Part shown: in pieces, positions 1 to 36,966 of the stretch
How positions within the stretch are numbered: the first letter of the stretch is position 1
Layout: every line of letters starts with the position of its first letter
Assembly: GCA_964445865.1 (NCBI GenBank)
Contig: CAYULZ010000002.1
Coordinates: 1-36,966, forward strand
DNA: 36,966 bases
Direction: 5' to 3'
Source of the DNA: an uncultured Lachnospiraceae bacterium
Lineage (GTDB): Bacteria > Bacillota > Clostridia > Oscillospirales > CAG-272
Notes under the pieces: model-generated
The model's database searches: none
Seen by the model: the letters and a program-made list of their open reading frames with translations, nothing else
Told to the model about the DNA's origin: nothing
Translations under genes and position numbers: made by a program

Positions 1-257
1 GGCATCCATCATTTTGGTGGGTGCCATTCTTGTTATCCCGCCTCGTACCGAGGCTGGCAAAACCACTGGAATTTTGCCATGTCGGGCTAAAAACATGCCG
101 CCTGGCATGTTTTCTTAACGCCCTCACAGTTCTCGACGAGATCATTACAGCCTTGCGGCGTTTATTTCAAAAACAATTCTCACTTTTGTGGGTGCTGTCT
201 GTTTACCGTAGGGGAGACCTGTGGTCTCCCGCGGGCGAACACCGTTCGCACCTACGG
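1..257 (+). other. Structured non-coding region with two related hairpin modules (possible ncRNA or 3' UTR of a gene upstream of the window)
   Basis: No credible ORF on either strand. Module A (1-54) is a hairpin GGCATCCATCA/TGGTGGGTGCC, whose two G-U pairs work only on the + strand, followed by GCCTCG-TAC-CGAGGC (40-54). Module B (179-257) has CTCAC-TTTT-GTGGG, then a CCGTAGG/CCTACGG closing stem (206-212/251-257) enclosing GGAGACC-TGT-GGTCTCC (213-229) and GCGAAC-ACC-GTTCGC (235-249). Both modules share TTTTG(G)TGGGTGC..TCT..GTT..CC. Confidence 0.3.
90..116. terminator. Candidate bidirectional intrinsic terminator
   Basis: AAAACATGCC-GCCT-GGCATGTTTT hairpin, with an A-tract on the 5' side and TTTTCTT on the 3' side. 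Confidence 0.4.
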
Positions 258-296
258 TGCAGGGCGGTTCCATCTTTAAAGAATCGGGGCGCTGTA

Positions 297-325
297 TTTA
301 CTTTTTTTAATTTTTGTGGTATAAT
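297..325 (+). promoter_or_regulatory. Candidate sigma-A promoter with no obvious cargo
   Basis: TTTACT (297-302), 17-nt spacer, TATAAT (320-325), preceded by TG (extended -10, TGgTATAAT). The next start codon is about 130 nt downstream and has its own promoter. Confidence 0.35.
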
Positions 326-366
326 AAACCTACCGATAACCTGAAATTTTCACACAAAACAATTCT

Positions 367-401
367 ACCGACGGTTGATATCCCCACATTCAACCGTCGG
401 T
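367..401. promoter_or_regulatory. Perfect 12-bp inverted repeat (operator or RNA hairpin) abutting the XRE gene promoter
   Basis: ACCGACGGTTGA (367-378), 11-nt spacer, TCAACCGTCGGT (390-401). It is followed by GTGTTGATTTCGTTTG and ends 4 nt before the -35 at 405. Confidence 0.5.
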
Positions 402-404
402 GTG

Positions 405-433
405 TTGATTTCGTTTGTGATACAGGCTATACT
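405..433 (+). promoter_or_regulatory. Sigma-A promoter of the XRE-family gene
   Basis: TTGATT (405-410), 17-nt spacer, TATACT (428-433). AAAGGAGG sits 5 nt before ATG 454. Confidence 0.55.
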
Positions 434-453
434 GATAGCGAAAGGAGGCACTT

Positions 454-1065
454 ATGGATCAGATCAAAATTGGAAAATTCATTGCTGAGTGCAGAAAAAA
501 ACAAGGATTGACGCAAATGCAGTTGGCCGAAAAGCTGAACATCACCGACCGCGCCGTATCGAAATGGGAAACGGGCCGAGCAATGCCCGATTCCTCACTC
601 ATGCTTGCGCTGTGTGAGATGCTAAAAATCAGCGTCAACGATTTACTTTGTGGGGAGGTAGTTACGATGGAAGGCTACAACAAGAAATTAGAAGAAAATC
701 TCGTGGAAATGGCTCGCCAAAAGCAGACGGCCGACCGACATCTGTTGTTATTGGAGATCGTGGTTGGCGTGATGTGCATTGCCGTCATGCTTGCCCTCGT
801 TGCCGTGGCATCCTTTGTCCCGATGGCCGAATGGCTGCGGATGGTTCTGATCCTGATCGGTTTTGCGCCGGTTCTGATCGCGACACCGTTTATGCTGAAG
901 ATCGAGCAGACGGCGGGATACTACGTGTGCGACAAGTGTGGACATCGCTACGTGCCGAAGTACAGCAGCGTTCTCTGGGCGATGCATATGGGCAGAACCA
1001 GACATATGCGCTGTCCGAAATGCGGACAGAAATCCTGGCAGAAAAAGGTTTTAAATAAGGAATAA
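454..1065 (+). CDS. Membrane-anchored XRE-family HTH transcriptional regulator with C-terminal zinc ribbon
   Basis: N-terminal HTH_3-type motif (QMQLAEKLNITDRAVSKWETG). Two hydrophobic helices (IVVGVMCIAVMLALVAVASFV; MVLILIGFAPVLIATPFML). C-terminal CDKCG...CPKCG four-Cys ribbon. Strong SD. Confidence 0.85.
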   Translation: MDQIKIGKFIAECRKKQGLTQMQLAEKLNITDRAVSKWETGRAMPDSSLMLALCEMLKISVNDLLCGEVVTMEGYNKKLEENLVEMARQKQTADRHLLLLEIVVGVMCIAVMLALVAVASFVPMAEWLRMVLILIGFAPVLIATPFMLKIEQTAGYYVCDKCGHRYVPKYSSVLWAMHMGRTRHMRCPKCGQKSWQKKVLNKE

Positions 1066-1073
1066 ACTCCGAA

Positions 1074-1118
1074 GGGCGACTTGGTTTACAAAAATCAAGC
1101 CGCCCTATTTACTTTTTT
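1074..1118 (+). terminator. Candidate intrinsic terminator after the XRE gene
   Basis: GGGCGACTTG (1074-1083) pairs with CAAGCCGCCC (1096-1105) with one mismatch, followed by TATTTACTTTTTT. Confidence 0.45.
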
Positions 1119-1136
1119 GTTTCGCTATGATATAAT
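1108..1136 (+). promoter_or_regulatory. Sigma-A promoter of the creatininase-family gene
   Basis: TTTACT (1108-1113), 17-nt spacer, TGaTATAAT extended -10 (TATAAT 1131-1136). Confidence 0.5.
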
Positions 1137-1163
1137 ATTGAAACCATATTTTTAGGAGTGCCT

Positions 1164-2021
1164 ATGCTTTGGGAAGATTTGAGAGAAGAAGAATTTGAGG
1201 GCGCGCTCGCGGCGTCGGGCGGCGTGTGCGTCCTACCCATCGGCTGTCTCGAGATGCACGGACAGCATCTGCCCGTGGGAACCGACACCAAGACCTGCTA
1301 TCATATCGCAAAGGAGGCCGCCGCCATCGAGCCGGTCGTTGTCTTTTCGGGACTTTATTTTGGAAGCGTGCCGGGACTGACGATGTGGAAGGGAACAATC
1401 GACCTCTCGCTCGAGCTTCGCCTGCGCATGCTCGACGAGCTTTGCGCCGAGATCGCGCGCAACGGCTTCAAAAAAATTCTTTTGCTCAACGGGCACGGCG
1501 GCAACGAAGCGACGCTCGCGGCCTTTGTGCGAAGCACGCTCCACACGAAAAAGGATTATATCGTCGTGGCGCGTAATGATTATCAATACGGCGTTCAGCG
1601 ACTCGCTCGCGAGCTTCGTGCGGGGCAAAAATTCCCCGAGCTGACCGAGGCAGATATCGCAAACGTTCTGCAATTTTCGGATAACCGCTATTTGACGGGT
1701 CACGCCTGCATGAATGAGACGTCGATCATGCTTGCGCTCGATCCGGAGCACGTCGCCCTCTCGCGTGCCGAGACGGTGGACGGTCGTGACCGTCATCTGA
1801 CCGACCACCTGACGAAGAAGCCCTACGCCATCGACGGCGGCGTGGGCTTTTGGTTGCTTGACCACCCGAACAGCTTCGAGGGAGAGCATATTGATCTGGC
1901 GAGTGCCAATATCGGCCACGTGATCCTGCGCAAGCGCATCGAATATCAGGCCGAGGCCTGTCGACGGCTCAAAGAGGATGACAAGTTACTGGCACAGTAC
2001 GCCGAGCATTGGGGCGTTTGA
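1164..2021 (+). CDS. Creatininase-family amidohydrolase
   Basis: The ORF-track frame is 1158-2021; I prefer ATG 1164, 5 nt after AGGAG. The N-terminus LPIGCLEMHGQHLPVGTDT and the later LLNGHGGN match the metal-binding signature of the creatinine amidohydrolase family. Confidence 0.85.
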   Translation: MLWEDLREEEFEGALAASGGVCVLPIGCLEMHGQHLPVGTDTKTCYHIAKEAAAIEPVVVFSGLYFGSVPGLTMWKGTIDLSLELRLRMLDELCAEIARNGFKKILLLNGHGGNEATLAAFVRSTLHTKKDYIVVARNDYQYGVQRLARELRAGQKFPELTEADIANVLQFSDNRYLTGHACMNETSIMLALDPEHVALSRAETVDGRDRHLTDHLTKKPYAIDGGVGFWLLDHPNSFEGEHIDLASANIGHVILRKRIEYQAEACRRLKEDDKLLAQYAEHWGV

Positions 2022-2036
2022 ACAAGGAGTATCTGT

Positions 2037-2189
2037 ATGAAGAAAAGAGAACTTGGCCTGTCGATCAGTCAGCCGGTGGAAAACGTATTTTCCTGCGGAC
2101 CGTTCGACTGCATTGAATACAGCGTCGGCGCGTCAGGCAGCGATGGAGGCCGAGGCAACCCAAACGCCGCAGAACGACACTCCCGCTGA
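2037..2189 (+). CDS. Small hypothetical ORF (50 aa), possibly disrupted or frameshifted
   Basis: ATG 2037 lies 7 nt after AAGGAG. It translates as MKKRELGLSISQPVENVFSCGPFDCIEYSVGASGSDGGRGNPNAAERHSR. It is too short for the ORF track. A second frame (2053-2238) carries an acidic tail that ends exactly at the terminator. Confidence 0.25.
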   Translation: MKKRELGLSISQPVENVFSCGPFDCIEYSVGASGSDGGRGNPNAAERHSR

Positions 2190-2236
2190 GGAAGCTCCGA
2201 GCGAAGCAACGGTAGAAGAGGAAACTACTGTATCAT

Positions 2237-2276
2237 AACGAGAAAAGGGACGGCTATGGCCGTCCCTTTTCTCGTT
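2237..2276. terminator. Intrinsic terminator (18-bp perfect hairpin)
   Basis: AACGAGAAAAGGGACGGC - TATG - GCCGTCCCTTTTCTCGTT. A- and T-tracts lie inside the stem arms, giving a bidirectional design. Confidence 0.7.
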
Positions 2277-2295
2277 ATCCCGTAAAAAATGGATA

Positions 2296-2324
2296 TTTAC
2301 AAAATCGTGTGGGTGTGATATAAT
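2296..2324 (+). promoter_or_regulatory. Sigma-A promoter
   Basis: TTTACA (2296-2301), 17-nt spacer, TGaTATAAT (TATAAT 2319-2324). Confidence 0.6.
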
Positions 2325-2381
2325 GTATCACAGAAGCAACATCGCTTTTTGAAACGACAATAATAAGGAAGAGAATCGTTT

Positions 2382-2948
2382 ATGTGGCTCATTGTGGCAA
2401 TCCTGTTTATTATATTTTTCGCCATATATCCGTACGCGGTGCGGGTGCTCGCGCGGCGGCGCATGCTTGCGCACCTTTGTAAGGCGCTTCGCCGCGCGGG
2501 AGGGAAGATTCGTTTTTTGCGCCGGTTTCCCGCTTTTTCGGGAAACCGCGCCAAAACATTTGAGCTTTTGGTCCGCTTTGAGGGCGTGCAATACGCCGTC
2601 AAGCTCTGGTCACCGAAGCATCAGGACACCGAGCTTCGTATTACCGCCGACGGTAAGGCCTATGAAATGCGCACGGTCGGCCAACCGCTGACACCGCGCG
2701 GCCATCGTCGCGTGCGAACGCTTCGCGGCCGTCCGCGTGCCGTGCCGCCGACCAAGACGTGCTTCCGCACGCCGTCATCGTTGCGTCGGGTTAACGTTTT
2801 GCTCATTGCGCCGCCCTATCGGCGGATCCTTCGCCGCGAGAAAGGAGAGTGGCGCATGCTGGAAAGCGGTGACGCAATCTTTAACAAGCTCTTGTATACA
2901 CCGTCCGATTTTCTTGCGACGGTCAGACGGAATGCAGCGCAATCCTAA
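2382..2948 (+). CDS. Hypothetical N-terminally membrane-anchored, arginine-rich protein
   Basis: One N-terminal hydrophobic helix (WLIVAILFIIFFAIYPYAV), followed by a very basic soluble part (about 30 Arg by my count). AAGGAAG lies upstream of the ATG. I recognise no family. Confidence 0.5.
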   Translation: MWLIVAILFIIFFAIYPYAVRVLARRRMLAHLCKALRRAGGKIRFLRRFPAFSGNRAKTFELLVRFEGVQYAVKLWSPKHQDTELRITADGKAYEMRTVGQPLTPRGHRRVRTLRGRPRAVPPTKTCFRTPSSLRRVNVLLIAPPYRRILRREKGEWRMLESGDAIFNKLLYTPSDFLATVRRNAAQS

Positions 2949-2997
2949 ATACTTCTAAGGAAGAAAATGGTAAACGTGAGCGATATCTGTGACAGAC

Positions 2998-3075
2998 TTT
3001 TGAAATCATGTACATTTTTTGACTTTTTTTTGATAAAATTTGAATTATTTTTGAAAAATCATTGCTATTTTGAAA
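2998..3075. repeat. Six helically phased T-tract/TTGA repeats upstream of the glycan-operon promoter
   Basis: TTGA cores begin at 3000, 3019, 3030, 3040, 3051 and 3070 (spacings 19, 11, 10, 11, 19), and most are preceded by a T-run. The region includes the palindrome ATTTTTGAAAAAT (3047-3059). Confidence 0.5.
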
Positions 3076-3090
3076 ACAATATGATATAAT
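3062..3090 (+). promoter_or_regulatory. Sigma-A promoter of the rfbF operon
   Basis: TTGCTA (3062-3067), 17-nt spacer, TGaTATAAT (TATAAT 3085-3090). It leaves a leader of about 100 nt before ATG 3195. Confidence 0.6.
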
Positions 3091-3194
3091 AGCCTCGGTA
3101 TATGTTTTTCCGGTCGGATGAATTCCGCAAACAAAAAACGGCAATAGCCGAAAGAAAGCAGAATAAGCACAGGACAGAAAGGATATCAATAAAA

Positions 3195-3989
3195 ATGAAG
3201 GTTGTTATTTTAGCAGGTGGCTTCGGAACGAGAATCTCGGAGGAGTCGCACCTCAAGCCGAAGCCTATGATCGAGATCGGCGGTATGCCCATTCTGTGGC
3301 ACATCATGAAGAACTACTCGGCGTACGGCTTCAATGAATTTATCATTTGCTGCGGCTATAAGCAGCACGTTATCAAGGATTTCTTTAACGATTATTTTCT
3401 CCATTCCTCGGACGTTACCTTTGATTTTACCAACAACACCAACCGCATGCGCGTTCACAAGAACATGACCGAGCAGTGGAAGGTTACGGTGGTCGATACG
3501 GGTCTTCACACTATGACGGGTGGCCGTATCAAGCGCATCAAGAAGTATCTGAATCCCGACGAGCCCTTTATGCTGACCTACGGCGACGGCTTGTCCGACG
3601 TGGATATGAACGCTCTTGTGAACTTCCATGAGGAGCACGGAAAGCTGGCTACGCTGACGGTGGTCAATGCAGGACAGCGCTTCGGTGTTATCAAAATGGC
3701 GAAGGGCGAGGATGCAGGAAGAATCACCTCCTTCCGTGAAAAGCGCGATAGCGACGGCAACCCGATCAACGGTGGCTTTATGGTTCTCGATCCTAAGGTC
3801 TTGGACTATATCGACGGCGATGATACGGTATTTGAGAAGAATCCGCTTGAGCAGCTGGCCAAGGACGGCGAGCTGATGGGCTTCCATCACGACGGCTTCT
3901 GGCAGTGCATGGATATGCAGAAGGACCGCGACAATCTGGAAAAGATCTGGCTCAGCGGTGAAGCACCTTGGAAGAATTGGGAAGATTAA
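3195..3989 (+). CDS. rfbF: Glucose-1-phosphate cytidylyltransferase
   Basis: MKVVILAGGFGTRISEESHLKPKPMIEIGG is a nucleotidyltransferase G-loop, and the length and sequence are typical of RfbF/DdhA. Internal Met32 of ORF 3102-3989 is chosen because it follows AGAAAGGA and because the family starts at this motif. Confidence 0.9.
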   Translation: MKVVILAGGFGTRISEESHLKPKPMIEIGGMPILWHIMKNYSAYGFNEFIICCGYKQHVIKDFFNDYFLHSSDVTFDFTNNTNRMRVHKNMTEQWKVTVVDTGLHTMTGGRIKRIKKYLNPDEPFMLTYGDGLSDVDMNALVNFHEEHGKLATLTVVNAGQRFGVIKMAKGEDAGRITSFREKRDSDGNPINGGFMVLDPKVLDYIDGDDTVFEKNPLEQLAKDGELMGFHHDGFWQCMDMQKDRDNLEKIWLSGEAPWKNWED

Positions 3990-3992
3990 ACG

Positions 3993-5060
3993 ATGTTGGA
4001 TATGAATTTTTACCGCGGAAAGCGGGTACTTGTAACGGGACATACGGGCTTTAAGGGCTCGTGGATGTGCCGCGCGCTCGTGAATGCGGGTGCAATCGTG
4101 ACGGGCTTTTCTCTCACGCCGCCCACCAAGCCGTCCTTGTTCGACATGGCGTCGATCGCGAACGGCATGGATTCGGTGATCGGAGATGTGCGCGATCTTG
4201 CCGCCATGAAGGCTTGCTTTGAGCGTGCCAAGCCCGAAATCGTTTTCCATCTGGCGGCCCAGCCGATCGTACGCGACAGCTATAAGGATCCGCATTATAC
4301 CTATGAGACCAACGTGATGGGCACGGTGAATATCCTTGAGTGCGTACGCACGTCGGATACCGTTCGCTCCTTCCTTAACGTCACGACCGATAAGGTCTAC
4401 CGTAACAACGAGTGGGAATGGGGCTACCGTGAGAACGAGCCGCTTGACGGCTTTGACCCCTATTCGAACAGCAAATCCTGCTCGGAGCTTGTAACGCATA
4501 GCTACAAGGATTCCTTCTTTGCCGACGGACACGTCGCCATTTCGACGGCGCGTGCAGGTAACGTGATCGGCGGTGGCGATTTCGCCAACGACCGCATCAT
4601 TCCCGACTGTATCCGCGCGGCTCTCGCCCATAACGATATCATCGTGCGCAACCCCCATTCTACGCGTCCGTATCAGTACGTGCTCGAGCCTGTGATGGCG
4701 TATCTCATGATCGCTGCCGCACAGTACGAGGACGGCAAGTACGCAGGCTACTACAATGTCGGACCCGACGAGTGTGATTGCTTCCGTACGGGCGCGCTCG
4801 TCGACCTGTTCTGCCGCACGTGGGGCGAGGATATGAAGTGGATCAACCGCTACGACGGAGGCCCCCACGAGGCCAATTTCCTGAAGCTTGATTGCTCTAA
4901 GCTCAAGACCGTCTTTGATTGGAAGCCCGTTTGGAATCTGGGTGAGGCCGTGGCAAGAACCGTCGAGTGGTCGAAGGTGATGCGCGACGGCGGCGATGTG
5001 ACGGCTTGTATGGACCGTCAGATCGAGGCCTTTATTGCAGAGAGCACGTGGATTCAATAA
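3993..5060 (+). CDS. rfbG: CDP-glucose 4,6-dehydratase
   Basis: Extended SDR with VLVTGHTGFKGSW (Rossmann GxxGxxG) and a PYSNSK YxxxK catalytic motif. Length about 355 aa. Starts 3 nt after rfbF. Confidence 0.9.
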   Translation: MLDMNFYRGKRVLVTGHTGFKGSWMCRALVNAGAIVTGFSLTPPTKPSLFDMASIANGMDSVIGDVRDLAAMKACFERAKPEIVFHLAAQPIVRDSYKDPHYTYETNVMGTVNILECVRTSDTVRSFLNVTTDKVYRNNEWEWGYRENEPLDGFDPYSNSKSCSELVTHSYKDSFFADGHVAISTARAGNVIGGGDFANDRIIPDCIRAALAHNDIIVRNPHSTRPYQYVLEPVMAYLMIAAAQYEDGKYAGYYNVGPDECDCFRTGALVDLFCRTWGEDMKWINRYDGGPHEANFLKLDCSKLKTVFDWKPVWNLGEAVARTVEWSKVMRDGGDVTACMDRQIEAFIAESTWIQ

Positions 5061-5146
5061 GGAGCATTTTTCAGAATCAGCGTCAGTTTTCTGCCGCTGA
5101 TTCTGTGTTTACAAGAAAAAATAACGCCGAAAGGCAGGGAGTAAGT

Positions 5147-6082
5147 ATGAAAAAAATCAGTATTATGATCCCGTGTTATAACGAGGAGGAAAACGTCGTC
5201 CCGATGAGTGAGGCGGTCGTAGCGCAAATGGAGCAGCTTCCGCAGTACGACTACGAGCTTCTCTTTATCGACAACTGCTCGCAGGATAACACGCGTCCGC
5301 TTTTGCGCGAGATCTGCGCAAAGAACCCGAAGATCCGCGCGATCTTCAATTCGAAGAATTTCGGTCAGTTCAATTCCCCCTATCACGGCTATTGCCAGAC
5401 TACGGGCGACTGCACCATCGGCATGTGCTGTGACTTTCAGGATCCCGTGGAGATGATCCCGAAGCTCATTGAGCAGTGGGAGGCAGGCTATAAGGTCGTA
5501 TGCTGTGTCAAGACCTCAAGTAAGGAAAATAAGCTGATGTACGCGCTTCGCAGTGTGTATTACCGCATGATCAAGAAGATGTCGAGTGTCGAGCAGATCG
5601 AGCATTTTACGGGCTTTGGACTGTACGACAAGAGCTTCATTCAGGTCATGCGAGATCTGGACGATCCCACGCCCTTCTTGCGCGGTGTCATCGCCGAGCT
5701 CGGCCCGAACATCAAGCTTGTGGAGTACGAGCAGGCGAAACGCAGAGCGGGGAAGACGCACAACAACTTCTTCTCGCTGTACGATGCGGCGATGCTCTCG
5801 TTTACCTCGTATACGAAGATCGGCCTGCGTCTTTCGTCCTTCCTCGGCATGCTGATGAGCGGCGGCAGCTTCTTTGCAGCCATTGTTTGCTGCATTCTTA
5901 AGCTGATCGATCCCAAGTATTTCTTTACGACGGGCACGGTACCGATCATTCTGACGATTCTGTTCGTCGGCGGTCTGCAGCTGTTCTTCATCGGCTTTGC
6001 AGGCGAATACATTATGTCCATCAACGCGCGTTCCATGAGAAGACCGCTCGTGGTGGAGGAGGAACGCATCAATTTTGATTGA
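5147..6082 (+). CDS. GT2-family polyprenol-phosphate glycosyltransferase (GtrB/CsbB/ArnC-like)
   Basis: IMIPCYNEEENV, FIDNCSQD and CDFQDP (DxD-type) motifs in a GT-A domain, plus two C-terminal TM helices (FFAAIVCCILKL; VPIILTILFVGGLQLFFIGFAG). This is the architecture of bactoprenol-phosphate sugar transferases. ATG 5147 (Met61 of the track ORF) is used. Confidence 0.85.
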   Translation: MKKISIMIPCYNEEENVVPMSEAVVAQMEQLPQYDYELLFIDNCSQDNTRPLLREICAKNPKIRAIFNSKNFGQFNSPYHGYCQTTGDCTIGMCCDFQDPVEMIPKLIEQWEAGYKVVCCVKTSSKENKLMYALRSVYYRMIKKMSSVEQIEHFTGFGLYDKSFIQVMRDLDDPTPFLRGVIAELGPNIKLVEYEQAKRRAGKTHNNFFSLYDAAMLSFTSYTKIGLRLSSFLGMLMSGGSFFAAIVCCILKLIDPKYFFTTGTVPIILTILFVGGLQLFFIGFAGEYIMSINARSMRRPLVVEEERINFD

Positions 6083-6116
6083 TCAACATACACCGCATGA
6101 AATGAAAGGAGAGCGC

Positions 6117-8033
6117 ATGATGAAACGATTGTTAGCATTGCTGATGTGCCTTGCTTGCCTGACAGGTGTTTTGTTCTCGTGTGACGATACACCTGCGGAA
6201 CCGACCGACACGACACCGACGGATACAACACCCGCCACCAACCCCTCCGGCGATGATACCCCCTCGACCGAAGCAGGCAATGCCGATCATTGGTATTTGC
6301 TGGGCTACACCATCGTGTACCCCAAAAACGCTTCCGCAACGGTGAAGGAGGCGGCCGCGCGTCTTCGAGCCAACATTGCCTCGAAGCTGAATTGGCCCGT
6401 AGAGCGCGTGCATATGATCTCCGATGACCAAACGACCGGAACCGCTTATTCGATTTTGATCGGCGAAACGAATCGCGAGCCATCGAAGGTTTATTATGAG
6501 AATCCCGACAATCGGGCATTTATCGTACACGCCGTCAACCGAACGATCGTTTTGGCAGGCTCTTCCGACGAGCGTGTCGACCAGGCGGTGCAATATTTTG
6601 AAGAGACGTATTTGGCGAACGCGGAGGAGGGCAAGATTGCCGCCGTAACCGATTACGCCCTGAAGCTCGACCCCAATCGTGTTCCTCCTGCAGATCAGGA
6701 TTTCGGCGGCTACGAATTCATCATTATGACCGATCTGCAGACCGACTATGAGGTTCAGGCGCCCGAGGAAATCGGCAGTGACGGTATCAACAAGGCGCTC
6801 TTCGAGCGTAACAAGCTGGTCGAGAGCAAGTACAACGTCAAGATCACCGAAAAGAGAAATCTTCACGCTACCGTAGACCAAGCAAACAGCTACCTGAAGG
6901 ATATGCAGTCCAGTGGTGACTACTTTGCCGATCTTTACTCGAACTATGCGATAAAGATGATTTCGAGCCATGCCACCCAAGGCTATTATCTGAACGTTTG
7001 CGACCTGCAATCTCTCCGCCTTGACGGCGAGTGGTGGGATCAGGATTTCATCAATGAGTTCAAGATCAACAACTACCTTTACACGCTGACAGGAGACATT
7101 CAGACCAATGACGAGATCCAGGAGATTCTGTTGGCGATGAATCTGTCGCTGTACAACAAGACCTATCCCGAAAAGAACTTCTACGACATCGTAGTCAAAA
7201 ATGGTGCTTGGACGTGGCAGGAATTTTACAATACGTGGATTAACTTCGGCTCGTATGATGGCGGCACGGCCGGTAAGGTAGACAGCGACGATAAGGTTGG
7301 CTATTACTACGACTGCCGTACGGCAAGCTATTTTTACATGGCGTCCGGACTGAATGCTTTTAGCGTCCAGAACAATCAGCCCGTTCTTACGATTGATTCC
7401 TCTAATGCACTGCTCGTGATGGATTTTCTGCGGTATATCACAGATGCGCACCAGAATCTCAAGACCGTTCGTCTTGACGATGTGAATACAGGTGGTGGCT
7501 ATGAGGCAGGTAATAAACACTTCGCAGCAGGAAAGGCTCTGTTTGTTACCGGCCGCCTTGATGACATGATTACCTATCAGCAGGATATGCAGGATACCGT
7601 GGCGTACGTGCCCTTTCCGAAGTATGCAGCCAATCAGGATCGCTACTACTCACTCGTGCACATGTGCTTTACGCCGATCGCGATCAGCGCCAATGTTAGA
7701 GATGCAGAAAGAACCGCTTTGATTACCGAGGCACTCTGCTTCTATTCCGATGCGTTGGATCGTGAGGTGGAGGAGCTTCTGTTGGAGGAGACTGCCGATG
7801 AGGAGGTTCGCGAGATCCTTCAGCTGACGTTGGATTCCAAAACGTACGACATGGAGTATACGGCCAATATTATGGGTTGGACGGGTTTGACGAACGACAC
7901 GCTGTTCGTAAGGGGAAAGCTTAGTACGTACAAGGATGAGATGGATAATCTCTCTAAGCAGGCGATCAATGTTCGCGGCACCGGAACGCTGCAAAACTTC
8001 CTGAAAGCTTACGCGAATATGAATTTCAACTAA
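6117..8033 (+). CDS. Large lipoprotein: Thr/Pro linker, GH-accessory-like N-terminal domain, solute-binding-protein-like domain
   Basis: AAAGGAG lies 6 nt before ATG 6117. Signal peptide with Cys lipobox (MMKRLLALLMCLACLTGVLFSC). TPAEPTDTTPTDTTPATNP linker. The C-terminal ~430 aa resemble family-1 extracellular sugar-binding lipoproteins, but no ABC permease genes are nearby. Confidence 0.75.
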   Translation: MMKRLLALLMCLACLTGVLFSCDDTPAEPTDTTPTDTTPATNPSGDDTPSTEAGNADHWYLLGYTIVYPKNASATVKEAAARLRANIASKLNWPVERVHMISDDQTTGTAYSILIGETNREPSKVYYENPDNRAFIVHAVNRTIVLAGSSDERVDQAVQYFEETYLANAEEGKIAAVTDYALKLDPNRVPPADQDFGGYEFIIMTDLQTDYEVQAPEEIGSDGINKALFERNKLVESKYNVKITEKRNLHATVDQANSYLKDMQSSGDYFADLYSNYAIKMISSHATQGYYLNVCDLQSLRLDGEWWDQDFINEFKINNYLYTLTGDIQTNDEIQEILLAMNLSLYNKTYPEKNFYDIVVKNGAWTWQEFYNTWINFGSYDGGTAGKVDSDDKVGYYYDCRTASYFYMASGLNAFSVQNNQPVLTIDSSNALLVMDFLRYITDAHQNLKTVRLDDVNTGGGYEAGNKHFAAGKALFVTGRLDDMITYQQDMQDTVAYVPFPKYAANQDRYYSLVHMCFTPIAISANVRDAERTALITEALCFYSDALDREVEELLLEETADEEVREILQLTLDSKTYDMEYTANIMGWTGLTNDTLFVRGKLSTYKDEMDNLSKQAINVRGTGTLQNFLKAYANMNFN

Positions 8034-8067
8034 GGAATCGGAGATACCGAAAATAAACACAAGGCTT

Positions 8068-8098
8068 GGCGCCGACAGTACGCTGTCGGCGCCTTTTT
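8068..8098 (+). terminator. Intrinsic terminator of the glycan operon
   Basis: GGCGCCGACAG-TACG-CTGTCGGCGCC followed by TTTTT. Confidence 0.85.
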
Positions 8099-8171
8099 GC
8101 TTTTACCATCACGTTGCCATTGGAAAATGAATAAAAAATACTGAATATTCACGAAAAATATTCATTTTTCC

Positions 8172-8200
8172 TTGACTTTTTTTGGGGGTTGTTATATAAT
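8172..8200 (+). promoter_or_regulatory. Sigma-A promoter of the nusB array
   Basis: TTGACT (8172-8177), 17-nt spacer, TATAAT (8195-8200). Confidence 0.65.
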
Positions 8201-8295
8201 AATTAGTATGGAATATAATGCCCATGTTGTGGGCTGATTTGTGAAAGGAAAGGGCGCTTGTATGCGATTTTTGCATGCGGTGCACCGTGAAAAAC

Positions 8296-8748
8296 ATGAG
8301 TACTTTGTCCAGAAGAGAAGCCAGAGAGGCCGTGCTCGGTCTGCTGTTTGAAACCGAATTCCGTGCCGATGAATCGAGCACCGAGATCTTTGCCGTCTCG
8401 GTAGAGGATCGTGAAATTCCCGCAGATTCGTATATTGAAAAGGCGTATTTTGCCATCTGCGAAAAGCGCGAGGAGATCGACGCGATGATCGGAAACCACG
8501 CGAAGGGCTGGAAGACAAGCCGTCTGTCCAAGCTGTCGCGCTCGGTCTTGCGCTTGGCCGTGTACGAGATGCTATACGAGACCGAGATCCCGTACAGCGT
8601 GTCGATCAACGAGGCCGTTGAGCTTGCCAAGAAATACGACGAGGATCGTGCGCGCCCCTTTATCAACGGCGTGCTCAACTCGGTCAAAAACGAGCTGGAG
8701 AGCGAGAGCGGCGCATCGGCCGAGGCTTCCGCGGACGAAAGCAAATGA
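8296..8748 (+). CDS. nusB: Transcription antitermination factor NusB
   Basis: MSTLSRREAREAVLGLLFE...LAVYEMLYETEIPYSVSINEAVELAKKY...FINGVL is typical NusB. Start taken at Met8 of the track ORF. Confidence 0.9.
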   Translation: MSTLSRREAREAVLGLLFETEFRADESSTEIFAVSVEDREIPADSYIEKAYFAICEKREEIDAMIGNHAKGWKTSRLSKLSRSVLRLAVYEMLYETEIPYSVSINEAVELAKKYDEDRARPFINGVLNSVKNELESESGASAEASADESK

Positions 8749-9698
8749 AGCCCTGTTACGTTGGCTTTGATACGAGCAATTATACCACGTCGGCGGCTGC
8801 CTGCACGGCAGACGGTGTTGTGATTGCTAACTGCAAATGCCCTCTGCCCGTAGCTGAGGGTCAGCGTGGCTTACGCCAATCGGACGCGGTATTTGCACAC
8901 GTAAAAAATCTTCCCGACGTTTGTCGGGCGCTTTCGGCGGCCATCGAGGGCTACACCCCCGTAGCGGTCGGCGTCTCTGCGCGTCCGCGTGATGCGGAGG
9001 GCTCTTATATGCCGTGCTTCCTGGCGGGAAAGGCCGCTGCGCACGCCTTCGCGGCTGATCGTGGCTTGTCGGTGCGTGAATTTTCCCATCAAAACGGTCA
9101 TGTCATGGCCGCACTCTATTCGAGTGGGGCAGGGGCCGCGCTCTTGTCCGCCCCCTTTTTCTCCTTTCATGTGTCAGGCGGTACGACCGAGCTTTTGCTC
9201 GTTACGCCGCAGGCGAACGGCTTTTCGTTGAGGCTCGTCGGTGAGACCGACGACATCAACGCAGGACAAGCCATCGACCGCGTCGGTGTCTCCATGGGAC
9301 TTTCCTTTCCGTGCGGCAAGGCGATGGAGACCTTGGCAACTGCATACGAGGGGAAGATTTTGCGCCACCCCGTGACCGTCAGAGACGGTCGGTGCAGTCT
9401 TTCGGGCGCGGAGAATATCGCACAGAAGCTTTACCGCCAAAGTGGCGACGAAAAGGCCGTTGCGGCCTTCGTCTTTGACTTCGTGGCGCGAACGCTCGTC
9501 GCGATGGGCGAGCACGCCATCGCGCGGCACGGAGCCCGTCCTGTGCTCTTTGCGGGAGGTGTGATGTCCAACGTCTGGATGCGAAAGATGCTTTGCGAGC
9601 ACTTTGATGCTTATTTTGCCGAGCCAGCCTTTTCCGCCGATAACGCAGCGGGCATCGCCCTGCTTTGTCGGCAGACGGCCATGGGGGATACGGTATGA
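8745..9698 (+). CDS. TsaD/Kae1 (peptidase M22/glycoprotease) family protein, short paralog
   Basis: GFDTSNYTTS (cf. ETSCDET), the metal motif HQNGH (HxxxH), GGVMSN and SADNAAGIA motifs of the ASKHA-fold TsaD family. 317 aa. ATGA overlaps at both ends (8745-8748 and 9695-9698). Confidence 0.8.
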   Translation: MKPCYVGFDTSNYTTSAAACTADGVVIANCKCPLPVAEGQRGLRQSDAVFAHVKNLPDVCRALSAAIEGYTPVAVGVSARPRDAEGSYMPCFLAGKAAAHAFAADRGLSVREFSHQNGHVMAALYSSGAGAALLSAPFFSFHVSGGTTELLLVTPQANGFSLRLVGETDDINAGQAIDRVGVSMGLSFPCGKAMETLATAYEGKILRHPVTVRDGRCSLSGAENIAQKLYRQSGDEKAVAAFVFDFVARTLVAMGEHAIARHGARPVLFAGGVMSNVWMRKMLCEHFDAYFAEPAFSADNAAGIALLCRQTAMGDTV

Positions 9699-10924
9699 AT
9701 CAGAACGAATCGGTATTAAGCGTAACGCAGGTCAACCGCTACATCAAGATGCTGATGGACAGTGACGATGTCTTGTCCTACGTCACGGTGCGCGGTGAGA
9801 TCTCCAATTTGAAATATCATACGAGCGGACACCTTTATTTTACGCTCAAGGACGAGGAGTCCGAAATTCCCGCCGTCATGTTCCGTTCGGCCGTTTCGAC
9901 CCTCAAATTCGCGGCCAAGAACGGCATGCGCGTGACGGTGTACGGAAGGATCTCGGTCTACGAAAAGAGCGGTCGTTATCAGGTGTACGCCTCGACCATG
10001 ACCGACGATGGCATCGGTGCGCTGTTTCTCGAGTATCAGCGTCTGCATCGGCAGCTACAGGCCGAGGGGCTCTTTGACGAGTCACGCAAACGCCCGCTTC
10101 CGAAATTTCCCAAGTGCATCGGCATCATTACTTCGCCTACGGGCGCGGCGGTGCGCGATATGCTGAACATTACGGGACGGCGGTATCCGTCGGCTAAAAT
10201 TTTACTATACCCCTCGCTGGTACAGGGCAGAGAAGCACCTGCTTCTCTTTGTATGGGTCTTGCGTATCTGAACGCCGAGACTGATTGCGACGTTATCATC
10301 ATCGGACGCGGTGGCGGCTCGATGGAGGATCTGTGGGCGTTCAACGACGAGACACTCGTTCGTGCCGTTGCGGCCTCGCGGATTCCTGTCATATCCGCCG
10401 TCGGCCACGAGACCGATTTTACTCTCTGCGATTTTGCGGCCGATCAGCGTGCCCCGACGCCGTCGGCGGCCGCTGAGCTGGCCGTGCCCGACCGCCATGC
10501 GCTGATGGAGCTTCTCGACGAGACCTGTGAGCGGTTGGATGCGCGCATGGAGCAGTATCTTTCGCGCAGACGGAGTCTCGTGCAGGATCGCTCGCAACGT
10601 CTGATCATCTGCTCGCCCGAGGCAAGCCTTGCGCGCATTCGTCAGCGTGCGACGACGGCAGGAGAACGTATGGATCGCGCAATGCAAACGCGTACCGAGC
10701 ACGGTCGCTTGTTGCTTGCACAGTACGCCCAGAAGCTGAACGCCATGAATCCGCTTTCGGTGCTCGAGCGCGGCTTTGGCGTCGTTTCTAAGGATCAAAA
10801 AATTCTCTGCTCGGTATCCGAGCTCCGTAGCGGTGACCGCGTCGAGCTTCGGCTAGCAGACGGACGTGCCGAGGCCGAGATCGTGTCGGTAAGCCCCGAC
10901 CGTAAAAAGAAAATAAAGGCGTGA
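9695..10924 (+). CDS. xseA: Exodeoxyribonuclease VII large subunit
   Basis: N-terminal OB fold (LSVTQVNRYIKMLMDSD...VRGEISNLKYHTSGHLYFTLKD) and catalytic core (GIITSPTGAAVRD, GRGGGSMEDLWAFN, SAVGHETD). Confidence 0.9.
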   Translation: MNQNESVLSVTQVNRYIKMLMDSDDVLSYVTVRGEISNLKYHTSGHLYFTLKDEESEIPAVMFRSAVSTLKFAAKNGMRVTVYGRISVYEKSGRYQVYASTMTDDGIGALFLEYQRLHRQLQAEGLFDESRKRPLPKFPKCIGIITSPTGAAVRDMLNITGRRYPSAKILLYPSLVQGREAPASLCMGLAYLNAETDCDVIIIGRGGGSMEDLWAFNDETLVRAVAASRIPVISAVGHETDFTLCDFAADQRAPTPSAAAELAVPDRHALMELLDETCERLDARMEQYLSRRRSLVQDRSQRLIICSPEASLARIRQRATTAGERMDRAMQTRTEHGRLLLAQYAQKLNAMNPLSVLERGFGVVSKDQKILCSVSELRSGDRVELRLADGRAEAEIVSVSPDRKKKIKA

Positions 10925-10940
10925 AAGGAAGGACAGTAGC

Positions 10941-11180
10941 ATGGATTTTGAAACGGCTGTCAAGCGGCTGGAGGAGATCACCTCAAGCCTTGAAAAAGAA
11001 AATGTGAGCCTCGAGGAGGCTCTGAAGCTATATGAGGAGGGCGTGCGCCTCGTACGTGTTTGCAACGAGAAGCTGGAGGATGCCGAGCGCCGTATTCATA
11101 TTTTAAAAATGACACCCGAGGGTGAGATGGTGGAGGAGGATTTTTCTGCCGATGCTCACAAGGAGGATACGCGGATATGA
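10941..11180 (+). CDS. xseB: Exodeoxyribonuclease VII small subunit
   Basis: 79 aa with FETAVKRLEEITSSLEKENVSLEEALKLYEEG, the typical XseB helix pair. Located directly after xseA. Confidence 0.9.
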   Translation: MDFETAVKRLEEITSSLEKENVSLEEALKLYEEGVRLVRVCNEKLEDAERRIHILKMTPEGEMVEEDFSADAHKEDTRI

Positions 11181-12076
11181 AGCAAAGTATAGATGCCGTG
11201 AAGCGGGCGCTGGCCGACAATGCGGCCGCGACCGAATTGGCCATGCAGGAGATATTTTCCCATCGCGATGAGGATATTGCGGTGCTCCTTGATGCGGAAA
11301 ATTATTCCCTGTTTGCGGGAGGGAAGCGTGTGCGCCCCTTCCTTGTCAACGAGATCTGCCGCATGCTTGGCGGAGACGTGCGCGTCTCGATGCCGTATGC
11401 CTGCGCGCTGGAGATGATCCACACCTATTCCTTGATCCACGACGATCTGCCTTGCATGGACGACGACGATATGCGTCGCGGCAAGCCCACCAACCATAAG
11501 GTGTTCGGCTACGCAACGGCACTGCTGGCCGGTGATGCGCTTCTGACGCATGCCTTCCAGACCGCCTCGGAAAACCCGTATGCAAGTGCCATTCAAAATG
11601 CGCAGGCCGTGTCGGTTCTTTCTCGCTCGGCGGGCGAGTTTGGTATGATCGGCGGACAGATCATGGATCTCGACGGTGAGACCAAGCGGCTCGAGATGGA
11701 AAAGCTTTTGAAGCTTCACTCGATGAAAACGGGCGCGCTGATGATGGCTGCGGCCAAGCTTGGTGCGATCGCGGCGGGTTATGCCGTCGACAGCCCCGAG
11801 GCAGAGGCCGTTACCGAATACGCGGCCAAGATTGGCTTGGCTTTTCAGGTGATCGACGACATCCTTGACATCGAGGGCGATGAGGCCGAGCTCGGCAAGA
11901 GTTTGCGCTCGGATGCCGACCGAAACAAAACGACTTTTATGACCTATTATACGACCAACGAGGCGCGCGACTATGCCGCAACCCTGACGGCCGATGCCGT
12001 GTCCTATGTTGCGGACTTTGAGGATTCGGCGGTTCTGACCGACCTTGCCGCCTATTTGTTAGATCGCACCAATTGA
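11177..12076 (+). CDS. ispA: Polyprenyl (farnesyl/geranyl) diphosphate synthase
   Basis: First Asp-rich motif LIHDDLPCMDDDDMRRGK and second motif FQVIDDILD. ATGA overlap with xseB. Confidence 0.9.
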   Translation: MKQSIDAVKRALADNAAATELAMQEIFSHRDEDIAVLLDAENYSLFAGGKRVRPFLVNEICRMLGGDVRVSMPYACALEMIHTYSLIHDDLPCMDDDDMRRGKPTNHKVFGYATALLAGDALLTHAFQTASENPYASAIQNAQAVSVLSRSAGEFGMIGGQIMDLDGETKRLEMEKLLKLHSMKTGALMMAAAKLGAIAAGYAVDSPEAEAVTEYAAKIGLAFQVIDDILDIEGDEAELGKSLRSDADRNKTTFMTYYTTNEARDYAATLTADAVSYVADFEDSAVLTDLAAYLLDRTN

Positions 12077-12102
12077 AGATGACGCTTTTTTAGGAGGCTT
12101 TT

Positions 12103-12576
12103 GTGACCTTTATTCGAAATTTATTTGGTAACTATCTTTTGATGAGCGCCGTTTGCGGCTGGCTTGGTGCACAGCTGATCAAGTCGGTGATTGCGTTGTT
12201 AAGCCGCGAAAAGCTGACCGTGACGCAGATCCTGTTTTCCAACGGCGGCATGCCGAGCTCACACTCGGCGGCCGTGATGGGCTTGGCCACGGCCTGCCTC
12301 ATTCAGGAAGGCGTTGGCTCGCCGATCTTTGCCGTGGCGGCTCTGCTTGCCTTTATCGTCATGAACGACGCCATGGGTGTGCGTTATGAAACGGGAGAGC
12401 AGGCAAAGATCTTGAACCGTATTACGGAAAAGCTGTTTTCGGGCGAGCCCGATCAGATCAACACCGGTCTGAAGGAAATGGTCGGACATACGCCGTTTCA
12501 AGTGATCATGGGCGGACTGCTCGGTATCGGTATCGGCATCGGCCTCGGCTTTGCCATGCGGGTGATCGTGATATGA
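12103..12576 (+). CDS. Divergent PAP2-family membrane protein (DUF212/YuiD-like)
   Basis: GTG start 6 nt after AGGAGG. GGMPSSHSA and MGVRYETGEQA motifs. Multi-TM. Confidence 0.8.
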   Translation: MTFIRNLFGNYLLMSAVCGWLGAQLIKSVIALLSREKLTVTQILFSNGGMPSSHSAAVMGLATACLIQEGVGSPIFAVAALLAFIVMNDAMGVRYETGEQAKILNRITEKLFSGEPDQINTGLKEMVGHTPFQVIMGGLLGIGIGIGLGFAMRVIVI

Positions 12577-13355
12577 GGGTCGACCTCTATCTGACCGAGG
12601 CAGGGTACACTGCGAGTCGTAAAAAAGCGCAGGATCTGATCGCCGCAGGCGCAGTAACGGTGGACGGTGTCGTGGTCAAAAAGCCCTCGGCGCCGATCAA
12701 TGAGGCCATTGAGCACGAGGTCAGGATTGAGCCGATTTTTCGGTACGTCAGCCGTGGCGGCATGAAGCTGGAGGCGGCACTCGATGCATTTGGCATCTCG
12801 GTGAACCGAAAAAAGGCTGTTGACGTGGGCGCTTCCACGGGCGGCTTTACCGATTGCCTGCTTAAGCGCGGTGCGGCTCACGTGGTGGCAGTCGACGCGG
12901 GTATCGGACAGCTTCATGAATCATTGCGCGCCGATCCGCGTGTGACGGTGATCGAGCATTTCAATGCACGGGAGATGACCGCCGAAACCACCGACGGCCT
13001 TTGTGATGTGGCTGTTGCCGACGTTTCCTTTATTTCGCAGACCTACGTCATTCCTCCCATCGCGTCGGTGCTTGTGCCGAACGGGGGCTTTGTCAGCTTG
13101 ATCAAGCCACAGTTTGAAGCAGGACGGCAGGGACTCGGTAAAAACGGCATCGTGACGAGTGCGGCCTATCGCTTCCTGGCGGCCAAGCGTGTGATTGCTT
13201 GCGCTCTTGAAAACGGCCTTGATTGCGTGGGGCTGATCCCCTCGCCCATCGAAGGGGGCGACGGCAATAAGGAATACCTTGCTTACTTTATCAAGCGTCC
13301 GAGCCTTGCATCGCTCGTTGACGACAAAAAAATAAAAATTATTACTGCCTTATGA
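12573..13355 (+). CDS. tlyA: TlyA-family rRNA (cytidine-2'-O)-methyltransferase
   Basis: N-terminal S4 domain (RVDLYLTEAGYTASRKKAQDLIAAGAVTVDG) and FtsJ-type SAM site (VDVGASTGGFTDCLL). ATGA overlap with the previous gene. Confidence 0.9.
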   Translation: MRVDLYLTEAGYTASRKKAQDLIAAGAVTVDGVVVKKPSAPINEAIEHEVRIEPIFRYVSRGGMKLEAALDAFGISVNRKKAVDVGASTGGFTDCLLKRGAAHVVAVDAGIGQLHESLRADPRVTVIEHFNAREMTAETTDGLCDVAVADVSFISQTYVIPPIASVLVPNGGFVSLIKPQFEAGRQGLGKNGIVTSAAYRFLAAKRVIACALENGLDCVGLIPSPIEGGDGNKEYLAYFIKRPSLASLVDDKKIKIITAL

Positions 13356-13391
13356 TCGTTTGCATGTCGTAACAGTAAGAAAGGGCAGAGC

Positions 13392-14261
13392 ATGAAAAAA
13401 GTTGCATTGCTGACCAATTTTAATATTCCCGAGAAGCTGTCGGCCGCCGCCAAGGTCGCAGACAGAATTCTCGACCGCGTAGATGAGATTCTCATTCTGC
13501 AAAATTATAAAGAGCGCATTCTGCGTAGCCATACGCATAAGGGTAAGTACATCTATCTTTCGCCCGACGAGCTGTATGCAAGAGCCGATCTTGCCATCGT
13601 GCTCGGCGGAGACGGATTTATGCTGGAGGCCTCGCGCCGCGCCGCCCCCCGAGGTCTTCCAATCCTCGGCATCAACATGGGGCGCGTGGGGTATATGACC
13701 GAGCTGGAGATCGACGAGCTCTCGCTCCTCGACCGTCTGTTTGACGGCCATTACCGCGTGGACGAACGCGCGATGCTGCAGGTGGAGGTTCGTTCCTCCA
13801 AGGGACAGACGCGTGGGACGGCCTACGCCCTCAACGATGCGGTCATCGCCAACGGCTCGACGGCGCGTATCGTCGATCTTCAACTGTCGGACGGCGAGGA
13901 GGAGATCAACACCTACCGTGCCGACGGTCTTGTGGTTGCTACTCCGACGGGCTCGACGGCCTATTCGCTCTCTGCGGGAGGTCCGATCGTCGATCCCAAG
14001 CTTTCCTGCTTCTGCGTCACGCCGATCTGCCCCCATTCCATGGTGGCACGCCCCCTCGTTTTTCCCGATACCGCCGAGCTTCGCGTCAAGAATATCTGCG
14101 TGCGCGAGAAGGTTTTGCACCTGACGCTCGACGGTCGCATGAGCTTTGATCTTTTCTTCGGCGACACGGTGGTCATTACCAAGTCGGAAATGATTACGCG
14201 GCTAGTACGTCTGAAGGACGAGGGCTTTTATGCCAAGATCCGTATGAAGAAATTTATTTGA
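13392..14261 (+). CDS. nadK: NAD kinase
   Basis: VLGGDGFML (GGDG), GINMGRVGYM, ADGLVVATPTGSTAYSLSAGGP. Confidence 0.9.
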   Translation: MKKVALLTNFNIPEKLSAAAKVADRILDRVDEILILQNYKERILRSHTHKGKYIYLSPDELYARADLAIVLGGDGFMLEASRRAAPRGLPILGINMGRVGYMTELEIDELSLLDRLFDGHYRVDERAMLQVEVRSSKGQTRGTAYALNDAVIANGSTARIVDLQLSDGEEEINTYRADGLVVATPTGSTAYSLSAGGPIVDPKLSCFCVTPICPHSMVARPLVFPDTAELRVKNICVREKVLHLTLDGRMSFDLFFGDTVVITKSEMITRLVRLKDEGFYAKIRMKKFI

Positions 14262-14295
14262 ATACGAATACGATATATGGAAACGGAGAAATGAT

Positions 14296-14751
14296 ATGAA
14301 ATCAAAGAGACAGGAACGAATCCTTGAGCTGATTGCCAAGCACGAGATCGAAACCCAGGACGATATGATGAATCGCTTGCGCGCGGAGGGCTTCTCGGTG
14401 ACGCAGGCGACGGTATCCCGCGACCTCAAGGAGCTTAAGCTGACCAAAACGCTGACCTCACGCGGTACTTACCGTTACAGCCAGCCCACGCGCCATCATA
14501 TGGCGGGCAACGCCAAGCTCAGTCGCGCTATGGTGGACTCGATCACGCATGTGGATTATTCGCTCAATACCGTCGTTCTCAAGACCTATCCCGGCATGGC
14601 GCAGGCCGTGGCCTCCGGTGTGGACGCACTGAACCTTTCCGATATTCTCGGATGCGTAGCGGGCGACGATACCATCATTGTTGTGACGCGAAGCGTGGAC
14701 AGCTCGGCAGAGCTGAGTGAAAAGATTCTGGAAATGATGAAAACCTTTTGA
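14296..14751 (+). CDS. argR: Arginine repressor
   Basis: KRQERILELIAKHEIETQDDMMNRLRAEGFSVTQATVSRDLKEL (winged helix) and the C-terminal GCVAGDDTIIVV oligomerisation/arginine-binding motif. Confidence 0.9.
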   Translation: MKSKRQERILELIAKHEIETQDDMMNRLRAEGFSVTQATVSRDLKELKLTKTLTSRGTYRYSQPTRHHMAGNAKLSRAMVDSITHVDYSLNTVVLKTYPGMAQAVASGVDALNLSDILGCVAGDDTIIVVTRSVDSSAELSEKILEMMKTF

Positions 14752-14771
14752 CGGGCGGAGGCCGACGGAAT

Positions 14772-16448
14772 ATGATCGAATCGTTACACATTGAAAATAT
14801 TGCCGTGGTCAAGACACTCGACGTGGATTTTTCATCGGGTATGACCGTGCTGACGGGTGAAACAGGCGCGGGTAAATCCATCATCGTTGACAGCCTCAAT
14901 TTGCTTTTTGGCGGTCGTGCGGACCGCGAGCTGATCCGAAGCGGCGAGAGTCGCGCCGAGGTTTCGGCCGTGTTCGGCGGTTTGTCCGAGATGGCTTTGC
15001 AAACCCTTACGGAGCTTGGGTTTTCGGCGGCTGACGGAAGCGTAATGCTCTCTCGAAGCTTGACCCCGTCCTCCTCGACGGCGCGCATTAACGGCCGTGC
15101 GGTTACGCTTTCGGTGTTGCGCGAGATCGCTGAGCAGCTGTTCAATATCCACGGACAAAACGACAACCAACAGATGTTGGATCCCCGCAACCATATTCGT
15201 TTCTTGGATTCCTATGCCGATTGCGGCGCGATCCTCGCGCAATACAGCGTCCTCTATCATCAGATCCTTCATAAGCGTACCGAGATCGACTCACTCGACC
15301 GCGACGCGCGCGAGCAATACCGCATGCGCGAGATGCTTCGCTTCCAAGTCGCGGAGATCGACGCCGCCAAGCTCAAGTGTGGCGAGGAGGAGACGCTCGA
15401 GGAGCTTGTCAAGCGACTTCGTAATGCCGAACGCATCGACAAGAGTCGAAGCCTGGTCGCGAAAGCGCTCAAGGGTGGCGACAAGGGCATGGGCGCGATC
15501 TACCTGGCTGACCGTGCCGCAGGCGCGCTGGAGGCGATTATCGAAAGCATTCCCGAGGCTGAGGAGCTCTCGCGCCGCTTGCGCGAGGTCTGCTATGAGT
15601 TGGAGGACATCGCGGAAACGGTTGACGACGTGGCCAATCTCGGCGACGAAAATCCGACGCTGAAGCTCGACCGTGCCGAGGGACGGCTTGATACCATCGA
15701 GCGAATGAAGAGAAAATACGGAAGCAGCGTCGAGGAGGTACTCGCCTTCCGCGACGATGCGGCGGCACGGCTCGACTTGATCGACCACGCCGATGAGCGC
15801 CGTGAGGATATGGAAAATGAGCGGAAGGCACTTTCGAATGAGGCGCAAGCACTTGCTGAGCGGCTGCGCGACGCGCGCCGCGAGGCGGCACGCCGCCTGC
15901 GCGAGGAGGTGCAGGGAACGCTTGCCTTTCTCGATATGCCTAAGGTTCGCTTTGACGTGTCGGTGCGCCCTACCGACGATTTCAACGCCTTCGGCCGCGA
16001 TGCGGTCGAGTTTATGATCTCCACGAATCCCGGCGAGCCGATGATGCCGATGGCAAAGATTGCCTCGGGCGGCGAGCTTGCACGTATTATGCTCTCGCTT
16101 AAAAACGTGCTCAATCGCTCGGACGGCATCGATACCGTCATTTTCGACGAGATCGATACGGGTATTTCGGGCAAGACCTCGCGCAAGGTCGGCATCAAGC
16201 TCAAAGAGATCGGCCGCGAGTCGCAGGTCATCTGCGTGACGCACTCGGCACAGATCGCCTCGCTCGCGCATAACCACCTTTACATCTCGAAGCGAGAGGT
16301 CGACGGCCGGGCCGAAACGGCACTGACCGCGCTTGACCGTAAGGGCAGAGAAGAGGAGATCGCGCGCATCCTCGGCGGCATTGATATCACCGAGGCACAA
16401 AGGCTTGCCGCACGCGAAATGATTGCCGAAGGAGAACAGTACGGATGA
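14772..16448 (+). CDS. recN: DNA repair protein RecN
   Basis: MIESLHIENIAVV..., Walker A GETGAGKS, long coiled coil, signature ASGGELARIMLSLK, Walker B VIFDEIDTGI. ATG 14772 lies 10 nt after GGAGG; the track ORF begins at an upstream TTG. Confidence 0.9.
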   Translation: MIESLHIENIAVVKTLDVDFSSGMTVLTGETGAGKSIIVDSLNLLFGGRADRELIRSGESRAEVSAVFGGLSEMALQTLTELGFSAADGSVMLSRSLTPSSSTARINGRAVTLSVLREIAEQLFNIHGQNDNQQMLDPRNHIRFLDSYADCGAILAQYSVLYHQILHKRTEIDSLDRDAREQYRMREMLRFQVAEIDAAKLKCGEEETLEELVKRLRNAERIDKSRSLVAKALKGGDKGMGAIYLADRAAGALEAIIESIPEAEELSRRLREVCYELEDIAETVDDVANLGDENPTLKLDRAEGRLDTIERMKRKYGSSVEEVLAFRDDAAARLDLIDHADERREDMENERKALSNEAQALAERLRDARREAARRLREEVQGTLAFLDMPKVRFDVSVRPTDDFNAFGRDAVEFMISTNPGEPMMPMAKIASGGELARIMLSLKNVLNRSDGIDTVIFDEIDTGISGKTSRKVGIKLKEIGRESQVICVTHSAQIASLAHNHLYISKREVDGRAETALTALDRKGREEEIARILGGIDITEAQRLAAREMIAEGEQYG

Positions 16449-16915
16449 CAAAGACCAACGCGATGCGTCAGCTTGACGCAGCTAAAATTCCATACGAGGC
16501 TCTTTGCTACGAGGTCGACGAAAACGATCTGTCGGGCACGCATATTGCCGATCAGCTTGGCATGCCGTATGAGCAGATATTTAAGACCATTGTGACGAGG
16601 GGCGATAAAACTGGCTATCTCGTATTCTGTATCCCATGCCATAAGGAGATCGACCTCAAGGCCGCCGCGATCGCGACGGGAAATAAGAAGGTCGAGCCCG
16701 TGGCCGTCAAGGAGCTGTTAGGGCTCACGGGATATATTCGCGGTGGCTGCTCACCGATCGGGATGAAAAAGAAATTCCCGACCTACTTTGACAAGAGCGC
16801 CGAGGGCGAGGAGCGTATCACGGTCAGCGCGGGCGTGCGCGGCATTCAGCTACTGCTCTCTCGCGAGGATATCGTGCGCTTTACGGGAGCACGGCTTGCC
16901 GCTATCGCGCACTGA
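16445..16915 (+). CDS. ybaK: Cys-tRNA(Pro)/Cys-tRNA(Cys) deacylase YbaK
   Basis: MTKTNAMRQLDAAKIPYE..., FKTIV, GYIRGGCSPIG are YbaK/EbsC-type motifs. ATGA overlap with recN. Confidence 0.85.
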   Translation: MTKTNAMRQLDAAKIPYEALCYEVDENDLSGTHIADQLGMPYEQIFKTIVTRGDKTGYLVFCIPCHKEIDLKAAAIATGNKKVEPVAVKELLGLTGYIRGGCSPIGMKKKFPTYFDKSAEGEERITVSAGVRGIQLLLSREDIVRFTGARLAAIAH

Positions 16916-16946
16916 CGAAAAAAGAGCGAAAAATCGCAGGAAGCTC

Positions 16947-16975
16947 TTGCAAAAAGCGAGAGCTTGTAGTATAAT
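16947..16975 (+). promoter_or_regulatory. Sigma-A promoter of argS
   Basis: TTGCAA (16947-16952), 17-nt spacer, TATAAT (16970-16975). Confidence 0.7.
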
Positions 16976-17032
16976 AAATAGGTTATGTAATCGTTGCCTG
17001 TGCCGTGTGCGGAGGCAGAAAAGAGGAATGAG

Positions 17033-18766
17033 ATGTTAGAACTGAAATGTAAAATTGCCGACGCGATCATGGAGCGCGTCCTTGCCATGAAGGCGGATGC
17101 CGAGCTGACGGCGGACGACGTCATGGCGATGCTCGAGTATCCCCCCGATGAGAAGATGGGAGATCTCGCGCTGCCTTGCTTTAAGCTAAGCAAGCTGCTC
17201 CGCAACGCGCCCATAAAAATCGCCATCGCGATTGCCGAGTCCCTCTCGGTTGAGGGTGTGGCGCGCGCCGAGGCGGTCAATGGCTATTTGAATATTTTTC
17301 TGGACGGACAGGCACTCGCCAATCGCGTCATTCCCGAGGTCAGAGAAAAGGGCGATCGCTACGGTGCGCCCGACCTTGGACAGGGCAAGACCGTCGTGCT
17401 CGACTATTCGTCACCTAACTTGGCCAAGCCCTTCCATATCGGCCATCTCGGAACGACTGTTATCGGTCATTCTATTAAGCGGCTTCACGAATTCGCAGGC
17501 TATCAGTGCGTGGGAATCAACTATGTAGGAGACTGGGGAACCCAGTTTGGTAAGTTGATTGTTGCGTTCAAAAAATGGGGCAATCGTGAAAAGGTAGAGC
17601 AGAATGGTATTGATGCGCTGGTGGAACTGTATGTGAAAATCAACAATGCCATTTCCGGTAATGAGGAATTGGGTATTCCTGCCAATCCTGCCCTTGCAGA
17701 TGAGGCAAGAGCCGAATTCTTGAAAATGGAGCAAGGCGATGAGGAGAATTTGGCGTTGTGGCGTTGGTTGGTGGAAAAGACGCTGAAGGCCAATGATGAG
17801 ATTTATGAGCAGTTGGGAATTACCTTTGATAGCTACAAGGGTGAATCTTGCTATACTGACAAAATGCCTGCCCAAGTACAAAAACTTCGTGACGCTAATC
17901 TTTTGAAGATTGACGACGGCGCATCCATTGTGGATCTTTCGGAATATGGTATGCCCCCTTGTCTCATTTTGAAAAGAGACGGTGCTTCCTTGTATCCCAC
18001 CCGTGATATTGCCGCAGCACTGGATCGTAAGGAAATGTACGATTTCGATAAATGTATTTACGTCACAAGTGCCGGCCAGAGTCTCCACTTCGCACAGTGG
18101 TTCAAGGTGGTTGAGCTTATGGGCTACGATTGGTACGACAAGCTCGTGCACGTGCCCTACGGAACGGTCAGCATCAACGGCGAGAAGCTCGCCACGAGAA
18201 CGGGCAACGTCATTCTTCTGCGCGATCTGTTCGCGCTGGCTATCGACAAGGTGGCCGCCATCATGGAGGAGAAAAATCCCGACCTTGCCGACAAGGCAGA
18301 GATCGCCGAGGCGGTCGGCGTCGGCGCGGTCGTGTTCTACTACCTGTCCAATAATCGCATCCGTGACATCAACTTCGTCATGGAGGATGCCCTCAGCTTC
18401 GATGGCAACACGGGCCCCTACGTGCAGTACACCTATGCGCGTACCTGCTCGGTGCTTGCCAAGGCGGGTGACGTGAAGGGCGGGGAGCTGACGGTCACCG
18501 CCGACGAGGAGACCGCGCTTCTCAAGGTGCTTTGCCGCTTTGAGGAAACGGTGCGCGACGCCATTGCGGCCTACGAGCCCTCGATCATCACGCGCTACAT
18601 TCTCGACGTAGCGGGTGCGTATAACCGCTTCTACCACAACTGCTCCATCCTCAACGCCGAGAACGAGCAGGTGCGCTCCACGCGTCTTGCGCTCACCGAA
18701 GCCGCCAAGACCGTGCTTGGCAACGCATTTGGCCTGATCTGTCTGCAGAAGACCGAAAAGATTTAA
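17033..18766 (+). CDS. argS: Arginine--tRNA ligase
   Basis: SSPNLAKPFHIGHLGTTVIG (HIGH motif), class-I catalytic core and C-terminal DALR anticodon-binding region. Met14 of the track ORF is used, preceded by AAAGAGGAA. Confidence 0.92.
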   Translation: MLELKCKIADAIMERVLAMKADAELTADDVMAMLEYPPDEKMGDLALPCFKLSKLLRNAPIKIAIAIAESLSVEGVARAEAVNGYLNIFLDGQALANRVIPEVREKGDRYGAPDLGQGKTVVLDYSSPNLAKPFHIGHLGTTVIGHSIKRLHEFAGYQCVGINYVGDWGTQFGKLIVAFKKWGNREKVEQNGIDALVELYVKINNAISGNEELGIPANPALADEARAEFLKMEQGDEENLALWRWLVEKTLKANDEIYEQLGITFDSYKGESCYTDKMPAQVQKLRDANLLKIDDGASIVDLSEYGMPPCLILKRDGASLYPTRDIAAALDRKEMYDFDKCIYVTSAGQSLHFAQWFKVVELMGYDWYDKLVHVPYGTVSINGEKLATRTGNVILLRDLFALAIDKVAAIMEEKNPDLADKAEIAEAVGVGAVVFYYLSNNRIRDINFVMEDALSFDGNTGPYVQYTYARTCSVLAKAGDVKGGELTVTADEETALLKVLCRFEETVRDAIAAYEPSIITRYILDVAGAYNRFYHNCSILNAENEQVRSTRLALTEAAKTVLGNAFGLICLQKTEKI

Positions 18767-18803
18767 TGTTGATGAAATTTTAAGAAAATAAAGAGGTATT
18801 ACC

Positions 18804-19535
18804 ATGTCCGGACATAGCAAATGGGCTAACATTAAGCACAAGAAAGAAAAAACCGACGCGCAGCGCGCGAAGGTGTTCACCAAGATCGGTAAGGAGATCA
18901 CCATTGCCGTTAAGGCAGGCGGCGGCGACCCCGCCTCGAACTCCAAGCTGCGCGACCTGATCCTGAAGGCCAAGTCGAATAACGTTCCCAACGATAACAT
19001 CGAGAGAACCATCAAAAAGGCACTCGGCGCGACCTCGGAGAACTACGAGGAGATCGTATACGAGGGCTACGGTCCCGCAGGCATTGCCGTGATCGTCGAG
19101 ACCACCACCGATAACCGCAACCGTACCGCGGGTAACGTCCGCGCCACCTTCTCGAAGTATCACGGCAACCTCGGCCAGACGGGCTGCGTGTCCTATCTCT
19201 TCGAGGAAAAGGGCGTCATCATCATTTCGAACGAGGATGGCGACATTGACGAGGATAAGCTGATGGAGACCGCACTCGAAGCGGGCGCCGAGGACTTTGC
19301 TGCCGAGGGAGAGGCCTTTGAAATCTACACCGAGCCCGACGATCTGTACGCCGTTAAGGAAGCCCTTGAGGGTGCAGGCTATGCGATCGCATCGGCCGAC
19401 AAGGATAAGATCCCCTCGAACTACGTTACCCTCGACAACGAGGACGACATCAAGTTTATGACGCTGATGATCGAAAAGCTCGAGGACGACGACGACGTCA
19501 TGAACGTATACCACAACTGGGAAAACTGTGACTGA
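18804..19535 (+). CDS. yebC: YebC/PmpR-family DNA-binding regulator
   Basis: MSGHSKWANIKHKKEKTDAQRAKVFTKIGKEI is the hallmark N-terminus; 243 aa. Confidence 0.92.
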   Translation: MSGHSKWANIKHKKEKTDAQRAKVFTKIGKEITIAVKAGGGDPASNSKLRDLILKAKSNNVPNDNIERTIKKALGATSENYEEIVYEGYGPAGIAVIVETTTDNRNRTAGNVRATFSKYHGNLGQTGCVSYLFEEKGVIIISNEDGDIDEDKLMETALEAGAEDFAAEGEAFEIYTEPDDLYAVKEALEGAGYAIASADKDKIPSNYVTLDNEDDIKFMTLMIEKLEDDDDVMNVYHNWENCD

Positions 19536-19540
19536 TTGTC

Positions 19541-20959
19541 ATGAATAAGTACAAACGCTTACTGTCGAACACAGCCATTCTGGGACTCGGCACCTTCGCT
19601 TCGAAGGTGCTCGTGTTCCTCTTGATGCCGCTGTATACCGCGATTTTGTCCGCCGAGGAATTCGGTGTGGCGGATCTCGTCGCGCAGACGGCCAATCTGT
19701 TGATCCCACTTGCGGCGGTTGGTATTTGCGACGGTCTGTTTCGCTTTACGCTCGAAACGGATAGCGGCGACCGCAAGAAGGTCTTTACTGCATCGGTCAC
19801 CGTGCTTGGTATCGGAAGTGCGGCGCTTGCGCTGATTGCGGCCCTCGTCTATTCCTTTCACGGGCCGTCGGTGGAATATCTGCCCATGATCGTCTTGTAC
19901 GTGGTCTGTGCGAATTTCCATTCGGCCTTTGCGCACTATCTGCGCGCCAAGGGACGTACGACGCTGTTTGCCGTGCAGGGAATTATCAATACGGTACTGA
20001 CCATTGCACTCAATATTTTGTTCCTCGTCGTATGGGACATGGGAAGCACGGGCTACGTGCTTTCGGTGGTCGTTGCCGATCTTACGCTCACCGTCGGCCT
20101 TTTTATCTTCTGCCGACTGTGGCGCGATTTGGACTTCCGCGCGTGGGATAATAAGGTCGTAAAGGCGCTCTTGAAATTCAGCATTCCGTATATTCCGACG
20201 ACCATGATGTGGCTCATCACCTCGGTCTCCGACCGCTATATCGTAACGATTTATTGCGGCACTGAGATTCACGGTCTGTATGCGGCGGCGAGTAAAATTC
20301 CTACGCTTGTCCTGCTTGTCAGCGGTGTGTTTATCGAAGCGTGGCATTTTTCGAGTGTGAAGGATTCCCTCGAAGAGCGTGCGGAATTTTTCGGTACCGT
20401 TTACCGTAACTACATGAGCATTATGTTTGTGGGAGCGTCGGTGCTGATCGCGGGCTCGAAGATCTTTACGCGCCTGCTTTTGGCCGATTCCTATTACAGC
20501 TCGTGGGAATTTGTGCCGATCCTCGTGATCGCTATGATCTTTTCTGCGTTCTCGGCCTTTTTCGGAAGCGTGTATTTTCTCGAAAAGAAGAGCATGCTTT
20601 CGATGCTGACCGCGATGTCGGGGGCGGTGATCAACGTAATTTTGAATTTCCTTCTCATTCCGCGCCACGGCGCGATGGGAGCGGCGGTGGCTACGCTGAT
20701 CAGCTATCTGGCTACCTATGCCATTCGTGCCTACGATACGGCGCATTACGTGAAATTCAATCAGCACCACGTGCGTGTGACGGTCAATACGGTCGCGCTT
20801 CTGGCACAGGCTTGGATTATGATCGAGGCGCCCCGTTATTGGCAGTACGCCCAAGTGGCCATCGTTTTATTCTTTGTTATCTTTAACGGAAAGGGAATCG
20901 TGTTGTCGGTTTCCCAGCTTTTTGGAAATATTTTTTCAAAAAAATCTAAAAAAAATTAA
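19541..20959 (+). CDS. MOP-superfamily oligosaccharide/polysaccharide flippase (Wzx-like)
   Basis: 472 aa with about 12-14 TM helices. N-terminus LLSNTAILGLGTFASKVLVFLLMPLYTAILSAEEFGVADL is typical of the Polysacc_synt family. Confidence 0.8.
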   Translation: MNKYKRLLSNTAILGLGTFASKVLVFLLMPLYTAILSAEEFGVADLVAQTANLLIPLAAVGICDGLFRFTLETDSGDRKKVFTASVTVLGIGSAALALIAALVYSFHGPSVEYLPMIVLYVVCANFHSAFAHYLRAKGRTTLFAVQGIINTVLTIALNILFLVVWDMGSTGYVLSVVVADLTLTVGLFIFCRLWRDLDFRAWDNKVVKALLKFSIPYIPTTMMWLITSVSDRYIVTIYCGTEIHGLYAAASKIPTLVLLVSGVFIEAWHFSSVKDSLEERAEFFGTVYRNYMSIMFVGASVLIAGSKIFTRLLLADSYYSSWEFVPILVIAMIFSAFSAFFGSVYFLEKKSMLSMLTAMSGAVINVILNFLLIPRHGAMGAAVATLISYLATYAIRAYDTAHYVKFNQHHVRVTVNTVALLAQAWIMIEAPRYWQYAQVAIVLFFVIFNGKGIVLSVSQLFGNIFSKKSKKN

Positions 20960-20967
20960 AAAAGCAC

Positions 20968-20996
20968 TTGCAAAACGTATCAAGATATGATATAAT
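20968..20996 (+). promoter_or_regulatory. Sigma-A promoter of rplS
   Basis: TTGCAA (20968-20973), 17-nt spacer, TGaTATAAT (TATAAT 20991-20996). Confidence 0.7.
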
Positions 20997-21002
20997 ATGA
21001 TG

Positions 21003-21075
21003 TAATGTGCATAAAACACAAAGACGGGTGGTCCGCTGCGTCGCTCTGCATGAACACCCCGATATCAAAGGAGGA
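21003..21075 (+). ncRNA. Candidate ribosomal-protein L19 leader (autoregulatory 5' UTR)
   Basis: An ~80-nt leader lies between the promoter and the rplS SD. It has potential GGGTG/CACCC pairing (21027-21031/21053-21057) enclosing a GC-rich segment. The assignment rests on position only; L19 leaders are known in Firmicutes. Confidence 0.3.
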
Positions 21076-21082
21076 CTGAACA

Positions 21083-21424
21083 ATGAACTTACTTCAGGCT
21101 TTTACAAACGAGCAGTTGAAAACCGAGCTCCCCGTTGTGAACGTTGGTGATACCATTCGTATCCACAACAGAATTAAAGAGGGCGCACGCGAGAGAATCC
21201 AGATGTTCGAGGGTACCGTCATTGCGAAGCACGGCGGTGGCATTTCCGAGACCTTCACCGTAAGACGCGTTTCCTACGGCTGTGGTGTCGAGAAGACCTT
21301 CCCGATCCATTCTCCCAACGTTGTTAAGGTTGACGTGATCCGCTCGGGCCGCGTAAGAAGAGCTAAGCTCTACTACCTGCGCGACAGAGTCGGTAAGGCT
21401 TCTAAGGTTAAGGAAAAGATCTAA
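21083..21424 (+). CDS. rplS: 50S ribosomal protein L19
   Basis: [13 protein letters not shown]...[45 protein letters not shown]; AAAGGAGG SD. Confidence 0.95.
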
Positions 21425-21440
21425 CCTCGGAAACCAAAAT

Positions 21441-21487
21441 ATACGGCGGAAGCAAGCTTTGCTTCCGCCGTATATTTTTTTATTTTT
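21441..21487. terminator. Bidirectional intrinsic terminator (rplS / convergent lipoprotein operon)
   Basis: ATACGGCGGAAGCAA-GCT-TTGCTTCCGCCGTAT flanked by AAAAT on the 5' side and ATTTTTTTATTTTTT on the 3' side. Confidence 0.85.
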
Positions 21488-21962
21488 TTAACATTTCCTC
21501 AATCGACTCGAACGCCTTCTCGCGATTGTCCTCGGACAGGATGGTATAGATCACGTAGTGGCCGAACACGCGAACCGTTGCGGCATCGAGCTTCGTCGCC
21601 TCGCGCGGCGCGTAGCTTGCGACGAAGGCGCGCTGTTCTTCGCGCAGGGTGTTCACGTATTGCTCACACAGACGGCGAAGCTCGTCCACGTCCTCTTGCG
21701 TTTCTCCTCGAAAAATGCCGATCTCGTCGATGTTCTCGGAGCGTACGCTGTATACGAGACTGTAATCGGCAAAGCGGTCGGTGTCCTCGAATGAGAAGCG
21801 GATCTGCTCCTCGCCAAAGGGAAGATATTCTTCGTCCTCGAGCTCATCGCAAACGGCGTCTGTGATCGCTTCGCAGGAAATGTCGTCGCGGTAGTCTTTC
21901 ATGCGCTGACAGCCCATTGTCAAAAGGGCGAGGAGCAAACCGAGGCATAACAGCTTCTTCAT
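21480..21962 (-). CDS. DUF4358-like lipoprotein
   Basis: Signal peptide with lipobox LLTMGC. The body (IDEIGIFRGETQEDVDEL...YAPREATKLDAATVRVFGHYVIYTIL) resembles the DUF4358 family common in Clostridia. Confidence 0.75.
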   Translation of the reverse strand: MKKLLCLGLLLALLTMGCQRMKDYRDDISCEAITDAVCDELEDEEYLPFGEEQIRFSFEDTDRFADYSLVYSVRSENIDEIGIFRGETQEDVDELRRLCEQYVNTLREEQRAFVASYAPREATKLDAATVRVFGHYVIYTILSEDNREKAFESIEEMLKK

Positions 21963-21974
21963 GCTTATTTCCTT

Positions 21975-22733
21975 TCATTCCGTACCGTGAGTACGGATAT
22001 AATACAAGATTTTTCGATAGGCCTCAGCCGTCAAATGGTGACCGTCCCCGTTTTGGTATTCCGTACGGAGACGCCCGTTTTCATCGGTGAGAATCTCGGC
22101 CGTGTTCAGGTAGCCGATGCCGTATTCCTCGGCCAGCTCCTCGGTCCAACCGTTGATGGTGCGGATGTGCGCGTTCAGCGTATCAAGATCGACCGAAAAA
22201 TGCGACATATCCATATTTTCGGCGACGGGGAAGGCCGATTGTAGCAGGATCTCGGTCGAAGGGGAATTTCTTTTGATCGCATCGATTACGATGCGGTAGC
22301 AGGATTGAAAATAGTCCTTTCCGCGCCGCACGTTGCCGACCGCACCGTTGAGTCCAAAGCAAAGAAGCATGCGCTTCGGTTGCTCCCGACGAACCGCCTC
22401 TCCGATTGTCAGCTGCTCACCTGTTGGGGGATAGACGATCTTCAGCGAGCCGACTGTGGTATCGAGATTGACCGTACCGCTCGGCGGCCCCCAGATCTGC
22501 TTCGTCTCGGTACCGCCCGTAAGAACGCCACGGCTTTTCAGATGATAGGTCGTGGATTCCCCGAAAAAAATAAAGCTGTCTATATACGCTTGCCCAAGAT
22601 CCGTTCCTTCCTGTAACGCGGCCGCAGGAAGCAGGGATTCCTCCTCGCTTCCTCCGTCGCGCGGACGGCAGGAGGGGAGCAGAAGTCCCAATATCAGAAT
22701 GGTGGACAGAGCCATAGACAGCTTTTGATTCAT
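21975..22733 (-). CDS. SGNH/GDSL-family hydrolase lipoprotein
   Basis: Signal peptide with Cys (LLLPSC). Block I FFGESTT (Ser nucleophile), block III FGLNG, block V DGHHLT (DxxH). Confidence 0.75.
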   Translation of the reverse strand: MNQKLSMALSTILILGLLLPSCRPRDGGSEEESLLPAAALQEGTDLGQAYIDSFIFFGESTTYHLKSRGVLTGGTETKQIWGPPSGTVNLDTTVGSLKIVYPPTGEQLTIGEAVRREQPKRMLLCFGLNGAVGNVRRGKDYFQSCYRIVIDAIKRNSPSTEILLQSAFPVAENMDMSHFSVDLDTLNAHIRTINGWTEELAEEYGIGYLNTAEILTDENGRLRTEYQNGDGHHLTAEAYRKILYYIRTHGTE

Positions 22734-22775
22734 AACCGTACGCCTTTCCGAAAAATGGGATCGGCATACGCAGGG

Positions 22776-23207
22776 TCAACGTCGGGTTTTATACTGACTC
22801 TTGTATTCCTCGGTTGCCTCGCGATTCTTGCGGAAACGAGACGCGATCCATGCAAAGATGCCCATGACGAGGAAGTAGGCGAGGACGAAGAATACGAGGC
22901 CGACCAACACGGAGGATCCGGGCATGGAGAGCGGCAAAAGGAAGCACAGATAAAAGGCGAGCGTGCAGATCAGAAAATGTAACAGCAAGCGGAGCGCGCC
23001 CGAAAGCGGCTTGTAGCGATAAATGCCGTTTGCCCCCGACACCAAAAGAGAAAAGACGAAGAAGAGGAGCACGCGGCCCGCCTCCATCAGCACTTGATCC
23101 TGCTTAACGTATGCGAGATAGACGATCAGCGCATACGCTGCGGTGATGAGGGAAAAGAGCACGCAGGCGTCGGTTAATATTTTCTTGACCGTTTGTTTGA
23201 TATTCAT
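22776..23207 (-). CDS. Small 4-TM membrane protein
   Basis: The track ORF is 22776-23330. I prefer Met42 (MNIKQTVKKILTD...) because hydrophobic helices start right after it. Met1/Met26 starts are not excluded. C-terminus is basic. Confidence 0.6.
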   Translation of the reverse strand: MNIKQTVKKILTDACVLFSLITAAYALIVYLAYVKQDQVLMEAGRVLLFFVFSLLVSGANGIYRYKPLSGALRLLLHFLICTLAFYLCFLLPLSMPGSSVLVGLVFFVLAYFLVMGIFAWIASRFRKNREATEEYKSQYKTRR

Positions 23208-23462
23208 GCGATTATATCGATCCTTTCCATATTGTTCCCCTACACTATACCACATATGCGCATTTTTTTCAATAAGATTCTGTAAATTTTTTGCCACTGA
23301 CAAAAAACCGTCACTCGCAGACGTTGCCATTGTGGTATGATAAGCGTGGGGATAACGGAGAACCGCTCACAACAGGAAGGAACGGTACGTTATGAAACTA
23401 AAAATAGATCAAGGCTCGTACGGTCACCCATTTGCGTGCGCCCCGCGTGCGGAGGTGTTGTA

Positions 23463-23762
23463 ATGATCGACGAGCAACTGATGCTTTCGCTTTTAACGGG
23501 TGGCTCCTTGCTTTTCGGCATTCTTTCGGGTATTCTCGGTCTTCGGAAAAGCACGCGCAACGAGGCAGGGAAGCACGCTTCCGAAATGATGATGGTCATC
23601 GTCAAGCTTGAGGATATCAGTGTCGGCGTAACGGAGATCAAGGCCGATCTTTCGAACGTCAAGGGCGATATTCGTGACTTGACCGAGCGATTGATCGTCG
23701 CCGAACAGGCCATCAAGCAGGCACACCGCCGCTTAGATGAGCAGCAAAAGCACGAGCATTGA
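23463..23762 (+). CDS. Small membrane-anchored coiled-coil protein (99 aa)
   Basis: ATG 23463 lies 9 nt after GGAGG (Met43 of track ORF 23337-23762). N-terminal TM (LMLSLLTGGSLLFGILSGILGL), then heptad-like VTEIKADLSNVKGDIRDLTERLIVAEQAIKQAHRRLDEQ. Confidence 0.55.
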   Translation: MIDEQLMLSLLTGGSLLFGILSGILGLRKSTRNEAGKHASEMMMVIVKLEDISVGVTEIKADLSNVKGDIRDLTERLIVAEQAIKQAHRRLDEQQKHEH

Positions 23763-23767
23763 AAAAA

Positions 23768-23804
23768 GCGGCTGTTGCCAATGGCAACAGCCGCCCATTT
23801 TTTT
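23768..23804. terminator. Bidirectional intrinsic terminator
   Basis: AAAAAA-GCGGCTGTTGC-CAATG-GCAACAGCCGC-CCATTTTTTT lies between convergent genes. Confidence 0.85.
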
Positions 23805-24063
23805 ATTCCGCAGGCTTCTCACGGAACTGCTTGAGAGCCTGTGCAAGCTGGTCGGGGCAGGAGGTAGGCTTGAAGCCGCAACGAATGCCCGAAAGGCGTT
23901 CAATCGCCTCGTCGACTGTCATGCCGATCAGTAGGCGGGATACGCCCTGCGTATTGCCGGCGCAGCCTCCCTCAAATTTGACCTTGATGATCTTGTCGTC
24001 TTCAATATCCATCTCGATCTTACGGGAGCAGACCGACTTGGGAAGATACGTAATATGAGCCAT
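23803..24063 (-). CDS. TSCPD-domain protein (TIGR03905-like four-Cys family)
   Basis: 86 aa: ICSRKIEMDIEDDKIIKVKFEGGCAGNTQGVSRLLIGMTVDEAIERLSGIRCG.KPTSCPDQLAQAL is the characteristic pattern. GGAG SD. Confidence 0.8.
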   Translation of the reverse strand: MAHITYLPKSVCSRKIEMDIEDDKIIKVKFEGGCAGNTQGVSRLLIGMTVDEAIERLSGIRCGFKPTSCPDQLAQALKQFREKPAE

Positions 24064-24083
24064 GATAAACTCCTTTCTGTACG

Positions 24084-24947
24084 TTAAAGCGTATAAAAGC
24101 CGATGGGGGTGTAATTCGGATAGGACAGCGAGAGATATAGGCCGAACGCAGGGGCGTCGGCGGCAGAGAGACGGAAGGTAAAAAAGGCGCGATAAAAGCT
24201 GTGATCATACTCCAGAGGAAGAAAATCGATCTTTCCTACCGTAGCACCAAGCGCAGCTGAGGCAGTCAGAAGCTCGGAAAGACGACTTCCGTCCTCACGG
24301 GTGAGGGAGCATTCGAGGACGCAGGGCTGTGCCCTCGAAAGAGAACGCAGGGCAGAACGACCGACAAGCGCGTAACGGACACTTTCGGCGGTGTCGTTGC
24401 CTTCGATCTCGGCCGTGGCGCAGATCTTCAGCTCGTAGCGATCGATCATGGCGTAAAAGCCGAACAAACGGCCGTTTGTGCTGTTCTCAATGGGCAGAAT
24501 GCAATAACTGGCCTGCCCGTTGTATACGCTGTCACACGCCTCGGAAAAATCGGAAACATAAAGAGGCTTAGCGCCGATCAGTCGCTCGGAAAATTGCTCG
24601 TAGGCGCGTTCGTTATATCGGTTGCGTACGAATGCGATCTTGCCGTGCGCGCCTGCGGGCGGAAGCTCATTTTGCAAGAACAGCTCCTCGGGACGAAGCG
24701 CAGGATCCTTGGGGTGGAGACGGACGTACGAACGGCAAAACAGCGCTTTGGAAAGCTCGTTCGGGGCGTTCGCGGCGGCAAGAAAGGCAGAGAACAGCTC
24801 CTCGGCCGAGCCGGTGGCTTCACAGATCTCATCAGCAAGCATCGTGATGCAAAGTCTTTGTTGCTTCTCTACGATCGACGCACGCCGATCGGCTTCGGCG
24901 AGGTTGCTCTGCAGGCGCAGAAGAATATCCTTTTGTTCCACGGTCAA
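24084..24947 (-). CDS. Degenerate prephenate-dehydratase-like/ACT-like protein with N-terminal helical extension
   Basis: ILPIENSTNGRLFGFYAMIDRYELKICATAEIE matches the first PDT lobe. ESVRYALV occupies the N-x-TRF position. The C-terminus (GSRLSELLTASAALGATVGKIDFLP...YRAFFTF) is ACT-like. ATGA overlap with htpG. Confidence 0.65.
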   Translation of the reverse strand: MTVEQKDILLRLQSNLAEADRRASIVEKQQRLCITMLADEICEATGSAEELFSAFLAAANAPNELSKALFCRSYVRLHPKDPALRPEELFLQNELPPAGAHGKIAFVRNRYNERAYEQFSERLIGAKPLYVSDFSEACDSVYNGQASYCILPIENSTNGRLFGFYAMIDRYELKICATAEIEGNDTAESVRYALVGRSALRSLSRAQPCVLECSLTREDGSRLSELLTASAALGATVGKIDFLPLEYDHSFYRAFFTFRLSAADAPAFGLYLSLSYPNYTPIGFYTL

Positions 24948-26782
24948 AGCTGGAGAAGGAGATCAAAGCTGTCCTTCATGAAGCTTTGCATCTCGTCGGC
25001 GGAAAATTTCTTTTGAGAAAGCAGGGAAAGCTTGTAAAGATAGGAGGCCATGGCCGACGCCTTTGCGCGGTCGCTCTCGGCTACGTCACAGAGCTTCTGT
25101 AACAGCGGCGAGGATGTATTGAGTACGAGCGTGCTTTCGGTCGGGAAGGGCGTATCCGCACCCATGCTGTAAAAGCGCATCATTTCCTCCATGCGGCGTG
25201 CATCCTCGGAAACGTTAAGCACGGCAGGAACCGATTCGTCCTTCAGGGCATCGAAGCGCACCGTGACCTTGTCGCCAACGACCTCGGTAAAGACCGACTT
25301 GAGCGCTTCGCTTTCATTTACCGCGCCATCCCCCTTGAGTACTTCGGCAATGTCGGCGTCCACGCGAAGAAACTTCACGCCGTCCATGTACTGCTCGAGC
25401 ATCGTGGCAAACTGCGTGTCGATGGGCTTGTCAAAGAGCGCTACACGAATGCCCTCGGCCTCGAACATCGAAACGTACTGTGCCTGCAGGGCGCGATCGG
25501 TCGCGTAATATACGGTGTTTTCATGCTTTTCCTTGGCCTCGGTGAGATATTCCTCGTAGGTCTGCGTCGTACCGTCGGTCAGCGTCAGCAAAAGCGCGGA
25601 CTTGACGCGGTCGTAGAACTTGCGATCCTTCATGCATGCGTATTCGACGAAGGGTGCACAGTCGCTCCAGACCTTCGCGTAATCCTCACGGGCGGTGTTG
25701 CAAAGCGAGCAGAGCTTATCCGCCACCTTCTTGACGATGTGTGCGGATACCTTGGCGACGTAGGTGTTGGTCTGCAGATAACTGCGCGAAACGTTCAAGG
25801 GAAGCTCGGGGCAATCCAATACGCCCTTAAGCATCAGCAGGTACTCGGGAATGACCTCCTTAATGTTATCGGCTACATAGACCTGATTGTAGTACAGCTT
25901 GACCTGTCCCTCGATGCTCTCGTATTCGTTTGCGAGCTTGGGGAAGTAGAGGATACCCTTGAAATTCAAGGGGTAATCGGCGTTGATGTGAATGTGGAAC
26001 AACGGCTCACGGTAATCGGTAAAGACCTTGTGATAAAACTCGTTGTATTCCTCGGGCGTACACTCGGAGGGTGCCTTCTGCCAAAGAGGTCGGACGTCGT
26101 TGACGGGCTCGGCAGGCTTTTCTTCCTTGCCATCGCTCTCCTTGCCGTCGTCAAAATAAATCTCCACGGGCATAAAGGAGCAGTACTTTTCGAGCATGGC
26201 GCGGAGCTTCGAGGGGGAGAGATATTCCTTTTCGTCCTCGGAAATATGCAGAATGACATCGGTTCCGTGTCCGTCCTTTTCGTAAGCCTCGGCTTCATAT
26301 TCTCCGTTTTCATCACAAACCCAGTGTACGGCGGGCGCATCGGTATAGGAACGCGTGATGACCTCGACGCGGTCGCTGACCATGAAGGCCGAGTAAAAGC
26401 CGAGACCGAAATGGCCGATGATGCCGTTTTTCGAGCCGTCCGATTCGTTTTCATACTTTTGAATGAAGTCGACCGCGCCCGAGAGCGCGATGCTGCAAAT
26501 ATATTTCGTCAGCTCCTCCTCGGTCATGCCGATGCCATTGTCGCGAATGGTCAATGTCTCGGCATCGGCGTCGAGGATGACGTCGATGCGGTAGGTCTCT
26601 CCGCTCGCTTCACGCAGACCGAGCGATTCGAGACGCTTGAGCTTGGTGATGGCATCGGAGGCGTTGGATACGAGCTCGCGCAGAAAGATATCCTTCTCCG
26701 AATAGAGCCATTTTTTGATGATGGGGAATATATGCTCGGTATCGACCGAGATTCCGCCCTTTTTGATGTTTTCGTTGGCCAT
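24944..26782 (-). CDS. htpG: Molecular chaperone HtpG (Hsp90)
   Basis: IFPIIKKWLYSEKDIFLRELVSNASDA, IRDNGIGMT and GHFGLGFYSAFMV form the GHKL ATPase N-domain; 612 aa. Confidence 0.95.
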   Translation of the reverse strand: MANENIKKGGISVDTEHIFPIIKKWLYSEKDIFLRELVSNASDAITKLKRLESLGLREASGETYRIDVILDADAETLTIRDNGIGMTEEELTKYICSIALSGAVDFIQKYENESDGSKNGIIGHFGLGFYSAFMVSDRVEVITRSYTDAPAVHWVCDENGEYEAEAYEKDGHGTDVILHISEDEKEYLSPSKLRAMLEKYCSFMPVEIYFDDGKESDGKEEKPAEPVNDVRPLWQKAPSECTPEEYNEFYHKVFTDYREPLFHIHINADYPLNFKGILYFPKLANEYESIEGQVKLYYNQVYVADNIKEVIPEYLLMLKGVLDCPELPLNVSRSYLQTNTYVAKVSAHIVKKVADKLCSLCNTAREDYAKVWSDCAPFVEYACMKDRKFYDRVKSALLLTLTDGTTQTYEEYLTEAKEKHENTVYYATDRALQAQYVSMFEAEGIRVALFDKPIDTQFATMLEQYMDGVKFLRVDADIAEVLKGDGAVNESEALKSVFTEVVGDKVTVRFDALKDESVPAVLNVSEDARRMEEMMRFYSMGADTPFPTESTLVLNTSSPLLQKLCDVAESDRAKASAMASYLYKLSLLSQKKFSADEMQSFMKDSFDLLLQL

Positions 26783-26784
26783 GA

Positions 26785-28149
26785 TTATTCTTCCTTATCG
26801 TTGGGAGTGGTTGTATTTTCGGGAGCGGCTTCGGGAGACGGTTCGTCGGTCGACGGCGACTCCTGCGCACCCTTCTTTTTGAATATGCGGTGGAACAGAT
26901 GGGAGATCCTTTCAAGCAGATGCTTGACGGATCGGACGATTCTTGCGGTAAACCGTTCGTGGTGCTCGTGAGGATCGACCATAGAATCGTAGGTGTAATA
27001 ATTGGCGGTTTCCGTAGGTAGCTCGGCCTTTTTGAGACGGGAATCGATCAGCTCCTTGCCGATGGAAACGATCATGGAAAAGAGCGGAACGCCGATGATC
27101 ATACCCGCGAGCCCGAAATACGCACCCATAATGGTGATAGCAATGATCACGCCGAGCGAGCTGAGCTTGGTGGAGTTTCCGAGGATTTTCGGGGCAATGA
27201 CGTTGCCGTCGATCTGCTGAATGATCAGGATCAACGCAAGGAAAATGAATGCCTTTTTCGGATCGGCGAGAAAAACCAGCAAAAACGAGGGAATGCCGCC
27301 AATGAAGGGACCGAAAATCGGTATGATATTGGTAATACCGATGATTACGGAAATAAACAGTGCGTGAGGAATACCGAAGATGAGGAATACGAACAAGCAA
27401 AGCGTCATGACGATGCAGGCATCCACGAGAACGCCGATGAAATAGTCACCGAAGGTGTGGTTCGCCAAGCGCAGATAGCGGCGAAGCGTGAGCCTTGCCT
27501 TGCCGGGAAGCAGAGCGGTTGTAAGCTTGCGGAATTGCGCGCCTATGCGCTCCTTGGAGATGAGCATATAGATGGCAATGAAGATGGCGAGGATAAAGTT
27601 TTTAATTCCGACGACCAGCTCCATACCGATCGTTTTGATATAGCCGATAATAGTTTCAAATAGGCTGCCCGAGGCCGAGAAGGCTTCCGTGATCGCACCG
27701 ATGAGCGCATCTTCATGAACGTACTGTCGGAATTCCTCCTGTGAAGCAAAGCGATTGATGAGCTTGTTGATCCAATCGGTGGCAGTGGCCAGATATTCGT
27801 CCATTTTTCCAACGAGCGTAGCGATACTCTGGATCAGAGAGGGAATGAGTAGGTAGATAAAGAAAACGATGGCCAGAAGCGCCGTGAAAAAGGTCATGAA
27901 CAGAGAGAGGCCGCGACATACGCTTTTCTTTTGGATCTTTTTGAAAACCTTGTATTCATACATTTTCAACAGCGGATTGAGCATATAGGCGATGGCCGCA
28001 CCGATGAGAATGGGGGAGATCACCGAAAGGATCGCACCGAAGAAGGACGCGATCGCTCCAATATTGACGATGGCAAACAGAACGACGAAGGTCACACAGC
28101 ATGCGATTAGAATGCGTCCGCTCTTTTTCTTATTGTCGGGATTGAACAT
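26785..28149 (-). CDS. AI-2E family transporter (PerM/UPF0118 permease)
   Basis: Multi-TM protein with IPIFGPFIGGIPSFLLV and QQIDGNVIAPKILG motifs. ATG 28149 (Met28 of the track ORF) lies 8 nt after GAGGAG. The stop is 2 nt before the htpG start. Confidence 0.85.
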   Translation of the reverse strand: MFNPDNKKKSGRILIACCVTFVVLFAIVNIGAIASFFGAILSVISPILIGAAIAYMLNPLLKMYEYKVFKKIQKKSVCRGLSLFMTFFTALLAIVFFIYLLIPSLIQSIATLVGKMDEYLATATDWINKLINRFASQEEFRQYVHEDALIGAITEAFSASGSLFETIIGYIKTIGMELVVGIKNFILAIFIAIYMLISKERIGAQFRKLTTALLPGKARLTLRRYLRLANHTFGDYFIGVLVDACIVMTLCLFVFLIFGIPHALFISVIIGITNIIPIFGPFIGGIPSFLLVFLADPKKAFIFLALILIIQQIDGNVIAPKILGNSTKLSSLGVIIAITIMGAYFGLAGMIIGVPLFSMIVSIGKELIDSRLKKAELPTETANYYTYDSMVDPHEHHERFTARIVRSVKHLLERISHLFHRIFKKKGAQESPSTDEPSPEAAPENTTTPNDKEE

Positions 28150-28178
28150 AAAACCGTACTCCTCTGAATGATGGACTG

Positions 28179-28197
28179 ATATCTGACAAACAGATAT
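28179..28197. promoter_or_regulatory. 7-bp inverted repeat at the predicted start site of the AI-2E/htpG operon
   Basis: ATATCTG-ACAAA-CAGATAT lies immediately downstream (on the minus strand) of the -10 at 28202-28207. Confidence 0.35.
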
Positions 28198-28201
28198 TAT
28201 T

Positions 28202-28230
28202 ATTTTATATTTTTTTGCCTCATAAGTCAA
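28202..28230 (-). promoter_or_regulatory. Sigma-A promoter of the AI-2E-htpG operon
   Basis: The minus strand reads TTGACT (28230-28225), 17-nt spacer, TAAAAT (28207-28202). Confidence 0.5.
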
Positions 28231-28245
28231 GGGAAAACCGCAAAA

Positions 28246-28280
28246 TTTACAGATTCAAAATAAATATGATAATATTTATT
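28246..28280 (+). promoter_or_regulatory. Candidate ispE promoter overlapped by a 9-bp AT palindrome
   Basis: TTTACA (28246-28251), 18-nt spacer, TGaTAATAT (-10 at 28270-28275). The palindrome AATAAATAT-GATA-ATATTTATT (28259-28280) covers the -10. Confidence 0.4.
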
Positions 28281-28353
28281 GAAAAAATATTGATTTTATG
28301 GTATCCTTAAAGGGAAGACCTCCCCAAAGAGGGAAAAGGAAGGGAGACCGAAC

Positions 28354-29235
28354 ATGGAGTCCATGATCGCGCTTGGATACGCAAAAATCAATTTGCATTT
28401 GGATATTACGGGACGGAGAGATGATGGCTATCATAATGTCGAGACCGTCATGCAGAGCATTTCGCTTGCCGATACCGTCACGGTTTCTGCCTGTGAGGAT
28501 CAAGAAATTACCGTATGCTGCGACAAGCTAGGGGTACCGACCGGGGACCGCAATCTTGCCGTTCGCGCAGCACGGCTTTATATGGAGAGCGTTGGTGTCC
28601 GTCGCGGCTTGCATATTGACATACAGAAGAACATTCCCCTGGCGGCAGGCATGGCGGGCGGAAGTGCCGACGCTGCAGCCGTTTTGCGTGCGGTTAACCG
28701 CCTTTGCGGCGAGCCGCTCGACCGCGAGGCGCTTTGTACGATTGGTGCGCGTCTCGGTGCGGACGTGCCGTTTTGTATCGTGGGGGGAAGCTCCTATGCC
28801 GACGGACGCGGCGATTGTCTGCACGAATTTCCGTCCATGCCCGACTGCTATCTTGTGGCCGCCTGCGGCGGAGAGGGCGTTTCCACGCCTTGGGCCTACG
28901 GCCTGATCGACCGCACCTATTCGAATTTTGACGGCACCTGTTATACACCTCATACGACGGATGCGCTTCGCCATGCCGTGCAGGAGGGCGACCTTCGCGC
29001 GCTTGCCGCGAGGATGTATAACGTCTTTGAAGCACCGATCCTTGCCGAGCGTCCCGTGGCGGCGTCGATTCGTCAAGCGATGCTTTCGGGCGGTGCACTC
29101 GGTGCGATGATGAGCGGCAGCGGTCCGTCGGTCTTCGGCATCTTTGATGACGAGGCGCGCGCGACGGCCGTGACGGAAACACTTGTCGAAAGGGGATATT
29201 TTGCCGCCGTTTGTCGTCCTGTGGCGAGCGTGTGA
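28354..29235 (+). CDS. ispE: 4-diphosphocytidyl-2-C-methyl-D-erythritol kinase
   Basis: AKINLHLDITGRRDDGYHNVETVMQSI and the GHMP kinase motif PLAAGMAGGSADAAA. Confidence 0.9.
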   Translation: MESMIALGYAKINLHLDITGRRDDGYHNVETVMQSISLADTVTVSACEDQEITVCCDKLGVPTGDRNLAVRAARLYMESVGVRRGLHIDIQKNIPLAAGMAGGSADAAAVLRAVNRLCGEPLDREALCTIGARLGADVPFCIVGGSSYADGRGDCLHEFPSMPDCYLVAACGGEGVSTPWAYGLIDRTYSNFDGTCYTPHTTDALRHAVQEGDLRALAARMYNVFEAPILAERPVAASIRQAMLSGGALGAMMSGSGPSVFGIFDDEARATAVTETLVERGYFAAVCRPVASV

Positions 29236-29286
29236 CCCGCGTAACAAAAAAATCAAAAAAAGACGGGGGAAAACCGAGAAATATCG

Positions 29287-29316
29287 TTGACAAAGGACGG
29301 CTTTTGATGGTATAAT
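29287..29316 (+). promoter_or_regulatory. Sigma-A promoter of the Dlt-like envelope-modification operon
   Basis: TTGACA (29287-29292), 18-nt spacer, TGgTATAAT (TATAAT 29311-29316). Confidence 0.65.
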
Positions 29317-29362
29317 TAAATGCGTGTTTTTTCTGCCTCTCAAAGAGAGAAAAAACAAATTT

Positions 29363-30361
29363 ATGAGTACGAACGGAGGACAAGCCGTGTCATATAAATC
29401 GGATATGCAAGCGTATACTGCCGACCTGAATCGGCGCAAAAAAATGATGTTTACGGCCGTTAAGATCACGGCCGCTGTGCTCGCACTTTTGCTGATTGCA
29501 ACGACGGTGCTGGTGATCGTGGACGTGGCAAGCGGCAACGTCGGTGAACGCACGGAAACGGGTGACAGCTCATCGTCCTTGATCAAGCCGGCCAACGGCA
29601 AGAGCGTGACGGTCTATACGGGCGATACGGTTGCTTATCGGACTCTGGTGGAGTTCCCGAGCGGCTATGAGCTCGAATACGAGTCAAACGCTGATCTCTC
29701 CAAGGCGGGCAAATATAGCGTGAGCTATAAGCTCCTCAAGGACGGCAAGGTGGTCGACACCTATAAGCTGACGCTGATCGTCGAGGAGCGCGACGTCGAG
29801 ATGGAGACCCTAATGGCACTCGTCGAAAAGAAGGCCGCCGCGCTCGGCATCACCAAGGAGATGTCGAAGGTCGAGCAGGTGCGCAAGATTTATGATTTTG
29901 TTAACTCTCCGAGCAAGGGGAAAAACGATGCGAATATTTATTTTAACGATCAGTCCAATACCGGCTCCGACCGCACCGATTGGGAGACCAAATGGGTCGA
30001 GGAGGCTACGCTGACGCTTCGCGATATGAAGGGAGACTGCTATTCCTATTACGCGGTATCCAAGGCTTTCTTTGAATATTTTGGTATTGAGAACATCGGT
30101 ATTCAGCGCGGTGTGAAATCGGGACTCGATATTGACGGCACGCATTTCTGGAGCATCGTTAACGTGGGAACCGAGAAGGAGCCGAAGTGGTATTACTATG
30201 ACTCTACCCGTTTGGCCAATACCTTTTCCGACGGTACACGAAACGCCTGTCTCATTACGCTCGAAAAGCTTCAGAGCTACGTGACCACGGCCAATCAATA
30301 CGACTTCTACTATTTCGATCCGTCCAAATACCCGACGGCCGAAACGACGCCGCTGTCGTAA
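29363..30361 (+). CDS. Membrane-anchored extracellular transglutaminase-like cysteine protease-fold protein
   Basis: N-terminal TM (VKITAAVLALLLIATTVLVIV), a beta-rich Ig-like segment, then a Cys-His-Asp core (MKGDCYSYYAV ... GTHFWSIVNV ... WYYYDSTR). The start is ambiguous: ATG 29363 has no SD, whereas GTG 29387 lies 6 nt after GGAGGA. Confidence 0.75.
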   Translation: MSTNGGQAVSYKSDMQAYTADLNRRKKMMFTAVKITAAVLALLLIATTVLVIVDVASGNVGERTETGDSSSSLIKPANGKSVTVYTGDTVAYRTLVEFPSGYELEYESNADLSKAGKYSVSYKLLKDGKVVDTYKLTLIVEERDVEMETLMALVEKKAAALGITKEMSKVEQVRKIYDFVNSPSKGKNDANIYFNDQSNTGSDRTDWETKWVEEATLTLRDMKGDCYSYYAVSKAFFEYFGIENIGIQRGVKSGLDIDGTHFWSIVNVGTEKEPKWYYYDSTRLANTFSDGTRNACLITLEKLQSYVTTANQYDFYYFDPSKYPTAETTPLS

Positions 30362-30370
30362 GAGGGAATC

Positions 30371-31870
30371 ATGCGAAAGAATATTTTACAGTACTTGGAA
30401 ACGACGGCCGCGCGCCTGCCCGATAAGCTCGCCTTCTCAACAGGGAAGGAGGGCATGACCTTCTCGGAGGTTCTTGCAGGGGCACGCGCCATCGGCTCGT
30501 ATCTTGCCGAAAACGGCTATTACCGTGAGCCGGTCGTGATCTTTATGGACAAGCATCCGCACACCGTGACGGCCTTTTTCGGCGCGATCATGGCGGGCTG
30601 CTTCTACGTTTGCATCGACGAAAAAATGCCGCATACGCGCATCGAGGCCATCTTTGATAGCCTTAAGCCACGCGTGCTGATCGCGGATAAAAAGAATATG
30701 GCCGTAGCCGAAACACTGGGTGTCGAGCGTGTCTGCCTTTACGACGACGTGGCAAGCACCGAGGTCGACGACGCGCGCCTTGCCGAGGTTCGTCGCCATC
30801 AGTGTGATACCGACGCGATCTACGTGGTTTTTACCTCGGGCTCGACGGGCATCCCGAAGGGCGTGGTGGCTTGCCACCGCTCGGTCATCGATTATACCGA
30901 GTCGCTCTGCGAGGCGATCGGCTTCTCGGAGGAGACGGTGTTTGCCAATCAGACGCCCCTCTATTTCGATGCCCCCTTAAAGGAGATCATGCCGACGCTC
31001 AAGCTCGGCGCGACGACCTATTTCGTTCCCAAAATGCTCTTTTCCTTTCCCGTGCGCCTGCTCGATTACCTCGACGAGCATCGCATCAATACGGTCTGCT
31101 GGGTGGTTTCCGCCCTCGTGCAGATCTCATCGCTAGGCGCGCTGGAGAAGAGAAGTCCCAAAACGCTTACCACCGTTTGCTTCGGTAGTGAAGTCTTTCC
31201 GCGCAAGCAGTACGATCTGTGGCGCGCGGCTCTGCCCGATGCGAAATTCTTCAATCTCTACGGTCCGACCGAGGCCACGGGCATGTCCTGCTATTGGGCG
31301 GCCACGCGTGCCCTTGACGAAAACGAGCCGATTCCCGTCGGCCGTCCCTTCGACAATACCGACATTCTGTTGCTCGACGACGAAAACCGTCTTTCGCAGG
31401 AGGGCGAGATCTGCATTCGCGGCACCTGCCTGACGATGGGATACTATAACAATCCCGAAAAGACCGACGAGGTCTTTGTGCAAAATCCGCTTTGTACGGC
31501 CTATCCCGAGCGTATTTACCGTACGGGTGACATCGGCCGTATCAACGCGCATGGCGAGCTTGTGTTCATCTCGCGCAAGGATTCGCAGATCAAGCATATG
31601 GGGCATCGCATCGAGCTCGGTGAGATCGACGCGGCGGCACAGAAGCATGTCGACGTGCGTCGCACGGCCTGCGTCTATGACGATACGCATAAGCGCATCG
31701 CGCTCTTTTACGTCGGCGATGTGGAGGAGGGAGCACTCTCGTCCTTCCTCGCTACCTATTTGCCTCGCTACATGATGCCCGCACTCGTCGTGCGTCTCCC
31801 CGCCATTCCCCTGACCGACAACGGCAAGACCGATCGCCGCACGCTCCGCGAGCAGGCTACGGCTCTTTGA
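30371..31870 (+). CDS. Carrier-protein ligase of the ANL adenylating superfamily (DltA-like)
   Basis: Adenylation core motifs VVFTSGSTGIPKG (A3), LYFDAPL (A4, with Asp), NLYGPTEAT (A5), YRTGD (A7), GRKDSQIKHMGHRIELGEI-type (A8), PLTDNGKTDRR (A10). 499 aa, a stand-alone A domain like DltA. Confidence 0.85.
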   Translation: MRKNILQYLETTAARLPDKLAFSTGKEGMTFSEVLAGARAIGSYLAENGYYREPVVIFMDKHPHTVTAFFGAIMAGCFYVCIDEKMPHTRIEAIFDSLKPRVLIADKKNMAVAETLGVERVCLYDDVASTEVDDARLAEVRRHQCDTDAIYVVFTSGSTGIPKGVVACHRSVIDYTESLCEAIGFSEETVFANQTPLYFDAPLKEIMPTLKLGATTYFVPKMLFSFPVRLLDYLDEHRINTVCWVVSALVQISSLGALEKRSPKTLTTVCFGSEVFPRKQYDLWRAALPDAKFFNLYGPTEATGMSCYWAATRALDENEPIPVGRPFDNTDILLLDDENRLSQEGEICIRGTCLTMGYYNNPEKTDEVFVQNPLCTAYPERIYRTGDIGRINAHGELVFISRKDSQIKHMGHRIELGEIDAAAQKHVDVRRTACVYDDTHKRIALFYVGDVEEGALSSFLATYLPRYMMPALVVRLPAIPLTDNGKTDRRTLREQATAL

Positions 31871-31899
31871 TTATTATTACGGAAAGAAAGGATCAAGCC

Positions 31900-32127
31900 A
31901 TGGATCAGTTGATTGAAATTCTTACCTCCTTACACCCCGACGTGGATTTTCGCACGGCGACCGACCTCGTCGACGAGGGCATTCTCGACTCGCTCGACAT
32001 CGTGACGCTCGTGACTGAGATCGACGCCGCGTTTGACGTGACGGTTCCCGCTGAGGAAATCGTTCCTGAAAACTTTAATTCCGCCGAGGCGCTGATGGCA
32101 TTGATTGCGCGTCTCGACGAGGTCTGA
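31900..32127 (+). CDS. Acyl/peptidyl carrier protein (DltC-like)
   Basis: 75 aa with GILDSLDIVTLVTEID, a phosphopantetheine Ser in a DSL motif. AAAGGA lies upstream of ATG 31900 (Met12 of the track ORF). Confidence 0.8.
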   Translation: MDQLIEILTSLHPDVDFRTATDLVDEGILDSLDIVTLVTEIDAAFDVTVPAEEIVPENFNSAEALMALIARLDEV

Positions 32128-32139
32128 TCGGATAGAACG

Positions 32140-33729
32140 ATGCTGTTTACCTCATACGGCTTCCTCGCCTTTCTCGTCCTGCTGTTTGCCGTCTATTATC
32201 TGGCGCCGCGCCGTTGGCAATGGGGCATTCTGCTCGTCGCAAGCTATTCGTTTTACGCCTTTGCGGGTTTGCAGTATCTGCTCTTTATCCTTCTGACGAC
32301 GCTTTCGTCGTATCTCGTCGCGCGCTTGATGGCTCGCGGCCACCGCAGAGAAGAGGACTATCTTTCTCTACATAAGGCAGATATGGAAAAGGACGCACGG
32401 AAGGCTTACAAGGCAAAAGAGAAGAAAAAGCGCTTCCGCATTCTTGTTTGCGGTCTCGTTCTCAATTTCGGCGTGCTTGCGGTGCTCAAATACACGGGCT
32501 TTGCTGTCTATAATCTTAACGGTCTGCTCGGCGCATTCGGGAAAGAGCCGTTGACGATTCCGTCGCTGCTCTTGCCGATGGGTATCTCCTTTTATACCTT
32601 CCAGACAATGGGATATCTGATCGACGTCTACCGTGCGAAGGTGACGGCCGAGAAAAATCCCGCGCGCCTTGCGCTCTTCGTCTCGTTCTTCCCGCAGCTC
32701 GTGCAGGGACCAATCTCGCGCTACGGCGACCTCGCCGAACAGCTTTACGCGCCGCATTCCTTTGACGGCCGTAGCTTTTCGAGCGGCCTTTGGCGCATTC
32801 TGTGGGGCTATTTCAAAAAGCTCGTCATCGCCGACCGCGTGCTCGTCGCTATGAACACCATGCTCGACGCGCCCGAGGAATTCCGCGGTGCTTACGTGGC
32901 GCTGCTGATCCTCTTGTATTCGGTGCAGATCTACGCCGACTTTACGGGCGGTATCGACATCACGATCGGTATTGCCGAGGCTCTTGGTATCCGCCTTGCC
33001 GAAAACTTCGAGCGCCCCTTCTCGTCGACCTCGACGAAGGAATATTGGCGGCGCTGGCACATCACGATGGGTACGTGGTTTACCGACTACGTCTTTTATC
33101 CCATTTCGGTCTGCCGTCCCATGATGAAGCTCTCTAAGTGGAGCCGCGCGAAGCTCGGCACGACCGTCGGCAAGCGCGTGCCCGTGTATCTTGCTACGAT
33201 CGTCACGTGGTTTTTGACCGGACTTTGGCACGGTGCGGGCTGGAACTTCATCGTGTGGGGACTTCTTAACTGCGCGGTGATCCTCGTCTCGCAGGAGCTC
33301 GAGCCGCTCTACCGCCGCTTCCATGAGAAATTCCCGCGTCTCGGCACGTCGCGTGCTTACCATGATTTTGCCGCCACGCGAACCTTCCTTCTGATGGGCC
33401 TGATCCGCTCGCTCGACTGCTATCGCAACGTCGGCATGAGCTTCCGTATGTGGGGCAGTATGCTCACGGTATGGAACTGGGGTGATCTCTTTGGCGGCGG
33501 AATTCTCGATCTCGGCCTTTCGGTCGCAGACCTCATCATTCTTGCGGTCGCGGTAGCCTTCGTATTTTTCGTCAGCCGCAGAGAGGCAAAGGGAAGCGTG
33601 CGCGATTGGCTCTGGGAGCGTCCCGTGCGTGCGTCGGCTATCGCCGTCGTGCTGCTGCTTTGCGTCGTAATGCTTGGTGCATACGGTCACGGCTACGACG
33701 CGTCGCAATTCATCTATAATCAATTTTAA
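32140..33729 (+). CDS. MBOAT-family membrane O-acyltransferase (AlgI/DltB-like)
   Basis: Multi-TM protein of 529 aa. PMGISFYTFQ, FFPQLVQGPI, YWRRWHITM and the catalytic-His region FLTGLWHGAGWNF are typical MBOAT motifs. Confidence 0.9.
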   Translation: MLFTSYGFLAFLVLLFAVYYLAPRRWQWGILLVASYSFYAFAGLQYLLFILLTTLSSYLVARLMARGHRREEDYLSLHKADMEKDARKAYKAKEKKKRFRILVCGLVLNFGVLAVLKYTGFAVYNLNGLLGAFGKEPLTIPSLLLPMGISFYTFQTMGYLIDVYRAKVTAEKNPARLALFVSFFPQLVQGPISRYGDLAEQLYAPHSFDGRSFSSGLWRILWGYFKKLVIADRVLVAMNTMLDAPEEFRGAYVALLILLYSVQIYADFTGGIDITIGIAEALGIRLAENFERPFSSTSTKEYWRRWHITMGTWFTDYVFYPISVCRPMMKLSKWSRAKLGTTVGKRVPVYLATIVTWFLTGLWHGAGWNFIVWGLLNCAVILVSQELEPLYRRFHEKFPRLGTSRAYHDFAATRTFLLMGLIRSLDCYRNVGMSFRMWGSMLTVWNWGDLFGGGILDLGLSVADLIILAVAVAFVFFVSRREAKGSVRDWLWERPVRASAIAVVLLLCVVMLGAYGHGYDASQFIYNQF

Positions 33730-33741
33730 CGGAAACGCACC

Positions 33742-34791
33742 ATGAAAAAACGAATTTTGATCTCGGTGTCGGCGACTCTCGTGCTCGTGCTTCTGCTCGG
33801 GTGCGCGCAGGCACTGGTAACACCGAAATATACCGATAATCCCGAGGGGGCGCTGATCGGAGAATATTACGCCTCTGGCCTTGACCACGACGTGCTCTTT
33901 ATCGGAGATTGCGAGGTCTATGAAAGCTTTGTTCCCACGGTTCTGTGGGAGGAATACGGCATTCGCTCGTACGTGCGGGGCAGTGCCCAGCAGCTTACGT
34001 GGCAATCCTACTACCTCTTGGAGGAGACCTTTCAATACGAAAAGCCCAAGACTGTGGTCTTCAACGTGTTGGCACTCAAATACGGTACGCCGCAGAACGA
34101 GGCCTATAATCGCATGACGCTCGACGGCATGAAGTGGTCGCGTATCAAATGGAACGCGATCCGTGCCTCGATGACCGAGGACGAGAGCATGGTGGACTAC
34201 CTCTTTCCGCTCTTGCGATTCCATTCGCGCATTACGTCGCTCACGGGCGATGATTTCCGATATGCCTTCCGCGCACCGACCGTCTCGCATAACGGTTATC
34301 TCATGCAGACGGGCATCGAGCCGATGACCGACGAGGACGTGTACGTTCGCGGTCTTTCGGATTATACGCTTCCCCCGACGGCGATGGAATACCTCGATAA
34401 GATGCGCCTGCTTTGTGAAGAAAATGGCGCGGAGCTGATCCTCATCAAATCCCCGACCAACTCGTGGGGCTATTGGTGGTACGATGAGTGGGACGCACAG
34501 GTGGTCGACTATGCCGCCGCGCACGGACTTTCCTATTATAATTTTATACCCGCGTGCGAGGAGATCGGGATCGATTGGCAGCGCGACACCTATGACCGCG
34601 GTGTTCACCTGAACGTCTACGGCGCGGAAAAAATGACGCGCTATTTCGGCAAGCTTCTCTGTGAAAAGCACGGCTATGAAGCGAACACGCCGCAAAAGGG
34701 AAGTGATCCTGCATGGGATGCGCGCGTCACATGCTATTACGAGCAGAAAACAGCGCTCGAACAAGAAACGAAAAAGGAGAATAACTCATGA
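33742..34791 (+). CDS. DltD/SGNH-fold-like lipoprotein with Cys at the expected nucleophile position
   Basis: Lipobox LLLGC. Block-I-like VLFIGDCEVYES (Cys57, codon TGC at 33910-33912). C-terminal YDRGVHLNVYGAEKM resembles the D..H block of SGNH/DltD proteins. Confidence 0.7.
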   Translation: MKKRILISVSATLVLVLLLGCAQALVTPKYTDNPEGALIGEYYASGLDHDVLFIGDCEVYESFVPTVLWEEYGIRSYVRGSAQQLTWQSYYLLEETFQYEKPKTVVFNVLALKYGTPQNEAYNRMTLDGMKWSRIKWNAIRASMTEDESMVDYLFPLLRFHSRITSLTGDDFRYAFRAPTVSHNGYLMQTGIEPMTDEDVYVRGLSDYTLPPTAMEYLDKMRLLCEENGAELILIKSPTNSWGYWWYDEWDAQVVDYAAAHGLSYYNFIPACEEIGIDWQRDTYDRGVHLNVYGAEKMTRYFGKLLCEKHGYEANTPQKGSDPAWDARVTCYYEQKTALEQETKKENNS

Positions 34792-35321
34792 CAATCAAAC
34801 GCATTGGCGTATGCCTGCTTTCTATGATTCTGCTTTTGTCGATGCTTCTTTGCACCGTCGCGTGCGATGAAAAAGCACCCGATGAGCCGAATGATACGGA
34901 TCGCCCCTCCGAAACCGAGCTCGGCGTCTATACCGTTCGCTATAACGGTACTGTCATTGAGCTTGGCAAGGACGCCACGGCCGTTCTCAAAAAGCTCGGT
35001 GACCCGACATCCAAGCAATTCGTCGCCTCGTGCGGCGAGGGCGCCGGAGATCAATGGCAGTATATGTACCCGTCGATCGTGCTCTTTACTGTCAAGAGTG
35101 AGGATAGCGAGACCGTAGATGCTGTGGCATTGCGCGATGACATCGGCAAAACGGGGAAGAATATTACCATTGGCTCGACCGAGGCCGAAATGATTGCCGC
35201 TTACGGCGAACCCACAAAGCAAGGACAGAAGCGCCGCTACACCGAGGGAAGCTATACGCTTGAATTTCAGGTGGACGACGCAGGCATCGTTACGGCGGTT
35301 GAAATTCGTGTGGAGAATTGA
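34788..35321 (+). CDS. Lipoprotein made of two tandem ~60-aa repeats
   Basis: AAGGAG SD and ATGA overlap with the previous gene. Lipobox LCTVAC. The repeats are GTVIELGKDATAVLKKLGDPTSKQ...IVLFTV...VDAVAL and KNITIGSTEAEMIAAYGEPTKQG...YTLEFQV...VTAVEI. Confidence 0.6.
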   Translation: MTIKRIGVCLLSMILLLSMLLCTVACDEKAPDEPNDTDRPSETELGVYTVRYNGTVIELGKDATAVLKKLGDPTSKQFVASCGEGAGDQWQYMYPSIVLFTVKSEDSETVDAVALRDDIGKTGKNITIGSTEAEMIAAYGEPTKQGQKRRYTEGSYTLEFQVDDAGIVTAVEIRVEN

Positions 35322-35335
35322 TTTTGTGAAGGTTG

Positions 35336-35367
35336 TTGCGGGAACTTTTCTTGAAAAGTTCCCGCAA
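35336..35367. other. 14-bp perfect hairpin without a U-tract
   Basis: TTGCGGGAACTTTT-CTTG-AAAAGTTCCCGCAA lies 15 nt after the operon's last stop codon. Neither strand has a T-run after it. Confidence 0.4.
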
Positions 35368-35416
35368 ACTCTTTCAAAAGCTTCCTTGAAATTGGTTTTC
35401 ATACCGAAAATATTGT

Positions 35417-35467
35417 CCCGCGTATTGGATCGAGACTCCAATGCGCGGGCATTTTGCTTGTTTTTTT
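35417..35467 (+). terminator. Intrinsic terminator
   Basis: CCCGCGTATTGGA-TCGAGAC-TCCAATGCGCGGG (13 bp, one G-U pair), followed by CATTTTGCTTGTTTTTTT. Confidence 0.8.
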
Positions 35468-35529
35468 GTCGATTTAGCACTGTTCACAAATAATTAACAA
35501 AAAATATTTGAGAAAAAACGAAAAACCTC

Positions 35530-35558
35530 TTGACAAAAGGGGCAAAACATGATAAATT
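35530..35558 (+). promoter_or_regulatory. Sigma-A promoter of the hrcA-grpE operon
   Basis: TTGACA (35530-35535), 17-nt spacer, TAAATT (35553-35558). Confidence 0.6.
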
Positions 35559-35569
35559 TTATACAGTGT

Positions 35570-35596
35570 TTAGCACTTAAAACTTATGAGTGCTAA
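35570..35596. promoter_or_regulatory. CIRCE operator (HrcA binding site)
   Basis: TTAGCACTT-N9-GAGTGCTAA differs from the consensus TTAGCACTC-N9-GAGTGCTAA at one position. It sits right after the -10 and upstream of hrcA. Confidence 0.9.
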
Positions 35597-35630
35597 AATT
35601 TACTAAAAAAACGGAAAGGGAGGACCATGC

Positions 35631-36710
35631 ATGGCAAGCGATCACAACCAATTAAGCGAACGGAAAAAACTGATCCTGAAGGCGATCGTCGAAGCACATA
35701 TCGAAGGCGGCGAGCCCGTCGGATCCAAGTATATCATGCAAAACAACCTCCTCTCCTGCTCATCGGCAACCATTCGCAACGAAATGGCAGAGCTCGAGCA
35801 GCTTGGCTACCTGCAGCAGCCTCACACTTCGGCAGGGCGAGTGCCAAGTGAGCAGGGTTATCGCTTTTACGTGGATTCACTCGTCGAGCAATATGCAAGA
35901 ACGACACATGAGGTCGTGCAGATCAATCAGCTTCTGAAGGCCAAGATGCACGAGATCGACCAGATTCTCGAGATGGCCTCCAAGATGGCCTCGGCGATGA
36001 CCAACTATACGGGTATTGCCATCAAACCGAAGGCCTCGTCGGTGACGATGTCCAAGTTTGAGATCGTTTCGATCGATGAGAAGCAGTTTGCTATGGTTAT
36101 GATCACCTCGTCGGGCACGGTCAAGACCAAGAAGGTCAGCGTGCCGTCCGAGATCCCCACAGGCGCACTTAAGCAGCTCTCCGAGCTTCTCAATCGTGGC
36201 CTTTGCGGTCTGTCGGCCGATATGATCACGCTTCCTATTATTATGGAAATGGAAAACGAGATGGGCGACGCGGCTTTCCTCGTCAACCCCGCAGTCAAAT
36301 GTGTCTATGAAATCATGAATGAGATCGACGGCGGAGAGCTTCGCTTGTCGGGCCTCAATCATCTCTTGAAGTACCCCGAGTATTCGGATACGCAACAGTT
36401 CGGCCAGCTGCTCGGAACCTTAGAGAGTCAGGACGAAATTCTCGACCTTGTGTCGCAGTCGGATACCGACGACATTAACGTGCTGATCGGATCGGAAAGC
36501 CCCGTGAAGGTCATGAACAATTCGTCGCTCGTGTTCAAGCCGATCAAAAAGAACGGCCACACGGTCGGCGTCATCGGTATTCTCGGCCCGCGCCGTATGA
36601 ATTACCGACAAGTGCTGCAGACCATCGATGAGATCAGCGGAAGCATCGCCGACATGATCAACGAGCCACCCAATCAATTAAAAGAAAAAGGAGAGAACCA
36701 TGGAGGATAA
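35631..36710 (+). CDS. hrcA: Heat-inducible transcription repressor HrcA
   Basis: LSERKKLILKAIVEAHIEGGEPVGSKYI...SSATIRNEMAELEQLGYLQQPHTSAGRVPSEQGYRFYVD. GGGAGG lies 8 nt upstream. Confidence 0.92.
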   Translation: MASDHNQLSERKKLILKAIVEAHIEGGEPVGSKYIMQNNLLSCSSATIRNEMAELEQLGYLQQPHTSAGRVPSEQGYRFYVDSLVEQYARTTHEVVQINQLLKAKMHEIDQILEMASKMASAMTNYTGIAIKPKASSVTMSKFEIVSIDEKQFAMVMITSSGTVKTKKVSVPSEIPTGALKQLSELLNRGLCGLSADMITLPIIMEMENEMGDAAFLVNPAVKCVYEIMNEIDGGELRLSGLNHLLKYPEYSDTQQFGQLLGTLESQDEILDLVSQSDTDDINVLIGSESPVKVMNNSSLVFKPIKKNGHTVGVIGILGPRRMNYRQVLQTIDEISGSIADMINEPPNQLKEKGENHGG

Positions 36711-36966
36711 TCAAAACCGCGAGACCGTAGTGCCCGAAACTCCCGTTGAAGAAACGGTAGCCGAGGCGACAGAGAATACCGTCGTCGAGGAAACGGTCGC
36801 GACCGAGGAAGCCGCAACGGAGGAAAAGGCCTCGGGAAAGGATAAAAAGAAGACCAAAAAGGCAGAGGCCGAGGTTGCCCGCCTTGGCAAGGAGCTTGCC
36901 GAGCGCGAGGCGAAGATCGCCGAGATGAACGATCAGTATCTGCGGGTCTGTGCCGAGTACGATAAC
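36700..36966 (+). CDS. grpE: Nucleotide exchange factor GrpE (5' part; runs off the window)
   Basis: Absent from the ORF track because there is no stop in the window. ATG 36700 follows AAAGGAGAG and overlaps the hrcA stop. It translates as MEDNQNRE...(acidic)...LGKELAEREAKIAEMNDQYLRVCAEYDN, matching the GrpE YLR..AE..N helix. Position is the canonical hrcA-grpE order. Confidence 0.85.
   Translation, partial: MEDNQNRETVVPETPVEETVAEATENTVVEETVATEEAATEEKASGKDKKKTKKAEAEVARLGKELAEREAKIAEMNDQYLRVCAEYDN

Follow-up and report, generated by a model that had tools for sequence, protein, structure and literature searches.

The window, by which we mean the whole stretch of 36,966 nucleotides that was analysed, carries the following features at the locus under study:

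3062..3090, plus strand: promoter-like site upstream of rfbF, TTGCTA-17-TATAAT with a TG extension (consensus scan, 10/12 matches)
3195..3989, plus strand: rfbF, glucose-1-phosphate cytidylyltransferase, 264 aa (TIGR02623 equivalog)
3993..5060, plus strand: rfbG, CDP-glucose 4,6-dehydratase, 355 aa (TIGR02622 equivalog)
5072..5106, plus strand: stable hairpin after rfbG, conserved in the genus (fold and alignment)
5147..6082, plus strand: GtrB/ArnC-type polyprenol-phosphate glycosyltransferase (GT2), 311 aa, divergent C-x-D branch (PF00535)
6117..8033, plus strand: lipoprotein, 638 aa, with signal peptide and LFSC lipobox, Thr/Pro stalk, N-terminal domain and carbohydrate-ABC substrate-binding-like domain
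8068..8093, plus strand: intrinsic terminator-like hairpin that closes the unit (11 bp stem, 9 G-C pairs, T-run)
8172-8200: nusB promoter-like site, past the terminator-like hairpin

Family models placed the first two proteins among RfbF (TIGR02623, 381 bits against a curated cut-off of 300) and RfbG (TIGR02622, 431 bits against 278), respectively, and PF00535 matched the GT2 with 80.7 bits. The rfbF product is 77-89% identical to its genus orthologues. These results agree with the positions and identities given for the three genes by a sequence-only reading of the same DNA, as do the two C-terminal TM helices that it had described in the GT2, which appear as hydrophobic helices at about positions 229-260 and 259-287 of the protein. 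The analysis confirmed that rfbF, rfbG, the GT2 gene and the downstream lipoprotein gene form one unit. The spacer 5' of rfbF is AT-rich and holds the site at 3062..3090, which is promoter-like purely by its consensus match. No RfbH, reductase, epimerase, GtrA or GT-C is encoded in 3195-8033 or elsewhere in the window, so that the partners reported as missing are indeed absent at the level of the locus, but not at that of the genome, where other contigs carry them.

Comparison with the genus located a loss within the locus. In all 10 genus loci fetched with wide flanks a PF01370 SDR of about 308 aa lies between rfbG and the GT2 gene, where the source genome has only 86 bp. The cassette is accessory, being present in about 57% of the sampled genus genomes, and its GT2 and SDR co-occur: all 14 genomes that have either gene have both, and all 10 that lack either lack both. 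The stretch 5058-5150, which includes the hairpin, folds at -28.2 kcal/mol (z -3.6), and 35 nt of the hairpin region are 97% identical to the relative L036. In the relatives this hairpin stands 5' of the SDR gene; in the source genome the ribosome-binding site of the GT2 comes directly next, which marks 5072..5106 as a deletion junction. The truncation of the pathway perceived from the window is therefore apparent only: one gene of a cassette common among gut Clostridia has been lost locally, and the other steps lie on other contigs. The sequence-only reading would not have stood beside a reductase or epimerase and a GT-C in the same conserved locus immediately outside the window; what we found comes close to this, with a reductase occupying that locus in all relatives examined.

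The distribution of the cassette was surveyed in 80 loci with GT2 orthologues from Lachnospiraceae, Oscillospiraceae, Acutalibacteraceae, Eubacteriaceae and Peptococcaceae. The SDR adjoins the GT2 in 63/80, RfbH is present in 58/80, a YerE-like ThDP enzyme in 53/80, GtrA in 31/80 and a GtrII-type GT-C directly downstream of the GT2 in 9/80, while rfbF/rfbG occur in most loci where the flank reaches. Gene order differs among the 80 loci, but the adjacency of SDR and GT2, with frames often overlapping or near-abutting, is kept across several families despite the other rearrangements. The gene set of acyl-branched-sugar clusters (a ThDP carboligase, an NAD(P)H reductase and optionally an aldolase) was found as a linked cluster in other Clostridia, where the ThDP gene accompanies the CDP-4-keto-3,6-dideoxyglucose genes (e.g. 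L118, L085, L102); genus relatives have an rfbH-ThDP linkage, and in the source genome the same families are present, dispersed. This linkage, conserved across Clostridia, strengthens the earlier proposal that a CDP-sugar pathway feeds the polyprenol-phosphate GT2. Literature searches on RfbH, GtrA and Clostridia, on dideoxyhexoses and lipoteichoic acid or Firmicutes, and on CDP-sugar and Und-P/YfhO found no description of the system.

The GT2 aligns over its full length with the structures of GtrB (5EKE, E 5e-36, residues 3-303) and ArnC (9HWJ, E 3.5e-30) and has the GtrB/ArnC-type architecture of a GT-A GT2 domain, juxtamembrane helices and two C-terminal TM helices. It scored below the cut-offs of the PgfS equivalog NF047588 (167 vs 500) and the ArnC equivalog NF007986 (117 vs 529). 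Its Cys94-Cys95-Asp96 aligns with D94-A-D96 of GtrB, and position 94 is Cys in 84, Val in 7 and Asp in none of 91 cassette-type GT2s. Gly156, at the place of GtrB D157, is Gly in 91/91, and the metal-binding D96, Q98 and D99 are invariant in the same 91 proteins. The first Asp of the DxD motif (GtrB D94, ArnC D100) has been called universally conserved and the likeliest catalytic base (PMC12698845); GtrB D157 is an alternative candidate for this role. Neither of these two Asp residues is present in the cassette GT2 clade.

It is gene linkage that points to a CDP-sugar as the donor of the GT2. Alternatively, the protein could be an ordinary UDP-sugar enzyme, its closeness to the CDP-sugar genes reflecting co-regulation of surface-glycan functions with no channelling. 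To our knowledge, the characterised GtrB, ArnC, CsbB and DPMS-type enzymes are all users of UDP- or GDP-sugars, and our search of the literature on CDP-glucose and GtrB found no paper tying the two together. For GtrB and ArnC, such a donor is described in PMC12698845. Against this alternative, which we regard as unlikely, stand the SDR-GT2 adjacency maintained amid rearrangement and the 4 non-orthologous GtrB-like loci of related genomes, all of which are without rfb neighbours. The active-site signature is also distinct, since the C/V94 and G156 of all 91 cassette-type proteins contrast with Asp at position 94 in 7/7 and D157 (D-F-R/K-L) in 6/7 non-cassette paralogues, and no other glycosyltransferase able to use a CDP-sugar is conserved in the 80 loci.

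The source genome, a MAG with a completeness of 73.7% and 1.7% contamination, comprises 231 contigs, and the pathway genes are spread over at least 4 of them. The suggestion that the missing steps are encoded elsewhere is supported, as searching the whole genome recovered RfbH (C77), an aldolase-ThDP-HAD trio (C1), an SDR (C91), GtrA (C16) and YfhO (C161/C34, split over two contigs). RfbH, at C77:6025-7362 and thus outside the window, scored 711 bits against NF011936 (cut-off 423), identifying it as an E1 3-dehydrase, and is 79-89% identical to its genus orthologues. Its locus is syntenic with that of the relative G019, but a terminator stands where the ThDP gene would be. Exactly one SDR homologue is present, at C91:1609-2514, which shares 62% identity with the in-locus SDR of L036 (51-62% across genus relatives) and adjoins a FolC-like gene that is without an SDR neighbour in 5 relatives. 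A quick ML tree placed it among cassette SDRs, outside the genus clade and sister to that of L141, a cassette of the aldolase-ThDP-HAD type, with moderate support (aLRT 83, within a clade at 96). The C1 trio is 43-79% identical to the trios of the GT2-linked cassettes L085, L141 and L102 (aldolase 58-64%, ThDP enzyme 73-79%, HAD 43-51%), and its ThDP enzyme falls below every acetolactate-synthase cut-off (351 vs 538). For RfbI/AscD/DdhD (E3), the only hits in the 74%-complete genome were two short ORFs of the FNR type (249 and 281 aa), and none of the gene clusters conserved across the 80 loci is an E3-type (RfbI/AscD) reductase. A general reductase may stand in for a dedicated E3, as with SpnQ-type enzymes.

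The GtrA and YfhO families occur in nearly all sampled genomes of the genus, whether these carry the cassette or not (53/60 and 52/60 genomes, respectively), and as core genes they cannot tell its carriers from the others. Both are unlinked to the GT2 in the source genome, while in other taxa GtrA/GtrII are linked to it. YfhO is the only GT-C recognised in the source genome, and any link of either family to the GT2 of the window is tentative. Searches of this genome for the PMT_2 and Glucos_trans_II (GtrII) families were negative, and tblastn against it with GtrA (L074), GtrII (L076), an ArnE/F-like pair (L118) and a 13-TM protein (L107) gave no match and so brought up no acceptor-side enzyme. 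Two proteins considered as GT-C candidates were rejected: the 1151-aa protein encoded next to rfbH on C77 is a surface protein that has a signal peptide and a C-terminal anchor, and the 681-aa neighbour of the C1 trio lacks TM segments.

The system could also be decaying in this lineage, the in-locus SDR and the rfbH-adjacent ThDP gene having been lost and the remaining genes being leftovers. In favour of such decay are two independent deletions from the arrangement seen in the genus and the accessory nature of the cassette. We nevertheless find it improbable: rfbF, rfbG, the GT2 gene, rfbH and the C91 SDR gene are free of frameshifts and stops, the columns at least 95% conserved in the alignments are kept (0/91 differ in rfbF, 1/144 in rfbG and 2/121 in the GT2), and the replacement genes are of the right families, present and intact.

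An artefact of assembly or binning, in which the SDR-less junction or the contigs with the trans-acting genes derive from different co-occurring strains, is quite unlikely in our judgement. The fragmentation and incompleteness of the MAG and the split YfhO would allow it, but the junction is clean and retains both the hairpin conserved in the genus and the ribosome-binding site of the GT2 gene, and the housekeeping genes on C1, C77 and C91 are typical of the genus (those of C1 and C91 share 65-78% identity with relatives). Moreover, no other sampled genome of the genus has a FolC-SDR arrangement like that on C91 or an SDR-less locus like that on C2, the contig of the window, and the two features are complementary. 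Trans-acting genes on separate contigs of a 74%-complete MAG could stem from co-binned strains, a point that weighs against the dispersed pathway proposed here.

A pathway truly truncated, with the GT2 taking CDP-glucose or CDP-4-keto-6-deoxyglucose directly, had been offered as one explanation of the locus. In the window rfbG is indeed followed by the GT2 with no reductase between, and both look intact. The source genome, however, is the exception, as all genus relatives examined and 63/80 loci place the SDR right before the GT2, and RfbH, a ThDP module and an SDR homologue are kept elsewhere in it. The GT2 is 74-83% identical to its genus orthologues in complete cassettes, so a change of donor would need to have come with little sequence change. 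Because the downstream set is complete and the SDR is paired with the GT2 almost everywhere, we hold either compound to be a highly unlikely donor.

The lipoprotein had also been credited with a possible unrecognised role. Its gene starts 34 bp past the GT2 gene with no terminator between, and a terminator-like hairpin lies 3' of it. Pfam gave no match (at E<=0.1 noise only), nor did a PDB sequence search at E<=1, but residues 190-638, the C-terminal 450 aa, match SBP_bac_1/8 proteins (E 1e-31 to 1e-16) and are homologous to carbohydrate ABC substrate-binding proteins, a reading with which its Atlas features agree. The protein is a mosaic of the source genome's own paralogues and a genome-specific SBP-like insertion, apparently co-transcribed and outside the conserved system. 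That it supplies the missing function, for example in acceptor recognition or extracytoplasmic transfer, is scarcely credible despite its place in the unit, given its absence from 10/10 genus loci and 80/80 cassette loci and of any homologue at E<=1e-30 in 60 genus genomes.

We consider it probable, if well short of certain, that the locus encodes the entry and the exit of a pathway and that other contigs of the source genome encode the steps between, with a late module of the swap type. RfbF would make CDP-glucose and RfbG would convert it to CDP-4-keto-6-deoxyglucose, two steps shown or strongly supported by the family models. Homology and the gene linkage conserved in other Clostridia suggest the remainder: RfbH would take off the 3-OH, the YerE/ErwE-like ThDP enzyme with its aldolase and HAD partners on C1 would add an acyl branch at C4, and the SDR on C91 would reduce the product to a CDP-linked acyl-branched 3,6-dideoxyhexose. 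The GtrB-like GT2 of the window would load this sugar on undecaprenyl phosphate, a GtrA-type protein would flip the lipid-linked sugar, and a GT-C, for which YfhO is the candidate, would put it on a wall polymer. The cassette thus appears to make a rare CDP-activated branched deoxy-sugar, loaded on a membrane lipid carrier for decoration of the cell surface.

The ancestral arrangement of the genus would be rfbF-rfbG-SDR-GT2 beside nusB together with a separate rfbH-ThDP locus. In the source genome the native SDR and ThDP genes would have been deleted, and the late module seems foreign in type, with aldolase-ThDP-HAD plus an SDR that is closest to a distant Bacillota cassette, a pattern that fits a serotype-like swap of the sugar side chain. 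More broadly, we give even chances to the proposal that a distinct and widespread GtrB-like clade, with Cys/Val for the first Asp of DxD and Gly for D157, uses CDP-linked acyl-branched 3,6-dideoxyhexoses and loads undecaprenyl phosphate for extracytoplasmic decoration of Gram-positive wall polymers. Exchange of late modules, be it ThDP alone, aldolase-ThDP-HAD or aldolase-HAD-ThDP, within a genus or from one genus to another would then provide serotype-like diversity, the source genome being a natural swap with scattered parts. If so, polyprenol-phosphate glycosyltransferases would not be limited to UDP/GDP donors, yersiniose-type sugars would also occur on the surfaces of abundant gut and rumen Clostridia via a lipid-carrier route, and the consistent absence from this clade of the two Asp residues proposed as catalytic would bear directly on the GtrB/ArnC mechanism. 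As for the window itself, a pathway that looks truncated in a fragmented MAG should be followed through the whole genome and compared with relatives before new chemistry is read into it.

Among known systems, the three-component Gtr systems (GtrA/GtrB/GtrC of Shigella/Salmonella phages, CsbB/GtcA/YfhO of B. subtilis, GtlA/GtlB of Listeria) share with this one the GtrB-fold GT2 with juxtamembrane and two C-terminal TM helices, the GtrA-family gene and downstream GtrII-type GT-C of part of the 80 loci, and the GtrA and YfhO of the source genome. They use housekeeping UDP-Glc or UDP-GlcNAc, whereas here a dedicated CDP-deoxysugar pathway is genetically fused to a GT2 clade without the GtrB D94 and D157, and the partners are unlinked in the source genome. 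The Arn pathway for lipid A aminoarabinose (ArnA/B/D, ArnC, ArnE/F, ArnT) resembles it in having dedicated tailoring enzymes, an ArnC-type Und-P transferase, a flippase and a GT-C, and the Ruthenibacterium cassette L118 even encodes, behind the GT2, a pair of small membrane proteins that resemble ArnE/F. It differs in its UDP rather than CDP sugar, its sugar chemistry, its acceptor and the score of our GT2 below the ArnC equivalog cut-off. With the CDP-3,6-dideoxyhexose rfb (ddh/asc) clusters of Salmonella/Yersinia the source genome shares RfbF, RfbG and RfbH above their equivalog cut-offs, but no RfbI/E3 or RfbS/RfbJ/RfbE equivalog was found, and its genes are dispersed over several contigs.

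The clusters for acyl-branched sugars are those of yersiniose (YerE/YerF) and erwiniose/caryophyllose (ErwI/ErwE/ErwF, MMAR_2331-2333), and in the yersiniose/erwiniose scheme a ThDP enzyme and a reductase, with or without an aldolase, act on CDP-4-keto-3,6-dideoxyglucose (PMC9306805). The known clusters serve Gram-negative LPS, mycobacterial LOS and antibiotics with cytoplasmic Leloir transferases, while here a polyprenol-phosphate GT2 is the sole transferase conserved, no E3 partner was found and a HAD phosphatase joins the aldolase type. The likeness lies in the set of gene families: in both, rfbF/rfbG/rfbH supply CDP-4-keto-3,6-dideoxyglucose, and genes for a ThDP enzyme and an NAD(P)H reductase, sometimes joined by an aldolase, are clustered, a gene set in agreement with the published yersiniose/erwiniose scheme.

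The three genes that a sequence-only reading had placed at the core of this unit, rfbF, rfbG and GT2, were recovered at exactly the same coordinates; RfbF and RfbG score above the cut-offs of TIGR02623 and TIGR02622, and the GT2, a polyprenol-phosphate glycosyltransferase of the GtrB/ArnC type, aligns to GtrB and ArnC. The unit comprises the following features:

3062-3090, + strand: promoter-like site
3195-3989, + strand: rfbF (TIGR02623, 381 bits; cut-off 300)
3993-5060, + strand: rfbG (TIGR02622, 431 bits; cut-off 278)
5147-6082, + strand: GT2, 311 aa (full-length alignment to GtrB and ArnC structures)
6117-8033, + strand: lipoprotein gene
8068-8093, + strand: strong terminator, closing the unit upstream of the nusB promoter

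No terminator was found in the window sequence between GT2 and the lipoprotein gene. A longer GT2 ORF starting at 4967 is an in-frame upstream extension, and the ATG of the 311-aa form matches the start in relatives. RfbF, RfbG and GT2 retain practically all strongly conserved columns, so decay is not indicated. Beyond the unit lie, in series, nusB, a TsaD/Kae1-like gene (8745-9698, + strand) and xseA; the TsaD/Kae1-like protein, which scores 95 bits against a TsaD cut-off of 296 and is found at the same position in genus relatives with 64-67% identity, could be a divergent paralogue.

Comparison within the genus showed how the locus has departed from its usual form. Of the first 24 genus genomes examined, 14 have a GT2 orthologue (74-83% identity), and all 10 wide genus loci fetched have the order rfbF-rfbG-[~1 kb gene]-GT2, followed, where the contig reaches, by nusB, the TsaD-like gene and xseA, the same as in the window. 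The ~1 kb gene encodes a ~308-aa SDR of the NAD-dependent epimerase/dehydratase family, whose co-occurrence with GT2 is perfect across the 24 genomes compared. In the window, rfbG and GT2 are separated by 86 bp that retain the hairpin found after rfbG in relatives (97% identity across 35 nt; folding energy of 5058-5150, -28 kcal/mol, z -3.6), and this hairpin runs directly into the GT2 ribosome-binding site. Since the SDR is present in the loci of all 10 relatives and the lipoprotein gene is absent from every one of them, the window genome is the exception: its copy of the conserved locus lost the reductase gene and acquired one for a lipoprotein downstream.

Over residues 190-638 the lipoprotein shows homology with carbohydrate ABC substrate-binding proteins that carry PF13416/PF01547 (E 1e-31 to 1e-16), and Atlas features concur with a substrate-binding-like lipoprotein domain. 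Its closer relatives (~500 aa, 42-66% identity) are devoid of the N-terminal domain. That domain (~180 aa) is also found on metallo-beta-lactamase-domain lipoproteins of 750-800 aa, several of which are clustered on two other contigs of the genome, C32 (1-13684) and C98. A 282-aa ORF on C32, a fragment, shares 75% identity with the C-terminal 285 aa of the window lipoprotein. No homologue at E<=1e-30 was found in 60 genus genomes. The lipoprotein is a lineage-specific mosaic inserted 5' of the terminator rather than a conserved component of the system. A modular family is also apparent, in which a common ~180-aa N-terminal domain is carried by substrate-binding-like (window) and metallo-beta-lactamase (C32, C98) proteins.

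The window is one entire contig of a 1.68-Mb MAG of 231 contigs that is 73.7% complete, so absence from it says little about the genome. The genome-wide look for a reductase, GtrA and YfhO that had been proposed found candidates for all three. For the cassette SDR there is a single homologue, at C91:1609-2514, directly 3' of a FolC-like Mur-ligase gene; it is 62% identical to the in-locus SDR of locus L036 and 51-62% identical across genus relatives, in which the sole SDR is the in-locus copy and none follows the FolC-like gene. C16 carries a GtrA-family gene, and YfhO is split across C161 and C34. RfbH is encoded at C77:6025-7362 (NF011936, 711 bits, cut-off 423; 79-89% identity to genus orthologues), and a trio of HMGL-type aldolase, ThDP enzyme and HAD phosphatase at C1:4134-8225; an E3 partner for RfbH was not found in the 73.7%-complete genome. 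Housekeeping genes on C1 and C91 are 65-78% identical to those of genus relatives and C77 is syntenic with a relative, which argues that these three contigs belong to the same lineage as the window. The earlier statement that the partners are missing thus stands for the locus and falls at the genome level, and the description of the pathway as truncated gives way, each later-step family being on another contig. The puzzle is largely resolved: the CDP-sugar pathway is probably dispersed rather than truncated.

Two neighbouring genes were also recorded on these contigs. Immediately 5' of the C1 trio (1568-3919) lies a gene for a TIR-domain protein of 783 aa that has TPR/Sel1 repeats and looks defence-like. 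The second, on C77 (2031-5486, - strand), separates thiF from rfbH, an insertion compared with the syntenic locus of the same-genus genome G019; its 1151-aa product matches no family and has a signal peptide as well as a C-terminal membrane anchor.

In genus relatives, rfbH-ThDP forms a second locus, whose ThDP enzyme is 42-47% identical to that of C1; identities of the C1 trio to the GT2-linked cassettes L085, L141 and L102 reach 58-64% (aldolase), 73-79% (ThDP) and 43-51% (HAD). The C77 rfbH locus is syntenic with that of G019 and has a terminator 3' of rfbH where G019 has the ThDP gene. In a quick maximum-likelihood tree the C91 SDR falls among cassette SDRs, outside the genus clade, as sister to that of L141 (aLRT 83), a cassette of the aldolase-ThDP-HAD type. 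A third genus arrangement, rfbH-aldolase-HAD-ThDP, occurs in the relative G051 (L197, 5139-10540), with an aldolase and HAD only 31-36% identical to those of the window genome. The most economical reading, with moderate support in view of the quick tree search and the MAG source, would be that the native late module was replaced by a foreign one, its parts left scattered. Such a replacement would be typical of surface-antigen diversification.

In a wider scan that took one genome per species, orthologues of GT2 (63-83% identity) turned up at 80 loci. The genomes belong to Lachnospiraceae, Oscillospiraceae, Acutalibacteraceae, Eubacteriaceae and Peptococcaceae or are unclassified Clostridia, and they include those of the cultured strains Ruthenibacterium lactatiformans 585-1, Lachnospira pectinoschiza M83, Eubacterium album LFL-14, Jutongia huaianensis NSJ-37 and Lachnotalea glycerini DSM 28816. 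ORFs around GT2 were clustered and representatives annotated. An SDR ends no more than 250 bp upstream of GT2 in 63 of the 80, and near GT2 are found RfbH (58/80), a ThDP enzyme of ~610 aa (53/80), a GtrA-family gene (31/80) and an HMGL-type aldolase (19/80), with a GtrII-type GT-C directly 3' of GT2 in nine. Most of the loci with sufficiently long flanks contain rfbF and rfbG. Gene order is variable, rfbG lying 3' of GT2 in several loci, yet the genes stay together, so linkage has survived rearrangement; no rfb genes flank four GtrB-like loci of related genomes that are not orthologous. Gene content points to a cassette conserved among Clostridia, in which CDP-deoxysugar tailoring is coupled to a divergent enzyme of the GtrB type, and a literature search found no published description of one. 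In Ruthenibacterium lactatiformans 585-1 (L118, 6926-7676), two ~130-aa ArnE/EamA-like membrane proteins follow GT2, which suggests that a flippase of the ArnE/F type substitutes for GtrA in this variant. In Lachnotalea glycerini DSM 28816 (L107, 6971-8947), a 659-aa protein with ~13 TM and no Pfam family lies directly 3' of GT2; proteins of this type occur in 7/80 loci, directly 3' of GT2 in two, and the 659-aa protein may be a GT-C from a family not yet described.

Within the genus, YfhO (52/60 genomes) and the GtrA family (53/60) occur regardless of the cassette, and a family search of the window's own genome found neither PMT_2 nor a GtrII-type GT-C; GtrA and YfhO are therefore no more than candidate partners of the window GT2. 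Close homologues of the genome's own GtrA exist in only 2 of 60 genus genomes. In the C16 region 5317-9047, its gene lies between uppP (BacA), a DUF4093/Toprim gene and a fused Lnt-like/glycerophosphodiester phosphodiesterase gene. The window also encodes a MOP-family flippase (19541-20959, + strand; PF01943 Polysacc_synt, 73 bits), which follows a yebC-like gene, has no glycan genes nearby and is a possible alternative exporter of a lipid-linked intermediate. Dlt-like genes at 30371-34791 (+ strand), namely an AMP-binding DltA-like gene (30371-31870), an MBOAT DltB-like gene (32140-33729) and an unassigned 349-aa ORF (33742-34791), suggest that teichoic-acid-type acceptors exist, and such a polymer could be the sugar acceptor.

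The GT2 aligns end-to-end with GtrB (5EKE, E 5e-36) and ArnC structures and has two hydrophobic C-terminal helices; its scores on the PgfS and ArnC equivalogs fall well short of the cut-offs. A cryo-EM study of GtrB proposed as catalytic base either D94, the first Asp of DxD and called universally conserved, or D157, with D96 and Q98 holding the metal (PMC12698845). The window GT2 reads C94-C95-D96-F97-Q98-D99 and has Gly at the D157-equivalent position. Of 91 GT2s of the cassette type, 84 have Cys and 7 have Val at position 94, all have Gly156, and D96, Q98 and D99 are invariant; non-cassette GtrB-like paralogues (n=7) have D94 in 7/7 and D157 in 6/7. Judged by fold and context, the GT2 would therefore work like GtrB, yet it lacks two sequence features by which the family mechanism is defined.

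In known acyl-branched sugar pathways, the ThDP enzyme YerE puts an acetyl branch on CDP-4-keto-3,6-dideoxy-D-glucose and YerF reduces the product, and longer branches start from a keto-acid donor that the aldolase ErwI produces for ErwE, before ErwF acts (PMC9306805). By analogy, cassettes with only the ThDP enzyme would lead to a yersiniose-like sugar and those containing the aldolase to a sugar with a longer branch. The gene set of the cassette matches the acyl-branched scheme (PMC9306805).

Follow-up and report, generated by a model that had tools for sequence, protein, structure and literature searches.

The window, which is the whole stretch of 36,966 nucleotides analyzed from an uncultured Lachnospiraceae bacterium, contained six forward-strand genes (g1 to g6) that were predicted to encode the components of an envelope acylation system. 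These genes, together with the signals that frame them, were as follows:

29287-29316, + strand: sigma-70-type promoter (TTGACA, 18-nt spacer with TG, TATAAT; 12/12 consensus positions)
29387-30361, + strand: g1, a 324-aa protein with an N-terminal transmembrane (TM) anchor, an extracytoplasmic Ig-like domain and a transglutaminase-like Cys-His-Asp domain
30371-31870, + strand: g2, a stand-alone amino-acid adenylating enzyme of the ANL/NRPS A-domain type, 499 aa
31900-32127, + strand: g3, a 75-aa phosphopantetheine carrier protein
32140-33729, + strand: g4, a 529-aa MBOAT with putative catalytic His364 and a fused C-terminal acyl-shuttle hexapeptide
33742-34791, + strand: g5, a DltD-like SGNH-fold protein, N-terminally membrane-anchored
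34788-35321, + strand: g6, a 177-aa lipoprotein with lipobox Cys26 and two loosely similar modules
35417-35461, + strand: intrinsic terminator, in which a 13-bp stem (8 G-C pairs) precedes a T-run

All six open reading frames are real, and their junctions measure 9, 29, 12, 12, and -4 nt, with the g6 start overlapping the g5 stop by 4 nt. The promoter, in which a TG precedes the -10 element, was the sole perfect match within positions 28000-36966. The six genes, promoter, and strong terminator (hairpin and T-run at 35417-35449) constitute one operon, in agreement with the single promoter and six tightly packed genes described in the initial annotation, which had also correctly read the gene order as A-C-B-D' rather than dltA-B-C-D. 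Another promoter-like site (35530-35558) is located ahead of hrcA. The g1 start is probably the GTG at 29387, because it yields the 324 aa found in the orthologues and a GGAGG lies 7 nt upstream; ATG 29363 and GTG 29324 are other possible starts.

Profile searches, by which the initial annotation had proposed to check its reading, matched AMP-binding in g2 (216 bits), PP-binding in g3 (27 bits, exceeding the cut-off of 20.8), and MBOAT in g4 (61 bits vs 27). The g2 protein also passed TIGR01733 (328 bits vs 317) and contained all of the core motifs (SGSTGIPKG, YGPTE, YRTGD, and NGKTDR), which identify it, on sequence grounds, as a predicted amino-acid adenylation domain of the ANL/NRPS A-domain type. 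The Asp that had been noticed in its A4 motif (LYFDAPL) is D200, which corresponds to the Asp235 that binds the alpha-amino group, and the substrate is therefore predicted to be an amino acid. The specificity code, DAKCVFLGMK (D200, A201, K204, C243, V269, F271, L296, G304, M305, and K486), was invariant as DAKC[VI]FLG[MV]K across 44 orthologues that were 53-91% identical. In a PDB search, LgrA module 2 and DltA were equally distant from g2 (about 181 bits each), and both DltA equivalogs scored below cut-off (TIGR01734, 269 vs 560 bits; NF003417, 267 vs 476 bits). The solved DltA code reads D-L-M-[TV]-[ML]-C-T-V-A-K and includes an enantiomer-selecting Cys, for which g2 has Phe; none of the eight variable positions was common to g2 and the DltA of B. 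subtilis, B. cereus, or 7r27. A DltA identity for g2 was ruled out by the TIGR01734 score and the code. An adenylating enzyme inside the DltA clade with the D-Ala code had been named beforehand as one mark of an ordinary, rearranged dlt operon, and g2 does not fit that description by score or code.

The g3 sequence has the features expected of a phosphopantetheine carrier protein, with Ser31 as the predicted attachment site within GILDSLDI (codon 31990-31992). Its orthologues were also called at 75 aa and conserved the DS[LF]D motif, and its scores were below the DltC cut-offs (NF003464/TIGR01688, 40 vs 68 and 28 vs 52 bits). In g4, His364 (codon 33229-33231) is located in a WHG motif and aligned with the DltB His, and the protein ends with FIYNQF (33709-33726), which includes Tyr526 (33715-33717) and sits on two additional TM helices at the C-terminus. 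H364, H307, F524, and Y526 were invariant in 74/74 orthologues, and the last Phe of the motif was kept in 70/74. The FXYXXF motif has been defined, and its Tyr shown to be an acyl carrier, in DltX and PatA (PMC12148441). With a catalytic-type His and a predicted extracytoplasmic FXYXXF bearing an invariant Tyr, g4 fits the general MBOAT-SGNH class. The alignment with DltB (6bug) was restricted to g4 residues 141-382, the DltB equivalog TIGR04091 gave 147 bits vs a cut-off of 375, and g4 was closer to AlgI-type MBOATs (35-41% identity). Its 529 aa are indeed AlgI-sized, as first noted. A scan of the 37-kb window for FxYxxF followed by a stop gave the MBOAT C-terminus as the sole credible match, the two others being spurious minus-strand ORFs of 15 and 40 aa. 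The reported lack of a dltX-like mini-ORF thus holds for the window, but it is not independent of the MBOAT size; the large MBOAT and the absent dltX are one oddity, because the shuttle is fused to g4, as in PatA/AlgI.

The gene for g5 lies 12 nt 3' of the MBOAT gene and encodes an adjacent partner whose predicted SGNH fold rests on an AlphaFold model (AF2; pLDDT 93.6) with a strand at residues 51-55 followed by a helix from residue 57. The best Foldseek matches in the PDB were DltD structures (6o93, 6pfx, 3bma, and 7dxm), followed by other SGNH hydrolases and PatB, at modest values (E about 1e-4, TM about 0.4). The Pfam SGNH signal was faint (Lipase_GDSL_2, E = 1e-3), and Pfam DltD did not match g5. 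Block I reads FIGDCEVY, with Cys57 (codon 33910-33912) in the nucleophile position, and block V reads D285-x-G-x-H289-L-N, in which the acid spacing is D-x-G-x-H rather than the usual D-x-x-H. The Ser-His-Asp triad of SGNH partners is therefore not found in g5, in which Cys57 takes the place of Ser; its position suggests that Cys57 is the nucleophile. His289 was invariant, Asp285 nearly so, and Cys57 was found across the whole clade, which is present in at least 582 species-level genomes. Every family representative with at least 41% identity contained GDCE, whereas nearly all representatives below this value had Ser and three had GSCN. Among surveyed solved SGNH folds, all except Oskar have a Ser nucleophile (PMC10792757). 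The initial annotation was right about the Cys in the nucleophile position of g5, but the lipoprotein assignment is doubtful: the Cys of LLGC is present in the window and is not conserved among homologues, so an N-terminal TM anchor like that of DltD appears more likely than lipidation.

The possibility that this locus is an ordinary dlt operon, merely rearranged, that D-alanylates teichoic acids can be assessed from these components. Both systems follow the same pathway logic, with a stand-alone adenylating enzyme, a small carrier, an MBOAT, an FXYXXF tyrosine shuttle, and a membrane-anchored DltD-like SGNH-fold transferase, and in both an amino acid would be relayed as a thioester from the cytoplasm toward the cell surface, as proposed here. 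DltA, DltB, and DltC were also the best-named NCBIfam matches, and DltD was the closest structure to g5. On the other hand, none of g2 to g4 reached its Dlt equivalog cut-off, each falling far below, and the specificity code differed at every variable position. Furthermore, the MBOAT is nearer to the AlgI type and carries its shuttle as a fusion instead of a separate DltX; g5 has Cys (GDCEV) where DltD has Ser (GSSEL), without a Pfam DltD match; the gene order differs; transglutaminase-like and lipoprotein partners have been added; and the linked racemase, where present, is of the aspartate type. An ordinary dlt operon is therefore highly improbable.

The two additional partners are also predicted to be exported. 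In an alignment of 20 g1 homologues, D225-C226, H261, and D280 were invariant, as were the GDC, GTHFW, and WYYYD motifs, and the catalytic-type Cys codon is located at 30038-30040. The AF2 model of g1 (pLDDT 86) contains one beta and one alpha/beta domain in addition to a TM helix. Foldseek matched TglA (9crn, 5e-4) and the putative Cys protease 3isr, followed by transglutaminases and FXIII (E = 5e-4 to 1e-2), and by profile comparison the Ig-like part resembles 7js4 and 2kpn. Pfam Transglut_core did not match g1 of the window and matched just one homologue. Judged from the model, g1 is predicted to carry a Cys-His-Asp triad on a transglutaminase core fold, which upholds its first description as a surface-anchored transglutaminase-like protein. 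In g6, the lipobox Cys26 was invariant in 12 diverse orthologues, as were Cys82, Tyr92, Asp118, and Thr122, and Pfam matches were weak. The lipoprotein half of the former label "tandem-repeat lipoprotein" is thus well founded, and the sequence gave only a weak signal of the two-module repeat (score 32 vs 24 +/- 5 for shuffles).

Co-conservation was counted in 82 related loci, restricted for each gene to those with enough flank. The MBOAT was present in 73/74 loci, the carrier in 67/70, g6 in 68/75, and the adenylating enzyme in 41/54; of the 39 loci with an adenylating enzyme, 38 also carried g1. The initial annotation had stated that a lack of co-conservation would speak against its reading, and these counts show the opposite. 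The six-gene unit is, however, not obligatory. In 13/54 loci, g2 was not found within about 7 kb, and g1 was also gone in all but one; in these genomes, loading of the carrier must therefore fall to an enzyme from another locus. The genes g3, g4, and g5 were contiguous in 67/70 loci, with the carrier immediately upstream of the MBOAT, also where g2 was absent. Natural fusions tie the Cys clade of g5 to g1-like and g6-like partners: one protein (P0248) joins an SGNH domain to an Ig/transglutaminase-like region (hhalign E = 8e-17), and another (P0241) is a Cys-clade SGNH protein with a g6-like C-terminus (hhalign E = 6e-19, probability 99.1%). Glycopolymer synthesis genes were not found linked to the Cys-clade cluster. 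A distant family member (L088) adjoins tagGH/tagD-like teichoic acid genes, and in L087 a lysine-2,3-aminomutase-like gene is an example of a linked tailoring enzyme.

These arrangements bear on whether g4 and g5 might be the whole system, i.e., an acyl-CoA-dependent O-acetylation pair like PatA/PatB or AlgI/AlgJ, with g2 and g3 as unrelated neighbors. Such pairs are acyl-CoA users and share with the window an MBOAT of about 500 aa, a C-terminus with two additional helices and a terminal FXYXXF, and a separate extracytoplasmic SGNH partner; g4 is AlgI-like in both size and sequence, and its fused tail is typical of acetyl-CoA users. Some distant Ser-type relatives likewise pair an MBOAT with an SGNH protein and have neither adenylating enzyme nor carrier (L089), and the 13 loci without a nearby g2 point in the same direction. 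However, PatA/PatB and AlgI/AlgJ-type systems do not include a carrier protein (PMC12148441), whereas here the carrier gene directly precedes the MBOAT gene at nearly all loci, including those without g2, a dedicated adenylating enzyme is present in most, and the SGNH residue is Cys instead of Ser. Within the window, the junctions of 12-29 nt place these genes inside one transcription unit, and independent Ser-type clusters repeat the order of adenylating enzyme, carrier, MBOAT, and SGNH protein with different specificity codes. An O-acetylation pair is therefore very unlikely.

A different acceptor was also considered, namely, a protein or lipid instead of a glycopolymer: g6 itself might receive the amino acid, much as secreted proteins are acylated by eukaryotic MBOATs, or the product might be a membrane glycolipid. 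The co-conservation of g6, its four invariant residues outside the lipobox, and the Cys-clade cluster without linked glycopolymer synthesis genes are consistent with this. In contrast, the fusion of g6 to an SGNH domain better fits a subunit or binding module than a stoichiometric substrate, one family member lies beside the teichoic acid genes mentioned above, and all characterized bacterial MBOAT-SGNH pairs modify polymers (PMC12148441). A protein or lipid acceptor is thus unlikely.

The cargo had been regarded as unreadable from the sequence, which was too pessimistic: comparison with related loci favors D-Asp or an acidic D-amino acid like it. The window itself does not contain a racemase gene. 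In Lachnospiraceae versions of the cluster, an Asp-racemase-family gene was located immediately upstream of g2 (L072, L076, L079, L080, and L082), and in L069 it was immediately upstream of g5. The linked racemases scored 190-237 bits on TIGR00035, their best PDB match was aspartate racemase 1jfl (189 bits), and two passed the cysteate-racemase cut-off of NCBIfam. Because the racemase gene directly precedes g2, the cargo is most likely D-Asp or another small acidic D-amino acid, e.g., D-cysteate, and the Lys at code position 239 of g2 could pair with the side-chain acid. The g2 code is unlike the NRPS Asp code (DLTKVGHIGK), and the D-Asp assignment therefore rests on gene neighborhood in one sub-lineage (six loci) and on one Lys. 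In Lactococcus, racD is co-operonic with the D-Asp ligase gene (PMC4155827). One related locus carries an AsnB/AsnH-like amidotransferase.

Taken together, the operon probably encodes an MBOAT-SGNH pathway, dependent on a carrier protein, for attaching an amino acid to an acceptor in the cell envelope, paralogous to Dlt but not Dlt, with a cargo that is most likely D-Asp-like. The initial proposal of an uncharacterized carrier/MBOAT/SGNH aminoacylation system with Dlt logic and non-Dlt parts is supported by the co-conservation, the sub-cut-off Dlt scores, and the distinct code. With Dlt and PatAB taken as a guide, the observed domain identities, conserved catalytic-type residues, gene linkage, and fusions would be connected as follows. 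In the cytoplasm, g2 would adenylate an alpha-amino acid and load it as a thioester onto the phosphopantetheine at Ser31 of g3. The MBOAT g4 would then use His364 to bring the aminoacyl group across the membrane to Tyr526 of its own FIYNQF tail, a task performed by DltX in Dlt. The tail would pass the group to Cys57 of g5, forming a thioester acyl-enzyme instead of the usual serine ester, and g5 would transfer it to the acceptor, working with g1 and g6 on the membrane's outer face. The acceptor may be a wall polysaccharide, a teichoic-acid-like polymer, a glycolipid, or peptidoglycan.

Other systems deliver amino acids to the envelope by different routes. In the AlmE/AlmF/AlmG system for glycine modification of Vibrio cholerae lipid A, a DltA-like adenylating enzyme and a DltC-like carrier also bring an amino acid other than D-Ala to an envelope molecule; however, AlmG is a cytoplasmic-face enzyme of the lipid A acyltransferase family, and the system is not known to include an MBOAT, tyrosine shuttle, or SGNH protein. 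The RacD/AslA/AsnH route forms D-Asp (D-Asn) cross-bridges in Lactococcus, lactobacilli, and Enterococcus faecium (PMC4155827). It resembles the racemase-linked clusters in that an aspartate racemase gene is co-operonic with that of the enzyme activating a D-amino acid for the wall, and an AsnB-family amidotransferase is shared with one related locus, but it is cytoplasmic and uses an ATP-grasp ligase on a peptidoglycan precursor without a carrier, MBOAT, or SGNH protein.

The replacement of Ser by Cys might also mark amide formation, i.e., N-aminoacylation, outside the cell, of an amino sugar or of the diamino acid in a peptidoglycan stem peptide, with g1 completing or remodeling the linkage. 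Amide-forming or -exchanging enzymes such as sortases, L,D-transpeptidases, and transglutaminases typically use thioester acyl-enzymes, which favors this idea. It is specifically the Cys clade that occurs together with, and in fusion with, the transglutaminase-like Cys-His-Asp domain, D-Asp is known to occur in peptidoglycan bridges, and the amidotransferase of one locus would also fit. However, the argument is purely inferential, the transglutaminase-like domain is also fused to a Ser-type SGNH protein (P0277), known D-Asp bridges are made in the cytoplasm by ATP-grasp ligases, and Cys is perhaps merely tolerated in strict anaerobes. Amide formation is accordingly rather unlikely. A more specific version is a doubtful but conceivable extracytoplasmic cysteine-thioester relay, in which D-Asp (or D-Asn after amidation) would pass from the carrier thioester to the MBOAT Tyr ester, then to the Cys57 thioester, and would finally, with the fused or co-encoded transglutaminase-like enzyme, be bound outside the cell as an amide to an amine of peptidoglycan or of a wall polysaccharide. 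If this relay were true, it would represent a new route for D-amino-acid wall branches or cross-bridges that is independent of ATP-grasp ligases, and g5 would provide the first case of a cysteine nucleophile in an SGNH-fold enzyme. More broadly, the differing specificity codes of related clusters and the tailoring enzymes linked to them hint at an entire family of systems that aminoacylate the envelope with a variety of cargos.

The preferred reading remains an envelope aminoacylation pathway, and the operon is a widespread, previously uncharacterized variant of the MBOAT-SGNH envelope acylation systems.

Six plus-strand open reading frames lie between an ispE-like gene and hrcA and are bracketed by a promoter and a terminator. 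In order, they encode a transglutaminase-like protein (g1), an adenylating enzyme (g2), a carrier protein (g3), an MBOAT (g4), a DltD-like SGNH-fold protein (g5), and a lipoprotein (g6), and with starts as supported by orthologues the junctions measure 9, 29, 12, 12, and -4 nt. The six-gene operon proposed in the initial annotation was borne out with small corrections. The mapped features were as follows:

28354-29235: ispE-like gene, flanking the six-ORF block on its upstream side
29287-29316, plus strand: extended sigma-70 promoter (TTGACA, 18 nt with TG, TATAAT; 12 of 12 positions)
30371-31870, plus strand: g2, amino-acid adenylation domain (AMP-binding, 216 bits; TIGR01733, 328 bits against a cut-off of 317)
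31900-32127, plus strand: g3, carrier protein of 75 aa, with Ser31 in GILDSLDI
32140-33729, plus strand: g4, MBOAT whose core aligns with DltB, with greater similarity to the AlgI type
33742-34791, plus strand: g5, SGNH-fold, DltD-like protein (faint Lipase_GDSL_2 match, E = 1e-3; AlphaFold model)
35417-35449: strong intrinsic terminator (13-bp stem, then a T-run)
35631-36710: hrcA, flanking the block on its downstream side

The start of g1 is most likely the GTG at 29387, which has a GGAGG located 7 nt upstream; the resulting protein has 324 aa, as do its orthologues P0121 and P0122 and the product called in the related locus L001. An antisense ORF of 798 aa (32368-34764, minus strand) over the MBOAT and SGNH genes had no support as a gene and was regarded as a by-product of composition and codon bias. 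A small glycan-synthesis block (3102-8033) is located 21 kb upstream, with no established link to the operon; it comprises genes for a nucleotidyl transferase, an NAD-dependent epimerase/dehydratase, and a glycosyltransferase of family 2, and an ORF of 652 aa without a Pfam match.

To our knowledge, Dlt D-alanylation is the sole characterised carrier-protein-fed MBOAT-SGNH pathway, and the operon shares with it an amino-acid donor of the Dlt type. However, a Dlt operon was ruled out by NCBIfam equivalog scores far under the cut-offs (DltA, 269 vs. 560; DltB, 147 vs. 375; DltC, 40 vs. 68) and by a differing specificity code. The full set of core motifs was present in g2, and a PDB sequence search placed this enzyme at the same distance from DltA and from LgrA module 2 (approximately 181 bits each). 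Its ten-residue code, DAKCVFLGMK, agreed only at two universally conserved positions with those of three solved DltA enzymes (DLMTMCTVAK, DLMTLCTVAK, and DLMVLCTVAK; reference sequences from PDB alignments). The earlier reading of the parts list as unlike Dlt was supported and sharpened. No reference dlt operon was found in a plasmid search, which yielded AlgI-like MBOATs and an unrelated cluster of Paenibacillus cellulosilyticus (locus L083, NZ_CP054613.1, 6301-12307). No adenylating enzyme in the plasmid collection was closer than the one encoded there (38% identity); the cluster also held a 76-aa carrier 42% identical to g3, together with genes for an SDR, an aminoglycoside-N-acetyltransferase-like protein, a GNAT, a KAS III-like protein, and a metallo-beta-lactamase-fold protein, and contained no MBOAT.

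The MBOAT g4 aligned with DltB only over core residues 141-382, a part that includes the catalytic His in WHG, and was closer to AlgI-type "MBOAT family O-acyltransferases" (35-41% identity). Under the current model, every bacterial MBOAT-SGNH system relays the acyl group via the Tyr of an FXYXXF hexapeptide; this hexapeptide belongs to the microprotein DltX in Dlt, whereas acyl-CoA-using MBOATs carry it at their own C-terminus, borne by two extra helices (PMC12148441, JBC 2025, PatAB). The C-terminus of g4 reads ASQFIYNQF, and His364, Phe524, and Tyr526 were invariant in all 74 orthologues. A pattern search of the whole window revealed no credible ORF with such an ending except the MBOAT; two other matches were spurious minus-strand ORFs of 15 and 40 aa. 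The absence of dltX and the AlgI-like size of the MBOAT, both correctly noted in the initial annotation but listed there as separate oddities, are one feature because the shuttle motif of DltX is here fused to g4 as an FIYNQF tail. The fused tyrosine shuttle is shared with PatA/AlgI-type pathways, whereas these and other non-Dlt MBOAT-SGNH pathways operate without a carrier protein (PMC12148441). The locus is a hybrid, with a donor of the Dlt type and a fused shuttle of the PatA/AlgI type.

The AlphaFold model of g5, built with 34 diverse homologues as input, was confident (pLDDT 93.6, pTM 0.92), and the PDB entries matching it best were four structures of DltD; classical SGNH hydrolases and PatB ranked next. 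In the model, Cys57 occupies the strand-to-helix turn that forms the SGNH nucleophile site; His289 was invariant and Asp285 nearly so, with D-x-G-x-H spacing. The family is large, with 5,910 clusters at 50% identity at E <= 1e-3 and 3,628 at E <= 1e-10. Among 113 full-length representatives, block I was GDCE in all those at least 41% identical to g5 (the Cys clade), and G-x-S-x in those at most 38% identical (Ser-type), save three GSCN proteins. In these three (P0347, P0352, and P0354), Arg replaces the otherwise invariant His of block V, and they may form a side branch that is inactive or works by another mechanism. For SGNH-like folds, a structural survey described Ser at the nucleophile position throughout, with the exception of Oskar (PMC10792757), and a Cys at this position is apparently unprecedented. 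The protein had been taken for a lipoprotein, which was rejected as a family feature: the LLGC cysteine was not conserved among homologues, and a DltD-like signal anchor, consistent with the single long helix modelled at the N-terminus, is therefore more likely than lipidation.

Two further exported proteins accompany g5. The protein g1 consists of a TM helix, an Ig-like domain (profile matches to 7js4 and 2kpn), and a C-terminal domain in which GDC, GTHFW, and WYYYD were invariant in the homologue alignment; its model matched the transglutaminase-fold proteins TglA (9crn), 3isr, fish TGase, TG2, and factor XIII (E 5e-4 to 1e-2). The lipoprotein g6 has two invariant cysteines, Cys26 in the lipobox and Cys82; the two-module repeat previously described for it was visible as a pattern, but was not significant by self-alignment. 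Single and profile PDB sequence searches with g1, g5, and g6 returned nothing useful except for the Ig-like domain of g1, and none of the three had a significant family in Pfam or NCBIfam, PF27429 (LB_356) being listed for some g5 homologues. Natural fusions were found within the Cys clade, in which the SGNH protein was joined to an Ig-like plus transglutaminase-like module (P0248; hhalign probability 98.8%, E = 8e-17) or to a g6-like module (P0241; 99.1%, E = 6e-19). These fusions suggest that g1, g5, and g6 would cooperate at the external surface of the membrane. A Ser-type SGNH protein fused to a g1-like domain was also identified (P0277), and no g1 or g6 homologues were found in the Ser-type clusters examined.

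Scanning one genome per species with the Cys-clade alignment of g5 detected the protein in at least 582 genomes, mainly of gut and rumen Oscillospiraceae, Lachnospiraceae, and unclassified Clostridia, plus a Bulleidia. Agathobacter, Mediterraneibacter, and Acetatifactor are among the genera that contribute related loci. Co-conservation, set beforehand as a test of the operon, was evident across 82 loci, each count being limited to loci with enough flanking sequence: the MBOAT was present in 73 of 74, the carrier in 67 of 70, g6 in 68 of 75, the adenylating enzyme in 41 of 54, and g1 in 39 of 52 (38 of the 39 g2-bearing loci). All six genes occur together within unrelated flanks in locus L002, and 13 loci without an adenylating enzyme within approximately 7 kb retain the carrier, the MBOAT, the SGNH protein, and usually g6. 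The flanks of the 82 loci shared only hrcA-grpE-dnaK synteny, with no functionally informative conserved neighbour in Oscillospiraceae; thrS upstream of some g2-less loci was likewise judged to be shared synteny without a functional link. An ORF of approximately 215 aa without a Pfam match lies directly 3' of the cluster in L024 (10539-11186) and ten other loci, and was noted among loci lacking g1 and g2. The otherwise typical cluster of L044 (4678-7084) contains extra ORFs of 501 and 306 aa between the adenylating and carrier genes, the former starting like a DNA methyltransferase.

The code of g2, taken from a HMMER alignment with LgrA and checked on 44 orthologues, was invariant as DAKC[VI]FLG[MV]K among proteins only 53-91% identical, which points to one conserved substrate. 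Asp235, the position that contacts the alpha-amino group (D200 in g2), is retained, which predicts an amino acid as the substrate. A racemase gene (product of 228-250 aa) was found within the cluster of six Lachnospiraceae-type loci, abutting the adenylating gene in five (L072, L076, L079, L080, and L082) and g5 in one (L069). These racemases scored 190-237 bits with TIGR00035 (cut-off 93), which places them in the aspartate racemase subfamily, and their best solved relative was the Pyrococcus aspartate racemase 1jfl (189 bits, compared with 33 bits for glutamate racemase); two also exceeded the cut-off of the cysteate-racemase model. Locus L069 additionally holds, as a single instance inside a Cys-clade cluster, an AsnB-type glutamine-hydrolysing asparagine synthase (3712-5550; TIGR01536, 438 bits), flanked by the MBOAT gene and a g1-like gene of 602 aa and recalling Lactococcus AsnH. 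In Lactococcus, the gene of the D-Asp ligase is co-operonic with the aspartate racemase gene racD, and wall-bound D-Asp is amidated by AsnH (PMC4155827); both there and in the related clusters, an aspartate-racemase gene is linked to the gene of an enzyme that activates, or in the clusters is predicted to activate, the D-amino acid. Taken together, the racemases, the amidotransferase, and the Lactococcus precedent suggest a cargo that is small, acidic, and of D configuration, with D-Asp as the likeliest candidate. Its side-chain acid would find a partner in the Lys at code position 239, within a pocket that Phe301 and Leu322 would make shorter. The window contained no racemase gene, and an Rfam scan found no T-box or riboswitch naming the amino acid.

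Ser-type relatives have the same layout of adenylating enzyme, carrier, MBOAT ending in FxYxxF, and SGNH protein, but other codes. The code of L084 (1671-6349; also L085), SMLYIFLDIK, lacks the alpha-amino-binding Asp235, so that something other than an amino acid may be the cargo. In this locus, the MBOAT was called as two ORFs (67 and 466 aa). In L087 (4623-10294), the code of the adenylating enzyme is DAIRVFIGVK, the carrier has 75 aa, and the MBOAT, of 531 aa, terminates in FVYMNF; an SGNH protein completes the set. A lysine-2,3-aminomutase-like gene (Radical_SAM and LAM_C) comes directly after it, and beta-lysine may therefore be the cargo in this branch. Other relatives depart from the layout, L089 being a plain MBOAT and SGNH pair. 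In L088 (2007-8810), a distant Ser-type SGNH member without an MBOAT lies beside ABC2_membrane and ABC_tran genes (tagGH-like), a CTP_transf_like gene (tagD-like), and a gene of at least 1029 aa, and the tag-like neighbours hint at teichoic-acid-type polymers as the target of some members of the family. Carrier-fed envelope acylation systems thus form a diversified set in which the locus in the window is one branch, and no description of this system or of the set was found in the searchable literature. Mechanistically, the locus would run the established MBOAT-Tyr-SGNH relay with a carrier protein as donor; the acyl-enzyme would form on Cys, two dedicated partners would work outside the cytoplasm, and the cargo is predicted to be D-Asp-like.

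The locus and its relatives represent a second, large carrier-fed branch of MBOAT-SGNH pathways beside Dlt, with clear interest for cell-envelope biochemistry and gut microbiology. The predicted cargo, unlike the D-Ala of Dlt, is acidic rather than cationic, and would therefore shift surface charge in the opposite sense. The carriers of the system are abundant gut Oscillospiraceae and Lachnospiraceae, in which such a wall modification could affect antimicrobial-peptide resistance, sensitivity to phage and lysozyme, and recognition by the host immune system.
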